From an uncultured virus (IMG/VR IMGVR_UViG_3300033068_001557) (taxonomy: Duplodnaviria > Heunggongvirae > Uroviricota > Caudoviricetes), in the IMG/VR virus record IMGVR_UViG_3300033068_001557: 64,000 bases of DNA, one strand, 5' to 3'. Positions 1-64,000 of the stretch are shown here, piece by piece. A model generated the notes under the pieces. The model had not been told where the DNA came from. It ran no database searches and saw only the letters and a program-made list of their open reading frames with translations. Position 1 is the first letter of the stretch. Each line of letters starts with the position of its first letter. The position numbers and the translations under genes are program-made.

Positions 1-77
1 TCAAAATTAGTAGCAGAGCCTATATAAACTCTATCATCTATTTTTGAAAATATTCCATATACTCCTGAATTTAACAT
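1..77 (-). CDS. GIY-YIG homing endonuclease, 5' fragment (runs off window edge)
   Basis: Manual translation from ATG at 77: MLNSGVYGIFSKIDDRVYIGSATNF..., carrying the GVY-x9-YIGS signature; overlaps the stop of the upstream gene; not in the ORF track. Confidence 0.8.
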   Translation of the reverse strand, partial: MLNSGVYGIFSKIDDRVYIGSATNF

Positions 78-931
78 ACTCTATCTATTTTACCAGTTTC
101 TATTAATCTATTTTCAATTTCTATAGAAGATTTACTTGTTACAAAATCTCTAAATTGCTGATATGTACCATATTTACTAAATTCACTATTTTCAAAAGAC
201 ATAAAATCCTTGAAACCCTGAATATCAGCTTTAGATGAAAGTATATGAATTTGTTCTGGTTCAAATACTACTTTTTCATAACCATATTTTCCTTCTAAAT
301 CTGTAACCAAAACAGAATTTACTTTATTAGGTAAATCGTTCCATTGATTTTGTAATTCACGTCTTGTAAGATTTATAGGGTTATTAGCATTTATTATTGC
401 AGGTATTAATATAGGATTACTTTCATTTCGTAATTGTTCTTTATATTCATCAGATAAGCTATCTTCAAATCTATTTGCAGCTTGTTCAGCTAAATCTACT
501 TGTAAATCTTTAGAAAATTTAGAAGCGTTTTCTTTATCTGTAAAAAAAATACCTATTTGTTTTTTACCTCCTATTAATCTATCTCTATTTGGTTTTTTAA
601 ACCCTTCTCTATTTATACCAGATTCACCTCTTAATCTATCTGTGCCATGATAAACAATATCTTGTACTTTACTATCAGGAAATATAGTATTAAGATATTG
701 AGAATATTGCTCTTGTGTACCAATAGAAGCTAATTCAGAATTTTGTTCAAATACAAAATTTACTCCTTGTTTAATAATTATTTTACCAACTAAATCTTCA
801 GCTTTAGGAAAAGCATTAGTATTACCATTCTCTTGCCATACAGCTACTTTAGCACTTACTAAAGCAGGGTGCATGTTTATATCTTGAGATAGTTTTACTA
901 TTCTAAAATCATCTATACTTAAACAATTCAT
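71..931 (-). CDS. ADP-ribosyltransferase-like (ART-PolyVal type) domain protein
   Basis: VYHGT...GIFFT...E-x-VVF motif pattern typical of ART-like domains in phage polyvalent proteins; catalytic activity not shown. Confidence 0.6.
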   Translation of the reverse strand: MNCLSIDDFRIVKLSQDINMHPALVSAKVAVWQENGNTNAFPKAEDLVGKIIIKQGVNFVFEQNSELASIGTQEQYSQYLNTIFPDSKVQDIVYHGTDRLRGESGINREGFKKPNRDRLIGGKKQIGIFFTDKENASKFSKDLQVDLAEQAANRFEDSLSDEYKEQLRNESNPILIPAIINANNPINLTRRELQNQWNDLPNKVNSVLVTDLEGKYGYEKVVFEPEQIHILSSKADIQGFKDFMSFENSEFSKYGTYQQFRDFVTSKSSIEIENRLIETGKIDRVC

Positions 932-934
932 ATA

Positions 935-1288
935 TTATTTTAAATTAATTAGTTTGTAATTTGTACTTGCTAAAAGTTCAATTATATCATCAGATATTTG
1001 TTGAAGATAACCGTCAGTTAATGTAAGTCTGTATTCTTCAATTTGTTTAATACATTCTTTAATATAAGATACCATATCAACTCCTTCTTTAATTGTGATT
1101 TGAGAATAGTTAGAAATAATACCATATTTACCCTGATAATTTTCAATAAACCTGTCTCTTAAATCTACAATATCTTTATAAAGTTGGTCTAAACACATGT
1201 GTTTACTGTAACTTGTAGTTTGCAAATGAGCAATATGAGCGACTACTTCTATTTCAAATAGTTTTGCTGAAAAATCTTGTACTGTCAT
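935..1288 (-). CDS. Ferritin/Dps-like four-helix protein (DUF5856-like)
   Basis: AHIAHLQTTSYSKHMCLDQLY...DRFIENYQGKYG pattern of phage ferritin-like proteins. Confidence 0.7.
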   Translation of the reverse strand: MTVQDFSAKLFEIEVVAHIAHLQTTSYSKHMCLDQLYKDIVDLRDRFIENYQGKYGIISNYSQITIKEGVDMVSYIKECIKQIEEYRLTLTDGYLQQISDDIIELLASTNYKLINLK

Positions 1289-1300
1289 AATTTTTAATTT

Positions 1301-1311
1301 TTGTAAAGATA
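1301..1311 (-). promoter_or_regulatory. Bacteroidota-type -7 promoter element (variant)
   Basis: TATCTTTACAA upstream of the ferritin-like gene. Confidence 0.45.
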
Positions 1312-1372
1312 CAACATAAAGTATTTTACATTGTATCTTTAATTATTTTCAATTTTATTTTTAATTATTAGT

Positions 1373-4300
1373 TTATAGACATTCAATTAATTTGTCTTTT
1401 TCTTGTTCAGTTAAAGAATCAAACATGTCTTCTGTTATTTCAGGATATTTCTTTTGAATATCTGTTTGAACAGTTTCCCACATTGTAACTTTTGGTTGAG
1501 CTTTTAAAGCATTTAATAAATCATCATAAGTCAAATTACCTTGAAACTCACTATCAGATAAACCAAATTCTGCTTGGATTCTTTGTTTGATAGAACCTTG
1601 TTGTTTTCTTGATTCTCTATAATCTTCTTCAGATTGAACTGTCTTATTTCTACTTGCTTCTATTTCTGCAATTCTTTTTACAATAGGGTGTTTCATTAAT
1701 AACATAACATTATCAAAGTTATTTCCTGTTGCAATCATAGTCAATGCTACTGGTAAAGTATTAATTGTTAAGTTAAATACGTCAGCTAATTGTTCTTTAG
1801 CATTATCTGTCATAGCTGCCAATACTGAGGCTAAAGTATCTTGAATACGTTGTTTTTCTTTTTCATCAATTATTTCCTGATTATTTTTATCTAAAGATAA
1901 CAATTCAAAAGCATTAGAAGCTAATACTGGATTTTCTGTAGTGACATTATATTTAACTAATAAACCAAATAAGTTATTAAATAAAGCAGCAGGACCAATA
2001 TTAGCAGCACCTGTTGAGATAGCCATATCAGCTTTAATTTTAGAAAGCATGTCATGAATACCATAACCCATTTCTTTTTTAATTAATCCTTCTTTATCAA
2101 GAACTTTTACTAATTTTTTAAATATCTCTAAACTTGTAGGAGTATTAGCAATTTTATTATTACCGTAATTATTAGTAAGTTTTCTTTCTAATTCTAATAA
2201 ATGATTATTTAATTCTCCTTTAGTAATAGGATTAATTTTTTCAACATCACTTTCTTCAGTACTATTATAATAATTATAATTAGTTTCAATAGTTTCTTTA
2301 TTTTTAGCTATCCATTGTTCTTTATTAAAGAGAATATCATTAATATCAAAACTTTGTTTTATTAACTCTAATTCTAATGATTTTATTTCATCTTTTACTT
2401 CATTTAATATTTTAACAATATTTTGTTTTTCTTTTTGAAGAAACTCTATTGTGTCTATATTAATAGCTTCTTTTAATTTTTTATTATTCTCTTTTAATAA
2501 ACCATCAATATCTGCTCTTTCTTTTTGAAGTTTTTTTAATTCAATGTTATTTTCTTTTAAATCATTAAAAGTATGAGCAACCTTTCTATCTTCAAAAGAT
2601 TCAGCCAAATATTCATTATAAGCCTGAAAAGACGCTTCTTCAAGTGTTGGTTTAGATAAATATGAACCATATAATTCTGTTTTTTTGTTTAATACATTAC
2701 TATAAGTTTGAGTTACTTTTGCATATAAAGAGTCAATATCAAAGTCAGCACCAGACAAATTAACAATTTCATAAGGCATCATAATAACATTACCATAACT
2801 ATCAGGTAAAATATCTACAATTTTAGCATTAATCATAGAGTGTTTATCTTCTGTTGGAATACGAATACCTTGTAAATATAAGAATTGTTCAGGTATTTCA
2901 CCTTTATAAAATTGTTCTTTAGTAAACCCAAATTTCTTTAAAAATCTTTCACTTACAACAATTTCAGAATAATACTCTAAAACTTTGTAAATAGGTTTAC
3001 CATCTTTATCATAGCTAATTTCACCATTTTGTTTTGTACTATATTTTCTAACTTCAACATCATGTCTAAGTCTATGGCTTATAAATTTAGATTTATCAAA
3101 AGAATAAGTATTTTTAGTTTCATTGTTTGTTAATGTTCTAATAATATTGCCTTCACCATCAACTTCCCTCATAAGATTAAATCCTATTTCAGACATTAAT
3201 GTAAATTTACTTCCTGCTGTTTTTTGTTTTAAAACACCATTACTAATAAATGATAAAAACATTGCTTGATACTTTGTTTCAATAGCAGGATTGTTTAAAT
3301 TGTATTTTGGTTTACCATTTTCTATTTGAAATAACTCTAATATTTGAGGGTCTGCTGAAGAAGCTTGTATTGACTCATTAAAAGAAGCTAACATGGTTTC
3401 CCATTTTTCACTTCCATCTTTGTCAATAATTTCTTTTTTCAATTTATCAAAACCTCTTTTAATTCTAAGTGCCTGAAGTTTTTCATAAGTAGAAAGAACT
3501 GTTTTAAGAGTTGTTTCCTTATCTCTGAATTTAACTATAACATTAGCGTCTTGTTCTGTAACAATTAATCTTTGTTTTTGAGTACCATCAATAATATTGT
3601 TTTTAACACCATCTGTTTTTTGCTGGTCTACCATACTTGAATTAGCAATTCTAATAGGTTCAATAGTATTATTACCATCATTATCTTTATAAAGATAAGG
3701 TTTACCATTTTCTATTAAATGAACATTAGTTTTATTTCTTTTCCAAGCACTATCATAAACCATTACAGCATTATGCTGTTCTGAAATATTTAATAAATTG
3801 TGTCTGTATTCCATTCCAGGAATAGCTTCAAACATATTATGATATCTTTCTAAACCTTTAAAATACTCAATAACGTTTTCATCATTTTTATATTTAGGAT
3901 TAAATAACTCATTTTGAAATCTTAGTTTATATTCAAATAACTTAGTATGTAAAGCAATAGCATCTTCTTTAGACTCATATCTTTTTAAACGAGATACTTC
4001 ACTTCTCAATAAAGGAGCAATAGATGTTTTCAAATAATGTTCAAAACCATAACCTTGAGTTTTATTTGATTGGTGTTGTGCTTGGTTATCATATAAATAT
4101 TGATATTCTTCAGCAGTAGGAGTTTCTAACCCACTATCAATTTTTCTATAAATTTCTCTTATTTTTTCATCATTAGCACCTTTGTTTTTTAATATAGTAG
4201 TTAAATGCCAAAAAGGATTTGAAAATGTTTGAGCATCTGTTGTATCTGTATCATCTTTTACTTCAGATTTAATTATTATCACATTGCTTTCACCACTACC

Positions 4301-7300
4301 ATAATTATTACCACTACCAATAATACCACCTGCTCTTTTAACCCAGTCAACAGCATCTTTAGCTACATTAGCATTATCGCCATACATTAATGAGTTAATA
4401 CTATATGACATTACATAATCATTTAAAAAAGCATTCATCAATTTAGTTCTATCTACTAAATTAGAATCTTTCTGCATAAACCCTTCAGGCAATAAATTAG
4501 AAACTTCTTGACTTTCATCATTAACTTTAATAATGTTAATATCCGTTTGTTTTAAAAGTTTTATAAAATCTTCAAATTGAATATTAAAAAATCTTTGTAA
4601 TTCAGTATTAATAAAATCTTCTTTTTGAGTAGTTAATGGAATTCCTTTTCTTGCATCTTCTGTAAGAGTATGTAAATCAACAGCAATATTAGCAAAGTTA
4701 AAGAATTTTGTACCACGAGGACTTAATTTAGAAACAGAAACTTCTTTTAATTGTTGTTTTGTAAGTTCTTTAGCAATATTATTATCATTAATATCTAAAT
4801 AATAAAATTTATTTTCAGAATTTTTAAATACTTTTACATCACCTAAATCTTTAAATTTTTCATTTACATAATGATAGTTTTCAGAATAACCTGATTTTTT
4901 ACCATTAATAAATTCATCAATTTCTTTTTGTACTTTTGTAATTCTATCATATTCTTGTTTAAACATAAAGAACATCATCTCTTTTGCTTTTTCAGTAATA
5001 CCTGAACTATTTACCATTTCATTATAAGGTAATAGTACAATAGGTACTGTAGATTTACTTTCAGGTTGTGTAAATTTATAATAAGCAAATTTTTGTTCAC
5101 CTACTTTTTTAATGTTATATTGATTGTATTCTGATTCTGCTAACAAGGATAATTGATAAACTATTTTTGCAGTAGTATCAGCATTAGAATAACTTCTACC
5201 TTCACTATCAGAAAATAAACCATATCCTTTAGAAGAAATGTTAAGTTCATCACTATTTTCTCTTTCAGATACAGCTAATTCATCTTGTCTAATACCTCCA
5301 GCATAAGACATGTTTAAAGTAGAAAAAATCATGTTTAAATAATCATCTTCTTTAGATTGTAATAAAGGATTATTATCAATTGTTTGAAGAAAATTATCTA
5401 CTTGTTTTTCTGAAGTAAAGAAACCATAAAAATAATAAGTGTTATTAATATCATTATTTAATACTAATTTTTTAAAAGTATCAGCATCTTTTGTTTTAAT
5501 GTAATCTTTTAATATGGATACATTTACAGTATCCTTTAAAAGGTTTAGTCTTCGTGAAATATCTGATGGTGGTACAATATCATAAATACGTTTACCTTCT
5601 TGATTATTAAATGAAGATGGAATAACTGTAGGGTCAAACATACCAACACTTTCTCCAATATCTTTTAATCTTGATATAACACCAATATCTAATACTTGAC
5701 CATCTTTTACATTTGTATATATTGAATAAGTTTCATAAGTTTTAGCTTGTAATAAAGCATTTTGAATACCTGCTAAAGCTTCTTTATCAAGAGCTTTTAT
5801 ACCACTTGCAGAAAAATTAATAAACCAATCATATTGTTTATCGCTCAATAATTGTTGTTGATTAATAGATACTACATAATTAATTAAAGAATATTTTATA
5901 TAACCAGAAGGTAATTCAATACCTAATTTAGAAAATTCTTTTTGAATTTTATTTATGTGATTTTTTATTTCTTTAACTTTTTCTTCTGATGATAAGTCTT
6001 TAGATAAAATACTTACATAATCTTGTAAGATATTTTTATCACTATCTTCATAAATATCATTATAATCATCAATAAACTTTTGAAAAGTTACTGAATCATC
6101 TACTCTTTTAGACTCCCAATTCTTTGTCCATCTATTGAATACTTGCTTAGCAACTTCTCTATTATTAGCATTTAAAAATCTTGTAACACCACTTTCATCA
6201 AATACAATATCCCATAAGAAAATTCTATTTTTCTCTAAATCGGAAGCCATGAATGTAAAATATTCTGAATTGTTATTTAAATCAGAATAAGAAACTGATT
6301 TTAAAGTTTCATATAAATCATCTAAATTAGATGTATTAGTTACAGGAATATCTATTTTATCTTTTAAATCATTGTAAATATCTTTAAACCAATGTTGTAC
6401 AAAATACTTCATTTCAGGAGATGTATCAGCCATTGAATAAACCATACCTATCATTTTATAGGAAGGAGTATTTACTAACATCTTAATTAAATTAGAATAT
6501 AGATTACTTCCTCTTATAGCAAATTCATAGTTTTTAACAAGGTCTGTATTACCTTCTTTCTCTTGCTGTTCCATAAAATTAATGAAAGGTTGACCTATAT
6601 TAAATAAGTCTGTTTTCATTGAAGCAGAAGAAATATATTGTTTTACTCTTTTACTTGCTTTCTCCCAAGCATGATTAATTTCATTGGTTTTTTTACCAAT
6701 AATACCATTATTATCACCATCACCATAATCATTTTCAGAGTCTTCTACTTCATTAATATTTTCATCACTTTGTTCTTGTAGTGTAGAAGCTTCTTTTGAA
6801 ATATTGTACAAAGGAAGCCTATTTAAAACTTCTTCTCTGATAATATCAGCATTTTGAATTTTATTTAATTTCTTATACAATTCTATTTTATCTTTATCAT
6901 AAAATAAATTAGAATATACTTCACTCATTTGAGTAAAAGTTCTCATTCTTAATGATCTATCACCAATTGTTTGTAAAAGACTTTGATTATAATCATTTGT
7001 TGGATTAAATCTTTCTCTTAGTTTTTCAATTACATTATTAATTTCATCATTAGTAATTGTTTTAATACCTTGTTTAGCTATTTCATTAGTTACTGTATTT
7101 ATGATAGTTTCACTTAAAACATTACTAAAATAACTTTCTTTTTTAACAACTGCTCCTGTGGTAGTCATTAAAGATTGTCTTCTAATTAAAAGCTTATTTA
7201 CATCAGCAGAAGTAACTCCTTTTCTTTGAATAGGATATTTTTCTTTAGCATTTTTAAATTTACCTGAATAAATATCTTGAAATAATCTTGTAATATCATT

Positions 7301-10300
7301 TTCAACTTTTTTATTTCCAAATAAAGAATTAATAAAATCTTTAATTTTAGTAAATATTCTTTGTAGCCAAGATTGTTTTACAGGAGTTTTTGTTTTAGTA
7401 AAATCCATAAATGCATCAGCCATTTTTTCTTCTAACCAAAGATTTTTTAATTCTCTTTGAGAAAGATTAATTAAATCAGAAGATGAATTTTTTAATTCTG
7501 TAAGTTGTTCTTTTGTTGGAGAACCATATAATTCTTCAGCAGCTTTTAAATATTTAGTAATTTTACTGTCAGTTAAAAACATTCTGAATATAGCATGAAA
7601 TGCTTCATGATATTCTATACCTTTAACAGATTTACCTTCTTGAGTAGCTAAATAAATAGTTTTCATTTTAGAAATAAACCTACCAGCAACTTCGCCTTTT
7701 GTTTTAAGATTTTTTAAAATATCTAAAACATCAGTTATTTCAATAACCCCATTAGGATTATCTTTAGTTTTAACAGGAAGTATTTGCATTAAGTTTTTAA
7801 CTGCTTGATTGTACTCTATTAAATCTTGTTCAGAAAGTTTTAAAAGTTTATTTACACCACCATCATTTCCTTCTAATTTAGCAGCATTAACTATTTTTAA
7901 AAACTCTTCTAATGATTGAGGAATGTTATACTTCTTTTTAAATAATTCATGCATCATTTTAAAAACATCTTCATTTGAAGATGAATCAAAACTATCAATA
8001 ATATCATCTAAAGACAAACCTAAAGAGATTAGTGTATCGGTAGCAGGAGAGTTTTTAACAACAGTTGGTTTTATTTCTTCTTTTTTATTAGTTCCTAAAG
8101 CAGCTAATTCTGCATCATATTTAGTAATAGCATTTAAAACTTCATTATATAGTTCTTTGGAATCTATATTTGCGGCTTTTGCAACTAATTCTATATTGGG
8201 AGTATTTATTATTCTTGGATTACTTAAATCGAATCTTTTTGTAGTTTTATTTATGAAAACTTTTACTACTTCTGCTTTTTTACCATTATAACTGTTATTT
8301 GGAACTATATAAGCAACTCCTAAACTTAAATTAACAAATATTCCTGTATCATTAAAAGTATTATAATCCCATTTTGTAACATCACTATCTAAATTATTTT
8401 CTTGTATTTGAATTGTAGAATACTCTTCTAATGACACTAATCTACTACCGCCATAAGTACCATCATTCATTAAAAACAATTGCCCTTTTTGTAAATCTTC
8501 TCGTCTTCTTCTTTCTATATCAGCTTTTTTAGCTTCTATTTCAGATTGATTAGATGTAGTAGGTATTGTTTCTGCTTTGGTTGTTTCTTTGAGGGATTGT
8601 TCTGTTGTTTTAGGTTCTAAAGCAGCTATTTTTGCATAAGCACTACTGTCTTTTCTACCTACTTCTTCTGAAACAAGTTTTTCTTCTTGTTTAACTTCTT
8701 GAGAAGATTTTAATTTTTCAACTTCAGTTCTTAATTTACTATTTCTAGCTAAAGAACTTTTTAACATAGGAAGATTATCAGAATCTAAACCTAAGTTTTT
8801 AGCAGCCTGTATTAATAAATCATCTTCACTTAAAGAATTTGTTACTTTAGGATTTAACATATCCATTATAGCAACACTATTAGAAGATACTGCATCAGGA
8901 CTATTACTAATAACTTGTTCTACTGTAGTAGCTTCTTCTTGTTTTTCTAATATTTCATTATTAGATTGATTTAATATACCAAGCAATTCATCTTCAGCTT
9001 TTTTAATTTGTTTTTGTTTTTCTCTATTTCTTACATTCTCTGAAAAATTAGTAATATCTAAAAATTTAGAATTACCTGGTCTTAAATATAAGAAATAATT
9101 TAAATCTTGTTTAATTTGAAGATTTTCTAAATCTTGTTGATTTTCAGTATTCAATAAAAAATTGTTATAAAAACCAGTAATAACTGCTTTGTTATTTTTA
9201 GTCATTTGTCTTACTGCATTTAATACAGTAAATTGTTTTTTATCAGATTGAAAATCTTCTTTGCTAAATTGTTTTCCTGATAATAATAAGTTACCAATAG
9301 TTTCATTTAAATCATTAATTACTTCTGAATAAGGTTTTAATTTTTCAATTTTTTCAGCTAAAGTAATTTTACTTTCTTTAAATTCATTAAATACTTCTAT
9401 TGCTTTTTCATTACCTTTTGTATTTATTTTTACAAAATTAACTCCATTAAAATAAATGTATGTATTAACAAAAGATTTATTTTTAGAAATATCCTGTACT
9501 TGAAAAGATAATTCTCCTGAAGGAGAGATTAAAGGAGTTATTTGTATTTTAGAATCTCCTGCATTTTTAACAGTAAAGAAAATATCTCTTATGTATTTAG
9601 TATCTGATTTATCAATTTCATTTGATTTTTTATCTTTAAATTTATTGAAAAAGTTTTTTACTTCAGTACTTATTTTTTCTGTTAAAGGTTGAATATTTTT
9701 TTTGTTTTTAATAAATTCTGTTACAAATTCTCCTTCATTGTTTTGAAGTTTACCAATAGTTTCATTAGTAGTATATAATGGTTGAATATAACCATTAGGT
9801 TGAAAAATAATCAATGAGAATAAAGCAGGTTTTGAATCAACAAATCTACTTTTATCTTTATTTTCATGACTTTTAAATAATTCAGATATAGGTAATTGTA
9901 AATCAGAACCTTCTACATTATTCCAAACAACTTTATTATTACTGTCTCTTTCAAGTTTTCCATTAATAACTTTAACAAAATATTTTTGACTAAATCCTTG
10001 TCCAGTAGGAGAAGATTTGCCAAATATAATAATATCCTGACCATTAACATTTTTAACAGCAGATTTAGTAATTAAATCATCAGGATTATCTAATATTTCT
10101 TCAACTCCTCTTGGTTCAGAAGAAGGTGTTATATTCATTGTTGTTTGAGAAGTAAACGCATTATTAGAAAGAATGCCATTTACTTTTTTATCTAATTCAT
10201 CAAAAGAATAATTTCTTATTTTAGAACTTCCTACTGTAACACCATCTTTTAATAAAAATAAAAGTTGTTTTGAAAAATCATTCAATTCAGATAAATATTG

Positions 10301-13300
10301 TCCAACAACTAATCTGTCTTCTTCTGTAGAAATAATATCTTGTGGAAATAAATGTGGTAATAACCATTGTAAATAATTATCATTATCTAATTTTGTAAAA
10401 TCAATCTGAGACCAATTTCCTTTAGAATCTTTAATATAAATTTGATTAGGCATTGTAAATCCACCTAATTCTTGTCCTTTATATAGCATTTTAAGATTAT
10501 AAGAAAATCCTGTTCCCTGAATACCATTTACAATTTTTACATTTTCATTATTAATTGTAGGTTCTGTTTCACTTACTGTTTTAGGATTTTCTATTTCTTC
10601 AAATGTAAATGTAACATTACTTCTAAATTCTTCTTCTTTTTCAGACTGAGTTTTAGTTTTATCTAAAGAAGTAATTGCATCATTTAATGCTTTTTGTTGT
10701 TCTTCAGAATTTTGTAATCTAAATAAATTTTTAATATCATGAAAAATAGGAAGTTTTTTATTTTCTTTTTTTGTTTTAACTTCTTCTTTAACTTTATCTT
10801 GTATAGATTTAATTTTATCTTTAATTTCTTTAATAGTTTTATTAATAACTTGTTTAAGTTCATCAGATATTTCTAATTCTTTAATAGCTTTTAATTCTTC
10901 TATTTTTTCTTTTAAATCATTAATATTATCAATATCATTAACAGCATCAATTAATTCAGATATTTGATGTTTAGCTTCCGCTGTAATCTCATCATCTTTC
11001 TCATCTATTTGTAAATCTACATTTTTCTTAATTTCTTTTACAGTATCTTCATCTATTTCTGCACCTTGATTATGTAAAAACTTTTGTGCTTCACCTTTAA
11101 GATATTGAATTTTAAATTCTCTTTTAGTAACTTCAATACCTTTTATAAATTCTTCCTGACCTTCTTTAGTATTAAGATGATTATATGTACCAATTAATTC
11201 ATGTCTTTTAGATTGAATTTTTTGTAAATCTTGTAATGCTTGAGCAATATCATTCTTATCAAATATATTTTGATTTAAATGTGTTTGTATATCATTTTTT
11301 AAAGCTTCATATTCAGTTATAGCATTTTTAAAGCTGTCCATATCTTTAAAGTTATAATCAATATTAAAACCATGATTGGCTAATTTAGATTGGTTTTCAC
11401 CAAATTTAGTTATTTCTCTTTCAAAAAGACTTTCATAATTTTTAATTCTTTTTTGAACTTTATTTACTTGTGCTTGATTTTCTTTATATTCAGCATCTTC
11501 TTCTGATGTTGTATGTTGAAAAGCACTATATCTTTCTAATAAAGCTAAGTCTTTTAAATAACTTTGTAAGTGTTTTGAATATTGACCTTGAGTAAGATTA
11601 TACCAAGTATTATGAAAATTCATTAAATTTTTAACTTTTTCAGTATCAATAGTCTTAGTTTTAGATAATTTATCTTTAATATTATTTACTAAACTATCTT
11701 CTCTACTATCTAAATCATTAGTTGTGTACATTAAATGATGAATAGCTTCATTATATAATCTTGCATTTTCATCATTAAAATTTCTTACAGGTGCAACCTT
11801 AGATGCTAAATCTTTTGTTTCTTGAAAATTTTTTATTTTATTATTAAAAGCATCTATAACTTTTTTCTTTCTTTCAGATAATTCATTATCTGTTAAAGCT
11901 CTTTCATTATTATCTATATTATTATATCCAAATTGTTTAGCAAATTCTTGATTATCCATTGTTTTAATCATATTTGCATATTGTTCTTGAGATTCATTTA
12001 TTAAACCTACATTATCACGAGTTTTAATAAATGAAAATATAGAATCATTTTCTGCATTTTTAGCTGAAAAGAAATCACCATTTTTAAGAGCTTCATCTCT
12101 TTCTTGAGTAGTTTTATATAAAACAGAATTTTCTTGTAATTGTTGTTTTATATTATCTATATTAACAGATGATGCTTGTTTAATAGCATCTTTAATAGCT
12201 TTTTTTTCTTGTGATTGTTCTTCAAAAGCTTCTGCTATACCACCTTCAAAAGAAGCTATAATTTTATTACCAAAACCTTTAACATTTTTAGTTTTACCAG
12301 TAGCTATACCCATTCCTGGAATACCCATAGCACCTATAATAAAGCCTATTCCTGCATCTTCAGATCCATAAGTATCTTTAAAATTTTTACCAAAGGATTC
12401 TATTAAATTGAAACTATCATTATACGCTGTAGCATCAAATTTCTTTTTAATATAATCCTGACCTATAGCCTGAAACTCTCCTTGAAGAGCTTCTTCATTC
12501 ATCTCTGTTAAAGGATTTTTTAATACTTTAGATGTAGTATAAAGAGTTTTTCTTAATTTTGAAGTATTATCAAATGCAGCATTTAAAGTACCTCTAAGTG
12601 CATAATCTTTAGCTAAATCTTTAGCTTCTGTATCTACAGCACTTTTACCAAATAATTTTAAATCTGTAGAAAGTCCTTTACCAAATATATTTTTAAATTG
12701 AATAAAATTATCTACTGATAATAATGCCATATTAGCACCAAATATTAAATTAGCAGTTTTTTTAATTTCACCATCAGCTTCAGCTAATTGTTGAGCATTA
12801 GGTTCTACTCCATATTGTTGTTTATATTGTTCTGCATAATTCTTTCTTGCAGTATCTAAAAATTGCCTTGTTTCTACTCCAGCTTCATAACCACCACCAG
12901 CAACTCCAGATTTCACTATGTCTTTGCTCCATGCTTTTAATTCAGCAGCAGAAGCTTCTCCTCTAAATGCTGAAAATATTTTCTTAGCTCTTGACATTAA
13001 AGAAGCTGTTTCAGCAGCCTGTAATTCAGCAGTTGCTCCAAAAGTAGCAGCAGTTAAAGCAGATAAAGCCATTTCTGATAATACAGCACCTACAGTAAAA
13101 GACATGCCTCCTAAAAATTTATCTCCCCAAAATTGAGCATTATTTAATTGACTAAAAAATCCTTCTTGTTCTTGTGCTTTTGTAGCATACACTTTTAAAT
13201 TATCATCTAAATATTCAGAACCATTATCAAAAAATCTACGAACATCATTATCATAAAATTTAGTAAAATCACCATTAACAATAGCAATTGGTATTGATAA

Positions 13301-13651
13301 AGCACTTCCTAATAAAGTATCTCCTACAGTAATTAATGCTTTACCGCCTGCTTTAAGTATTGCGTTTTTAGTAGCTGTAAGATTTGACTGAGCATTTGCT
13401 CTCATATCTTCAATGTTACCTATATTAGTACCTATTTGAATACCTTTATCAGTATAAGATTGTACTTCTCTATCTGTTAATTTGTTAGGTGCAATTTCAG
13501 TAAAATTCTTAGATGATTTTGCATCTATAGAATTAAAAGGATCTGCAACATCTTTACTTTTTTGTACTGGTAAATTTGTTGTAGCATCTAATAGAGTAGT
13601 ATTACCTTGCTCTATAGCATCTATCATCTTAAATATATCTTCTTGTGGCAT
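1373..13651 (-). CDS. Giant virion-packaged RNA polymerase polyprotein (crAss-type two-barrel RNAP) with zincin-like metallopeptidase domain
   Basis: 4092 aa; catalytic loop NLSGADFDIDSL (DFDID at 2732-2746) preceded by GIRIPTEDKHSM; HEAFH (7595-7609) followed by LEEKMADAF; located after cargo genes as in crAss-like phages. Confidence 0.9.
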   Translation of the reverse strand: MPQEDIFKMIDAIEQGNTTLLDATTNLPVQKSKDVADPFNSIDAKSSKNFTEIAPNKLTDREVQSYTDKGIQIGTNIGNIEDMRANAQSNLTATKNAILKAGGKALITVGDTLLGSALSIPIAIVNGDFTKFYDNDVRRFFDNGSEYLDDNLKVYATKAQEQEGFFSQLNNAQFWGDKFLGGMSFTVGAVLSEMALSALTAATFGATAELQAAETASLMSRAKKIFSAFRGEASAAELKAWSKDIVKSGVAGGGYEAGVETRQFLDTARKNYAEQYKQQYGVEPNAQQLAEADGEIKKTANLIFGANMALLSVDNFIQFKNIFGKGLSTDLKLFGKSAVDTEAKDLAKDYALRGTLNAAFDNTSKLRKTLYTTSKVLKNPLTEMNEEALQGEFQAIGQDYIKKKFDATAYNDSFNLIESFGKNFKDTYGSEDAGIGFIIGAMGIPGMGIATGKTKNVKGFGNKIIASFEGGIAEAFEEQSQEKKAIKDAIKQASSVNIDNIKQQLQENSVLYKTTQERDEALKNGDFFSAKNAENDSIFSFIKTRDNVGLINESQEQYANMIKTMDNQEFAKQFGYNNIDNNERALTDNELSERKKKVIDAFNNKIKNFQETKDLASKVAPVRNFNDENARLYNEAIHHLMYTTNDLDSREDSLVNNIKDKLSKTKTIDTEKVKNLMNFHNTWYNLTQGQYSKHLQSYLKDLALLERYSAFQHTTSEEDAEYKENQAQVNKVQKRIKNYESLFEREITKFGENQSKLANHGFNIDYNFKDMDSFKNAITEYEALKNDIQTHLNQNIFDKNDIAQALQDLQKIQSKRHELIGTYNHLNTKEGQEEFIKGIEVTKREFKIQYLKGEAQKFLHNQGAEIDEDTVKEIKKNVDLQIDEKDDEITAEAKHQISELIDAVNDIDNINDLKEKIEELKAIKELEISDELKQVINKTIKEIKDKIKSIQDKVKEEVKTKKENKKLPIFHDIKNLFRLQNSEEQQKALNDAITSLDKTKTQSEKEEEFRSNVTFTFEEIENPKTVSETEPTINNENVKIVNGIQGTGFSYNLKMLYKGQELGGFTMPNQIYIKDSKGNWSQIDFTKLDNDNYLQWLLPHLFPQDIISTEEDRLVVGQYLSELNDFSKQLLFLLKDGVTVGSSKIRNYSFDELDKKVNGILSNNAFTSQTTMNITPSSEPRGVEEILDNPDDLITKSAVKNVNGQDIIIFGKSSPTGQGFSQKYFVKVINGKLERDSNNKVVWNNVEGSDLQLPISELFKSHENKDKSRFVDSKPALFSLIIFQPNGYIQPLYTTNETIGKLQNNEGEFVTEFIKNKKNIQPLTEKISTEVKNFFNKFKDKKSNEIDKSDTKYIRDIFFTVKNAGDSKIQITPLISPSGELSFQVQDISKNKSFVNTYIYFNGVNFVKINTKGNEKAIEVFNEFKESKITLAEKIEKLKPYSEVINDLNETIGNLLLSGKQFSKEDFQSDKKQFTVLNAVRQMTKNNKAVITGFYNNFLLNTENQQDLENLQIKQDLNYFLYLRPGNSKFLDITNFSENVRNREKQKQIKKAEDELLGILNQSNNEILEKQEEATTVEQVISNSPDAVSSNSVAIMDMLNPKVTNSLSEDDLLIQAAKNLGLDSDNLPMLKSSLARNSKLRTEVEKLKSSQEVKQEEKLVSEEVGRKDSSAYAKIAALEPKTTEQSLKETTKAETIPTTSNQSEIEAKKADIERRRREDLQKGQLFLMNDGTYGGSRLVSLEEYSTIQIQENNLDSDVTKWDYNTFNDTGIFVNLSLGVAYIVPNNSYNGKKAEVVKVFINKTTKRFDLSNPRIINTPNIELVAKAANIDSKELYNEVLNAITKYDAELAALGTNKKEEIKPTVVKNSPATDTLISLGLSLDDIIDSFDSSSNEDVFKMMHELFKKKYNIPQSLEEFLKIVNAAKLEGNDGGVNKLLKLSEQDLIEYNQAVKNLMQILPVKTKDNPNGVIEITDVLDILKNLKTKGEVAGRFISKMKTIYLATQEGKSVKGIEYHEAFHAIFRMFLTDSKITKYLKAAEELYGSPTKEQLTELKNSSSDLINLSQRELKNLWLEEKMADAFMDFTKTKTPVKQSWLQRIFTKIKDFINSLFGNKKVENDITRLFQDIYSGKFKNAKEKYPIQRKGVTSADVNKLLIRRQSLMTTTGAVVKKESYFSNVLSETIINTVTNEIAKQGIKTITNDEINNVIEKLRERFNPTNDYNQSLLQTIGDRSLRMRTFTQMSEVYSNLFYDKDKIELYKKLNKIQNADIIREEVLNRLPLYNISKEASTLQEQSDENINEVEDSENDYGDGDNNGIIGKKTNEINHAWEKASKRVKQYISSASMKTDLFNIGQPFINFMEQQEKEGNTDLVKNYEFAIRGSNLYSNLIKMLVNTPSYKMIGMVYSMADTSPEMKYFVQHWFKDIYNDLKDKIDIPVTNTSNLDDLYETLKSVSYSDLNNNSEYFTFMASDLEKNRIFLWDIVFDESGVTRFLNANNREVAKQVFNRWTKNWESKRVDDSVTFQKFIDDYNDIYEDSDKNILQDYVSILSKDLSSEEKVKEIKNHINKIQKEFSKLGIELPSGYIKYSLINYVVSINQQQLLSDKQYDWFINFSASGIKALDKEALAGIQNALLQAKTYETYSIYTNVKDGQVLDIGVISRLKDIGESVGMFDPTVIPSSFNNQEGKRIYDIVPPSDISRRLNLLKDTVNVSILKDYIKTKDADTFKKLVLNNDINNTYYFYGFFTSEKQVDNFLQTIDNNPLLQSKEDDYLNMIFSTLNMSYAGGIRQDELAVSERENSDELNISSKGYGLFSDSEGRSYSNADTTAKIVYQLSLLAESEYNQYNIKKVGEQKFAYYKFTQPESKSTVPIVLLPYNEMVNSSGITEKAKEMMFFMFKQEYDRITKVQKEIDEFINGKKSGYSENYHYVNEKFKDLGDVKVFKNSENKFYYLDINDNNIAKELTKQQLKEVSVSKLSPRGTKFFNFANIAVDLHTLTEDARKGIPLTTQKEDFINTELQRFFNIQFEDFIKLLKQTDINIIKVNDESQEVSNLLPEGFMQKDSNLVDRTKLMNAFLNDYVMSYSINSLMYGDNANVAKDAVDWVKRAGGIIGSGNNYGSGESNVIIIKSEVKDDTDTTDAQTFSNPFWHLTTILKNKGANDEKIREIYRKIDSGLETPTAEEYQYLYDNQAQHQSNKTQGYGFEHYLKTSIAPLLRSEVSRLKRYESKEDAIALHTKLFEYKLRFQNELFNPKYKNDENVIEYFKGLERYHNMFEAIPGMEYRHNLLNISEQHNAVMVYDSAWKRNKTNVHLIENGKPYLYKDNDGNNTIEPIRIANSSMVDQQKTDGVKNNIIDGTQKQRLIVTEQDANVIVKFRDKETTLKTVLSTYEKLQALRIKRGFDKLKKEIIDKDGSEKWETMLASFNESIQASSADPQILELFQIENGKPKYNLNNPAIETKYQAMFLSFISNGVLKQKTAGSKFTLMSEIGFNLMREVDGEGNIIRTLTNNETKNTYSFDKSKFISHRLRHDVEVRKYSTKQNGEISYDKDGKPIYKVLEYYSEIVVSERFLKKFGFTKEQFYKGEIPEQFLYLQGIRIPTEDKHSMINAKIVDILPDSYGNVIMMPYEIVNLSGADFDIDSLYAKVTQTYSNVLNKKTELYGSYLSKPTLEEASFQAYNEYLAESFEDRKVAHTFNDLKENNIELKKLQKERADIDGLLKENNKKLKEAINIDTIEFLQKEKQNIVKILNEVKDEIKSLELELIKQSFDINDILFNKEQWIAKNKETIETNYNYYNSTEESDVEKINPITKGELNNHLLELERKLTNNYGNNKIANTPTSLEIFKKLVKVLDKEGLIKKEMGYGIHDMLSKIKADMAISTGAANIGPAALFNNLFGLLVKYNVTTENPVLASNAFELLSLDKNNQEIIDEKEKQRIQDTLASVLAAMTDNAKEQLADVFNLTINTLPVALTMIATGNNFDNVMLLMKHPIVKRIAEIEASRNKTVQSEEDYRESRKQQGSIKQRIQAEFGLSDSEFQGNLTYDDLLNALKAQPKVTMWETVQTDIQKKYPEITEDMFDSLTEQEKDKLIECL

Positions 13652-13667
13652 AATTTTATTTTAATTA

Positions 13668-13675
13668 CAAATATA
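13668..13675 (-). promoter_or_regulatory. Bacteroidota sigma70 -7 element
   Basis: TATATTTG 16 nt upstream of the vRNAP ATG. Confidence 0.6.
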
Positions 13676-13676
13676 C

Positions 13677-13704
13677 AAAAGGTATCATTTTCAGATACCT
13701 TTTT
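13677..13704. terminator. Intrinsic terminator, possibly bidirectional
   Basis: AAAAGGTATC-attttca-GATACCTTTT inverted repeat with A/T tails, just downstream of the transglycosylase frame. Confidence 0.7.
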
Positions 13705-13731
13705 AATTATTATTAGTTTTTAATTTTATTA

Positions 13732-14238
13732 TTATTTATAAAATTCTAAGTATTTTTCAACTGGCATATTATTTTCAGAAGGATATTTAAGATCTAACTG
13801 CTGTTGAGCATATTGAGCATTACCTCCACTACTTTTTAAAGCATCTAAATATACTTTAGCACCTCCTTCTCCTCTAAAGTGATATAACATTTCTATTAAA
13901 GGAACTGAACTTTCACTAACTCCAAATGAAGTAGCTAATTTCTCTGCTGTAGGTTTAACATATTTTTGTAAATAATGTTGAAAAAATTCATCCTGTAAAC
14001 TATGATTTTGTAAGAATTCTTGTTGAGTTAAATTAGGATTTCCTGAATACTCTTTTATTTTATCAAACCAATGACTTGCTACAAATTGGTATTTTCCTAA
14101 AGCTTTTGTAGTTGCGTTATAAGCTCCATAACCATTATCAGGTTGTCCTTTGCTTTCTACATTCTGTATAGCATTCTTCGTACCCTCAGCAGTTATTTGA
14201 ATTGAATTAGAGACTGCTGAGGGACTGTAAAATTTCCC
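13732..14238 (-). CDS. Lytic transglycosylase/lysozyme-like domain with no start codon; -1 frameshift extension of 14193..17264
   Basis: Open frame of 168 codons: GKFYSPSAVSNSIQITAEGTKNAIQNVESKGQPDNGYGAYNATTKALGKYQFVASHW...EMLYHFRGEGGAKVYL...VEKYLEFYK*; ES, ALGKYQF and YHFRGEGGA match SLT-like motifs; no ATG/GTG/TTG before the putative catalytic Glu. Confidence 0.8.
   Translation of the reverse strand, partial: GKFYSPSAVSNSIQITAEGTKNAIQNVESKGQPDNGYGAYNATTKALGKYQFVASHWFDKIKEYSGNPNLTQQEFLQNHSLQDEFFQHYLQKYVKPTAEKLATSFGVSESSVPLIEMLYHFRGEGGAKVYLDALKSSGGNAQYAQQQLDLKYPSENNMPVEKYLEFYK
14183..14238 (-). promoter_or_regulatory. Programmed -1 ribosomal frameshift signal
   Basis: Overlapping slippery heptamers G_GGA_AAT (14238-14232) and A_AAT_TTT (14235-14229), then a perfect 11-bp stem CCCTCAGCAGT/ACTGCTGAGGG (14223-14213 with 14193-14183). 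Confidence 0.8.
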
Positions 14239-17200
14239 TGTATATCAGGAGCTTTACCGTCTTTAATTCTGGGATATATAAATCTCTCCCAAATTTCATT
14301 TAATTGTGTTTGTGTAATATTAGGAGCTTTCTCTACTACTTCTTTAAGTATAAGTTGTTTAGTTTGATTACTATCTCCATTAAATCTTAATTCTGTAAGA
14401 AGAGCAAAATCATTCTTTCTAATAGCTAAATTAGTAAAATAATTACCTAATTCAGTTCCAAGATAAGGATTATTAGTTTCTAAAGAAGTTATATTAGAAG
14501 TTCTACCATCTCCCTGATTATCTACATCTGGAAATAAATTCACTTTATATACTCCAGTACTATTATCAGATACAGATATATTTTGAGCAATTTTAATACC
14601 CATAGTTGGTCCACCTGGAATTGGATATTTAACAGTTGCTACTGTTTTATTTTGTAATTGATTATTAATATCTTCTTCCTGTTGAAGTACTATTTCAGAA
14701 GCTAATTGTTCATGTTGTAATAAAAATGATTTTAAATCACTATTATTATTATTAATTTCAAAAGCTACATTAGTTCCTTTTTGAGTTTCTCCTCCAATCT
14801 TCATTTCTTTATCAAAAATAATAGAAGCAACTCCATACATTTTACCATTTACAAATTTAACAGAATAACTCACATTATTCCTTTGCATAGTTTTATTTGG
14901 ATCATCTATATCTTGTGGTACAAATCCTGCAACAGCTTCCCCTATTACACCTAATTCATCTTTATCAGTAACAGGTGTCATTCCATTTAAATACACTAAA
15001 TCATTTACTTTACCTGTAGTAATATATCCTTTGATAGTATTACCCATCATAAGCCCTAAGTTATTAGCTCTATCATTAGCAGTTTTTCTATCATCTTTAT
15101 TATCAAGTGCAAGTGCATTAATACTATAACTTCTACCTGGAGTAAGAATAATCCCATCAAAGTTTTTCATTGCTTCATCATAGTTAGATTCTTTTTTAAT
15201 ATAAGGTAAATCACCAACTCTTTTATTTAAATCCCCCTGATTTACATTTCTTATAAATTCAACTTCACCATATTTCTTAGGATCAAGTAAATCTTGAAGA
15301 GATTTAGGTTTTTCACCTTTAGCTGTTTTATTAGCTACATATAAATCATAATTGCTTTTTATATTTATTTCAAGAACTTGTTTTTTCTCTATATCATAGA
15401 TTTCTCTTTGTTTATGTCTTATATGTTCTTCATCAAAGGCAGTTAATCTATAAGGTTGTCCTTGAGGATATAATTCTCTTATAGCTTGCTCTCTTGTTTG
15501 TTTTTGAACTCCACTGTCACTAAAAGATTTATTTTCAATTAATTCTTTCAAACCTTTATATGATATGGGTGTAGAAACAGCTTTACCATTTTCGTCTAAA
15601 AAACTATTTTCAGTGTTATCTTGTAAATTATCAAATATGTTTAAATCTCCAGTTCTTTTTTGATATAAATCAATTCTTGTATATTGATTATTAACCATTT
15701 CATTTAAAGTAGCTGCTTGTTTATCAAACTTAGCGTTTAATTTAGCTATTTGTTGTTGTTTATCTCCATCAAGTAATTTTAATTTATCCCAATTAGTTTT
15801 TTCTATGGATATAATACCAGATTTTTCATCTTTATGAAATTTAATAAAATCTCCATCTACTTCAGGATTAAATCCTGCTTCTTTTAATAATTGACCTGTA
15901 GGATTTTTAGGATCTTTTAAAGCTACATTAAAATCATTATTCATTATTGCAAATTGAGTAGCAATACCTTTACTATCTTTTAAAAAATTAGTTACTAATT
16001 CTTTATAAGTATCATTACTTTCAATAAATTCAGAACCTAATTTAGTTCTAAATACTTCATTAGTTCCCCACCAATAACTTGCAGGGTCTAAAGGTATTTC
16101 CTGTTCTTCAGCTTTTTTATAACTTTGTTTTAAATTCTCAAGTCCAAAGTGATCTGTAACATTTTTTAAATTAATAGCTAAATCATCTCTTTTATATATT
16201 TGAGAACTTCCTTTAACAATAGCATTTAAATCTTCATCACTTTTATATTTAATTAAATCATCATAAGAATTAATATTATTGAATTTTAATCCTTCTAATT
16301 CAAGTAAATCTTTTTGTTTTTGAATGTAAGCATCTATTTCTTCAGGTTTGTATTTAGATAATTCTGATACTGGTGTACCTGATAATTGAGATACTAATGC
16401 TTTTTTATCTTTTGTATTATTTATAACCTCTAATTGAGATAAAATCATTTGTTTTCTTCCTTCAATTAAAGGCTTGAAATTTTGTTGAGTAACTCCTTGC
16501 TGAAATAAGCCAATTTTACTATTATCTTTAGAATAAGCTTGCCATTCAGGATTAGTTTCCATTGCAGGTTTTACAGCAATTATCATTTCTTCAGGAGTTA
16601 AACTTATTTTTTTACCTTCATCCCAAAAACCATTACCATGTCCATCATAATAAACAGTTTTTCCTCCGGTATTAAGAGTGGATATTTTACCATCTATTAT
16701 AACCCCTTCAGATGTTTTAGGAATCATTTCTTTAAATAATTTTTGAGCCATTTCAGCTCCATTTATAAATTTAGCTAAATCTTTTCCAGAAAATCCTTTT
16801 AATTCACCTTCATAAACAGCTCCATTATAAGTAGATAAATTATCTTGCAACCAAGCTTGTTTTTTTTCTGGAGACCATCCTTCTTTTTTATTAATTTCTT
16901 CTTGAAATTTAGCAATATCAGCTTTATTTTGCTTTAATTGATATTCTACTCCACCAGGATTTTTTTCTCTTCCTATTTGTTGTAAATAACTTTGTAGAGC
17001 TTTATTACCTACATTTACACCTTTTTGTGCATAAGTAGTAGCTAAATCAGCTTGAGCTTGTTCTCTATTCAATCTAAGTTGTTCCCTAACCATAGGGTCA
17101 ATACTTAAATTAGAAGAGTCTATAGGAGCATCTAAAGCAGCTTGAGCTAATTGATAACCTTGTTCTTTATTAGTTAAAAGATTATCCACTTGTTTCCAAT

Positions 17201-17264
17201 CAGGTTTCCATATAGGAATATCCCAATTAACTGATTTATAATCTGTATATCTTGAAGTACCCAT
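14193..17264 (-). CDS. Putative virion cargo/ejection protein
   Basis: 1023 aa; sits between cargo protein 1 and the vRNAP gene, as in crAss-like gene order. Confidence 0.6.
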   Translation of the reverse strand: MGTSRYTDYKSVNWDIPIWKPDWKQVDNLLTNKEQGYQLAQAALDAPIDSSNLSIDPMVREQLRLNREQAQADLATTYAQKGVNVGNKALQSYLQQIGREKNPGGVEYQLKQNKADIAKFQEEINKKEGWSPEKKQAWLQDNLSTYNGAVYEGELKGFSGKDLAKFINGAEMAQKLFKEMIPKTSEGVIIDGKISTLNTGGKTVYYDGHGNGFWDEGKKISLTPEEMIIAVKPAMETNPEWQAYSKDNSKIGLFQQGVTQQNFKPLIEGRKQMILSQLEVINNTKDKKALVSQLSGTPVSELSKYKPEEIDAYIQKQKDLLELEGLKFNNINSYDDLIKYKSDEDLNAIVKGSSQIYKRDDLAINLKNVTDHFGLENLKQSYKKAEEQEIPLDPASYWWGTNEVFRTKLGSEFIESNDTYKELVTNFLKDSKGIATQFAIMNNDFNVALKDPKNPTGQLLKEAGFNPEVDGDFIKFHKDEKSGIISIEKTNWDKLKLLDGDKQQQIAKLNAKFDKQAATLNEMVNNQYTRIDLYQKRTGDLNIFDNLQDNTENSFLDENGKAVSTPISYKGLKELIENKSFSDSGVQKQTREQAIRELYPQGQPYRLTAFDEEHIRHKQREIYDIEKKQVLEINIKSNYDLYVANKTAKGEKPKSLQDLLDPKKYGEVEFIRNVNQGDLNKRVGDLPYIKKESNYDEAMKNFDGIILTPGRSYSINALALDNKDDRKTANDRANNLGLMMGNTIKGYITTGKVNDLVYLNGMTPVTDKDELGVIGEAVAGFVPQDIDDPNKTMQRNNVSYSVKFVNGKMYGVASIIFDKEMKIGGETQKGTNVAFEINNNNSDLKSFLLQHEQLASEIVLQQEEDINNQLQNKTVATVKYPIPGGPTMGIKIAQNISVSDNSTGVYKVNLFPDVDNQGDGRTSNITSLETNNPYLGTELGNYFTNLAIRKNDFALLTELRFNGDSNQTKQLILKEVVEKAPNITQTQLNEIWERFIYPRIKDGKAPDIQGNFTVPQQSLIQFK

Positions 17265-19121
17265 TTATTTTAAATATCTATTTGTTAATCCTTGAGCTAT
17301 TGAATTAGATTGCCAAGATTCTTCTGTTCCACCTTTTGCTAAGAATTTTTGATGTACTTCTTCCATTTTAGCTTTTCTTTTAGCAGTATCTGTTTCAGAT
17401 TCTAATTCACCTGTAAATTTAGCAATATCAACTTCTGCTTTATTCCAATCATTATAATCAGTAGGTGTAAAATTAATACCTTTAGATTTAAGTATATTCA
17501 TTTGGAAATTATTCTCTTTATTAACATCATCTTTTTTCAACAAGTAATCACCTAAACCACCAATAGATTCTTTTAAGAACTTATCTCTTTGCATTTGTAC
17601 ATTAGCTTTAGATTTAGCATTAACATTTTCAGCATATACTTGGGCTTGCATTTTTTGAGTACCTAAAGTGTTAAGCATAATAGCTTCTTCACCTCTATAT
17701 TGATTATTCAATTGTTGTTCTTCAATTTTAGTTTTAGCTATAGATTTAATAGCATTAGCATGCAGCTTTTGCATATTAGCATTTTGTACTCCAACAGAAC
17801 TTGAATTGTCAGCAAGATTTTGTTTACCTGCATTTTCTTCAAGATTAATAGCATCTAAAATAACTTGATTATCAACCTTTCTATTAGCCATAGTTCCTTT
17901 AATGGCGTTTTCTTCAGGGTTATAAGCAGGTTTAACATAATCTGGTTTTTTAAATGCTTGTATAGCATGACCTAACATCTCTATTCCTTTAATACCAAAT
18001 CCTGAAATTGCTTCAGGAGAAAATTGTTTTTTAGTATCTTCTTCTTTAGCAGTACCTACTTTACCTGGTTTATAAAATTCAGAATGTTTCTTCATTCGAT
18101 TTAAATAATCAGGACTATTAACAGCAATACCTTTACCGTAATTATCATTAGGAGCTTCAATATCTATACCATCAGCACCTTGAGATTTATAAGTATTAAT
18201 GTTTAAATCATTTAATGCTTTTATTGGTGGAATATTAGGATTAATACCTGCTTGACTTATTAATTGATTAACATATCCTTCTTCATAAGGAAGTTTGTTT
18301 TTATCAGATAATCTAATACCTAAGTCAGCTTTAGGAATTACTCCACCATATTCAAGAACAGCTTGTGCTAATTGTTGACTTTGTTGTATTTGTTGTTTTA
18401 CTTTTTCATTTTTTTTCATGAGTTCAGTTAATTCAGTATCTAAAGAATTTTTTGATATTGGATCTTCTCTGTCTTTATATTTTTTATTTATTTTTTCAGC
18501 CAATTTAGCAAATCCTAATTCATGTGAAAACACATAATTTTTGTATGAGTTTTCTTTTTTTTCAATTTCAGCTACCGCTTTTTGTGGTTGTTTTGTAGGA
18601 TTATTATTAGCATCAATCATTTGTCCACCATTCTCATGAGATGGTGCTTCATATTGTTTAAAATTATCTGTAGTAGATTGAGTTTGTCCTCCTAAAGCCA
18701 TTTGATTTAACGTATTTAAACTACCAAAAGACATAGAAGAATCTTTATATGTTGGTGAATAAGTTTCATTTACAAGTTCATCTGTAGGATTTCTTTTTTC
18801 TTTAACAGCATCAGCTATAGCTGTAAATCCTTTAGTAAGAAATTGTCCTATTTTTAAAGCACCACTTACCATTTTACCCATAGGACCAAAATTACCTGCA
18901 ACATCAGCAGCAGCTCCTAATCCTGATTGAATACCTGTTGATATAGCTTGTCCTTTTTTAGAGACTCCATGTCCATCATTATCTACAGGAATAAATTGTC
19001 CTAAAGTATCAAGACCATTTCCTATACCACTTACAATAGAAGAAGGAGACATTTCTTCTGTTGATTTACCATCAGCATCTACTGCCTCTCCTAAAAGTAA
19101 TTTTTTTATTTTTTTAGCCAT
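17265..19121 (-). CDS. Virion cargo protein 1 (crAss001 gp45-like)
   Basis: Gly/Ala-rich N-terminus, APSHENGG...AEIEKKE...YVFS motif, Gln/Asn-rich coiled C-terminus; follows the muzzle gene. Confidence 0.65.
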   Translation of the reverse strand: MAKKIKKLLLGEAVDADGKSTEEMSPSSIVSGIGNGLDTLGQFIPVDNDGHGVSKKGQAISTGIQSGLGAAADVAGNFGPMGKMVSGALKIGQFLTKGFTAIADAVKEKRNPTDELVNETYSPTYKDSSMSFGSLNTLNQMALGGQTQSTTDNFKQYEAPSHENGGQMIDANNNPTKQPQKAVAEIEKKENSYKNYVFSHELGFAKLAEKINKKYKDREDPISKNSLDTELTELMKKNEKVKQQIQQSQQLAQAVLEYGGVIPKADLGIRLSDKNKLPYEEGYVNQLISQAGINPNIPPIKALNDLNINTYKSQGADGIDIEAPNDNYGKGIAVNSPDYLNRMKKHSEFYKPGKVGTAKEEDTKKQFSPEAISGFGIKGIEMLGHAIQAFKKPDYVKPAYNPEENAIKGTMANRKVDNQVILDAINLEENAGKQNLADNSSSVGVQNANMQKLHANAIKSIAKTKIEEQQLNNQYRGEEAIMLNTLGTQKMQAQVYAENVNAKSKANVQMQRDKFLKESIGGLGDYLLKKDDVNKENNFQMNILKSKGINFTPTDYNDWNKAEVDIAKFTGELESETDTAKRKAKMEEVHQKFLAKGGTEESWQSNSIAQGLTNRYLK

Positions 19122-19125
19122 TTTA

Positions 19126-19133
19126 CAAAGTTA
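19126..19133 (-). promoter_or_regulatory. Bacteroidota sigma70 -7 element
   Basis: TAACTTTG 4 nt upstream of the cargo-1 ATG. Confidence 0.55.
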
Positions 19134-19195
19134 ATACATTTGTTATTTAAAATTGTCGAATTAATTATTTGTTATTATAATTTTAATTATATTCA

Positions 19196-22100
19196 TTATC
19201 TAATAGAAATTGAACTATTATTTCCTGTTAAGAATATTTTAAACTTATAATTATTTTCTTTATTTTCAAAGAATAATCGTATGAATTTAATTTTATCTTT
19301 AATGTCTGCTAATTCATACATATTCTTATTCACATTAATTAAATCAGGATTTTGTATTTTGTCAATATATCCATCATTAATAAAATAAGATTTTATATCT
19401 TGCCATTTAGAAGTTAAAGAAGGAACATTACTTTTTATACTTAAATCTCTTATTCCTGATAATTTCCAATTTTTATCTGTTCTTTTACACATTTTTTGTG
19501 TATTAGACCAGTTAATATTTTGATAAGGATTTGTTTCAGGTACAATAGTAAATTTACCTGAAGACTGAACAGGAGTATAAACCATACCTTTTGTAAAAGT
19601 TACATCTTCTACTTCAGAATAATATTTCATTAAGTTATCATATAATTGAGTATGACTTAACCAATATAAACTATCTAAAGAATCTGTTATAGGATTTCTA
19701 TCAATATATTCAATAATAAAATCTTGCTTCTTATTATAAAACTTTTGTTGTTCTCCTTCATTGTGTTTCCACATCATAGTTAAATTAATATCTAAAGTAT
19801 CGTATTTATTATTAACAGAATTTCTTGATGAATAAAAAGTATTAGCATCATTAAAATAAAAGTTAGGTAAATAACTATGAAAAGATAACCATGCTTCATT
19901 TAAAAGAGAATATGATATTGTCCAAGATAGATTTTCAAATCTTGTGGTATCTGTAAGATTAAATGGTCTTGAAGGATTAAATGTTTTTTCTTCTAAGATT
20001 CTATAATCTTTTTTAGTTATAATAATTCTTTTGTGTCTTGGATCATAAGTAGTGAGAAATCCTATACCATTAATTAATGCGGGTTGATTATTTTTTTCAT
20101 AATCTTCATTGAATAATCTCTGCCATTGTTTATTAAAATTAATTTCAAGATTTTCTTCAAACCAATTCCTCATTCCTTGTGAAGATATTTCTTTATTACT
20201 TGGTTGACCTTTATCTCCAATACCTAATTGAAATATTTTACCTGTAAGATCATCTATATAGACAGTACCAAATTCTGTAGTTATTGTTCCCCATTTACAA
20301 TTACTTCCACCATAACCATAAGTTGTAGAAATAAGTTCTCTTGGAGGAACACTAAAGAATTCTCCTGTACCAACATATAATGTTGTTTGGTCAGTATTAA
20401 TCTGATAAGGTTTAGTTACTATTTTATATAATGATTGTTTTGTATGAGCATATAATTCATCAAAATTTATAAATAAGTTTGTAAGTTCTCCTGTATGAGC
20501 AGGTAAATCTCTATAATTATTTGCTAAAAATATTCTATATGTATCACGAGTTTGTTCTTGATTACCTTGTTCAGAATATATAATTCTTGTAGGAAATTGT
20601 TCACGACAATCTTTACAATATTCAAAATTAATATCTAAAGAGAAATAAGGTTTTACACTATCACTTTTAGAATAATCTTTATTATAAAGATAAAGATTTT
20701 TCATGTAAACATTATTATACCATGCTGATGTACCACCGTTAGTTAAATCATCAAAATTAATACTATAACCATTCCAATCTAAATTGAAAAATTCTATGTA
20801 AGTACCGTTATAGTAATCCCAAAAATTATTGTTTTTATCAGTAACGTTTGTAATGTCTAAATGTCTTAATTCAGTATTAATTTCACTTTCTACAAAGTAA
20901 GTTATCATTGTTTTATTTACATCAAAAGATATTGATTCATCACCATCACATTTTTTTGTAAATGCAGAAGAGAAAAAACTAAATTTAGATATAAAACAAT
21001 CACCACCAAACAATATTGTTGAGTGAGTATTTTTATTTATAATTTTATTGTGCATTTTATAATACTTTCTAAGTCCAATAGAACCATACATATTTCTATT
21101 ATATGATTTCATAGAACCATATAAAGCATTAATTTCTCCTGTTGTAAAAGCATCAAACTCTGACACATATAATACTTCATCTTGTGTTTTAAATACACAA
21201 GTGTCTTGAGCATTATTATTTAAAAAATGTAAATCTAAATAACCAGAAGCAAGTTCATTATCTGCTTTAATATAAATAGGATCTTTTTCTAATATAAAAT
21301 TAGTTCCTTGTGCAGGATTTAAATAGGAATTGTTGTAAATAGCATGTTTATAATATCTACTTATTTCATCACTACTTTTAACATTAGACCAAGATTCAAT
21401 ATTACCTTTAATAACTCTTTCGTTTTTAAAAAAAGAAGATGAAAAAGCACTATTTAAAAATTTAGCAACAGCTCCATGAAAAGAATTACATTTATGATTA
21501 TAATAAATATAACTTGCAGCATCTCCATGAGTATCGCCACAACTTTCATCTATTGATGAATAATTAGGAATAAATGGAAAACTAGTTCCTTGTTCTCTAT
21601 GATGTCTTCCTGCAATAGTTGTTTGCACATACCAATCAGCATTATCATTTGAAAATACATGAATATCATTTATGATAGCATTCTCATAGATTAATCCTTT
21701 ATCTATGATTGTTTTGTTATTTTGAGTTCTTAATTCCTTTACAATATAATAACCTATAAGTTCATTTTGATATTGAGCAGGTAAATAGATATTTGAAAAT
21801 TCCAACCCTAAAGGCAAAATATAATTATTACCACTATCATCTATTGTGAAATGTTCTTCCAGAGTAGTATCTGGCATCTTATGGTGTCTTATTTTTTGAC
21901 CAACAATTTTACCATTTAATACTTCAGTAGGGTAAACATAATTACCACTACAATCTTTTATTACAGGATATCTATCTTCACTTTCATAATAAGCTAATTC
22001 TCCTTTAGAATAGTATTGAGAAGAAGTTGTGTTTAATTCTGTTCTGTATGCAGTGTTATAAACTTTCCATCTTTCAACATATCTTTCACCATCAATTAAT

Positions 22101-23521
22101 GTAAAATCAGAATCTATTAAAAATTTAAAATCAGGTAAAAGATTACCTGAGCCATCTTCAGCAAAAATTAATGCTGAATCCCAACCAGTATCAGTATTAC
22201 CTGTGTTATTATTTGGTCTTACGTGTGTATTATCATCTGATGTTGGAAATGATGAAAGTTTGTTTGCTGTATTTTTAGCTCTACCACAAATATGAAAAGC
22301 AGGAGTTTCTGTGCCATCTTTAAATACTCCAACTAAAGCAAGAGAATAAATTTCATCTCTCATTTCAGTTCTATATTCCATATATGCTGTTGAAGACTTT
22401 GATAATCCACTTGTAGATAAAGAATTTTCAGCAGAATGTTTTATTGGTTTAGTTACATAATTAACCTTTATATTTGCGGCTAATCTTTGAAATTCTGAAT
22501 AATCTCTTACTTTACCTTTAACATTACCTTTAATTAATCTGTTATCTGTTTGAGTAATTGTTTCAGAAACATCATATGGATTATTAGAAATTATTAATTC
22601 ATCATATGGAATTTGTATAGTTCCATCCATAGTAATATCTGATAATGTATAAGTTATATTATCATTTACAATTCCAATTTTTTCTACTTTGTAATATGAT
22701 GTTACAGAATTTTTTGTATAACCTACAATTATGTTTAAATAATCATAAGATAAATCTATATTTTTAATATCAAAAGTAATTGATTTATTTGTTACAGGAA
22801 ACAATAAAGGGTCTCCTCCCATCATGTTTTTATAATCTCCACCATAATTTCCATATATAATTGGAATAGGTAAGCTATAACCAAAATAATCACTACCGTT
22901 ACCAAAATTATCTTCTAATTGTAAAATTATTTGATAAACCCCTAATCCAAGATTACCTCCTGAATTATTTACAACAACGTTTTCTATACTAGCAACAGAA
23001 ATATCTCTTTTATTTTTTATAAGATTACAATCAAAAAATCCATATTTATTTAAATAATTATGAGAAGTAGGGTTTCTTAAAATATCATCAATGTTAATTA
23101 CTCTATCTGGATTAATACCATCTACAAAATAAATGATTCTATCACAGCCATTAAGAGTTCTTTGAACTCCTTGTATTTGTCTTTGAAAATTTAAACAAGT
23201 GTTACTTACAATTGTTTGATAAGAACATTTATTTAAATTTGCAAGAATAATTGAATTTACAGTATCTTCTTTGTCTTTAAGAAATAAAATAATTTCTTCT
23301 GAATTTAACAAAATACTTCCTATTGGAAAAGTATTTTTTGGTAAATCTAAACATTCAATATTACCTGTTTCATTTATTAAAGTTGAAAGGTCTCCTGTAC
23401 TACTTTCATTAACAGCATTTAATGCAAAAGTGTATGAACTATTATCTTGTTTAAGTTCATACACGTCTTTATTTAATCCTTTAATAAAGGTATTTATTTT
23501 TTCCTTATCTTCCATTGCCAT
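19196..23521 (-). CDS. Tail muzzle / stabilisation protein (P22 gp10-like, crAss001 gp44-like)
   Basis: 1441 aa; N-terminal KGLNKD...YTFALNA, FGGDCFISKF and SWTISYS...WLSFHSYLPNFY motifs; synteny. Confidence 0.8.
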   Translation of the reverse strand: MAMEDKEKINTFIKGLNKDVYELKQDNSSYTFALNAVNESSTGDLSTLINETGNIECLDLPKNTFPIGSILLNSEEIILFLKDKEDTVNSIILANLNKCSYQTIVSNTCLNFQRQIQGVQRTLNGCDRIIYFVDGINPDRVINIDDILRNPTSHNYLNKYGFFDCNLIKNKRDISVASIENVVVNNSGGNLGLGVYQIILQLEDNFGNGSDYFGYSLPIPIIYGNYGGDYKNMMGGDPLLFPVTNKSITFDIKNIDLSYDYLNIIVGYTKNSVTSYYKVEKIGIVNDNITYTLSDITMDGTIQIPYDELIISNNPYDVSETITQTDNRLIKGNVKGKVRDYSEFQRLAANIKVNYVTKPIKHSAENSLSTSGLSKSSTAYMEYRTEMRDEIYSLALVGVFKDGTETPAFHICGRAKNTANKLSSFPTSDDNTHVRPNNNTGNTDTGWDSALIFAEDGSGNLLPDFKFLIDSDFTLIDGERYVERWKVYNTAYRTELNTTSSQYYSKGELAYYESEDRYPVIKDCSGNYVYPTEVLNGKIVGQKIRHHKMPDTTLEEHFTIDDSGNNYILPLGLEFSNIYLPAQYQNELIGYYIVKELRTQNNKTIIDKGLIYENAIINDIHVFSNDNADWYVQTTIAGRHHREQGTSFPFIPNYSSIDESCGDTHGDAASYIYYNHKCNSFHGAVAKFLNSAFSSSFFKNERVIKGNIESWSNVKSSDEISRYYKHAIYNNSYLNPAQGTNFILEKDPIYIKADNELASGYLDLHFLNNNAQDTCVFKTQDEVLYVSEFDAFTTGEINALYGSMKSYNRNMYGSIGLRKYYKMHNKIINKNTHSTILFGGDCFISKFSFFSSAFTKKCDGDESISFDVNKTMITYFVESEINTELRHLDITNVTDKNNNFWDYYNGTYIEFFNLDWNGYSINFDDLTNGGTSAWYNNVYMKNLYLYNKDYSKSDSVKPYFSLDINFEYCKDCREQFPTRIIYSEQGNQEQTRDTYRIFLANNYRDLPAHTGELTNLFINFDELYAHTKQSLYKIVTKPYQINTDQTTLYVGTGEFFSVPPRELISTTYGYGGSNCKWGTITTEFGTVYIDDLTGKIFQLGIGDKGQPSNKEISSQGMRNWFEENLEINFNKQWQRLFNEDYEKNNQPALINGIGFLTTYDPRHKRIIITKKDYRILEEKTFNPSRPFNLTDTTRFENLSWTISYSLLNEAWLSFHSYLPNFYFNDANTFYSSRNSVNNKYDTLDINLTMMWKHNEGEQQKFYNKKQDFIIEYIDRNPITDSLDSLYWLSHTQLYDNLMKYYSEVEDVTFTKGMVYTPVQSSGKFTIVPETNPYQNINWSNTQKMCKRTDKNWKLSGIRDLSIKSNVPSLTSKWQDIKSYFINDGYIDKIQNPDLINVNKNMYELADIKDKIKFIRLFFENKENNYKFKIFLTGNNSSISIR

Positions 23522-24374
23522 AATTATTTCCTTTTAATCTTGCAAAAGCAATATCGTATTTACTTTTATTAAATATTGTATAGGAAGATGCCCATTTAAT
23601 ATTCTTAAACACAATTCCCTTCCACTCTTTAAAGTCAAATTCTTTTGTGAAGAATATTCCTCTAACCTTTTGAAAAAGATTTTGCGCTCTGTTAATATAC
23701 ATTTGATGCATGTTACTAGCACCTTCTTCTTTCATATTCATTCTTATTTCCCAATGTTTAGCCATACACCAATTAGCTAATGCTTGAATTAAATCTTCAT
23801 TATCAGGTATAATATATTCACCATCTTCATCAACAGCATGTCTTAAATAAGCTAAACAAATATGACCATTTTCAAAAGGAACTGTTATATAACCATTAGG
23901 AGATAGAGAATAAATTGTTTCACATTTTGAAGTTATATTTGGACAATCTGTACAATGAAATTTATTTGCAAAAGGTAAATTAGAAAGCTTTAATATTTGA
24001 AAATTTCTTTTAAAATAATTTGTATCTACAAATCTTGAGTAATTAGCAATTACTCTTATATTGGCATTGTTATTAACTTGATTTACATAATTTGTATTAT
24101 ATCCACAATTACAATCAGATAATTCATTTACATCATCATCAGTAAGAATTCCTTCTGATAATGGTGCTGTAACCATTTCTATTTGAATTAAATCACAAGG
24201 TAATATTGCTTTATGATTTATTACTTCAATAAATACAGCTTCTTGTTGATAAGCTTTTTTAATATTTAAAATATCTAATCCATTGATAACCCACTCTATA
24301 ATATCATCTTCATTATATTGAGATTTATCTATTGTTAATCTATTAATAACAGCTCTTACGTTTGTAAATAACAT
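23505..24374 (-). CDS. Tail ring protein (P22 gp4-like tail tubular protein)
   Basis: DDIIEWV, AILPCDL, VDEDGEYIIPDNE motifs; directly upstream of the muzzle gene. Confidence 0.7.
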   Translation of the reverse strand: MLFTNVRAVINRLTIDKSQYNEDDIIEWVINGLDILNIKKAYQQEAVFIEVINHKAILPCDLIQIEMVTAPLSEGILTDDDVNELSDCNCGYNTNYVNQVNNNANIRVIANYSRFVDTNYFKRNFQILKLSNLPFANKFHCTDCPNITSKCETIYSLSPNGYITVPFENGHICLAYLRHAVDEDGEYIIPDNEDLIQALANWCMAKHWEIRMNMKEEGASNMHQMYINRAQNLFQKVRGIFFTKEFDFKEWKGIVFKNIKWASSYTIFNKSKYDIAFARLKGNNYGNGR

Positions 24375-24375
24375 T

Positions 24376-24924
24376 TTATTCGTTTATGTAATTTATGATT
24401 TGTGGATTTTCTTTTAATATCTGAGCCAGTTTTAATTTTTGTCTTTTAGCTAAAGTAAATAAAGTAGCATATTTATTTCCAAAAAAAGCTTCTTTTTTAT
24501 TCCATTTTAAATAGACACCATAACCCTGACTGTGATAATTCTTATGATATATTGTTTTTTTATTATCTGGATTTTGTTTATTCCATTCTCCATAAACTTT
24601 TCTTGTGGCATCAAAATCAATATTTTTTTTATTGGTATTTGGATTTTTACATTTATGAAAAGAAAATAAACCAAATTTATGAGGAGATTTATAAACATTT
24701 CCCCAAATAAGAAATTCAAATAAAAGAACTTGAAAAAATATTTTTGTTATTTCTATATACTCTTTTCTTGTTATAGAAAATTCATGATTATCTACTATTT
24801 CATATTTAGGAATATAACAATCTTTATATACTCCTTTATCTTTTGCTTTATATGGATATGTTTTAAAAAAATCAGATATTGAAACTTTTTGTTTATTGGT
24901 TGTTGTTTGTGTTGTTTGTGTCAT
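24376..24924 (-). CDS. IHF/HU-like DNA-binding protein (crAss IHF family)
   Basis: Basic protein with PHKFGLF and IDFDATRK...IYHKNYHS motifs; position between ring genes. Confidence 0.55.
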   Translation of the reverse strand: MTQTTQTTTNKQKVSISDFFKTYPYKAKDKGVYKDCYIPKYEIVDNHEFSITRKEYIEITKIFFQVLLFEFLIWGNVYKSPHKFGLFSFHKCKNPNTNKKNIDFDATRKVYGEWNKQNPDNKKTIYHKNYHSQGYGVYLKWNKKEAFFGNKYATLFTLAKRQKLKLAQILKENPQIINYINE

Positions 24925-25567
24925 CTTCTTTAAGTTGTAATGGAATTTTTAAAATATCTAAACATATTTGATACATGGGAAAAGATAAAGAACCTTTAAT
25001 AGGAAAATCACTTTCATTTATATCATAACATGTTTGTTCTATATTATTTTCATCACAATAAGAAATACTTTGTAATTCTAAAGGGTCTTCAAATACACCT
25101 TCAATTAAAACAATTTTTAATTGTAAATTATTAAAGATAACCAGATGATTATTAAATATTCCATATTTTAATCCTTTCTTTTTTGTTCTTGTATATTTTA
25201 AATTCTTTAAGTCAGTAGAGTATGTAAATGGAATTTCATTATAACCATCAATAGTCATTACTTTAATAAGTTCTTTATTTCTTCCTGTAAGAACTTTAGG
25301 TAGTGGATATTTAGATTTTAACACTTTACACTTAACTTCAAATGGTAAACAGTCACAATCATGATATGTGTCAATTATTAAAGGCATATAAACAACCTGT
25401 TTATGAAATTCAGAATCTTTATTAAACTTTTTATTCTCTCTTTCTAATAAAAGATTTCTAGCATCTTTAAGTAATGAATATAAAAATTCATCACTATAAA
25501 GAGTATCGTCACTATGTTGTTTTATAAACGTTCTTAATTTATAAATATGTTCTGGAATTGCTGACAT
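24893..25567 (-). CDS. Tail ring protein
   Basis: HSDD...LLKDARNLLL, LKSKYPLP and IEGVFEDP...DFPI motifs typical of crAss ring proteins. Confidence 0.65.
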   Translation of the reverse strand: MSAIPEHIYKLRTFIKQHSDDTLYSDEFLYSLLKDARNLLLERENKKFNKDSEFHKQVVYMPLIIDTYHDCDCLPFEVKCKVLKSKYPLPKVLTGRNKELIKVMTIDGYNEIPFTYSTDLKNLKYTRTKKKGLKYGIFNNHLVIFNNLQLKIVLIEGVFEDPLELQSISYCDENNIEQTCYDINESDFPIKGSLSFPMYQICLDILKIPLQLKEDDTNNTNNNQ

Positions 25568-26306
25568 AATATTCTTTCAATTTTGGTTTTAAATCTTCTG
25601 CTTCAATTATTTGATAATATTTTTCAGTTTCTTCATTTTTCTTTAACCACACAATTAATCTACCTTCTATTGGAAATTCTACATCTTCAAAACACATATC
25701 ATATAAATTTAACTGTATTTTGTATAAATTCGCAGGACATTGCAACATGTCTGTAAAAGGTTCTAATAATTTTTGTTTTTTATGATTTTTATAAATATCA
25801 TCATTTGTTTTCCAATCTACAATTATAAATTTATCATTTTCAATATCATATACTAAAAGGTCTAAAATACCCATATATAATAATGTCTTATTATAAATAG
25901 TTAGTTCTTGAGTAAGTACTATATAATTAGGATGGTCTTGAAAGAATTCAACAATACCTTTTTGGTGGTCTGTTAAAGGTAATAATTTTCTTTCACTTTT
26001 AATATAATCTTCTGAAAAAGTATGAGCTTCTTTACCTGCATCTGTACTTGCTTTAGCTTTTGCATCCCACATAGCTAAAACTTCTTCTTCTGTAATACCC
26101 AGTTTTTTTGCTACATATTTAGCAATCTTTTTATCAAAAGGTATTTCAAATAATTTATATTTAGAAGAAACAGATTCAAGTCTTTGTCCTGTTGATTTTA
26201 AAACATTCTTTCTTATCCACTCATTAAATTCTATGTCAGGAAAAAGATTATGAATTCTTTCTATGACAGTATCTATTATTTCTTTCTTATTTTCCGTCTC
26301 TATCAT
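25539..26306 (-). CDS. PD-(D/E)xK exonuclease
   Basis: GKEAH...ELTIY...GILDLL...IVDWKTN...YKIQLNLY motifs. Confidence 0.8.
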   Translation of the reverse strand: MIETENKKEIIDTVIERIHNLFPDIEFNEWIRKNVLKSTGQRLESVSSKYKLFEIPFDKKIAKYVAKKLGITEEEVLAMWDAKAKASTDAGKEAHTFSEDYIKSERKLLPLTDHQKGIVEFFQDHPNYIVLTQELTIYNKTLLYMGILDLLVYDIENDKFIIVDWKTNDDIYKNHKKQKLLEPFTDMLQCPANLYKIQLNLYDMCFEDVEFPIEGRLIVWLKKNEETEKYYQIIEAEDLKPKLKEYYVSNSRTYL

Positions 26307-27234
26307 TTATATATTTTAAATATGTTGTGTTGTTGATTTTAAATTTAATATCATCTTTTTGACATTGCATTATATGTTGTATTGTTCCTAAAGGAGTTAC
26401 AGTAGTTTTATAAAGTTTTACATTAGAACTTCCACATGTAGGACAACAATATTTTTGACTACCGTGCAATACTCCAATATGAGCAACATTAATCATGTAT
26501 TTTCTAAATACCATATAAACTTCTTCAGTAGTAATTACATCTTGAATATTATATGTTATCATTTCTTTTAAAGCTTTTTCAGATTTTTCTTTAGAACCTT
26601 CCTGTATATCTTCCCACATTGAAATTCCAGGATGATTGTATTTACCGTCTAATCCTAAAAATTTAGCAATATAAGACATTGAGTAAGAAGGTAATCTAAA
26701 TAACCTTTTAGCTTCCTTTTGGATATCTAAAGATCTTACATGAGTATTAGAATCAAAACCATGTTTTAATACTCTTGAGTTTATAAGTCTATTATCAAAA
26801 TTATCATTATTGACTCCAATTACAAAGTCTGCTTCATTATAATATTTTAAGAACTCTTTTATTAGTTTTTTATCACATTTTTTAGAATTATCCCAAGTGA
26901 TATAATCTACTGTTTCACTACCTAACCATTTAAAAGAAACAGTTATAATTTTTGTTTCATCAATTAATTGTGAATGAGATATGTATTGTTTTCCTGTCCA
27001 CCAAACATGTGCTTTTAATCTTGATGTTTCAATATCATAAATCAATATTTTACTTTCTTTCTTTATTTTTTTTTCAATTTTTTCATTTATCCATTTACTA
27101 ACTTTTCTTCTTTCACTGTCTGTATATAATATATTATTATTTTCACAAACTGTTTTTGCTGTTGAAGTAATGTTATTTGTATCTTTATATAATACATAAC
27201 ATTCTTCTAAATGTAACTCTTTTGTTAATTGCAT
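26287..27234 (-). CDS. DEDD/RNase H-like 3'-5' exonuclease with C-terminal Zn ribbon
   Basis: YDIETS, NNDNFD and YNIQDV motifs plus CPTCGS...CQKD. Confidence 0.8.
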   Translation of the reverse strand: MQLTKELHLEECYVLYKDTNNITSTAKTVCENNNILYTDSERRKVSKWINEKIEKKIKKESKILIYDIETSRLKAHVWWTGKQYISHSQLIDETKIITVSFKWLGSETVDYITWDNSKKCDKKLIKEFLKYYNEADFVIGVNNDNFDNRLINSRVLKHGFDSNTHVRSLDIQKEAKRLFRLPSYSMSYIAKFLGLDGKYNHPGISMWEDIQEGSKEKSEKALKEMITYNIQDVITTEEVYMVFRKYMINVAHIGVLHGSQKYCCPTCGSSNVKLYKTTVTPLGTIQHIMQCQKDDIKFKINNTTYLKYINDRDGK

Positions 27235-27253
27235 AAAATTTTTTAATTTTGTA

Positions 27254-27261
27254 CAAATATA
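27254..27261 (-). promoter_or_regulatory. Bacteroidota sigma70 -7 element
   Basis: TATATTTG upstream of the DEDD exonuclease gene, downstream of a terminator. Confidence 0.6.
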
Positions 27262-27316
27262 AGTAATATTTCTTTAAAAACAGTTGAATTAATTGTTTTT
27301 AATAATCATTTAATAT

Positions 27317-27341
27317 AAAAGGCAGGTGTTTCCACCTACCT
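27317..27341 (-). terminator. Intrinsic terminator after the endolysin gene
   Basis: Minus strand AGGTAGGTG-GAAA-CACCTGCCT-TTT. Confidence 0.75.
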
Positions 27342-27367
27342 CCAACAAAACAATAAATAAGAAAAAA

Positions 27368-27838
27368 TTATTTTTTAAAATATAAATCAGCTTCTGCTTT
27401 TCTTCTTCTTGTAAGTCCTTTTTCAAAAGAAGAACCTTTATTAACCCATAACATAAATTGATTTCTAATTGTAGGGTCATTAGGATTTATATTTACTTTC
27501 TTTAATAATGTTGAATCTCCAAGACCTTCAGCTTTAGTATCTGCGTCTATATCAAGTCCTACATTGTAAGCAAATGATATTAAAGCAGCTCTTTGATTTT
27601 CATTAATATTTGATTTAACAAGTTGGTCAACACCTCTTTCAAAAATAGCTAAAATATTATAAAATAATCTGTCAGCTCGTTCTTGAGTAATAGCATCTCC
27701 TAATTTAACAGCTACTCCATTTTCATAAAATGTATTTCCCCAACCAATTGTAGGTATTTTTTTTGAATCTAAATATGCTTTTAATCTGCATTGTTCAAAA
27801 GATTTGATAAGCTCAATGCCTTGTTTATTTATAATCAT
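27368..27838 (-). CDS. Endolysin, GH24 lysozyme
   Basis: IKSFEQCRLKAYLDSKKIPTIGWG (E-x8-D-x5-T triad), ALISFAYNVG, GLTRRRKAEADL. Confidence 0.92.
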   Translation of the reverse strand: MIINKQGIELIKSFEQCRLKAYLDSKKIPTIGWGNTFYENGVAVKLGDAITQERADRLFYNILAIFERGVDQLVKSNINENQRAALISFAYNVGLDIDADTKAEGLGDSTLLKKVNINPNDPTIRNQFMLWVNKGSSFEKGLTRRRKAEADLYFKK

Positions 27839-27840
27839 AG

Positions 27841-28395
27841 TTACAGATTTTTTTGTTCTTCTTCCGTAATAACAGCAGCTTCTCCGCTGCTTATAAATTC
27901 TTGAATTTTTTGGTCTTTGTAATTGTCGATGTTTTTCATAACCTCAAGGAATACCCCTTGTGGCAAAATCTTCAACAGGGATGCGTTTTTAAGTATGGAA
28001 ATTAACTGGAATAGCATTATAGGCAGAACAACTGCTCCAGTAAGAAATGAAGCATCAGGGAACGCTTTTTGGATAGTAAGCACAGTAGCCACAATAACCG
28101 AATATCCAAACAAATACCAAACCCCTTTTAATGCCCTTTGTGTCTCCCATGCAGATACAAGTTTTCCATTCTCTTTCTTTTTTGTCCTTAGACCTACTGC
28201 TTGACCAAGAATGTTGTCAACAAAAACAACTAAAAATATTGCCTTGAAAATATTAATGTTGTCGAAATAAAGGACACTAAAATGCCCCAATATACCCCCT
28301 ATAAGAGTAAACACAAAGTTTGATATCGCCTCCGATATGTTTCGAATGTGTAGTATTGAAGCCATGTATTCGTATATTGTGTTTTTACATTTCAT
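27841..28395 (-). CDS. Holin (phage holin family 4-like)
   Basis: 3-4 hydrophobic segments, VFVDNILG and QLISILKNA motifs, adjacent to the endolysin; likely start at 28395 or 28365 rather than the track's 28497. Confidence 0.7.
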   Translation of the reverse strand: MKCKNTIYEYMASILHIRNISEAISNFVFTLIGGILGHFSVLYFDNINIFKAIFLVVFVDNILGQAVGLRTKKKENGKLVSAWETQRALKGVWYLFGYSVIVATVLTIQKAFPDASFLTGAVVLPIMLFQLISILKNASLLKILPQGVFLEVMKNIDNYKDQKIQEFISSGEAAVITEEEQKNL

Positions 28396-28432
28396 AAATG
28401 GAAAATTTTTACAATAAGCTTGATTTAATAAT

Positions 28433-28522
28433 TTATCCAAAGATTGCTGCGATTGTTGCTGCGGCTGCAAGCAGTACAAAAAATACTGCCCATGCAATTT
28501 TACGTTTTTTAGAGATACTCAT
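28433..28522 (-). CDS. 29-aa single-transmembrane peptide
   Basis: MSISKKRKIAWAVFFVLLAAAATIAAIFG*; its ATG overlaps the TGA of 28519..28929 (ATGA coupling). Confidence 0.6.
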   Translation of the reverse strand: MSISKKRKIAWAVFFVLLAAAATIAAIFG

Positions 28523-28929
28523 TTTCTTAATATTTTATAAGTGTGAAAAATATGAAATACACCTGCAAATAATGCATATGCAGGTATTGCTAAAAGTGGT
28601 AACAATGGATTATATAAAGCAAGAGAACCAATAGCCAAGAATGCAATACCATAAGATACTCTGAATACAAAACCAAACACATGCCATGCGTCAGTAAGTG
28701 ATACAAACCAACGTGAACTGCCAAAGAACCTTTCTACATATTTTCCATTAACTCTAATTGGATTTGACTTATCATCTAATTTCCATTTGTTTTTCCAAGA
28801 GTATGCTTTTAACCAAAAAAATTCATTCTTGAACTTTAATTTCTTGTCCTCTGACAAATCCATTATTGCCTTAGAGAGACCACTTACTATTGTAAGTAGT
28901 ACTCCTATTATGATTATTGTTATTAGCAT
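28519..28929 (-). CDS. Membrane protein in the lysis region
   Basis: Three hydrophobic segments; SWKNKWK...FFGSS.WFVSLTDAWH motif. Confidence 0.7.
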   Translation of the reverse strand: MLITIIIIGVLLTIVSGLSKAIMDLSEDKKLKFKNEFFWLKAYSWKNKWKLDDKSNPIRVNGKYVERFFGSSRWFVSLTDAWHVFGFVFRVSYGIAFLAIGSLALYNPLLPLLAIPAYALFAGVFHIFHTYKILRK

Positions 28930-28967
28930 TTTATTGTTTATTTTTTAATCAGCAATTCCATGTACTT

Positions 28968-29291
28968 CTAAGGTTTTATCCACCAATTAACTGTGCTATT
29001 ATCTAACGCACTTGAACTATTTATTACAAATGAAGTCCCATTTATAATGTCTGTTGTACTTGCATAAATATAACCAAGTGTTCCATTAGGTGTTTCTACA
29101 CTTACAAATATCTTGTCACCTGTTTTTACATTAGAAAACACGTTTAATCCAGCTACTAATGCAAGTGAAACAAAATTAATCTAATTACCTAATGTTTCAG
29201 AGATTCCTAATTTATCTGTCATGCCAGTCATTATATTTAACACTGCTATAACTACTGTTAGTATTGTTACTATGTTAGTTATTTTTCTCAT
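28968..29291 (-). pseudogene. Amber-interrupted chimeric ORF (two-TM N-terminus plus tail-fibre-like C-terminus)
   Basis: MRKITNIVTILTVVIAVLNIMTGMTDKLGISETLGN-TAG(29181-29183)-INFVSLALVAGLNVFSNVKTGDKIFVSVETPNGTLGYIYAS...GTSFVINSSSALDNSTVNWWIKP*. Confidence 0.5.
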
Positions 29292-29371
29292 TATTTTGTT
29301 TTTAAATTAAGTTTATTTCAGAATATTTTCTTAAATTCAGTTAAATTTATATAGTAATTTGTATTTGATTA

Positions 29372-30709
29372 CTAGAATATCATATTTCTGAATCCTGTAA
29401 TAATTATATCTGCTCCTGCTTGATTCTCGTGGATATGATCGCCACAATTATAAGCTGCTGCAAGATTTCCGTTACCATCATCAAGCAAAGAAACATGATA
29501 GTTATTTCTCTTATCTACTCCCGTAAAAGTATTATCTATAATTGCGTTGTTTAATGCTACCCAATTACTTTGACCAGTTGCCATACCTAAATCAACAAAA
29601 CGCTGTTTACAAGGAAGCATACAGCTTATATAGACTTTAGCTCCTGCTTTTTTGGTAGCGTTTATTTGATTGATTAAATTTTGATAATTAGTCAATGTAG
29701 TAGCTGTTGCTGTATTCATATCGTTTAATCCAATCTGAACAATGATAATGTCGTAAGTTGACTTGTTGGAATCTGCATTCCATACTGCTAATTGTTGATT
29801 AATAGTATGCCCTGGAACAGCAAGATTTACAGCCTGCCATCCATCGGTAATTTCTGTAGGAGTAAATAATGTTTGAGCAATTGTTTGACTTCTGCATGAA
29901 TAAGCAGCTATTGTACTATCACCAATTAAAGCAACTTTTTTCAATGTTACCTCAGTTGGTGGCGGTTCATTTTTAAGAGCAATAATTTGCTCAGAATTTA
30001 AAATATAATTGTAAACCTTTAACTGTTGAATTTTCCCGACAAAACTAGATGAGCTTCCATTTCTTTGTCCGATGAATAAAATATTGTTTACAAAATTTCC
30101 AACATTAGTTGTGCTTCCAATAGGTTGCGTAACTGGCATTTCAACGCCTTCAATTATTATTTTACCTTGCGCTGATCCTGTTTTACTTCGATCAATCAAT
30201 AATACAATGTGCTTCCATGTATTGTTATGAGTTAAAGAGGTTCTTGATAAATTGTTTCCAGTTCCTCGCTGAAAAAGATCTAATCTATTTGCAATATTAC
30301 CGTTGTTTATAAACACTCCAAAAGCGTTATTGTTGCCTGAATTTATAGAAGTTTCACAAATTAAGGATTCTGTTACTTGAGAGGTGCTTAAAAAAAGTGA
30401 TATACTTACCTGATTTGAATTAATAGGCAGATTTACACTCGTTTTAATTGATTGTGAGCCGTTGAAAGTTGCACATAAATCAGTTCCGTTTTTACCTGTC
30501 GTGAAAGTTGGTAAGCCTCCTCCTGCAACCATTGGTATTCCTGAAGCAGATTGATCTATAAAATTACCATTAAAAGGTAAATCAAGAATTGGATTTGGCG
30601 GAAGATCCTGCTTTTTATAAAAAGTCACGCCATCTTTAGCCAAACCTTTAACTTCCTGACCATTTATACTTACACCTTTAAAAATTTTAGTATTAAATAT
30701 TGTTCCCAT
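29372..30709 (-). CDS. Tail-associated protein: LamG/ConA-like lectin plus SGNH/GDSL esterase
   Basis: LPFNGNFID...WKHIV...FIG...LKVYNYILN LamG pattern; IGDS, G-x-ND and DHIH catalytic blocks. Confidence 0.85.
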   Translation of the reverse strand: MGTIFNTKIFKGVSINGQEVKGLAKDGVTFYKKQDLPPNPILDLPFNGNFIDQSASGIPMVAGGGLPTFTTGKNGTDLCATFNGSQSIKTSVNLPINSNQVSISLFLSTSQVTESLICETSINSGNNNAFGVFINNGNIANRLDLFQRGTGNNLSRTSLTHNNTWKHIVLLIDRSKTGSAQGKIIIEGVEMPVTQPIGSTTNVGNFVNNILFIGQRNGSSSSFVGKIQQLKVYNYILNSEQIIALKNEPPPTEVTLKKVALIGDSTIAAYSCRSQTIAQTLFTPTEITDGWQAVNLAVPGHTINQQLAVWNADSNKSTYDIIIVQIGLNDMNTATATTLTNYQNLINQINATKKAGAKVYISCMLPCKQRFVDLGMATGQSNWVALNNAIIDNTFTGVDKRNNYHVSLLDDGNGNLAAAYNCGDHIHENQAGADIIITGFRNMIF

Positions 30710-30885
30710 TACACCCAGTAGTAAATATTATTAGGATTAGCAGTAGATAAAGTTATAGCTTCTGCTTGTGATGCTGCCTGTATGACTTGCGTAGTTTTAT
30801 TTTCTCCACCAGAAATCTTAACTAATTTACTAGCTACATTTGAAATACTACCTTTTCCTTGATTTTTTATTATGTACGTTACCAT
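30709..30885 (-). CDS. 58-aa putative tail-fibre accessory protein
   Basis: MVTYIIKNQGKG...SQAEAITLSTANPNNIYYWV*; exactly fills the gap and overlaps both neighbours by 1 nt. Confidence 0.6.
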   Translation of the reverse strand: MVTYIIKNQGKGSISNVASKLVKISGGENKTTQVIQAASQAEAITLSTANPNNIYYWV

Positions 30886-31601
30886 TATATTAATATTTTT
30901 TCGTTAAATAATTGTTCTCTTTCTACCTCATTTAATACTCTATTGTATATTGTGAAATCTTGAATCTTTGCATTTAAAGGAGAAAATTGAGCATTTCTCA
31001 TACCTATATTTAATACTTTATTTGTGAAATTCCCTGTAATAGTAGGATTAGATAATGACACTATATTATCAAGTATTAAATTATTGTAAATAAAAACTTT
31101 CTGATCAGTTAATGCTCTATCAAATATTATAATTATATGTTTCCATACCCCATCATTAATATGTGATATAGATTTATAAACTTCGCTTGGTCCATAATTT
31201 GAAGTCCCAGCAGCAATTAAATTAAATTTCTCATTAACTGGGTCATTATTGACTACACAAAAAGTATTATCACTGTTAAAATTAGGTCCCATTTCACAAA
31301 CTATTCCCGCAGAAATTTGTGTAGTTTTTATAAAAAAACTTATAGTTAATTTATCTGAATTTACAGGTAATACGTTAGGGGTAGTTATACATCCATTTGT
31401 AAATTCAGCACACAATGTTTTAGGAAACCTACCTTCTGAAAAATTTACAGTTCCAGCTTTAATACCATGCTGATGATTTATAGATTGGTCAAAAAAATTA
31501 CCATCAAATCCATATTTTAATATATAATCATTAGGAACAGGATTAATAATAAGTGCAGTAGATTGAGGTTTTTCAAAATCGTTTTGTCTTAATTTTTTCA
31601 T
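30885..31601 (-). CDS. LamG/ConA-like lectin domain protein
   Basis: YGFDGNFFDQS...DGVWKHI...IQDFTIYNRVLN; paralogous to the N-terminal half of 29372..30709. Confidence 0.8.
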   Translation of the reverse strand: MKKLRQNDFEKPQSTALIINPVPNDYILKYGFDGNFFDQSINHQHGIKAGTVNFSEGRFPKTLCAEFTNGCITTPNVLPVNSDKLTISFFIKTTQISAGIVCEMGPNFNSDNTFCVVNNDPVNEKFNLIAAGTSNYGPSEVYKSISHINDGVWKHIIIIFDRALTDQKVFIYNNLILDNIVSLSNPTITGNFTNKVLNIGMRNAQFSPLNAKIQDFTIYNRVLNEVEREQLFNEKILI

Positions 31602-32335
31602 GATAGTTCTCCTCTTAAAATTATATCGTTTGTATTATTAATCTTAACTATTGTAGCACTTCGATTAATTTCCAATTCCATTAATCCACTATTTCCAAAA
31701 AATGATATGCTAGATCCTATAAACATAGTATTATTAGCTAATGTAAAAATAGAACATTCAAAATCATCAGGAAGAGTATTATTAACAGTAATAGTAACAT
31801 TATCAGAGGTTACTATTAAAATCTTATTATTATGAGTACCATTTAAAGTAATGGAGCTTGAAATTAAAATTTGACCTTGTATAACATTGGCAACAAGTGG
31901 ACTTGCTGGAGTCCCTAAACCACTAAAGTTTATACTATTGGAGTTTTGAGTAGTTAATCCAGTAAAAGGAGATCCACTTGAAGTAGGATTATAATCAGTA
32001 AGCTGAAAATAATGAATTTCATTTTCTAGTACAGTTATATTTAAAGATTCTATATAATCTGTAATTAAATTATTTAAAATTTCTTCATCTTCAGAATCAC
32101 TAGCACCTATATCACTTAAGGTAAATGTATGAATTATATTTATATTTTCATGTTCATCTCCGCCACCACCACCTGTATTAAATAGTGAAAAAGGCATTTC
32201 ATACGTCTTTTTTTCTTTTTTATTTTGAACTAATACATGATAGTCATTAGTATTAATATCAGTTCCTAATCTAAATAAACCTTTATTAGATGTATTATTA
32301 ATTTGTTTTAAACCTTTAGCTTTACCGTTTTTCAT
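31598..32335 (-). CDS. Putative tail fibre-associated protein
   Basis: beta-rich C-terminus ending IILRGELS; tail gene context. Confidence 0.5.
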   Translation of the reverse strand: MKNGKAKGLKQINNTSNKGLFRLGTDINTNDYHVLVQNKKEKKTYEMPFSLFNTGGGGGDEHENINIIHTFTLSDIGASDSEDEEILNNLITDYIESLNITVLENEIHYFQLTDYNPTSSGSPFTGLTTQNSNSINFSGLGTPASPLVANVIQGQILISSSITLNGTHNNKILIVTSDNVTITVNNTLPDDFECSIFTLANNTMFIGSSISFFGNSGLMELEINRSATIVKINNTNDIILRGELS

Positions 32336-32520
32336 TATTGTGTATTTGTTTCAATTAAAGTTAATATACTTATTTGTTGAGTTAGTAAAGTTATTACTTG
32401 TTTAAGTAATTCATTTTGTTCTTTCAATCTTCTATTTATGTCTTTTTGAACATCAAGCTCACTATTACCTCTGTAACCTTGAGAACCTAATCCTCTTCCT
32501 GGTTTGTTATCTACTGGCAT
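32335..32520 (-). CDS. Hypothetical protein
   Basis: 61-aa ORF coupled to the next gene, preceded by a promoter-like motif. Confidence 0.6.
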   Translation of the reverse strand: MPVDNKPGRGLGSQGYRGNSELDVQKDINRRLKEQNELLKQVITLLTQQISILTLIETNTQ

Positions 32521-32594
32521 TTGCTTTAAATTTAAATGTAAAGATAATAATTATTTTTAACAATAATTACTTTATTTTTCTATTATGATGTTTT

Positions 32595-32906
32595 TTATTC
32601 ATCTATACAACTTTCTAAAAAACTAATATCTAAGCAACATTGTTTGCAATTATCTTTTAATTTTTCTACTAAATTATTAATTTGTATAATTGTTAAACAA
32701 TATGTATTTTTAGTTTCACAAGTATCATCTAAAATTACTTGTCTTTTTAATGTTCTTAAAATAAGAATTGACATGTTAATTTTAGAAGAAAGTTTGTTTA
32801 TACATTTTTCTTCTTCACCAATAGATTCCATTTTATCTAAATCTAATCCTAGATTAGCTAAACAACATTGAAATTTATAAAGGATGTCTATGTATTGCTG
32901 TTGCAT
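32595..32906 (-). CDS. Cys-rich hypothetical virion protein
   Basis: Operon position, coupled to the tail fibre gene. Confidence 0.55.
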   Translation of the reverse strand: MQQQYIDILYKFQCCLANLGLDLDKMESIGEEEKCINKLSSKINMSILILRTLKRQVILDDTCETKNTYCLTIIQINNLVEKLKDNCKQCCLDISFLESCIDE

Positions 32907-34045
32907 TAAGCTATTTTTTGAATTATGATTGCAGTACTATAACTATTTCTTGTGTTTAATGAAATTGCATCAGGAGTTGTTTTTAATTCTCCTAAATCTC
33001 CATAATTATTTACACCATCTCCTGTATTTGCAATATTTATAAATATTCCATTATCACCATCTCTTTGAGAACTACCTCTTTCTCCATCAGGATGAGAAGC
33101 ATCTAAATTACCAGCTCCTAATTCAGAAGTATGTCTTGCAGTTAAAGAAGATAAAGTATTTGAATGTTCAGTATAAGCATATACATATTTATGTCTATGT
33201 GGAGGTATATTCTCTTTACTTAAAGTAAAAGAAAGACTATCAGAACCGCCTTCTTTACCTGCTAAAGTTAATCTATCATAATCAACATTTAAATGGTCAT
33301 ATCCTCTTAAAGATCTTCCACTCCAAGCATCAGTTCCATTATTACCATTACAAATAGCCCATTTAGAATATCTACCTGGTTTACCAATACCTGCTGTAAA
33401 TACATTTGTAAAATTAAAATCACTTAAACTATTATCAGATATAATAATTTTATCTCCAATTTTAAAAGCTAAATCCCAATAATCATCAGAAGTTAATAAA
33501 AATTGTAATTGAGTTAATACAGTATCTTGAATTGTTTGTTGAGAAATTACTGCTTTTACTGTTACTTTTATAGTGGCAGTAGAAGTATTTACTCCATCAT
33601 TAATAGTATAGTCAAAATCTTCTACTCCTACAAAAGTTGGGTTAGATATATATTTAATTGTTTTATTGTCAGGTTCTACAGTTGCTGTTCCATTAGAAGG
33701 TGCTACAGCAATAGTTACTGTTACATCAGGATAATAAATATCATTATCAATTACTTGAATATAAACTGTAGTTCCTTGGTCTATTGTTCTATAATCATTT
33801 ACAGCTACAGGATTTGCATTTACTCTTTGATACATTTCACAAACAGTATCTATAAAATCTTGAGTTATTACTCCATTATCTTCTGTATCTGAAATTATAC
33901 CTTCTGTTACCCAACAGGATAAATCAAATTCATTCCAATCTAATACTCCATTAGTTCCATTAGTACCAGGAACACCTTGTATTCCTTGTTCTCCTTGAGG
34001 ACCTTGTGAAGTAGTTATTAATTTTTCTGAACAATTATCACACAT
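32906..34045 (-). CDS. Tail fibre protein (collagen-like repeat, Ig/cadherin-like domain, tail-collar-like C-terminus)
   Basis: GPQGEQGIQGVPGTNG; NPVAVND...FDYTINDG; WAICNGNNGT...TLSKENIPPHRH. Confidence 0.75.
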   Translation of the reverse strand: MCDNCSEKLITTSQGPQGEQGIQGVPGTNGTNGVLDWNEFDLSCWVTEGIISDTEDNGVITQDFIDTVCEMYQRVNANPVAVNDYRTIDQGTTVYIQVIDNDIYYPDVTVTIAVAPSNGTATVEPDNKTIKYISNPTFVGVEDFDYTINDGVNTSTATIKVTVKAVISQQTIQDTVLTQLQFLLTSDDYWDLAFKIGDKIIISDNSLSDFNFTNVFTAGIGKPGRYSKWAICNGNNGTDAWSGRSLRGYDHLNVDYDRLTLAGKEGGSDSLSFTLSKENIPPHRHKYVYAYTEHSNTLSSLTARHTSELGAGNLDASHPDGERGSSQRDGDNGIFINIANTGDGVNNYGDLGELKTTPDAISLNTRNSYSTAIIIQKIA

Positions 34046-34069
34046 TTGTTTTTATATTTAAAATGTTAA

Positions 34070-34591
34070 TTAACATGATTTACAGTTATAATCTGTTAAC
34101 ATGTTGTTTATATAATTATATAGTTCCCAAACTTTTGATTTTGAAGAACATGTGATAGCATAACAAAGTAATTCAGATTTTAGAGCAAGGTCTAAAATAT
34201 CTTTTTCTTCTTTTTCTCCACAACTATCACAAGGAGATTGTTCAATATAATCTGCTATTAGATTATCTAATTTACATTCAATATTACATTTATTAAAAAC
34301 TTCAGAATATAATTTTACTGAAGTTGGATTTAAACCAGGTGTTGTATATATTATATTTATTTGATAAAAACCATCTTGTATTTTAGTATCATTTATATTA
34401 AATACTGTTGGTAATACTTCAAATTCATTCATATAACCATTAGCATCATAAATTGTATATAATGTGTTTTTATATTTAATTGTAACTTTTGTATGAGTTA
34501 CAACAGAAGAAGGAATATTATTTCCCCAATTATAATTGTCTTGAATGTTTATTTTAGAACATCCTATTACTTTTGTACAAATATTATTCAT
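34070..34591 (-). CDS. Putative tail hub / structural protein
   Basis: IQDGFYQINI motif, Cys-rich C-terminus, position after the auxiliary capsid gene. Confidence 0.5.
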   Translation of the reverse strand: MNNICTKVIGCSKINIQDNYNWGNNIPSSVVTHTKVTIKYKNTLYTIYDANGYMNEFEVLPTVFNINDTKIQDGFYQINIIYTTPGLNPTSVKLYSEVFNKCNIECKLDNLIADYIEQSPCDSCGEKEEKDILDLALKSELLCYAITCSSKSKVWELYNYINNMLTDYNCKSC

Positions 34592-34610
34592 TGATTAAAA
34601 ATTGAATTAT

Positions 34611-35141
34611 TTATGGTAAATTTAAATCATGTGATATTATATCTATTGTTACTTTTGCTTTTTGTGAAACTCCACAACTATCTGTAATTCTAAACATAAA
34701 TTCTTCTTCTACATCTATATTATTTAATATAGTAAGGTCTGAAGGTTTAGTTAATTTAACAATTGGATAAGAATAATAAGGTATATTAATTAATTCTACT
34801 TCTCTATTTCCTGATAAAGAGTTAAAAATATCAGGGTCAGTTGTAATTAACTCAATAGAAACAGGTTCATATCTATTAAAAACACAGTTTTGTAATATAT
34901 CTATATATTGATATGATAATCCATTATCTTTAAATTTTGTTAATGTTTCAACTGCTATTGGAGTTTTACATTCATCACAACAAGGAATAATTAAATCACC
35001 ATTATCTATTAAATCTTGAACCCATTTACCAAGTTCAATATGTTTTTCTAAATTTAAATCACGTGGTTTTTTCTTATTACCATTTACTAATACTTTAGTA
35101 TCTAAATATAACTTACGTGGAAATTCTTTATTTAATTTCAT
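34611..35141 (-). CDS. Hypothetical structural protein
   Basis: Likely start ATG at 35141 (MKLNKEF); the track's 35201 start runs through a terminator. Confidence 0.6.
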   Translation of the reverse strand: MKLNKEFPRKLYLDTKVLVNGNKKKPRDLNLEKHIELGKWVQDLIDNGDLIIPCCDECKTPIAVETLTKFKDNGLSYQYIDILQNCVFNRYEPVSIELITTDPDIFNSLSGNREVELINIPYYSYPIVKLTKPSDLTILNNIDVEEEFMFRITDSCGVSQKAKVTIDIISHDLNLP

Positions 35142-35157
35142 TATTATTTTGTTTAAG

Positions 35158-35193
35158 AAAAAAGAAAGAGGAAAGAATTTACTCTTTCCTCTC
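35158..35193 (-). terminator. Intrinsic terminator after the auxiliary capsid gene
   Basis: GAGGAAAGA/TCTTTCCTC stem followed on the minus strand by a T-rich tract. Confidence 0.7.
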
Positions 35194-35209
35194 ACCAACA
35201 ATTATTTGT

Positions 35210-36901
35210 TTATATAAAGAAAGAAGAAGCTGCTGGAACAGAAGTTTCTAAACCTCCTAATGCTTTAACAGAATTTAACCACTGACCTAAATAGGTATTC
35301 AAACCTGATTTAACAGTAGCATCTGTTACTTTAGCTGCTGAAGTAGTTACTGCAAAAGTACCTGCACCTGTAGCAGGTGTGTAAGCAAAAGCTCCATTTT
35401 TAGGACCTGCTGTAGTAGCAGTAAAAATTACATTAGCACCTGAACCACTAACTGTCCATCCTGCATAAGTAGCTGCTCTTAAAGTTGTAGCAGTAGTAGT
35501 TGTACTACCTGCTGTATCATCTGTCAAAGCAACTGTAAAATCAACACCATTTAAGGTTACAGTAGCATTAGCTGCTGAAGTTGATTTAGTAGCTACAGTA
35601 AGAGTTCTTACTTCAGGCTGTTCTGTTACTGGAACTAAGATAATCAAACGATGAAAATATTCACTATCGTGAGAATATGCTACTTGATACTCATCTTTAT
35701 GCTCGATGATATATGCAGTATAGTCTTTAGTTTGGTCAATATAAGTAGGTGGTTGTAAGAAGTATTCACCATACATTCTATTTTGTTGAGTAAAGATATT
35801 CAGTCTTGCTCTTTTATCAAATTCCAATTGCCATACTCTTGCTTTACCTTCACCTTCATAAGGTTTAGACAAATTAACTTTAGTAGTGCTTGTTCCACTA
35901 TTAAAACCATATTCAAGACCTACATTCATACGAACTTTTACTTGAGCAATCTCATCTCTTGCAGCAGCTAATTTATGGTCTAAAGCAACCAACAAAATAC
36001 CTTGTGCAACATCAGCAGCACCTGCTGTTGACAAATCAACTAATTCAATAGTTGTGTCAGCATCTATACCATAAGAGCTACCATTAGCAATAATATTAGT
36101 AATAGTTTGAACAAAATCAGCATTTGGAATAAAGTTAACATTGCTACCATTACTTACAATTGCAGGGAATCCTACTCCTGCTGTAATATTACCCAATTTA
36201 GTACCACTTCCACCTGTAAAATTAATAGCAAAAGCTACAAAGTTTTTATTACCTCTTTTTACAAATGGCATGTTATAACGCAAAGCAAAACTATTTAGGT
36301 TTGCACTATATACTAAATTTTGCACCAAATGGTCTAACGGTTCTGCTGTAGCCAAAGTAGTATAATCTGGAGTAGAATAACTTACAGTAAAATTTTCATT
36401 ACCTTGTACAGAGAAATCTCTATCATTTCTTTTAGATAAAAATTGCAGATGCAGTTTATAATCACTATCACCTACTGCTGAAATAGTACCTGCGCCATCA
36501 GCACCAATAACCCAAGCATCATTTGAACTTGCTTTAGCTACTTTAGCTGTAAACATAATACCGTTTTTAGCTTTGATTTTCATTGATTTCACAAGTTCTT
36601 TGTCCCCATAAGGAAGATTAGAAACTGTTGAAATATCAGAAGATTTAGGAGTTCCTTGAACAATTCTGATTTCATCTACTTTTACAGCATCATCTGTAGT
36701 ATCAAGATACTCATTAAATGCTCTTGTTGAACTGTTGTGAGTATCACATACAATTCCTAATTGACCATCTAAAATGTTTGTTACAAATGTAGACGGATCA
36801 AAAACATTTTCTGTTGCATTAGCTGCGTTTGCTACTGCTACACCTGCTTTTGCTACTAAAATTGTTTCACTTTTTGGTTTTCCTGAAAATTGTGTTTTCA
36901 T
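35210..36901 (-). CDS. Putative auxiliary capsid/head protein (crAss001 gp36-like)
   Basis: 563 aa, Ala/Thr-rich with an Ig-like insert; codon usage resembles the capsid gene; synteny. Confidence 0.55.
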   Translation of the reverse strand: MKTQFSGKPKSETILVAKAGVAVANAANATENVFDPSTFVTNILDGQLGIVCDTHNSSTRAFNEYLDTTDDAVKVDEIRIVQGTPKSSDISTVSNLPYGDKELVKSMKIKAKNGIMFTAKVAKASSNDAWVIGADGAGTISAVGDSDYKLHLQFLSKRNDRDFSVQGNENFTVSYSTPDYTTLATAEPLDHLVQNLVYSANLNSFALRYNMPFVKRGNKNFVAFAINFTGGSGTKLGNITAGVGFPAIVSNGSNVNFIPNADFVQTITNIIANGSSYGIDADTTIELVDLSTAGAADVAQGILLVALDHKLAAARDEIAQVKVRMNVGLEYGFNSGTSTTKVNLSKPYEGEGKARVWQLEFDKRARLNIFTQQNRMYGEYFLQPPTYIDQTKDYTAYIIEHKDEYQVAYSHDSEYFHRLIILVPVTEQPEVRTLTVATKSTSAANATVTLNGVDFTVALTDDTAGSTTTTATTLRAATYAGWTVSGSGANVIFTATTAGPKNGAFAYTPATGAGTFAVTTSAAKVTDATVKSGLNTYLGQWLNSVKALGGLETSVPAASSFFI

Positions 36902-36915
36902 TAATTTACTTTAAT

Positions 36916-37653
36916 TTAGTTGTTTATTAACTGTTTTTGAGATGCAAGTTGAAATCTATTTGTATCTTCTGTTATTCTTGAAAACTCTTGAACAGCAATA
37001 TCTATTATTTGTGTGTGAAAAGATTCAGGTAAATCACACTCTACCTTTGTTTTTAAGTTATTATTAATATCCCTATATCCTCCAATTGATACAACATTTG
37101 GCTTTTTATAATATTCAGGATAAATTCCATCTATTTCAAAATTGTCTGTATAAATATATATGGAACTTTCAATGTTTGGTTGAGATGATTTTCCAAAAGT
37201 ACCTAGTAATCTTTTAAATTTACCTTTTGAAGGTTTTCTAAAAGGATCAGTAATTATGAAGTTAATATCATCATGTTCTACTAATTCTACTTTTACTTTT
37301 TCATTACAATTTTTTATTTTACCATATACCCTCATTATATGTAAATAAGGGTGAATTAAACCTTTTGTAGTGGATAATGGAAATTCATAGATTCCATCGC
37401 TATTAATAGTTGTTGTAACTATTGGTTGATATGGATGCTGAATAAGTAAAGAAGAAAGATTATCTGTTTTTTGTTGAATAACTTCAGCTCCTACTTTTTT
37501 TGCATTATTACCACTATACTGTTGTTCTGTCCATATTTTTATAGCATCATTTAAAATCTCGTCAATTTCAGCAGGATTTAAATCCTTTTTATGTTGACTG
37601 TTGATTTTATTAACTCTTAATTTAAAGTTATAGTGCCATAATTCTATTATCAT
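36916..37653 (-). CDS. Tail ring protein
   Basis: NKINSQ...PAEIDEILNDA and YYKKP...CDLPESFHTQIIDIAV motifs. Confidence 0.7.
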   Translation of the reverse strand: MIIELWHYNFKLRVNKINSQHKKDLNPAEIDEILNDAIKIWTEQQYSGNNAKKVGAEVIQQKTDNLSSLLIQHPYQPIVTTTINSDGIYEFPLSTTKGLIHPYLHIMRVYGKIKNCNEKVKVELVEHDDINFIITDPFRKPSKGKFKRLLGTFGKSSQPNIESSIYIYTDNFEIDGIYPEYYKKPNVVSIGGYRDINNNLKTKVECDLPESFHTQIIDIAVQEFSRITEDTNRFQLASQKQLINN

Positions 37654-38659
37654 CTACTTTAGCTTTTAATTCTGCTTCTAATTCTTCTCTATAATTTCTA
37701 TTGTCAATATCTAACAACCAAGCTAATGCTTCTTGATAACTTCTTCCTAACAGTTCAAGATTTGTTCCTTTTTTAGCAGACCAAATATATTTTCCTTGAT
37801 AATCAGAAATTACTCTATTGTTAATTGCATACTGCAATAAAAACTTTGCTTCAAAGACTTCCATTCCTTTAGCATCTTTTAATTGATTTGCTAAGTTATT
37901 AAATTTCTCAATTTTTTCAAATTGCTTACTATTTTGAGTTTTAATGTAATCAGATAATGCATTTTTAATTTTTTCAATATTTACATCACCTTTAATTACT
38001 TCAAGAATAATAGCAAATTTTCTAATTACTGATTCAGACTGTTCTTTTTTCAATTTAACTAATGTATAAACAGCATCTTCAACAATTTCATTTTTCTTAG
38101 CTACTTTAACATCATCTTCATTAACTTGAGAAATATAAACTCTTGAAAAAGGAGTTAATTCATTTTCTGAATTAGCACATTTATCAGGATGTGATTGAAG
38201 TAACAAATAATAAGTTAATTCGTCTTCTACTGAATCTAAATCTAAAACAGTTGTTTCATAAAAAGATTTCATAAACCTTTGAAGATAAGTTAAACCTTTA
38301 CCTGTTTTATTATCAAATAATGGTCTGCTTTCACTGGTTAGAAAACCAGCAGGTTTATTCATTTTAATTTCAAAGTACTCTTGTTTAGAAATTTTTGGCT
38401 TATCTTCAATTTTTGAATTTCTCCATTCAGAAGGAATGCTGTCTGATAATTTATAAAATGGATTTTCTACCATTTTATCTAAACCTGTATTTAATCTTCC
38501 TGATTTGTTTGTAGATATAGAAAAATGAAATCCACCACTTTTGTTTTGTCCTATTGCTTTTGGAAGGTCTATATTGGATTTAACTCCATTTCTTGTGATA
38601 TAACCTTGTCTTTTTTGTGCAGATGGTCTGCTTACTAATTTTACAAATACTTTTGACAT
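37628..38659 (-). CDS. Conserved crAss-like protein downstream of the capsid gene (gene 75-like)
   Basis: Synteny; LNTGLD, VLDLDS.EDEL.Y and LGRSYQEALAWL motifs. Confidence 0.6.
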   Translation of the reverse strand: MSKVFVKLVSRPSAQKRQGYITRNGVKSNIDLPKAIGQNKSGGFHFSISTNKSGRLNTGLDKMVENPFYKLSDSIPSEWRNSKIEDKPKISKQEYFEIKMNKPAGFLTSESRPLFDNKTGKGLTYLQRFMKSFYETTVLDLDSVEDELTYYLLLQSHPDKCANSENELTPFSRVYISQVNEDDVKVAKKNEIVEDAVYTLVKLKKEQSESVIRKFAIILEVIKGDVNIEKIKNALSDYIKTQNSKQFEKIEKFNNLANQLKDAKGMEVFEAKFLLQYAINNRVISDYQGKYIWSAKKGTNLELLGRSYQEALAWLLDIDNRNYREELEAELKAKVDDNRIMAL

Positions 38660-38740
38660 TTTGTTTGATTTAATGAATATGGCATAGGATTATTCGCTTC
38701 TTTCAGCCACATCAAGTTATTTTTTATTTCTTATTTATTT

Positions 38741-38783
38741 AAGGTAATGTAGGTGCAGTACCACTCCCTGCACCTACTACCTT
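38741..38783 (-). terminator. Strong hairpin after the major capsid gene (terminator or mRNA stabiliser)
   Basis: GTAGGTGCAG/CTGCACCTAC 10-bp stem extended by AAGGTA/TACCTT; weak U tract. Confidence 0.55.
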
Positions 38784-38810
38784 ATATTTAATCATTATAA
38801 GGAGTTAACC

Positions 38811-40343
38811 TTATACATAGTCTGGTTCATAAACAATAGAACCAATTCTTGAAGTGTCCCATACACACAATGAACCAGAAGTTTCACGAATGAATGTTAC
38901 ACCTTTTTGCAATGAAGTAGCTTTACTACCATTAGAAATAGGACCTAAACGTGGGTCAGTGATACCTGAAGTATAAGTATAAACTTCAGTCAAATCTTCC
39001 ATCAACATAGTCATGTTGGATTTAGGAGCATCACTTGAACCAGGATTACCTAAGTCATAAATATCCATTCTGAAAGAATCAATAGTATATGCAGGATTAT
39101 CAGGGTGTTTTCTTTTACAGTATTTAGGGTCATCTTTCATTGGATCATAAGCCAATCTAACTCTAATACCATTGATAGCATTAAATTCTACAAATTGCGC
39201 ACCATATGCTAAAGGATTTCTAATACCCTTAATTGCAGAAGAAGTATCTTTAATGTAGTGAGTATCTACAGTCAAGAAAGAGTTTGCTTCATCAGAAAGG
39301 ATTTGATGGAACATTCTCATACCACCTTCACCTGTTGAAATAACAACGTCTCTATCTACAGCATTCAAACGATTTAAGAAAATACCATGTAAATAATCTT
39401 CCAAAGATTGAGCTGTCAAGTTACCATTATGAATGTATTCGTGACCATCTTTAGACAATTGTCTAAAACCAGGACCAGTTCTTTTAATGTAACCATTAGA
39501 ATCCAAATCAATAGAAGCATGACCATAGACCATAGCCATTTCTCTATCCATCTCAACTCGGTCTAACAAACGAGCTTCAGCATCAGTAACAAACATACCT
39601 CTTTCAATTACTTTACCACCACGTCTTACAGCAAAAGCATAACCTGAAGTCAAGCATTGGTCTTTAGATGTTTTTTTACCTTGTAATTCACGTCTTACTA
39701 CTTTATCAGTAACGTTAAATTCAGCAGCATACATACCAATTTGAGATTCAAAATCCATTGCAGAACCATATTGGTCTCCACCTCTTTTGTCATTCATTTC
39801 ATCCGCAATAGAAGAAGATGCTTTAATGAATGTTCTTCCAACATCAAACATTTCAGGAGAAATCCATGCTGTAGGGTCAGAAGTTTGTAATTTACCTACA
39901 TAGTGAAAATGATTACCAATTTTACGTGGTTTTCCTATGATAGAGATAAAAGGATATCTATTATCTTCACATTGAATAACATCTGGTTCTTCCAACCAAT
40001 CATGGTCTAAAGCAAATGTAAATTCTGAATTTCCATAACCAAGTTTAGCACCTGCATCATTCAATTGTTCTGTAGAATAGAAATTAATTTCATCATCTCC
40101 AGCAACTGTCCAACGATATACGTTATTGTCAATTACTTCAAAATTACCATTTCCCAATGTTAATGCAGATAGTGTTTTGTTTGAAAACCTATTGGAACTG
40201 GAGAACAGTTTTGCAACCATAACACCAAATCTATAAGGTTTATCATCTTTGAATGCAGCAGCTAAATGAATACTATCAAAGGATTTGCCCCCTAATGGTG
40301 CTGTGTATTCTTCCATTTTAATAATTCCAGATTGTGTAACCAT
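38811..40343 (-). CDS. Major capsid protein (crAss-type)
   Basis: 510 aa; YRWTV, TGPGFRQ, TGEGGMRMFH, YGAQFVEF...NGIRV and HPD...SFRM motifs; follows portal and scaffold. Confidence 0.88.
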   Translation of the reverse strand: MVTQSGIIKMEEYTAPLGGKSFDSIHLAAAFKDDKPYRFGVMVAKLFSSSNRFSNKTLSALTLGNGNFEVIDNNVYRWTVAGDDEINFYSTEQLNDAGAKLGYGNSEFTFALDHDWLEEPDVIQCEDNRYPFISIIGKPRKIGNHFHYVGKLQTSDPTAWISPEMFDVGRTFIKASSSIADEMNDKRGGDQYGSAMDFESQIGMYAAEFNVTDKVVRRELQGKKTSKDQCLTSGYAFAVRRGGKVIERGMFVTDAEARLLDRVEMDREMAMVYGHASIDLDSNGYIKRTGPGFRQLSKDGHEYIHNGNLTAQSLEDYLHGIFLNRLNAVDRDVVISTGEGGMRMFHQILSDEANSFLTVDTHYIKDTSSAIKGIRNPLAYGAQFVEFNAINGIRVRLAYDPMKDDPKYCKRKHPDNPAYTIDSFRMDIYDLGNPGSSDAPKSNMTMLMEDLTEVYTYTSGITDPRLGPISNGSKATSLQKGVTFIRETSGSLCVWDTSRIGSIVYEPDYV

Positions 40344-40382
40344 CTTTAATTTTTGTTTTTAATTTAATTTTTTTTAATTTTA

Positions 40383-41549
40383 TTAACCAATCTCAATTTC
40401 ATCCCAATCTACATCTGCTGTATTTCTTCGTGTTTGAGAGGTATTTTTTGAGCCATTACCACCTGATAATTTTTCTTCAAGTGATTTTTTAACTTCTTTT
40501 ATTTTTTCAGTTTTTATCTGATTTTCAAATTTATCAAATTTCCAAGAGCCTGTTTTTTCATCATAACCATTAACTAAGTCTGCTAATAGAATTAATGCTT
40601 TTGGATTTGTATAAATTTGTTTAATTTTGCTTACTAATTGAGTGTCATTTTCTTTAGTTACAGTAAAAATAGTTTTTTTAATTTGTTCAATTTTTTCTTT
40701 ACTATATTTTACTTCTTCAAGGGTTTTTTCAATAGATGATTTAAATGTTCTTATTGCTTCTCTTTGTTCATTAGCTTTTTTTATTTCTTCTTCAACTAAT
40801 TTTTGTTTTTCTTCAGCAGCAATTATATCTACTTCTTGTTTTTCTTTTTTAGCTTCAGCAATTAATTCATCTTCATCTTCAAGGTCTTCTAACATGGATT
40901 TAATAACCCTATCTTTTAAACCTTTTTCTTTATAAATACTTGTTAAGAACTCTTTTGCGTTTTCAGTATTTTTAACATCATCTTCAGTATCAAAACTTAA
41001 ATTTACTTCTTTTTTAGATATTTCAAGAATTTTATCAAAAGTTTCAGAACTTACATCTTCTTTACTTTTTAAAACTACTTCTAAAATGGCTTTTGCTTTT
41101 TCAGGAAGTTTATTAATAAGATTTTGAGCAATTGCTACATTTCTGTTTTTTGAGTCTTGTTCATATGCTTCATCAATATTTTTACCATTAAATTCAAAAT
41201 CTTCATCTAATAGTAATCTATCTTTAATAGCATCATAATGTCTGACAATAACAGGATTTACATCTTCACCATATTTCTTAATGATATCATCATCATCTAA
41301 GCTCTCATTTTGTTCTTCTTCTTCATCAACGCTTGATGTTTCATCAGTAGGTTCAGTATCATCGTCTTCTTTTGTTTCTTTGTCATCTTTATCTTCAGTT
41401 TCTGATTTATCTTCTACTTCTTCTTTTTCTTCATCTTTTTTCTCTTCTTCAAGAGTTTTATCAATGATTTCTTCTTGTGGTTTTGGTTGTTCAAGTTTTT
41501 CATCACCAAAATCAAAAGCACCAAACGGGTCTATTTCATTCTCTACCAT
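40383..41549 (-). CDS. Putative scaffold protein (crAss gene 77-like)
   Basis: Highly acidic N-terminus, coiled coil, directly upstream of the capsid gene. Confidence 0.65.
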   Translation of the reverse strand: MVENEIDPFGAFDFGDEKLEQPKPQEEIIDKTLEEEKKDEEKEEVEDKSETEDKDDKETKEDDDTEPTDETSSVDEEEEQNESLDDDDIIKKYGEDVNPVIVRHYDAIKDRLLLDEDFEFNGKNIDEAYEQDSKNRNVAIAQNLINKLPEKAKAILEVVLKSKEDVSSETFDKILEISKKEVNLSFDTEDDVKNTENAKEFLTSIYKEKGLKDRVIKSMLEDLEDEDELIAEAKKEKQEVDIIAAEEKQKLVEEEIKKANEQREAIRTFKSSIEKTLEEVKYSKEKIEQIKKTIFTVTKENDTQLVSKIKQIYTNPKALILLADLVNGYDEKTGSWKFDKFENQIKTEKIKEVKKSLEEKLSGGNGSKNTSQTRRNTADVDWDEIEIG

Positions 41550-41563
41550 TGTTATTTGTTTTA

Positions 41564-41571
41564 CAAAGTTA
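41564..41571 (-). promoter_or_regulatory. Bacteroidota sigma70 -7 element
   Basis: TAACTTTG upstream of the scaffold/capsid operon. Confidence 0.6.
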
Positions 41572-41665
41572 ATAAATATTTTTTCTAATTATTGTTTTTA
41601 ATTAATGAAGGCATTTAAAACCAACATTATATGTCACATTTTTATAATTTAATTATTTGCTATTT

Positions 41666-41800
41666 TTAATCATCAGGTTTGTTTGTTGTTTTCATAAGTT
41701 TGTTTATAATTTCTTGCTTTTTTTCCTGAATAGAAGGATATACAAATTGTCTTCCTGATTTAGAAGTTCTTATATAACCTCCTTGTTGTTTTTTTTTCAT
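41666..41800 (-). CDS. 44-aa ORF, or +1 continuation of 41760..42509
   Basis: MKKKQQGGYIRTSKSGRQFVYPSIQEKK...; begins at an A9 run (41789-41797) inside the upstream gene. Confidence 0.4.
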   Translation of the reverse strand: MKKKQQGGYIRTSKSGRQFVYPSIQEKKQEIINKLMKTTNKPDD

Positions 41801-42509
41801 CAAGGTTTTCATCGCTTAATGCATTTATACTTGTATCAATAAAATAACCCGTTGTTTTAGCCTTTCTGACAAATTTTTTAGAAAGACCACTTGCTAAACC
41901 TTTAGTTACACTACCAAAAGGAATTAATCCAAGTGTTTCTAATCCAGCATTTTTTAAATTATCCAATGATGGATTATTATACAGTTTTTGGTAAGATGTT
42001 AAAGCATCGTTAACAGATAATACATTTCCTAATCCAGGAGCATATTCTAAAACATTTTCTAAATTAGAATCTTTTTTAGGGTCTCTTGCCCATTTACCAT
42101 CATCAGGTGCTTTTTTAAATGCTTTATCTAGTAAACCACCTTCTTCTTTTTTTGGAACATATTTATAATAATTTCCTGTTGTATCTAATGAATAATCATT
42201 TCTAAACTTAATTGCTTCAGGGTCATCTGAATTATACCAATCTAACTCATATTTTAATGTTGGATGGTCTTTTGATTTCATAAATTCATATACTCCTGTT
42301 TTAGGATTCATATAAACAGACCTTAAATGAGCATCTGATTTTGCAAAAGCTTCTAACTCTTCTTTAGGAGCTAATTCATATGCTCTTCTTAAATTATAAG
42401 AACTTGTGTCGTTTTTATAAGAAGGTATAGATTTATAATAATCTAAAAATCCACCATCATCATATTTAGTTTGAGAATCAAAGGTACGAATAGTTTCTTT
42501 ATTATCCAT
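41760..42509 (-). CDS. Hypothetical modular protein, possibly virion-associated
   Basis: Modules separated by K-x-x-x-GG motifs (KYDDGG, KKEEGG); lies between portal and scaffold. Confidence 0.6.
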   Translation of the reverse strand: MDNKETIRTFDSQTKYDDGGFLDYYKSIPSYKNDTSSYNLRRAYELAPKEELEAFAKSDAHLRSVYMNPKTGVYEFMKSKDHPTLKYELDWYNSDDPEAIKFRNDYSLDTTGNYYKYVPKKEEGGLLDKAFKKAPDDGKWARDPKKDSNLENVLEYAPGLGNVLSVNDALTSYQKLYNNPSLDNLKNAGLETLGLIPFGSVTKGLASGLSKKFVRKAKTTGYFIDTSINALSDENLDEKKTTRRLYKNF

Positions 42510-42530
42510 ATATTTAATTATAGAATTTAA

Positions 42531-45152
42531 TTATTTAGATGAAGATTTTGGTTTTTGTCTCGCAACATACTTCTTAACTTCTGCATCCATTTCAATCTTT
42601 TTATTTTGAAGAGTAGCATTTGTCTGACTATCACGTTCTTTTAAATCTAACTCTTTCTTTTTAATATCAAGTTCTTTATTCTTGATTTCCAAGTCTGTAG
42701 TTTGTTTATCACTTGCGATTTTAAGCTTAGCTACTTCAACAACATCTGGTTCATTATTATTATTTACATCTTGAGCTTGTTTGAATCTTGTAGCATCAAT
42801 TTCAGATTTAGCAAGTTCACCTTCAATCTTCATTTGAGTTATTTGAATTTCGTGTTCCTGTTCATCTTCTCTTGCTTCTATCTGCATTTGAGCAATTTGT
42901 TTTTGAGCTTCATCTTGTGCTTGAGCTGCTTGTTGTTGTCTTGCTTCAGAATCTAATTGCATTTTAGTAATCATTTTATGAATTTCTTCAGGAGATGTAC
43001 CTTGCGCACGAGCTTTAAGAATATAAGAAACTGTTTCAACAGAAGCTCCATTCTGAATCATCATTTTAGCCATTTCTGACATTTGATTAATATATTCAAA
43101 TTCTTTACCACTATCTGTTACAAACAATCCCATATCAGAATTTAAGAATTTTTCAGTATCTTTGATTTCCAATGTTTGTACTGTTAAATCACTTAACAAA
43201 TACTGACGTTTGATTTTTTTATCTTTCCATGCTATTTTAGCATAGTTGATGTAAGCTTCCATAATCTTTTTCCATAGTTCATTATGTTTTCTGAAGTAAT
43301 GTTCAGTAATATGAGAAGATTGTACAATAGCTTGTTGATTATCACTTACATTTGTATTAGATGAAAACTGAGCTTCTCTTTGTGGAGATACTCCACAAGC
43401 TAAGCCAATTTGAGCATCTAACCACCCTAATAACTGTAAAAGATTATTTAAATCCTGACCAATAGACATATTTTGTACAGAACCTGGTTGAGGTCTTGAA
43501 ATATTTGTTTGGGTAGGTTGTCCTCCAATATTGTTAATCATGGAGTTATAGATATTAATACCTTTTTGTCTATAGTAGAAAGTTTTAGATAATGCTTCAT
43601 TATATGGATCATCACTATCATTTCCTGCTAAATTAGGGTCAATCATTGATGTATCAAAATTTTGAATTGGACCAACTGCTTTAGGAATCATATCTTTAAT
43701 TTGATGTAATACTACAAAAAATAAAAACTGAAAAGGTTTCATTCTTGACATTAAAGAAATTGGTTTAGCATTCATACTATTAAATACACAACCATAATAA
43801 CCTAACTCAACATCAAAAGGATTATCAACACTATATGGTTGAAAAGGTTTTTCTCTAACATTTACATAAATATCACTATCAATTCTAATACCTTCCCATA
43901 CACGAGGAATCCACATTTTTTCTAATGTTACAGGATTTCCTACTTCATCTACCCATTCATATTGCTCTGATTTTTCACCAAATATATTAATGAATTTTAC
44001 TAAAGTAGCATCTTTAGGAATATCATATGAACTGTCTAAAATGTCCATTACTTCTTGACCATAATCATCTATTTTAGTTATAAAAGAAACTTCTCTTAAC
44101 CATTTCCATTCCATAGAAACTACAGTACAAAAAGTGTCATGTAAAAGTCTTTTATTAGCATTTACATCATCACTATAATTACCAATATTTCTTCCAATAT
44201 ATTGCATAGATGCAAGACTGTTCAAATATTGATTTGTAATAGTGCTTTCAGTGTTCATATCTAATTGACCAGTATATTGTTTACCAGTATAACCAGGAAC
44301 ACGTTTACGCAATTTTTCTAAATCTTTTTCATTTAAAACATGACCATATTGCTCAATTACTTTTTCTGCTGACATTACAAAAATCTCTCCTGCATAATCA
44401 CCATCTTGAATATAACGTATATTTGGTGTTTTAGAATAAAAAGTATTTAATGTATTACATAATTTGATTTTAGGTTCTCCTTTATGTACTCCAACATATA
44501 TAAATTCTTTATCTGAAAGTAATGCGTGTTTAAAACCATCATTTTTCAAACTTCGTACATCTTCTTTATACATACCATAATTAAGAACATGATTTCCTAA
44601 TATTTCTAATTCAGATAAAAAAGATGTTTTTTCAATGTCTTCTGGTGTTTTAGACTGTGTTACTTCATCACGAATTTTTTGAATTTCACTATCAGGTAAA
44701 CCTTGTTGTTGTGCTTCAATTATTCTTTCATTTTTTTCTATAACTTCTTGTATATAAGCAAGATAAAGATTTTTTAATTCTTCATCTTTTTCTTCTAATG
44801 CTTTAGCATTCATTAATGCTAAAATAAAGTTTGTGCCACGTTTATATTCTTCTCCTAAAAGAACATCTATTTTTGTATAAGTTTTATTATATGGTAATAC
44901 TTCTTCATCGTATTGTCCTACATCTATTCCTAAAGGATTACAGATTCTTTCAAAATCTTCTTGAGAAATATCATTGTTATAAAGTTTATAAGAAGATAAA
45001 TCATTATTATATTCTTCTACCCAATCTTTACTTCTTGTAAATGTTGGAATGATTTCTGTCATAACTTTTTTAGCTAGTTCACAATCATTTTTATATTTTT
45101 CTTCTTCAGGACATCTATACCTGTAGTTTAATTTTTCTGTTTCTGGTATCAT
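42531..45152 (-). CDS. Portal protein
   Basis: 873 aa directly after the terminase; KIDVLLGEE, WIPRVWEG, SLMSRMKPFQ and GVSPQRE motifs of crAss portals. Confidence 0.88.
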   Translation of the reverse strand: MIPETEKLNYRYRCPEEEKYKNDCELAKKVMTEIIPTFTRSKDWVEEYNNDLSSYKLYNNDISQEDFERICNPLGIDVGQYDEEVLPYNKTYTKIDVLLGEEYKRGTNFILALMNAKALEEKDEELKNLYLAYIQEVIEKNERIIEAQQQGLPDSEIQKIRDEVTQSKTPEDIEKTSFLSELEILGNHVLNYGMYKEDVRSLKNDGFKHALLSDKEFIYVGVHKGEPKIKLCNTLNTFYSKTPNIRYIQDGDYAGEIFVMSAEKVIEQYGHVLNEKDLEKLRKRVPGYTGKQYTGQLDMNTESTITNQYLNSLASMQYIGRNIGNYSDDVNANKRLLHDTFCTVVSMEWKWLREVSFITKIDDYGQEVMDILDSSYDIPKDATLVKFINIFGEKSEQYEWVDEVGNPVTLEKMWIPRVWEGIRIDSDIYVNVREKPFQPYSVDNPFDVELGYYGCVFNSMNAKPISLMSRMKPFQFLFFVVLHQIKDMIPKAVGPIQNFDTSMIDPNLAGNDSDDPYNEALSKTFYYRQKGINIYNSMINNIGGQPTQTNISRPQPGSVQNMSIGQDLNNLLQLLGWLDAQIGLACGVSPQREAQFSSNTNVSDNQQAIVQSSHITEHYFRKHNELWKKIMEAYINYAKIAWKDKKIKRQYLLSDLTVQTLEIKDTEKFLNSDMGLFVTDSGKEFEYINQMSEMAKMMIQNGASVETVSYILKARAQGTSPEEIHKMITKMQLDSEARQQQAAQAQDEAQKQIAQMQIEAREDEQEHEIQITQMKIEGELAKSEIDATRFKQAQDVNNNNEPDVVEVAKLKIASDKQTTDLEIKNKELDIKKKELDLKERDSQTNATLQNKKIEMDAEVKKYVARQKPKSSSK

Positions 45153-48100
45153 TATAATAACATTGATTTTGTAAAAGAACCTTCTAATAACGCTCTTCTT
45201 TTTTTAACTTTTTGATTTTGTCTATTGAATAATGAGTCATTGTTTGCTAACAATGAAAGCGGATTATTTCTGTTTATTACTTGTGCTTCATATTGATTTA
45301 TTTTTTCTCTTAAACCAACAACACAACCTACTAATGCCATGCAATTATGAACAAGAACATTATTTGCAAAATAAGTATTATCATCTAATACTGATAAATT
45401 ATAAGTATCTTCAATTCTATTTGTTTTTTCTACTTTTTTTACTTTACAATAAAAACCCTCTTCTTTTTCAATTGCATTTAATTTTATTCTTTCTCTTTTA
45501 TAAGTTGGTTCAAAATCAAATTTAGAAGAACATTTAAATATTTTTGTATAAGTATAAGGAATATCAATAGCTAATTGTTCTTGATTTTTTTCTTGAGGTC
45601 TAACTCTGATACTGGAATATATAGAATTGTCTAATAGCATTTGTCTAATTAATCGCATAGCTAATTTATTAGTATTAGATATTTGAATGTTTCCTTTAGC
45701 TTTTGTTTTATGACCCTCTGCCTCTAAAAATCCTAATAAAAAGTGAAAATTATTTTTTGAATTAAATACTTTTTCATTAATTTGTTTATTACTTGTAGTC
45801 CCACAATTTTCATTTAACCATTCTTTTATTGGTTTTGAAAACTTTTCTAAACTATACCAATTTTTTTTATCTTTAATTCTTGTAATGTTAGTAGAATCAA
45901 TAGCATCTAATATATTTTTTATTTTTTCTGCTTGTTCTAGTTCTTTATTAGAAAAAATAAATTTAACTAAATTATTACTTTTATTAATATTTCCATCTCC
46001 TAAAAACCATCCAAGCAAATATAATTCATCATTTGTATAATATTCTTCAGTTAATTTTCTTTTAGGTAAAAGGACAAAATCCTTAGAAGTTAAATCTTCA
46101 GCATTTGTATATTTCTCATTTAAAAGACTATGTCTAGTATTATGCTTAACTGTTTTATTATATTTTGTATAAAAAGGATGATTAGCTGTAGTTTCAATTG
46201 GAGAAGAATCTCCCTCAATATATACATTTACTATTTCTGCTTTATTTTTATGAGTTAATACTACAGGATGATAATCTAAAGATTTTGTTAATACTAAATC
46301 TCCTTCTTGAATATTATCTATTGTTTTTAATCCTTTGTTTGTTGTAATTAAAGTATTTTTAGAAAAACATCTATCATAATTACCTTTATCTAAGTCAAAG
46401 GCAATTAATTCTCTGACTAAGGCTATATCAGGAAGTCTTTCTAAATTTCTTTTTGTTACACCATTTACTAGTGTTTCTTCTTTTAACCATTCAGCTAACA
46501 TATCTATTAACTGAACTTTTGATAAACGATTTCCTGTTATCCATCCATATTCAGCTACTGGTCTTTTTAATATTCTTACACCTTTTTCTATTTGTGGTCT
46601 TAAACATAATTGATGTAATTTATGTTTCTTTTCAAAATATCCTTTTACATAATCACCTCTATTTCCTTCAAACCATAAACCTTGTAATGGAGAACCATAC
46701 ATCATTAGTATTTTTTCTACATTTTCTAAAAATCTTGTTCTACCTAAAGAGTGTTTACCTGTATAACCACAAACTATTTCATTACCTCCATATCCTAAAG
46801 CAGAATATTTTGGATTTTTCATAACATATACTGAACCTAATGATTCACCATCTTCAAGATTTTCACTCACATAAGGGTCAAATCCTACAAGGTCATACAT
46901 ATCATTTGGTACTTCACCATTAATTTCTATTGGTGCTTCATACATCATTATACAACCTTCAACATTACTGTCTCTTTTTGCAGGGTATTCATAAATAGGT
47001 TCTACATTTTCTAATACTTTATAATCAACTCCTGTTTTTTTAGAAGAGTCAAAATAAATATCAATTGCAGTGCCTCTTTTTTTATAGTTATTATGAAGTA
47101 ATAATGATTTTTCAACTTCTTTTAATTCTGTAACAGGTAGTATTTTTCCTTCTCTACCTAAAAACATTTCTGAAGGAACTAAAGGGAAATTCATTAATTC
47201 TGCATCATATGCTTGGGAAGAAACTTTTTTAGCATTAGCTCTTCGTTTTTCATAAAATGCTTTTGCTTTTTCTACATCTGTATTACCATTTTCATCTTTA
47301 AAGTCATTATTAATGTAATATGCAGGAAGAAAAAATCCTATTTCTCCTGTATGTTCCCATATGTCGTTATATGCTAATATGTTATACCCTCTTGGTTCTG
47401 TAAATAATATACGTGCTTCAACAATTTTATCAATATTACCTGCTGTTCCTAAGTAGTGAGTACTGCCAAATTTTGTACTATCCACTATTTGACAAGCATC
47501 ATTACTACCATGTACTGTTAAAATATTAGGTACTAAACCTAATTCCTCAACTGTAATTCTTGCTGGTCTTGTACCAGCAGCAGCTTCAGGATTATCTGTT
47601 GTAAATGATACATGTAATATTTTAGAACCTGAACCAAAACCTCCAATCCATCTACCATTTACTTTTTTTTCATATTCATGTCTGTATGGATTTTTAGCAT
47701 TATTTGGTTCAAGAGAACCTTTCATATCTTTATAAAAAGGTGATGGTTGATAATCATCATCTCCTGGTTTTCCCCAACAACCCAATTCAACATTGGTTGC
47801 AAGTTCTGTCATTGCAAATTTTATTTTATCACAAAACTCATTTGATTTAGATGTTAATGCAGCACCAATAAGAACTTCTGTTTTAGCAGGATTCTTTCTT
47901 GTTTCTTCGGTATATTCTTTAGCTCCGTCAAATACTATTTCATGGAGATTAACTCCTAATGCATACCAATATGATTTACCACCACCCCTCGAATTATGTG
48001 TAACTAAATAATTTTCAAGTAAAAATAAATTATCTTTATCGATTTCAAAACCATAAAAGTCTTCTACTTTTCCACTAGTTAAATCTATTTCTATCTTGTT

Positions 48101-49528
48101 TCTAGTACTTCCTTGTTTGTTTGTATCTCTGGCTTTTTTTCTTTCTATTTTACATGGTATTTTAGAAATGTTTCCAGTTATTCTTAAATTATATTTTAAA
48201 CTATTTGTTAAACCTGTTATAGAAGGTTTGTGTATTTTTGCAATAAATCCTAATGATTGAGCAAGTTCTCTAGTTTGTTTTAAGAGATTTAAATCAATAT
48301 TGCAAATAGTATATCTACCTCTATCATAATGACCATCACTGTCTATAAAACCTGCTAATAATTCTAATCTTTGATTTATTGAAGATAACATGTATTCCTG
48401 TGGAATATGTTTATTGTTTAAAAAAGTATTAGACCACCAATTGTTTTTATGTAACATTGTATTATCTATAAGTCTAAACCTTGTTGTATAAGAATTTGTT
48501 AATCCAGATTTTGATTGTGTTTCTGTATAAGAAAATCTTTCTTCTGAATTAGCATAATTTACTAACCAATCTTTTATTTCTTTATCAGCTTGTTCATTAA
48601 TACAAATTAGTTTTTCTCTTTTAAACCCATCACCTAACCACAATCCTATAAAGTATGGATGAAGTTTTAAATCTTTTTCTGGATATTGAATTGCTTCACT
48701 TTTTATAGCTTCAAAATGATAATTGTGTTTTGTTTTAGGTTTATCTAAATATTCATTTGTATCAAGGGTTAATATATTTCCATTGCTTATATCTCTTATT
48801 TGGTGTAAATGAGAATCAGTACATCTAAAGCTTCCATTATAATTTGTGTGAACATCATACATTAAGCCTTTACCTCTTACAAGATTTTGTACTGTTCTTG
48901 GAGTAGAATCTATCCCCATTAATTTATCTCCAACTTGAATATCTTTACTATATTTCAAAGAACCATCAAACATTCTTACTTTTACACTTTCATGTAAACA
49001 ACCCATTTCAATAGTATTAGAAGCATTATTATGATATAACGGTTTACCTAAAGGTTGAGAATGTAGTCTTCTTAAATAATCACGAGGGTTTTCATATTGT
49101 TTTAATGTGCCATCACCTTTAAAACATTCTTTTGGTAAATCTTTTTTATCTTTTTCACTTAATGTTCCTATTACTTTTGGATGTAAAAAAGAGTTACAAG
49201 ATACATATTCATCATCAGAAAATCCTGAAAAACCAAATGATTCTAAACAAGCATAAGCTCTTTCCCATTCCAAATCACGCAAGGAAGGTTTAATTCTATA
49301 ACGAGCTTTTTTCTTTTTTTCAGCATGTAAAATTATACAGAAATTAATATAGAAAAATAGATTTCCTGGCATAAATCTATAACCATCAAAATCTTTTCCC
49401 CATAAACCTTCAATACATTTCTTTTTATAGTCTCGCCATAAAAGAGTATGTCTTGGGTCATCAGGATGAAAATTAGGTATTTCTTTAATTAACCAATTTT
49501 CACGATTTTCTATTGTAATGAAGTTCAT
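45152..49528 (-). CDS. terL: Terminase large subunit with two inteins
   Basis: Walker A reconstituted as EMG|SRGGGKS; Walker B ITVEELG; nuclease GFDPY and GNYDR|CMA; predicted mature length 780 aa. Confidence 0.93.
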   Translation of the reverse strand: MNFITIENRENWLIKEIPNFHPDDPRHTLLWRDYKKKCIEGLWGKDFDGYRFMPGNLFFYINFCIILHAEKKKKARYRIKPSLRDLEWERAYACLESFGFSGFSDDEYVSCNSFLHPKVIGTLSEKDKKDLPKECFKGDGTLKQYENPRDYLRRLHSQPLGKPLYHNNASNTIEMGCLHESVKVRMFDGSLKYSKDIQVGDKLMGIDSTPRTVQNLVRGKGLMYDVHTNYNGSFRCTDSHLHQIRDISNGNILTLDTNEYLDKPKTKHNYHFEAIKSEAIQYPEKDLKLHPYFIGLWLGDGFKREKLICINEQADKEIKDWLVNYANSEERFSYTETQSKSGLTNSYTTRFRLIDNTMLHKNNWWSNTFLNNKHIPQEYMLSSINQRLELLAGFIDSDGHYDRGRYTICNIDLNLLKQTRELAQSLGFIAKIHKPSITGLTNSLKYNLRITGNISKIPCKIERKKARDTNKQGSTRNKIEIDLTSGKVEDFYGFEIDKDNLFLLENYLVTHNSRGGGKSYWYALGVNLHEIVFDGAKEYTEETRKNPAKTEVLIGAALTSKSNEFCDKIKFAMTELATNVELGCWGKPGDDDYQPSPFYKDMKGSLEPNNAKNPYRHEYEKKVNGRWIGGFGSGSKILHVSFTTDNPEAAAGTRPARITVEELGLVPNILTVHGSNDACQIVDSTKFGSTHYLGTAGNIDKIVEARILFTEPRGYNILAYNDIWEHTGEIGFFLPAYYINNDFKDENGNTDVEKAKAFYEKRRANAKKVSSQAYDAELMNFPLVPSEMFLGREGKILPVTELKEVEKSLLLHNNYKKRGTAIDIYFDSSKKTGVDYKVLENVEPIYEYPAKRDSNVEGCIMMYEAPIEINGEVPNDMYDLVGFDPYVSENLEDGESLGSVYVMKNPKYSALGYGGNEIVCGYTGKHSLGRTRFLENVEKILMMYGSPLQGLWFEGNRGDYVKGYFEKKHKLHQLCLRPQIEKGVRILKRPVAEYGWITGNRLSKVQLIDMLAEWLKEETLVNGVTKRNLERLPDIALVRELIAFDLDKGNYDRCFSKNTLITTNKGLKTIDNIQEGDLVLTKSLDYHPVVLTHKNKAEIVNVYIEGDSSPIETTANHPFYTKYNKTVKHNTRHSLLNEKYTNAEDLTSKDFVLLPKRKLTEEYYTNDELYLLGWFLGDGNINKSNNLVKFIFSNKELEQAEKIKNILDAIDSTNITRIKDKKNWYSLEKFSKPIKEWLNENCGTTSNKQINEKVFNSKNNFHFLLGFLEAEGHKTKAKGNIQISNTNKLAMRLIRQMLLDNSIYSSIRVRPQEKNQEQLAIDIPYTYTKIFKCSSKFDFEPTYKRERIKLNAIEKEEGFYCKVKKVEKTNRIEDTYNLSVLDDNTYFANNVLVHNCMALVGCVVGLREKINQYEAQVINRNNPLSLLANNDSLFNRQNQKVKKRRALLEGSFTKSMLL
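45344..46369 (-). mobile_element. Intein 2 (342 aa) with LAGLIDADG-type endonuclease
   Basis: CFSKNTLITT...TANHPF...LLGWFLGDG...FLLGFLEAEG...YNLSV...VLVHN followed by Cys. Confidence 0.92.
47993..49000 (-). mobile_element. Intein 1 (336 aa) with LAGLIDADG-type endonuclease
   Basis: CLHESVKVRMFDG...FIGLWLGDG...LLAGFIDSDG...FYGFEID...LVTHN followed by Ser. Confidence 0.93.
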
Positions 49529-50124
49529 TAAATTTCTCCTTTTTCTGATTTAGATTCTTGTCTATTTCCTTTTAATTGAGATTTAGATTTTTCTGCAAAA
49601 AATTCATTTTCAATTAGTTTAAAATTATCCATAATTGATTTGGTTGCTTTGTGCATTGTATCTAATTGTTTAGCTGTTCCAGGCAGAGTTACTCTCATAG
49701 CTCTTTGCCCTACAGTTACCAGTTCATATTTATCTAAAGTATATTCTTGTTCTTTAATAAAAGTTGCTCTTTTAATAAGCATTTCTTTTTCATCTTTTAA
49801 TGCTCTTTGAACTGAAGTAAGACATTCCATAGGGTATGCTTCTAAACATTGTTTTGTTAATTCTTCTTCTTTATCAAATAAAGGATGAAAAGTTTCTTGT
49901 AACATTTCATATCTTTCTTTTTCAGGTATTCTAAAAAATTTATTTGTTTCTTCATCAGGGTCTGTCATAAATACAATACACCACATTGTTTTTGATGAAT
50001 TTTCTTTATCTAATGAATCATCTTCCTTATATAAATTTGCAAATGGTTTATAAAATTTTAACTGAGGATTCAGTTTCCAAAAATTTGCATTTTCATAAAA
50101 TATTGTTCCTTCTACTAATGCCAT
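49528..50124 (-). CDS. Conserved protein coupled to terL (candidate small terminase or packaging factor)
   Basis: Stop overlaps the terL start; likely start MALVEG at 50124; function inferred from position only. Confidence 0.5.
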   Translation of the reverse strand: MALVEGTIFYENANFWKLNPQLKFYKPFANLYKEDDSLDKENSSKTMWCIVFMTDPDEETNKFFRIPEKERYEMLQETFHPLFDKEEELTKQCLEAYPMECLTSVQRALKDEKEMLIKRATFIKEQEYTLDKYELVTVGQRAMRVTLPGTAKQLDTMHKATKSIMDNFKLIENEFFAEKSKSQLKGNRQESKSEKGEI

Positions 50125-50126
50125 AA

Positions 50127-50429
50127 TTATATATTTTCCCAAAGTCCACGAGGACATTGACATTCTTTACAAAGTGATTTTGCTGCAAGATTACACCCAC
50201 ATCCATTTACTACTTGACCTGTTATTCTATTTTCATTTAAATCTTTATAAAAGAAATTCTTTACAACAACACTTTGTTTTTTTCTTGAACAACTATTATC
50301 TGTTCTTAATGAACAAGTATGACAAAGTAATAACCTTTGTGTAGATATTTTTTTTTCTTCTTCTGTGAGAAGATTAAATTTATCTTTAATTACATTTCCC
50401 CATCCTTCAAAGATATTTGATATTGACAT
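50127..50429 (-). CDS. Cys-rich Zn-binding protein
   Basis: RLLLCHTC...C...GCGCNLAAK...CPRGLW. Confidence 0.7.
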   Translation of the reverse strand: MSISNIFEGWGNVIKDKFNLLTEEEKKISTQRLLLCHTCSLRTDNSCSRKKQSVVVKNFFYKDLNENRITGQVVNGCGCNLAAKSLCKECQCPRGLWENI

Positions 50430-50755
50430 TGATATTTAATTAATTGTTCTACTAAATAATCTAATAAATAAGCTACTACTTCTTCTTCTTGTTTAGCACC
50501 TATATCTCGTAATAATTTTCTTATACAATGATATGCTTCATGTGCTAAAATATTTACTTGTGAATTTGGCTTTATGAAAATATATGAATATAATGTTCCT
50601 CCATCACAATGTAATCCTAAAGGTTCTTCTAAATAATTAGCTTCTTCTAATTTATATTTTTTATTTTTTCTTTCTTCTAAAATATTATTTGTTATTATAA
50701 CATAACATGTGTAGCGAAATGGTTTTATTTTAATTGCTTTCTTAAATATTTTCAT
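50390..50755 (-). CDS. Small zincin-like metallopeptidase
   Basis: ILAHEAYH...EEEVVAYLL (HExxH plus downstream E). Confidence 0.7.
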   Translation of the reverse strand: MKIFKKAIKIKPFRYTCYVIITNNILEERKNKKYKLEEANYLEEPLGLHCDGGTLYSYIFIKPNSQVNILAHEAYHCIRKLLRDIGAKQEEEVVAYLLDYLVEQLIKYQCQYQISLKDGEM

Positions 50756-50853
50756 TTTGGAAATATTTTTGTAGCTATAAACAGTATGAATATTAAAAAT
50801 AATACTGATAAAACTATTATTATATTTATTAAAAGTTTAAATAATTTATACAT
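50752..50853 (-). CDS. 33-aa single-TM peptide
   Basis: MYKLFKLLINIIIVLSVLFLIFILFIATKIFPK*; ATGA overlap with the next gene, but starts only 2 nt after the tRNA. Confidence 0.4.
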   Translation of the reverse strand: MYKLFKLLINIIIVLSVLFLIFILFIATKIFPK

Positions 50854-50854
50854 G

Positions 50855-50927
50855 TAGCGGGAGGTGGATTTGAACCACCGACTTTCAGCTTATGAAACTG
50901 CCGAGCTACCAACTGCTCCATCCCGCT
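50855..50927 (-). tRNA. tRNA with CAT anticodon (Met)
   Basis: AGCGGGA/TCCCGCT acceptor stem, GAGC/GCTC D stem, TTCATAA loop, GGTGG-TTCAAAT-CCACC T arm; CCA not encoded. Confidence 0.9.
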
Positions 50928-50935
50928 ATCTGGAA

Positions 50936-51592
50936 TTATACTATAATTCCACTTTTTATTTGTGAATATTCTTTTATCTTTGTATATTCTTCTATTGAAA
51001 AATCTTTAATGATTGAAGAAATATGTCCTTGCTTAATCAGAATATAACCTAATTGAGAGAAAGGAACATCTTCATCACAATCTCTGAAAAAACCATGAGG
51101 AAGATATTGAATGGTTTCACCATATACTTTTGTCATTGATTGTTCAGGAGATATCTGTACAATTGTTCCTTTTGGAAACTTTGTTTCAAATAGCTTATCA
51201 GCATTTACAATTATACCTATAAAATGAAAAGCAAGTTCATCTACCACTTCTTTAAAAGCACCATTTCTTAATTGTACTTGAATGGTAGGTGTTTTTTGTA
51301 TACCAAATTTAGTGAAGATTGGTTTTTTAAATAACCTTACCAGAATATCACCACTAACAAGTTCAATTCCTTCAGAATATCTTGGATTTATTTCCATAAC
51401 ATTCTTGTTATATTTAACCCATCTTTCTTTCTGCCTGTCTTCCAATAGTGTTGATTTATCTACTCCTAAAATAGGATTTTCTTTTTCAGTTATAATGCCT
51501 GATTCTGTTGTTTGAAGACTTGATTCTGCTGCTATATCTTTGAACACCAAGTCATTCATTGTTTTCTTCTTTACTGTTTTATCTAATGTCAT
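50936..51592 (-). CDS. Hypothetical protein, possible GroES-like fold
   Basis: GDILVRLF...GIIVNA...KGTIVQ pattern; weak resemblance. Confidence 0.45.
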   Translation of the reverse strand: MTLDKTVKKKTMNDLVFKDIAAESSLQTTESGIITEKENPILGVDKSTLLEDRQKERWVKYNKNVMEINPRYSEGIELVSGDILVRLFKKPIFTKFGIQKTPTIQVQLRNGAFKEVVDELAFHFIGIIVNADKLFETKFPKGTIVQISPEQSMTKVYGETIQYLPHGFFRDCDEDVPFSQLGYILIKQGHISSIIKDFSIEEYTKIKEYSQIKSGIIV

Positions 51593-51593
51593 T

Positions 51594-51800
51594 TTATTTG
51601 CTTTTTAAATCATTTATTCTCATATTCAATACTCTTCTATAAGCCAACATACAACTATGTTGTAATGCTAATAATTCAAATTGATATACTCCTACTTTTT
51701 CTACAAATCTTGGTGATTCAATTGCTTTTATTAATCCTGTTATTTTTTCTCCTAATTCTTTTTCTTCCTGAATTAGTCTTTCTAAAAATGTTTGTTCCAT
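51594..51800 (-). CDS. Small helical-hairpin protein (crAss001_48-like)
   Basis: FLERLIQEEKEL..KI..L...Q..LLALQ...M.AY..VL..RI pattern. Confidence 0.7.
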   Translation of the reverse strand: MEQTFLERLIQEEKELGEKITGLIKAIESPRFVEKVGVYQFELLALQHSCMLAYRRVLNMRINDLKSK

Positions 51801-51817
51801 TATTGTTTTGTTTTTTA

Positions 51818-52072
51818 TTATTTATCATTCCAAGTAATTGCTTTTACTGCCCACATTTGAGAAGTTTGTAATTCTGTTATTGCAATACTGCACAATCTTT
51901 GTCCTTCACTTCCTTTTCCATCATGTAATGTATTCTGACTTTTTCTTAAATCATCCATAATATCAATAAGTTGTGCTGATAATTTTTTAATTTTTTCTAC
52001 GTCTGGATTTCCACCAGGATTAAACGACAATCCTACTGCTTTTTCACCATATGTTAATTGTTTTTCTTCCAT
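51818..52072 (-). CDS. Acb2/Tad1-like nucleotide-signal sponge protein (putative anti-defence)
   Basis: FNP...VEKIKKLSAQLID...RLCSIAITELQTSQMWAVKAIT helical hairpin resembling the Acb2/Tad1 C-terminal motif. Confidence 0.65.
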   Translation of the reverse strand: MEEKQLTYGEKAVGLSFNPGGNPDVEKIKKLSAQLIDIMDDLRKSQNTLHDGKGSEGQRLCSIAITELQTSQMWAVKAITWNDK

Positions 52073-52074
52073 TA

Positions 52075-52374
52075 TTATTTTGTTTTTTCTTTTAATGATA
52101 AAATTCTTTTAAATTCATCTAATTTTTCTTTTCTTATTCTTGTATTTCCTTGTTTTTCATCAATATGATTTAATAATCTTTTGATTTTTTTCTCTTTAGG
52201 TGAGAATATTCCAAAGCTGTTAATCATTAATTTCCATGTTTTAGGAGTAATTACATACTCTCTTATACTAGCCCACATGTGATTAATAACAAACTTTACT
52301 AATTCTTCTGATTTACCTGTTCTTTCTGCTACAATTTTAAAGATATCTGATTGTTGTAAATGTTTATTTTCCAT
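52075..52374 (-). CDS. HU/IHF-like DNA-binding protein
   Basis: IFKIVAERTGKSEELVKFVI...LMINSFGIFSPK. Confidence 0.65.
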   Translation of the reverse strand: MENKHLQQSDIFKIVAERTGKSEELVKFVINHMWASIREYVITPKTWKLMINSFGIFSPKEKKIKRLLNHIDEKQGNTRIRKEKLDEFKRILSLKEKTK

Positions 52375-52594
52375 AATGAGTTTCTACAATTTTATCATTT
52401 ACTGTTATTTTACAACTATGATATACTTTTAATTCATCTAAAAAATCTAATCCTAAATATTCTTTTAAATCTGCAAGGTCTTCAAGTGTCATAAATAATA
52501 ATCGTGGTTCTACTTTCTTTTCATGTTTAAATTCTTTTAATTTTAATTCAAGATAATCTGTTATATGTATTGTTCTATTGTTTAGTGTTTTCAT
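52364..52594 (-). CDS. Hypothetical protein
   Basis: ORF overlapping the next gene in the operon. Confidence 0.6.
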   Translation of the reverse strand: MKTLNNRTIHITDYLELKLKEFKHEKKVEPRLLFMTLEDLADLKEYLGLDFLDELKVYHSCKITVNDKIVETHYGK

Positions 52595-52595
52595 G

Positions 52596-52745
52596 TTAAT
52601 TTACTTTAAACTCTATTGTATCATCTTCGTTTACAAATAAAAACAAATCATTTATTTTTTCTTCTGTCATCTGAACACCATCTTTTGAAATTGGCATTTG
52701 AGATTGTACATAATTTAATGCTTCAAAGTATGTTAATTCTTCCAT
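52596..52745 (-). CDS. 49-aa hypothetical protein
   Basis: MEELTYFEALNYVQSQMPISKDG...IEFKVN*; fills the gap exactly; not in the track. Confidence 0.55.
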   Translation of the reverse strand: MEELTYFEALNYVQSQMPISKDGVQMTEEKINDLFLFVNEDDTIEFKVN

Positions 52746-53179
52746 TACTTCTTAATTTGAATACTGTATAAAATGTCAATTGGTATCTCACCTTTTTCTT
52801 TTAACTTGGTTTTTATATAACCTTGAAGCTTTTTTAATTGTTGATTAATTGAGTATTCACCATTAACTAAATCATCTTCAGATTTATAAAAGATACCTGC
52901 TTTTAAGAGTGGAACAACTATTCTTGTATGAACATTATTACCTGTTAATTTGTAACCTAAAGTGCCTAATTTATCAGCTAACTGTTTTCTTTGAGATGAT
53001 TTTACAGGGGATTTATAATAATCTCCTGACATAATACAAGCAATGCTATCCAGTTCAAATTCTGAAAATCTTTCATGTTTTGGTTTGTTAAAGTTCCAAG
53101 TATGAAAGTATAATTTCCAAAAATTGAATTCATCCACTACTCGTTTATATTCAATTTTTATATTTTTTTCTTTTTCCAT
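52745..53179 (-). CDS. Hypothetical protein, possible winged-helix DNA binder
   Basis: First gene of the minus-strand operon; RKQLADKL...NNVHTRIVVPLLKAGIF. Confidence 0.6.
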   Translation of the reverse strand: MEKEKNIKIEYKRVVDEFNFWKLYFHTWNFNKPKHERFSEFELDSIACIMSGDYYKSPVKSSQRKQLADKLGTLGYKLTGNNVHTRIVVPLLKAGIFYKSEDDLVNGEYSINQQLKKLQGYIKTKLKEKGEIPIDILYSIQIKK

Positions 53180-53199
53180 TTTATTGTTTTGTTGTAATG

Positions 53200-53207
53200 C
53201 AAATATA
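53200..53207 (-). promoter_or_regulatory. Bacteroidota sigma70 -7 element
   Basis: TATATTTG upstream of 52745..53179, adjacent to hairpin AATACCTGC/GCAGGTATT. Confidence 0.6.
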
Positions 53208-54026
53208 GAAATACCTGCGTTTATAGCAGGTATTATAATTATTTATTTTAATTAAAAAGGTAATTTATTTTTTCATTTTTGATTATTTTCTTTTTACTTT
53301 TTCTTTATAGTTCATTTGTTTTTAGTTATAGTATTCCCCTTAAAGAACCTTTCTTCTTTTAAAAATACAGTTACCTATATTCTATTTTAACCTTTATATT
53401 TCAATTAAACTGTACGTTGTTAAGATTTTATTCTTAATACACCCTCATGGAAGCCAAAAATTCTTGTTAACTCAAGACACATTTACCTTTGTGTTATGCT
53501 CCACCTTTAATCTTATAATTAAGGTCATTTTTATCAATTATGGGAGAAAACAAATTTCAAGATGACAGTAAATATTTATTTGTAAATTACATATTCTACT
53601 CACTCTACTCTTCCAACCCCACGTCTACTTCCATAAGTTTCAGAGACTTTTAACTGTTTTCTTATGGAAGGTAAATCTTTTGATTTAATTGATGTGTAAA
53701 GATAATACATTATTCTTGAGTTTTGCACTTTTTAATGTTAAAAAATAATTAAAAATGAAGGTTGATTGTGGTAATAGTTTGAGAGTCAAGTGCTTGGGAG
53801 TTAAAATAAGTTTTAAAAAAAGTAAAATCTTTTAATGGATGATGTTCTTTTTTGTGGTTGGAGGTTTGAGTGTCAAATTTTTTTAAATAAATCGGATATT
53901 TTCCGATTAAGTATAAAATATTTTTCAATTTTTTTTGGAATTTTTTAAAAAAAGTTTTGAGAGTGTTGCACGTGTTAGTACCCCATAACCACCCCCCTAC
54001 CTAAAATTAACTAAATTAATATACCT

Positions 54027-54350
54027 ATGGCAAGATTTAAATTAGCTAATGGAGACGTATTTGAAAACGTTATTAGCATGGAAAAATTCAAACAGTTGAA
54101 CAACTGTAGAGTTAAACTGATGGTTAAAACATTACAGAAAGATGGAACTAAGTTGAAAAAAGGTGAAAAAACAGCATTCGCTGTTTTGAAACTGGAAGAT
54201 GGAACTGCTGAAAGCATTGCTGTAAGTAGAAATCTGATTGAAGCCATTGAGAAAAACAATGTGCCATCAGATTTATCCGTTGGTATGCTGAAAGGAACTA
54301 CAACTGAAGTTGTATTTGCTGAGGCAGTAGAAAGAGGTGTGTTTGTATAA
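54027..54350 (+). CDS. Hypothetical protein, first plus-strand gene
   Basis: 107-aa ORF after the strand switch. Confidence 0.7.
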   Translation: MARFKLANGDVFENVISMEKFKQLNNCRVKLMVKTLQKDGTKLKKGEKTAFAVLKLEDGTAESIAVSRNLIEAIEKNNVPSDLSVGMLKGTTTEVVFAEAVERGVFV

Positions 54351-54661
54351 ACACATCTGTCTCTATATCGTTAAATAACCCCAGTCTACTGATTGGAGTT
54401 GTTTGATTGTTTACTGTTACCTAAATGTATAACCTTAAATGATTTTGTATATAGATATTATTGGTCTGGAATTAGTCATCAACTAATGCTTTTAGCTTAG
54501 TCATGTGAGGTAGTTTATTCATTCCCATCAATAATGTCTTAATGAGGAGAGTGCTTGGTAGGTGTTAGCTCTCCTCTCACAAAAGACATACACCTAAGCA
54601 AGTGTATAAACTGCTTTAATTTTTATAAATAATACATTATTAATCAACTAAATAAAATAAC

Positions 54662-54964
54662 ATGATTTGGATAACATCAGAAAGAAAAAATATTCCTATA
54701 TCTCAAATGGATAGCACACATTTAGAGAATACTATTAATTGGATAACTGAAAATAACAGACCTTCCTGTATAATTAATAATCATGAAGCTATTGTTTGGA
54801 TAAAAGCAATGTCTAAAGAACTAATCAATAGAGAAATAGCTGTTATGAAGAATAATATAGCTGAATTAAGAAAGCAAAATTTAGAATTATTAGCTAAATA
54901 TAATAAAGAAGTTGAGGAATTAGCTTTATTTGAAGCTGCTAATAATGTATTGGATAGATTTTAA
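54662..54964 (+). CDS. Hypothetical protein
   Basis: W...IPISQMDSTHLENTI motif plus coiled coil; A-rich leader. Confidence 0.7.
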   Translation: MIWITSERKNIPISQMDSTHLENTINWITENNRPSCIINNHEAIVWIKAMSKELINREIAVMKNNIAELRKQNLELLAKYNKEVEELALFEAANNVLDRF

Positions 54965-55446
54965 AATATATCTCCAAAGTGAGTAGTTATTTAAAGAGAT
55001 TAATAACTACATGAATAAAGGATAGCTCATATTAAAACTAGAATATAAATGAAGAATTTATATTAGAGGAGTACACTTCAGCTTAATGTAGCTGCCACTT
55101 TATTTTTTTGTATAAAAAACAAGGAATAACAATCAGCGTTTGTTTTTAGTAAATATATTTCTGTCATTTTATATGACAGGATATCTGTTGATTTTTGAGT
55201 GTGTGGAAGTTGAGATGATAGAAATATTGTCTCAACTTATTGTTATTCAATGTGTTGTAAGTGTTTTATGGAGTGTTGGATGAATGACATATTGTCTGGT
55301 ATGTACACCACCCCACATTTTATCATTAAATCAATTCTATAAAATCTGACCTAATGTCAGTAAATATATATCACAATTATAAAAAACTCAATAACATTCC
55401 AAGATGTTGAGGACACCAGTTTCTTTGATATATTAACAATGTAATG

Positions 55447-55578
55447 CTTACACAGCCAGACTTTTGAAAAAGTCATAGTAAGAAATATTACAGTTAATGC
55501 AAGGTCGGTCTTATACTCCTTAGCTTAATTAGCTGAAACTCTGATGTTGTGCAGATATGTGCAAAGGAAGCTGTTAAG
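55447..55578 (+). ncRNA. Candidate small structured RNA (multi-stem junction)
   Basis: Closing CTTA-c-ACAGC/GCTGT-TAAG; internal hairpins GACTTT/AAAGTC, GTAA/TTAC, TAGCT/AGCTG, TTGTGCA/TGTGCAA; no ORF. Confidence 0.4.
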
Positions 55579-55674
55579 GTAGTAAGAATGAAAATACAAT
55601 AGAAAACTCTTGTTGTACTATATCAAAGTTTTAGGTGTAAAACACAATTTTCTTAACTCTCTAAATAAAAAACA

Positions 55675-55863
55675 ATGGAAAAAATAGATTTGACTCCAGA
55701 AGAATACTCTGCATTGATAACTAATTACCCAGAAAAACACCAATTGTATTATATTTGGGTAGGTATTTTAGCTTGTAGAGGATATAAAATTCCTTTTACA
55801 TTATCTGAATTAAACGTAAAACATATTTCTAATAAAAGCTATTTAGTAAATGTAAAAAAATAA
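55675..55863 (+). CDS. Hypothetical protein
   Basis: 62-aa ORF with A-rich leader. Confidence 0.55.
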   Translation: MEKIDLTPEEYSALITNYPEKHQLYYIWVGILACRGYKIPFTLSELNVKHISNKSYLVNVKK

Positions 55864-55942
55864 ACTTTTAGAGAGTCTGGCTGAGATAATATCAAAGCTG
55901 GACTCTATAAAAATTGTTAACTCTCTAAAAAATCAAAACATT

Positions 55943-56287
55943 ATGGAACAATATCACATTTTTCACAGTAAACCTAATGAATTCATGTTTACTGAAACAG
56001 AAATCCAACCAAGAGAATATGTTGGATTTGTTAATGCTAATTCTATTGAAGAAGCATTTAAACTATCACAAAACATTGAATCAAATTGGAATCCAACTAA
56101 TCCTTGTAGAAGTACAAGTGTTGGGGATGTAATTCAAGAAGATGATAAATTTTTCATGGTTTGTAGTGTAGGTTTTAAAGAACTTCGTACAGAAGAAGAA
56201 ATAGCTAAAGATTTAGACATTGAAGAAATGTATGAAGATTTGGCTACTATAGCTGATAAGGAAGAAGAATCTAAATATCAACAATAA
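55943..56287 (+). CDS. YodL-like domain protein
   Basis: EEAFKLSQN...RSTSVGDVI...FMVCSVGFKE pattern. Confidence 0.55.
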   Translation: MEQYHIFHSKPNEFMFTETEIQPREYVGFVNANSIEEAFKLSQNIESNWNPTNPCRSTSVGDVIQEDDKFFMVCSVGFKELRTEEEIAKDLDIEEMYEDLATIADKEEESKYQQ

Positions 56288-56299
56288 AATCAATTAAGT

Positions 56300-56458
56300 A
56301 TGAAAAAGTTATTCCTTGATACAATACAAGAAGTAGAGAATTTAAAATCTTTACTTAAATGTGATAAAGTAACTTATCATTATCTAAAGATGAAAGGACA
56401 ATATTTATTTAAATATCCTTCTGATTTAGAAGAAAAAGTACATGATTTAGGTTATTAA
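56300..56458 (+). CDS. 52-aa hypothetical protein
   Basis: MKKLFLDTIQEVENLKSLL...VHDLGY*; not in the track. Confidence 0.5.
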   Translation: MKKLFLDTIQEVENLKSLLKCDKVTYHYLKMKGQYLFKYPSDLEEKVHDLGY

Positions 56459-56524
56459 AACCACATCAATCATAGTATAAAAATAAATGTCAGTTTGTTT
56501 GAGCCTTGTTCTGACTTTAAACTC

Positions 56525-57542
56525 GTGAAGGCATTCTATCCAGTAAGCTACTGGCGGTGGTTCACCATACTAGACAAGTGAATATTTTTATCAAGTTAGA
56601 AAACTTGGTTACTGTAGCAATACAGTATATAATTAGGGTGAGAATCCCTGAAGTTTATCAGTTTATATGGCTTATATCTTGTCTTGAACAAGTATTAGTG
56701 CGACAAAACTGTTTGGCAGGTTTCTTGTCATTAGAATAACCTATGAATTCATAAGTAGGGAAAGTATTATGAACACCATGTCATAATGCACTGAAAGAGT
56801 AATTTTTCAGGTCATATGAAAACCAATATAATATCTACATTATGTAGTAACTGAATGCCCAGCAAGCTGAAAGTGAATGTAATGTAGACTTGGGACTGAC
56901 CATCTTGAGTTGAGTGGTAACACAATAAGAATTATATTGATTTGACTCCAAAAACTCCTTAGCCAGAGTTATAGAGTCATTTACAATACATTGTATTTCC
57001 TATGTAGCTTTTACCAAAAAGCTCATGAGTGTGGTAACTCATTAGAAATAGTAGGATAGGTAGAAATACTGATAAATTCAATGTAAAGAGTAAGTATTCT
57101 TGGCAGAAGAAAGCACGAGGTTGTCGTAGTTAAACCATTCAAAAGATGGCAAACTAACAAGACAAACTACAACCTTAACACGGTTTGGTATAAATAATAC
57201 ATTATATTATTAACACCAATTATTCTAAGATAATAAAGCAAAAGTGTTTGTCACACATAGAACAAAATAACCTTATCCTGCTGTAATATGTAGGTAATAG
57301 AGTCTCGCAAGGAATCTATTAAGGTGAAATGGATTATCATTCTAAGTGCAGGGATGTACTGAAGCTTTCCAAAGCAGATGGTAAAAAAGAGTAATCTATA
57401 ACTCTATGTGTAGTGTTTGTAAGTTTTATAAACTTATGGTTATGTCTGTTACCTATTAGAAATAATAGGTGTGATTAAGTCTTGAAAAAGACGAAAATGC
57501 AGATAGTAAAGGTCAAATCTCAGCCTTCACCCTTAAAAGGGT
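56525..57542 (+). ncRNA. Candidate large (~1 kb) structured non-coding RNA, possibly GOLLD/ROOL-class
   Basis: No credible ORF; GTGAAGGC (56525-56532) pairs with GCCTTCAC (57523-57530); many hairpins, several capped by GNRA tetraloops on the plus strand. Confidence 0.7.
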
Positions 57543-57567
57543 ATTTTATAATTTAAAACCACTCAAC

Positions 57568-57786
57568 ATGAAAAATTTAATTATATTAATATTGTTATTT
57601 ACTGCTTGTAAAAAAGAAAAATACACAGCAGATAACTGTCCTGCAAGAAATGCAAGATATTTTTATTACAACGATAACACAACTGAAACTTGTTGTGCAA
57701 AAAGTATTAGTCCTTGTGATGCTAAAACAATACAAGAATTTAAAAATAACTGTCCTTCAGGATGGGTTGTTAAATATGCACCTTAA
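57568..57786 (+). CDS. Small Cys-rich lipoprotein
   Basis: MKNLIILILLFTA-CKKEK lipobox; five further Cys residues. Confidence 0.7.
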   Translation: MKNLIILILLFTACKKEKYTADNCPARNARYFYYNDNTTETCCAKSISPCDAKTIQEFKNNCPSGWVVKYAP

Positions 57787-57990
57787 ATTTATTATTCATT
57801 ATAAATCAACAGATTATGAAAAAAAATCAGTATCAAGCACATCTTACAGCTATGTTATTAGCAGGAGCTACTGTTTGGCATTTTTAAAATGCAATCTCTT
57901 TTTCAAGCGTACTTGTACAATGCTTAGTTTTGTGAGCGATAATCAAAACTTCTATTTTTTATTCAATATGTCACAATATAAAATCAACAC

Positions 57991-58155
57991 ATGAAAACAA
58001 TAATTATTACATTAATCATAATTGTCGTTTTAGGATTAACTAAATGGTTAATGCATTGGAAAAACGAACAAACAATAAAATCATTTTTACATATATCTGA
58101 TGATAATGTCACAGATTTTGAATGTGGTTATGGTAAAAATAAAAGCACTCAGTAA
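57991..58155 (+). CDS. 54-aa membrane-anchored protein
   Basis: MKTIIITLIIIVVLGLTKWLMHW...; not in the track. Confidence 0.5.
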   Translation: MKTIIITLIIIVVLGLTKWLMHWKNEQTIKSFLHISDDNVTDFECGYGKNKSTQ

Positions 58156-58498
58156 TTAACCTAAACGATTTCCTGTAGTAATGGTATTAGATATTTACCA
58201 AATTAAATATGATAATTCATATAATGTTGAGTACGTTTATCTAAATGATTTTAAATAATTCTAAGGTATTCTTTGTGATATTCAAACAGGTAATGTCAAT
58301 AAAGCCTGTGTTGCATGAGATGTATGATAGTCCTAAGCTATTACAGAGAATATTGAAGAAAAAACGACATTTCTACTATACTTAAATGTATAAGCTGTTA
58401 TCCAAACAAGATTAATTACAACAAAAAAGATTTAATATCCTCTGTAATAAGATTAATTATAACAGTTGTAGAAATGTTTACTTTTAAAACTTTAAATT

Positions 58499-58672
58499 AT
58501 GAATAACTTAAAAAAAGAATATGCTATTGATGGTTATGAAGAAGATTTACTTGTAGCAAGAAAAATGTACTGTTATTTAAGAAATAATTCTAAAAATGTT
58601 AGGTTTCTTAAAAAGAAAATGAACAAAAGATTTAGAAAATTTAACAAAAATATTGACAACTTTAAAGAATAA
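58499..58672 (+). CDS. 57-aa basic hypothetical protein
   Basis: MNNLKKEYAIDGYEEDLLVARKMYCYL...KKKMNKRFRK; abuts the next ORF. Confidence 0.6.
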   Translation: MNNLKKEYAIDGYEEDLLVARKMYCYLRNNSKNVRFLKKKMNKRFRKFNKNIDNFKE

Positions 58673-58675
58673 AAT

Positions 58676-59044
58676 ATGAATATATTTAGTTGGTTTAAAT
58701 TTAAACCTAAACAACAAAAAGTTAAAAAAGAATTTGTATTTCAAATTTATGAAGTAGTCAAAATAGGAGATTTATATAGATATACAGTAAAAGCTTCTAA
58801 TAAAGAAGAAGCTTTTAAAAAATTAGTAAAATACTTCTTTGGACAAAATAATAATCAGGAAATTGAATCTAAACACTTAAATACAAATTATCCCATGCAT
58901 GAAGTATTTGAATACAAAAATATGCCTTATTGGTTTGCTAAAAGAATATCTGGGCATGTTAGAGATAAATCATATGATTATCAAAAAAAATTAGAAAAAT
59001 ATTGTATTGATAATAATATTAAATTAAAATCTTATGAATCATAA
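58676..59044 (+). CDS. Hypothetical protein
   Basis: 122-aa ORF in the early operon. Confidence 0.65.
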   Translation: MNIFSWFKFKPKQQKVKKEFVFQIYEVVKIGDLYRYTVKASNKEEAFKKLVKYFFGQNNNQEIESKHLNTNYPMHEVFEYKNMPYWFAKRISGHVRDKSYDYQKKLEKYCIDNNIKLKSYES

Positions 59045-59390
59045 CTTATTAACATACATATTAACACTAATTATAGTGTTTTTGTGTGCATTAAATTCTA
59101 ATGCAAAAGAACTTAAAGTTACTTATTATTATGAACAAACCCCTGAATATGAACTAATTAGAAAAGATACTTCTATATTAATATCATTAAAAGGGGAAAT
59201 TATTAAAATAGGTGATAAAGTGTTTATTGCTGAAAAAAGAAAATGCTATTATTCATCAGATGATTACATGATATTTGATGAGTATAAAATAGGCAAAACT
59301 AAAATTACTTTTAATTTAAATCCTGATAATGGAAATATATTACAAGTAGATTTTAAATTAAATAACCAAATTTATTATTACAGACCATGA
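59034..59390 (+). CDS. Hypothetical exported protein
   Basis: Signal-peptide-like N-terminus ending SNA-KE. Confidence 0.6.
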   Translation: MNHNLLTYILTLIIVFLCALNSNAKELKVTYYYEQTPEYELIRKDTSILISLKGEIIKIGDKVFIAEKRKCYYSSDDYMIFDEYKIGKTKITFNLNPDNGNILQVDFKLNNQIYYYRP

Positions 59391-59530
59391 CAAAAGAACA
59401 ATTAAAATTATTTTATGAATTATTAGACACTAAAAATTCATGGGGTAAAAATGAAATAAAAACATTATTATTGGAAATAACAAGTGGGATTATAACTTCA
59501 TTAGAAGATTTTAAACAATTAAATAAATAA
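59387..59530 (+). CDS. 47-aa hypothetical protein
   Basis: MTKEQLKLFYELLDTKNSWGKNEIK...; ATGA overlap with the previous gene. Confidence 0.55.
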   Translation: MTKEQLKLFYELLDTKNSWGKNEIKTLLLEITSGIITSLEDFKQLNK

Positions 59531-59534
59531 AATT

Positions 59535-59846
59535 ATGACATTCAAAAATCAACCTTATGTAAAAAAGTATGACTCTATGGGAAATGTAACAAATCCTATT
59601 CAAAGAGCATACATTAACTTTTATCCGAACAGAAGTTTCAGAAGAAGTTTTGGTAAACCTTTAGATTATCGTGATTATTTAAAAATTAAAAGAGATAATC
59701 TTTTAAAAAAACAATTGTCAGTTTTACAATCAATACGTGAAACAGGAAGACAATATGTTTCTAAAATGAATAATGAATTAAAATCATTATATGGTATTTT
59801 TAGACAAGCTTTAGAAAAATCATCAGCAAACAAACAATGGATTTAA
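59535..59846 (+). CDS. Hypothetical protein
   Basis: NQPYVKKYD..G.VTNPI...PNRSFRR; basic. Confidence 0.65.
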   Translation: MTFKNQPYVKKYDSMGNVTNPIQRAYINFYPNRSFRRSFGKPLDYRDYLKIKRDNLLKKQLSVLQSIRETGRQYVSKMNNELKSLYGIFRQALEKSSANKQWI

Positions 59847-59852
59847 AAAATT

Positions 59853-60212
59853 ATGTCACAGGACAATAGAATCCTTCTGACCATTTATTTGGAGGAAGGC
59901 TTTCACTCACGAGTGGAAGGACAAAACTTTAACAAAAAAAGACCAAAAGGTACTTATGAAACAAGTGATGGAGTTTTTCGTGGAAGAATTCCACATCAAA
60001 GAAACTATGTTTCTTATTCCAAATCAAAAGTAAGAGTTACTACAATTCCTTCACGCACAGTAGAATACTTTCAATCTGTAGAAAGCAGACCATCAAAGTA
60101 TTGTGATGAGAGAAACAATTGGTTGAAAATGACACCTCATCAAAGATTGATGTATCATTTGAAACAACAAAGTGAAGGAAAAAAATTTGAGTTTTCTTTT
60201 ATTAAAGTTTAA
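59853..60212 (+). CDS. Hypothetical protein
   Basis: 119 aa, W.KMTPHQRL.YHL motif; followed by a terminator. Confidence 0.7.
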   Translation: MSQDNRILLTIYLEEGFHSRVEGQNFNKKRPKGTYETSDGVFRGRIPHQRNYVSYSKSKVRVTTIPSRTVEYFQSVESRPSKYCDERNNWLKMTPHQRLMYHLKQQSEGKKFEFSFIKV

Positions 60213-60223
60213 TAGCCGAGAAG

Positions 60224-60264
60224 AGCAAGAGTAATTACTATATGTGTTACTCTTGCTTATTTTT
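60224..60264 (+). terminator. Intrinsic terminator
   Basis: AGCAAGAGTAA/TTACTCTTGCT stem plus TATTTTT. Confidence 0.7.
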
Positions 60265-60389
60265 AATATTAAATTTATATAAAATGTGTATTATAAAACC
60301 AGGTGAAAAACCTGAAATTCAAAGCGATAATGAAACAGATAATCTTTCTTTAAATGTTTTATAATTATTAATTTTAAAAATAAATAAAT

Positions 60390-62540
60390 ATGAAAAGAAA
60401 AATAGAAGATTATAAAGATCAAAAAGTAGCAATACATTGTTCTACTAAAGAAGAATGGGATAAAATTGTTGATTTATTTCCTTTAAATAGAAGAAGTATA
60501 AAAAAAATTTATTGGCAAGCAAATGTTAATAATGGAAAATCTGATACCATTAACATTGAAGGGTATGGTTGGAGTCCTAAAAAACATTTTGAAAATAAAG
60601 GTTACACTATTTATCCTGCATCTGATTTTTTAGAAGAAAAACCATTTAAATTTAACATAGGGGATGAAATAAAAGCTAAACCAGGAGGTTATTATATTGC
60701 TAGTCCTCAACATTTTGCAGAAAGTCATAAAAAACAGTTTCCTTCAAACGGAACAACAATTTCAGGTAAAATAATTGAAAGAACTCAAGCTCAAGGATTT
60801 AATTGGTATAGATGCAGTTATGACAATTGGATAACAGAAGAAGGAGTAGAATTGGTTAAAGAAGATATTCCTGAGTATATTGAATACATTGATACTAAAT
60901 ATAAAGGACAAATTGTTAAAGTTGAAGAATGGACTAACCATAGTTTTTGTTGTATTAGATTTGAAAATGGTCAAAGAGAACAACCTTTTAAAAATTTGGT
61001 AAAACCTTCTACAAAAGAAGCCTTTGATTTACAAAATAAACTTAAAACTATAAGTGAAGATATATTTTGTATTAAATTAAATTCTCAAGAAGAATCTGGA
61101 ACGTTAGTATTTGGAAAATACAAAGTTGGAGATGTTGTAGTTTCTTTAGAACAAAAAGCTCCTTATAGAGTAGTAGGAGATATGTTTAAAGTTTTAGAAA
61201 ATAATATTAATGCTTTATATTATCTCCATAATACTTGTTCTTTAGCTTCTAAAGAATGGAGAGCAGCTACAGAAGAAGAAATAAAAGCTTTTCAACAAGG
61301 TATTAAAAATGTCAATGATATTCCTAAAATAGGTGATTATGTAGTTATTACTAAGGGAACTAATAATTGGTCTTCTAAGATGAATCACTATATTGGAAAA
61401 GTAGCTAAACTTACTAGTTGTTTAAGTGATGATAAAAATACTTTTAGAATAGATTTAGATAATGGAGGTTGGAAATGGCAATTAAAACATAATCATTTTA
61501 GAAAAGCAAAACCAGATGAAATACCTTTAAAACAAACTACTATGAGCATGCAAGAAATTCAACAAATATGTAAGGAAAAATATCCTATTGGTTGTAAATA
61601 TAAATGTCTTAATTTTAACTCTGAGTATATTTTACTTCAAGATGATTGTACTTATACAATTGTTAATAATGAAATTTGGGCAAGTCATGGAAAAGGATGT
61701 CTTTATAGTAATGGTAAATATGCTGAATTAATTTCTTTACCTAAATCTGATTGGAATCCTCAAATAGGAGATCATGTTATTATTATATCTCCTACAGAAG
61801 AAAATAATTGGGTATCAGGAATGGATAAATATGTAGGTAAACTTGCTAAAATTACTAAAAAAAGAGAAGATACTTCTTTTGAAATAGATTTAGACAACGC
61901 TTATTATGTATGGGATTATAAACCTCATCGTAAATTTTTTAGAAAAGCTGAACCACATGAAATATCTACTATATCAAAATCATTTGAATTTTTTAAAGAA
62001 GGAGATAAAGTTCTTATAAAAGATGGCTGTGAATATTATCATCAAGGAATAGATTCTATCGGAGAAAAAATGATTGGAATTATATCAAATGTTACTTCTT
62101 CAAGTTTACTTTTTATTGTTAAATGGTCTGATGGAAGTCAAAATACTTATAATAAAGAACATCTTGACCATTATGTAGAAATGACTTCAAGTAAATCTAT
62201 TAGTCCTGCTATGTTAGAAATAGCTAAATCTAAATATCCTTTAGGAACTTTTTACATTGATTTATATGAAGGTAAACAAGAAGTAAGAGGAACTCTTACT
62301 ATTAAAAAAGATATGATTACTGATGGATGGGGAGGAGCTGTTTATCAAAAAGGCAAATGGGCAAAAATAGTTGACGCTCTTTATAATGATAATAAATCTG
62401 AACAAAAGACTAGTACTTCAGAAAATTATCCTTTAACCTCTACAAAATCAGTTACAAAGAAAAAAAGAGAAATTACATTAGTTCCTTTAATACAACCAAA
62501 AACAGTCAAAGTATTTGACAGAGAAGAAAATTTTTTTTAA
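60390..62540 (+). CDS. Mosaic repeat protein (tandem small SH3/KOW-like modules)
   Basis: Recurring IGD/VGD/EGD-x-V module starts; two internally duplicated modules. Confidence 0.7.
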   Translation: MKRKIEDYKDQKVAIHCSTKEEWDKIVDLFPLNRRSIKKIYWQANVNNGKSDTINIEGYGWSPKKHFENKGYTIYPASDFLEEKPFKFNIGDEIKAKPGGYYIASPQHFAESHKKQFPSNGTTISGKIIERTQAQGFNWYRCSYDNWITEEGVELVKEDIPEYIEYIDTKYKGQIVKVEEWTNHSFCCIRFENGQREQPFKNLVKPSTKEAFDLQNKLKTISEDIFCIKLNSQEESGTLVFGKYKVGDVVVSLEQKAPYRVVGDMFKVLENNINALYYLHNTCSLASKEWRAATEEEIKAFQQGIKNVNDIPKIGDYVVITKGTNNWSSKMNHYIGKVAKLTSCLSDDKNTFRIDLDNGGWKWQLKHNHFRKAKPDEIPLKQTTMSMQEIQQICKEKYPIGCKYKCLNFNSEYILLQDDCTYTIVNNEIWASHGKGCLYSNGKYAELISLPKSDWNPQIGDHVIIISPTEENNWVSGMDKYVGKLAKITKKREDTSFEIDLDNAYYVWDYKPHRKFFRKAEPHEISTISKSFEFFKEGDKVLIKDGCEYYHQGIDSIGEKMIGIISNVTSSSLLFIVKWSDGSQNTYNKEHLDHYVEMTSSKSISPAMLEIAKSKYPLGTFYIDLYEGKQEVRGTLTIKKDMITDGWGGAVYQKGKWAKIVDALYNDNKSEQKTSTSENYPLTSTKSVTKKKREITLVPLIQPKTVKVFDREENFF

Positions 62541-62563
62541 ACAAACAATTAAATTATTAAAAA

Positions 62564-63013
62564 ATGGCTCAAGAAGCAACACCAACAACACAGCCTACAG
62601 GTATTGTAGCAAAAATTATGCGTATCTTAAAATTAGATGACGCTGGTAAAATTCAATCTTTTTTTGAAAGAGAAAGAAAAAAGTTAAATAGAGATATTGT
62701 AACTTTGAACAAAAACATTGAAAACACAAAGTTTAACAGTGAACGAACTTTAGACACTTATCGTGAACAATTGGAAGATGCAGAAGATGCATTGGATAAT
62801 GCTTATGCAGGTGTTAAATTGTCTGATATTGAAACAAATTCTTCTCAGGAAACATTTTCTTCAAAATATTGGGACAATATTGATAACAAAACAGAAGTAG
62901 TTGAAAGACTTAAATCTGCGATCAAATCTCATTCTGAAAAAGTTGAAGAAGAAATTAAGGAATTTGAAAAACAAATTGCTGAAATCAAATTCAGAATTGC
63001 GAAAATTTCGTAA
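62564..63013 (+). CDS. Coiled-coil hypothetical protein
   Basis: 149 aa, heptad-rich. Confidence 0.7.
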   Translation: MAQEATPTTQPTGIVAKIMRILKLDDAGKIQSFFERERKKLNRDIVTLNKNIENTKFNSERTLDTYREQLEDAEDALDNAYAGVKLSDIETNSSQETFSSKYWDNIDNKTEVVERLKSAIKSHSEKVEEEIKEFEKQIAEIKFRIAKIS

Positions 63014-63033
63014 TTAATTTTTTTTATTGTAAT

Positions 63034-63105
63034 TGTCTGTTAGTTCAATGGATAGAACTATTGATTTCTAATCAATTAATACAAGTTCGATTCTTGTACA
63101 GACAA
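63034..63105 (+). tRNA. tRNA-Arg(TCT)
   Basis: TGTCTGT/ACAGACA acceptor stem, GTTC/GAAC D stem, ATTGA-TTTCTAA-TCAAT anticodon arm, ACAAG-TTCGATT-CTTGT T arm. Confidence 0.88.
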
Positions 63106-63148
63106 TTACATTTATTTTTTTTTTGGAACTAATGTAATTTTAAATTTT

Positions 63149-63376
63149 ATGATTAAAACAGAAACAAGTATTAACGGTGAAGTTATAGTTTTTTTAATTC
63201 CTTCTACTGATTTAGATAGAGAAATTTTAAAAACAATAAAATCAGATTCAAAAATTACAGTAGTATCTGTTAAAGGAGCGCAATATCATGGTAAAGCAGT
63301 TCCTGAAGGCACTATTGTAATTTCACCAAAAGAAGTTGAAAATGAAACAGACGCTTTTGAAACAACTATTGATTAA
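63149..63376 (+). CDS. Hypothetical protein
   Basis: 75-aa ORF between the tRNA and the tmRNA. Confidence 0.6.
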   Translation: MIKTETSINGEVIVFLIPSTDLDREILKTIKSDSKITVVSVKGAQYHGKAVPEGTIVISPKEVENETDAFETTID

Positions 63377-63436
63377 TAGAAAAATAACAAAGGACAAGTT
63401 ATTTTGAATTTTTGTTTAATTCTCATGGTATTTAAT

Positions 63437-63474
63437 AGTCAATCATAGTGGTAGTCCACACTATGATTGATTTT
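63437..63474 (+). terminator. Long hairpin (terminator or processing site) immediately 5' of the tmRNA
   Basis: AGTCAATCATAGTG/CACTATGATTGATT followed by T residues. Confidence 0.55.
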
Positions 63475-63478
63475 ATAT

Positions 63479-63874
63479 GGGGCTGTACAGGCTTTGCTTT
63501 CAAACAGAAGGAAATAATTTAGGTAGAGAACAAACTCTTTAAAATGAAAACACAATTTTAAATGGCAATAATGCTAATCAAGATCAAAAATCAACTTTAT
63601 TTGTATCTCATAAAAATGTAGATGCAATTTGTGCTACTATTGAAAGATCAGTAAACACAAGTAAGTTGGAGCTAATTGCAGCTTAACAAACAAATGCAAG
63701 AAGGAAGTTTCTATATCTTCTGATATTTAAAATATAGTGGTGGATTTTTGACAATTTATTGTCAACCCTTTTTAGATTGGAATCTAAAGTTAGTAAACTA
63801 TGATTAACCTATACCTATAAATAAAATTATTTTTGGAACTTTGGAATACATGGGTTCGATTCCCATCAGCTCCA
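63479..63874 (+). ncRNA. ssrA: tmRNA (phage-encoded)
   Basis: 5' GGGGCTG pairs with 3' CAGCTCC-A including the G3:U70 Ala determinant; T arm ATGGG-TTCGATT-CCCAT; internal tag frame 63564-63686 ends ELIAA-TAA. Confidence 0.9.
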
Positions 63875-63898
63875 CAAACAACTTAAAATCAACAAATT

Positions 63899-64000
63899 AT
63901 GAGAAAATTTAAACTTATTAAAGAATATCCAGGAAGTCCTAAATTAAATACCATAGTATATAAAACAAAAAATATAGATAAAGATTTTTATATACAAGTT
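63899..64000 (+). CDS. Hypothetical protein, 5' fragment
   Basis: MRKFKLIKEYPGSPKLNTIVYK... open to the window end. Confidence 0.6.
   Translation, partial: MRKFKLIKEYPGSPKLNTIVYKTKNIDKDFYIQV

Follow-up and report, generated by a model that had tools for sequence, protein, structure and literature searches.

Genomic context of the RNA locus

The window, i.e. the whole stretch of 64,000 nucleotides analysed, is phage DNA as judged from PHROGs matches to portal, head and terminase proteins, and the relatives of its portal place the phage as a distant crAss-like one. Small plus-strand genes make up the neighbourhood of the locus. Among them lies a gap at positions 56459–57567 that contains no credible open reading frame (ORF), the upstream plus-strand ORF ending at 56458 and the downstream one starting at 57568. 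The largest ORF in this gap encodes 60 amino acids from a GTG start (56557–56739) and the others are shorter; a coding reading was rejected, as this sole 60-residue ORF falls within the variable, indel-rich part of the locus. The GC content within the gap is 0.30–0.36, compared to 0.24–0.28 in the flanks. Both an ORF-free stretch of about 1.1 kb and its lower AT-richness relative to the flanks had been part of the original prediction, and both are borne out. In the window, the tRNAs nearest to the RNA are found at 50854–50927 (5.6 kb upstream) and 63033–63106 (5.5 kb downstream), and none adjoins it. A distant-mode blastn search of 56480–57560 against 50,697 phage records gave zero matches.

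The limits assigned to the whole RNA (Table 1) follow from the ORF-free gap, the conserved 5′ hairpin that begins at 56536, the covariance-model match, a terminator-like site and contigs from RNA libraries. The plus-strand terminator-like site (57529–57542, followed by ATTTTATAAT) is one of two such sites in a 1.6-kb scan, for which shuffles gave a mean of 0.5, and it is kept in the relative L111 with one loop change. A scan with the sigma-70 consensus returned 10 promoter sites against a shuffle mean of 8.9, i.e. no excess; such scans are ill-suited to Bacteroidota hosts or crAss-like phages. The RNA-library contigs cover the locus between 56543 and 57530; they show no ends, strand or level, and the libraries can hold DNA. 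In run X15, the contig depth amounts to 728–1229 inside the RNA, 2.4–3.7 just upstream and 91 downstream. In runs X17 and X19, the contigs lie almost solely within the RNA. Flank stretches lacking contig cover were left out of the expression evidence. All of the motifs listed in the original prediction were found at their positions and are included in Table 1.

Table 1. Elements of the RNA locus in window coordinates
Element	Position	Strand	Remarks
Whole GOLLD-like RNA, ~1.0 kb	56530..57550	+	5′ end inferred; 3′ end from terminator
Candidate end-to-end pairing	GTGAAGGC 56525 / GCCTTCAC 57523		8 bp
Conserved 5′ hairpin	56536..56556	+	CUAUCC-AG-UAAGCUA-CU-GG
Variable 5′ region	56557..56713	+	window-specific hairpins 56592-56607, 56610-56627 (GCAA loop), 56636-56648
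Motif GGGTGAGAATCCC	56636
Four GNRA hairpins	56610, 56791, 57451, 57479
Conserved core of 5′ domain	56714..57115	+	~400 nt of ~580 nt; homologous in 18 sequences
5′-core helix	56715-56729	+
5′-core hairpin	56740-56759	+
5′-core GNRA hairpin	56791-56810	+
5′-core long-range helix	56824-56832/56931-56939	+	CAATATAAT 56824 / ATTATATTG 56931
5′-core long-range helix	56834-56843/56879-56888	+	TCTACATTAT 56834 / GTAATGTAGA 56879; one G-U pair within
5′-core GUAA hairpin	56914-56923	+
5′-core hairpin	56944-56978	+
5′-core three-way junction	within 56987-57085	+
Helix	TACATTG 56987 / CAATGTA 57079
5′-core hairpin	57097-57108	+
GOLLD 3′ domain (P13/P14 to P27 equivalent)	57116..57526	+	RF02032 match, covariation
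First hairpin of 3′ domain	57117..57176	+	loop UCAAAAG (57139-57145)
Helix	GAGGTTGT 57117 / ACAACCTT 57169		one G-U pair within
Variable linker (J13/15 equivalent)	57177..57235	+	local A/U-rich hairpin; length and sequence vary among relatives
Conserved AAAGCAAAAGU, 3′ of variable linker	57236-57246	+
Hairpin A, P21a position	57345..57360	+	AGUGCA-GGGA-UGUACU
Hairpin B, P21b position	57364..57375	+	GCUU-UCCA-AAGC; loop region UUCCAA
GAAA-capped hairpin (L24 equivalent)	57451..57470	+	aligns to GAAA hairpin of Rfam consensus
Terminal hairpin (P27/L27 equivalent)	57511..57525	+	GGU-CAAAUCUCA-GCC; aligns to model's last hairpin
Intrinsic-terminator-like stem-loop	57529..57550	+	ACCCUUAAAAGGGU, then AUUUUAU

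A full-length match to GOLLD below the Rfam cut-off

The last 411 nt of the RNA up to 57526 (57116–57526, plus strand) align to positions 1–416 of the 416 positions of the Rfam GOLLD model RF02032, with a score of 100.5 bits and an E-value of 7.5e-27. This score is below the 150-bit gathering cut-off of RF02032, a curation threshold that corresponds to no biological feature, so a standard scan overlooks the RNA; a gathering-threshold Rfam scan of the window reported no GOLLD at the locus. The window carries GOLLD signatures at the upper-case positions of the model, namely the UCAAAAG loop, AAAGCAAAAGU, the CGCAAG hairpin and the AAUCUCAG terminal loop, and these four are common to 15 canonical GOLLDs and 24 members of the clade. 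By the same model, 0 of 14 control genomes matched at E≤0.001. Among the seven Rfam matches at E≤10 (56300–57750, both strands) there was no ROOL, group I or group II intron, or RNase P. The original prediction had held an intron to be unlikely, which agrees with this list, and had placed the RNA on the plus strand, as do the model match and the terminator-like site. Of the two options it had left, the full-length alignment and the covarying helices described below select an enlarged GOLLD-like RNA over a new class. The match is full-length yet weak, and the RNA sits in a separate branch; hence some novelty remains.

Searches by pattern gave a set of about 40 non-redundant relatives; against RF02032, 23 of them score 63–113.5 bits and nine give no score, compared to 176–332 bits for the 24 canonical GOLLDs found by the same searches. 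The tree separates these relatives from the canonical GOLLDs, to which the 3′ domain of the window is 43–46% identical. The relatives lie among tRNAs and have no flanking genes in common. Runs that contain members of the branch are labelled wastewater, activated sludge, sludge and freshwater. Among the papers searched, none names GOLLD together with crAss-like phages. We consider it very probable that the gene-free kilobase at ~56530–57550 on the plus strand is a non-coding RNA gene of ~1.0 kb, which belongs to a divergent GOLLD branch lying below the Rfam cut-off.

Covariation in the two domains

The RNA has the two-part build of GOLLD, consisting of a conserved 3′ domain with the helices and motifs of the family and a different, larger 5′ domain. 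For the 84 pairs counted in the 3′ domain, 88.1% of cells are paired, compared to 70.5% in shuffles (0/500 as high) and 33–43% in slid controls, the latter contrast being inflated by the use of structures taken from the window or the alignment consensus. Changes on both sides are seen at 68 of these pairs, and RNAalifold assigned 69 pairs to the domain, 58 with compensatory changes. Among the 17 helices, 14 have 89–100% of cells paired, and the three added from the window alone (helices 3, 4 and 9) are weak, at 33–55%. The window-derived helices ACACAUAGA/UCUAUGUGU and GGAUUA/UAAUCU reach 33–55% of cells paired on the 24-row alignment, where the alignment register may be at fault.

The first hairpin of the 3′ domain comprises helices 1 and 2, with 94.8% and 99.2% of cells paired, and the CAAAAG of its loop is invariant in 24/24 rows. 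It is followed by the variable linker, which holds a tRNA in the relatives L267 and L273; J13/15 of GOLLD is described as a site that can hold a tRNA (PMC12990946). The GAAA-capped hairpin (helices 14 and 15; 96.7% and 93.8% of cells paired) and the terminal hairpin (helix 17; 100%, with an invariant CUCA) follow toward the 3′ end.

The 5′ domain, counted over 99 pairs, has 72.3% of cells paired, compared to 55.7% in shuffles (0/500 as high) and 37–44% when slid, a contrast inflated in the same way. Helices 6, 7, 9, 10, 11, 12 and 20 have 87–97% of cells paired with compensatory changes, and several others reach just 34–63% on the MAFFT alignment. The GNRA hairpin of the core forms in 18/18 sequences folded singly, and roughly 11 of these 18 folds show the architecture of the three-way junction. 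Upstream of the core, the conserved 5′ hairpin occurs in five of the 12 relatives examined (the window, L261, L268, L271 and L275), and its stem covaries as CCAG/CUGG, CCUC/GAGG, CUGG/CCAG and CCGG/CCGG. The variable region in between has helices 4 and 5 with 47–49% of cells paired, and most rows of the 18-sequence alignment are gapped there. The hairpins of the original prediction do exist in the sequence, but several of the 5′ ones (56592–56648) are not conserved in the relatives. A profile of the 5′ core revealed no similarity to the sequences preceding 21 canonical GOLLDs, only noise at E>6. Searching contigs for the 5′ motif yielded 12 loci, none of them a homologue, and a repeated upstream motif, AAAACCACNTCAA, was dropped as 17/100 shuffles reach its two matches.

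Both parts fold better than dinucleotide shuffles on the plus strand, with z-scores of −3.17 for the 5′ part (0/100 shuffles as good) and −3.69 for the 3′ part (1/100). On the minus strand, the z-score for the 5′ part is −4.47, so folding energy cannot choose the strand. The original prediction also had the two ends of the RNA pair with each other, which is unsupported. We dropped this closing helix, as 48/2000 shuffles of the 5′ segment equal the 8-bp pairing and the relatives offer just A/T-rich 7–8-mers at inconsistent positions. It is missing in L111, although L111 has the same 3′ tail, and it would consume the GCC that the terminal hairpin uses locally.

Mutually complementary loops at the P21a/P21b position

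In the solved GOLLDs, the self-pairing loops L21a and L21b are described as clips between the two shell layers (PMC12286853, PMC12990946). We assigned hairpins A and B to the P21a and P21b positions from the GC/CG alternation in canonical sequences together with the text of PMC12286853; the alternation of canonical L21a between CGCAA and GUCGAA in our set matches what is reported there. The self-pairing feature of env-38 is absent from the window, the loops of which are GGGA and UCCA (within UUCCAA). GGGA (57351–57354) is complementary to the UUCC (57367–57370) of the neighbouring hairpin, and neither loop can self-pair.

In hairpin A (helix 10), no change is seen at the four inner pairs, and the two outer ones covary (AU 15/GC 9 and AU 17/GC 5/CG 2). 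In hairpin B (helix 11), 100% of cells are paired, and three of its four pairs covary. The loops themselves are invariant in 24/24 aligned rows of the 3′ domain; invariance of GGGA and UUCCAA on stems that covary points to selection rather than drift. Across 35 relatives, 30 combine GGGA with UUCCAA (one as CCCCAA), neither loop containing a self-complementary dinucleotide. The five that lack GGGA have GC- or CG-bearing loops in both hairpins (the second loop of L264 was read by eye) and sit at three places in the tree. The coupled switches of the loops are read from the FastTree topology, with support values left aside. Canonical-like CGCAA loops are retained by five relatives that share the 5′ core. 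As GGGA and UUCCAA show no base-by-base variation, compensatory changes give no direct evidence of their pairing, and GGGA, being a GNRA tetraloop, may contact a receptor instead.

A putative crosswise shell and alternative readings

By analogy with the GOLLDs of known structure, the RNA would form a closed homo-oligomeric shell of two layers, in which the 3′ domains would make up the rings and the 5′ domains the caps, and the variable linker would face inward. The GGGA and UUCCAA loops may pair with each other (GGGA:UUCC), and the layers would then be joined by crosswise a-to-b contacts. Such loops and a larger 5′ cap would make it likely that the number of copies differs from both 14 and 12. 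We tentatively propose, as a possibility that falls short of even chances, that these RNAs form a GOLLD sub-family of their own, which is widespread among large phages of the environment, crAss-like phages among them, and has mutually complementary loops, a shell closed crosswise, and a copy number and size unlike those of the 12-mer and the 14-mer.

A rather unlikely reading, though one to be taken seriously, is that of an ordinary GOLLD that builds the same kind of shell, in which the loops and the larger 5′ domain are neutral drift and the only gap is in the sensitivity of Rfam. The GOLLD 5′ region is called less conserved, and the Streptococcus agalactiae (Sag) GOLLD without P21b forms a 12-mer where env-38 forms a 14-mer, according to the text of PMC12990946. 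The 806 GOLLDs of Kretsch et al. are described as gathered at E≤1e-5 and not by the gathering score, so that sub-threshold variants may be included (PMC12286853). Retention of CGCAA-type loops by the five relatives that share the 5′ core also fits drift. Against it, the scores in our sample are bimodal (63–113.5 and 176–332 bits), the two loops stay invariant while their stems covary, and neither is able to make the L21a/L21b self-pairing contact.

The same absence of a self-complementary dinucleotide from both P21 loops would suit a GOLLD-derived RNA that has lost its layer-joining loops and no longer closes a shell, acting as a monomer or small oligomer, or else as a protein-bound scaffold. 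The isolated 3′ domain of Sag GOLLD is reported to assemble variably, into 8-, 10- and 12-mers (PMC12990946), so that assembly responds to changes of this kind. We regard the loss of the closed shell as improbable, since the remaining contact elements persist (the GAAA L24 equivalent, the UCAAAAG loop and L27), and the strict conservation and mutual complementarity of the replacement loops suggest that the contact was retained.

It is very improbable that the locus holds no discrete RNA gene and is instead a structured leader or spacer of the downstream 72-residue gene (57568–57786), or a decaying GOLLD remnant. One contig of run X15 (record 7, the one of depth 91) does span from 57209 across the terminator to 57787, and the promoter scan stays at the shuffle level. 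However, the contig depth inside the RNA is 8–13 times that of this read-through contig in the same run, the terminator-like site lies at the 3′ end and recurs in L111, both domains covary in relatives from different genomic contexts, and these relatives, located among tRNAs, do not share flanking genes. A new class unrelated to GOLLD, whose match would stem from convergence or compositional bias, is near refuted: the score is under the cut-off, the cmscan bias term is 28.4 bits and no canonical counterpart of the 5′ domain could be detected, but the match runs end to end in model order, the signature motifs are identical and in the same order as in the 15 canonical sequences, and the control genomes are free of matches.

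Comparison with known GOLLD and ROOL RNAs

To our knowledge, no natural RNAs other than GOLLD and ROOL build closed protein-free shells. ROOL, found in phages and prophages, is a large ornate RNA like the one described here, and positions 56300–57750 gave no ROOL match at E≤10. A divergent GOLLD branch that is invisible to standard annotation widens the GOLLD family and extends it to crAss-like phages. The branch lends itself to asking, as in a natural experiment, how the size of an RNA shell is set by its loop-loop contacts and its 5′ cap. As GGGA/UUCCAA and canonical-like GC loops swap together within one type of 5′ domain, matched constructs for cryo-EM are at hand.

Canonical GOLLDs share with the window RNA the UCAAAAG loop, AAAGCAAAAGU, the CGCAAG hairpin, the GAAA hairpin and the AAUCUCAG terminal loop. 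Their carriers are phages or prophages, and tRNA clusters are frequent surroundings. The window RNA is phage-borne too, its relatives lie among clustered tRNAs and some of these relatives have a tRNA in the variable linker; no tRNA adjoins the window RNA itself. They also differ in score (176–332 bits, compared to 100.5 for the window), in the limited identity of the 3′ domain (43–46%), and in their L21 loops, which are self-pairing and GC/CG-bearing where the window has GGGA and UUCCAA.

Cage assembly and the roles of L21 and L24 are described for the solved GOLLDs (PMC12286853, PMC12990946). Env-38 GOLLD (Kretsch et al. 2025, PMC12286853) has the same two-domain build, with the 3′ helices in model order. 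As given in these two descriptions, the solved RNAs are 833 nt (env-38) and 700 nt (Sag) long, both shorter than the ~1.0 kb of the window RNA, and the 5′ domain of env-38 measures 420 nt, compared to ~580 nt here. Our comparison detected no sequence similarity between the canonical and the present 5′ domains. Sag GOLLD is described as a 12-mer, the 3′ domain of which alone gives the range of smaller and equal assemblies mentioned above (PMC12990946). It lacks P21b and is described as joining its layers through an L21–L21 self-contact; the window RNA has two hairpins, the loops of which do not self-pair, and its 5′ domain is larger, not smaller. Sag GOLLD, with its altered P21 and 5′ helices, nevertheless assembles at another copy number, as reported, and the window RNA may well resemble it in this respect.

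A divergent GOLLD RNA

The candidate RNA is a real, conserved and structured RNA that is homologous to GOLLD, and by analogy it is expected to work like one. It sits among small + strand genes, in a gap of 1,109 nt between ORFs of this strand that end at 56458 and begin at 57568, respectively. As the original prediction held, this gap contains no credible ORF (the longest being a 60-aa GTG frame, 56557-56739) and is less AT-rich than its flanks, with a GC content of 0.30-0.36 versus 0.24-0.28. The helices and hairpins it had proposed are all present where it placed them; a G-U pair occurs in two. Folding was better than that of dinucleotide shuffles for both the 5' part (z -3.17; 0/100 shuffles as good) and the 3' part (z -3.69; 1/100). 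As the 5' part reaches z -4.47 on the minus strand, folding energy alone is uninformative on the strand.

A whole-window Rfam scan at gathering thresholds reported two tRNAs and a tmRNA-like match only, leaving the candidate RNA unreported. A permissive scan of 56300-57750 gave a single strong match on the + strand, to GOLLD (RF02032), which covers the model end to end (1-416 of 416, 100.5 bits, E 7.5e-27) and lies below the cut-off of 150 bits; the next best match had E>3, and ROOL, introns and RNase P were absent from the list. This result agrees with the strand first proposed and with the view that an intron is unlikely; of the two readings offered, a GOLLD-like RNA or a new class, the former holds and an unrelated class does not. 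The upper-case RF02032 signatures UCAAAAG, AAAGCAAAAGU, CGCAAG, the GAAA hairpin and AAUCUCAGCCU are all kept. The Rfam model comprises the conserved 3' half only; in env-38 GOLLD, residues 1-420 make up the 5' domain and 421-833 the 3' domain (PMC12286853).

Features of the candidate RNA, its genome and two relatives
Feature	Coordinates	Strand	Sequence or remark
GOLLD (RF02032) match	57116-57526	+	
Hairpin A, putative P21a position	57345-57360	+	AGUGCA-GGGA-UGUACU
Hairpin B, putative P21b position	57364-57375	+	GCUU-UCCA-AAGC
L24-equivalent GAAA hairpin	57451-57470		retained in window RNA
Terminator-like stem-loop and U-rich tail	57529-57550	+	follows GOLLD match
72-aa ORF	57568-57786	+	just downstream of candidate RNA
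Second ORF-poor stretch	54965-55674		~700 nt
First skipped stretch	54577-55102		524-526 nt; holds 100-aa ORF 54662-54964
Second skipped stretch	55431-55620		182-190 nt
4092-aa ORF	1373-13651	-	beside virion-protein genes
Large terminase ORF	45152-49528	-	1458 aa
tRNA-Arg(tct)	63033-63106		
tmRNA match	63479-63877	+	just after tRNA-Arg(tct)
Linker tRNA, L267:721-1180	1025-1098		contig of L267 is viral, 386 kb
Linker tRNA, L273:726-1203	1032-1104		

Relatives form a separate branch

Compared with canonical GOLLDs (those above the Rfam cut-off), the candidate RNA belongs to a branch that scores below 150 bits, differs in its 5' domain, which is also larger, and carries other loops in place of the self-pairing ones at the putative layer-joining positions. 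The pattern AAAGCAAAAGTNTTNGTC retrieved 86 loci from IMG/VR, and RF02032 matched 24 of the 80 records scanned above cut-off (176-332 bits) and one below, locus L111 (91.8 bits), which is also the closest full-length relative. Aligning the window with L111 provided two motifs that retrieved L118, L204 and L201, and the motif TGCAGGGATGTA-N8-TTCCAA, common to these sequences, matched 9 loci from viruses and 42 from metagenomes. Removal of duplicates left 41 extracts, including 30 3'-domain homologues by iterated nhmmer. A 5'-domain motif added 11 viral homologues, and none among 12 loci of genome contigs.

None of the divergent relatives scored reaches 150 bits: L204 has 113.5 bits, L201 71.1 bits and L118 no match; 14 of a set of 17 loci score 63-107 bits (L227, L240 and L118 unmatched), as do five of the 11 from the 5'-domain motif at 74-103.5 bits, with six unmatched. 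Because the search patterns used shaped the sampling, the empty score range from 113.5 to 176 bits may in part be artefactual. A FastTree built from 50 3' domains separates the canonical from the divergent set at its midpoint root (topology alone); the window 3' domain shares 43-46% identity with the former and 48-99% with the latter.

Conserved structure of the two domains

For 24 full-length 3' domains, RNAalifold predicted 69 pairs, and compensatory changes occur in 58. With three helices added from the window (84 pairs in total), 88.1% of cells are paired, versus 70.5 ± 0.6% in shuffles (0/500 reach the observed value) and 33-43% after sliding the partners. The expected covariation among homologues is evident, with both-side changes in 68 of the 84 pairs versus 30-39 when slid. 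The added helices are weak (33-55% of cells paired); the alignment register may be the cause, or they may truly be absent. The predicted GAGGTTGT/ACAACCTT, ACCTATTA-GAAA-TAATAGGT and GTCTT-GAAA-AAGAC correspond to conserved helices of this domain (1, 14-15 and 16, respectively).

For the 5' domain, 18 sequences of the window's type were aligned, and a structure of 99 pairs was placed from window motifs; 72.3% of cells are paired, versus 55.7 ± 0.8% in shuffles (0/500) and 37-44% when slid. The initial ~180 nt (56536-56713) are freely variable, except for a 5' hairpin, CUAUCC..UAAGYU..GG, present with a covarying stem in five of 12 relatives examined; hairpins at 56592-56648 (helices 4-5), among them the predicted TACTGTA-GCAA-TACAGTA and GGGTGAGAATCCC, are specific to the window. 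From 56714 onwards lies a conserved core, in which seven helices have 87-97% of cells paired, among them the predicted CAATATAAT/ATTATATTG and TCTACATTAT/GTAATGTAGA. The predicted CTGAAAGA-GTAA-TTTTTCAG hairpin reaches only 63% on MAFFT columns but folds singly in 18/18, mostly with a GNRA loop; TACATTG/CAATGTA closes a three-way junction seen again in ~11/18 single folds. A profile of the core found no match in DNA upstream of 21 canonical GOLLD loci, which at the sequence level fits the less conserved GOLLD 5' region described in PMC12286853.

The proposed pairing of the two ends, GTGAAGGC with GCCTTCAC, was not adopted: both segments are real, but the helix is supported by neither shuffles (48/2000 of the 5' segment reach an equal or longer run) nor relatives. 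L111 has an identical 3' tail without the 5' partner, and other relatives have only A/T-rich 7-8-mers at inconsistent places. Its GCC pairs locally with GGU in a terminal hairpin (helix 17; 100% of cells paired).

RNA-library contigs

The stretch, whole or in part, was found in 20 runs of 13 studies, six of them recorded as RNA; where labelled, the runs come from wastewater, activated-sludge, sludge or freshwater metagenomes. Contigs from RNA libraries (four runs, four studies) were placed on 54500-59500. In run X15, contigs inside the candidate RNA have a depth of 728-1229, two just upstream (56161-56567) 2.4-3.7, and one over 57209-57971 a depth of 91. Contigs of X17 (56647-57530) and X19 (56671-57443) have almost none outside, and those of X20 are of low, even depth. 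One X17 contig (depth 144) matches the conserved 5' block only; its flanks resemble L277/L272, so a relative is also present in this library. Neither ends nor strand nor level can be read from these contigs, which could stem from DNA, and they only hint at expression.

X15 and X20 contigs (two studies) also skip two stretches (see table); an indel between strains that involves a small mobile gene could explain this, as could splicing. The second ORF-poor stretch, within the same + strand small-gene region, folds with z -2.61 against 20 shuffles and is covered over 55103-55650 by X15 contigs of depth 60-377; nothing in Rfam matches it with an E-value below 0.2, and it has no look-alikes among 289 loci.

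Genome context

PHROGs on the minus strand include portal, major head protein, large terminase, virion proteins, endolysin and polymerase exonuclease. The portal search matched 129 phage records, none of them reaching 60% identity (best 12 of 129 at 27-29%), and the best listed relatives are mostly crAss-like phages of Bacteroides, Flavobacterium and Cellulophaga. Our literature search found no paper naming GOLLD together with crAss-like phages. Such phages have a packaged RNA polymerase among giant virion proteins; the 4092-aa ORF has no PHROG match at E<=1e-5. The terminase ORF matches terminases at residues 177-1065 and resembles anaerobic ribonucleotide reductase (phrog_26446) at 1054-1399, and may be a fusion or contain an inserted element. 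The tmRNA match covers the full Rfam model (53.8 bits, cut-off 47, E 2.4e-18), and ARAGORN makes no tmRNA call there. The 72-aa ORF is cysteine-rich, with a hydrophobic N-terminal stretch ending in cysteine, features that point to a small product that is secreted or lipid-anchored.

Most relatives of the candidate RNA are located among tRNAs; in the window no tRNA adjoins it. L267 and L273 carry a complete tRNA in the 3'-domain linker, a location also reported in other GOLLDs (PMC12990946).

Putative layer-joining loops

The half-shells of env-38 are held together by an A-minor contact and by two kissing loops, L21a and L21b, that are self-interacting (PMC12286853); those of Streptococcus agalactiae GOLLD are joined by L21-L21 and an L24 tetraloop docked on P21 (PMC12990946). 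In our canonical sample, the loop of the first junction hairpin alternates between CGCAA and GUCGAA. Because this matches the L21a GC/CG switch published in PMC12286853, we infer that two window hairpins occupy the P21a and P21b positions.

GGGA occurs with UUCCAA in 30 of 35 relatives (CCCCAA in one of these). The other five (L264, L268, L267, L271 and L275), at three places on the FastTree, have GC/CG-bearing loops in both hairpins (the second of L264 read by eye). GGGA and UUCCAA each lack a self-complementary dinucleotide, and GGGA could pair with UUCC through two G-C, one G-U and one A-U. Since these loops cannot self-pair yet complement each other, we propose that the divergent branch would close its putative shell by crosswise a-to-b contacts; alternatively, GGGA may dock as a GNRA tetraloop. 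Compared with env-38, whose L21a and L21b self-pair, the window RNA has GGGA and UUCCAA at the putative equivalent positions, neither able to self-pair.
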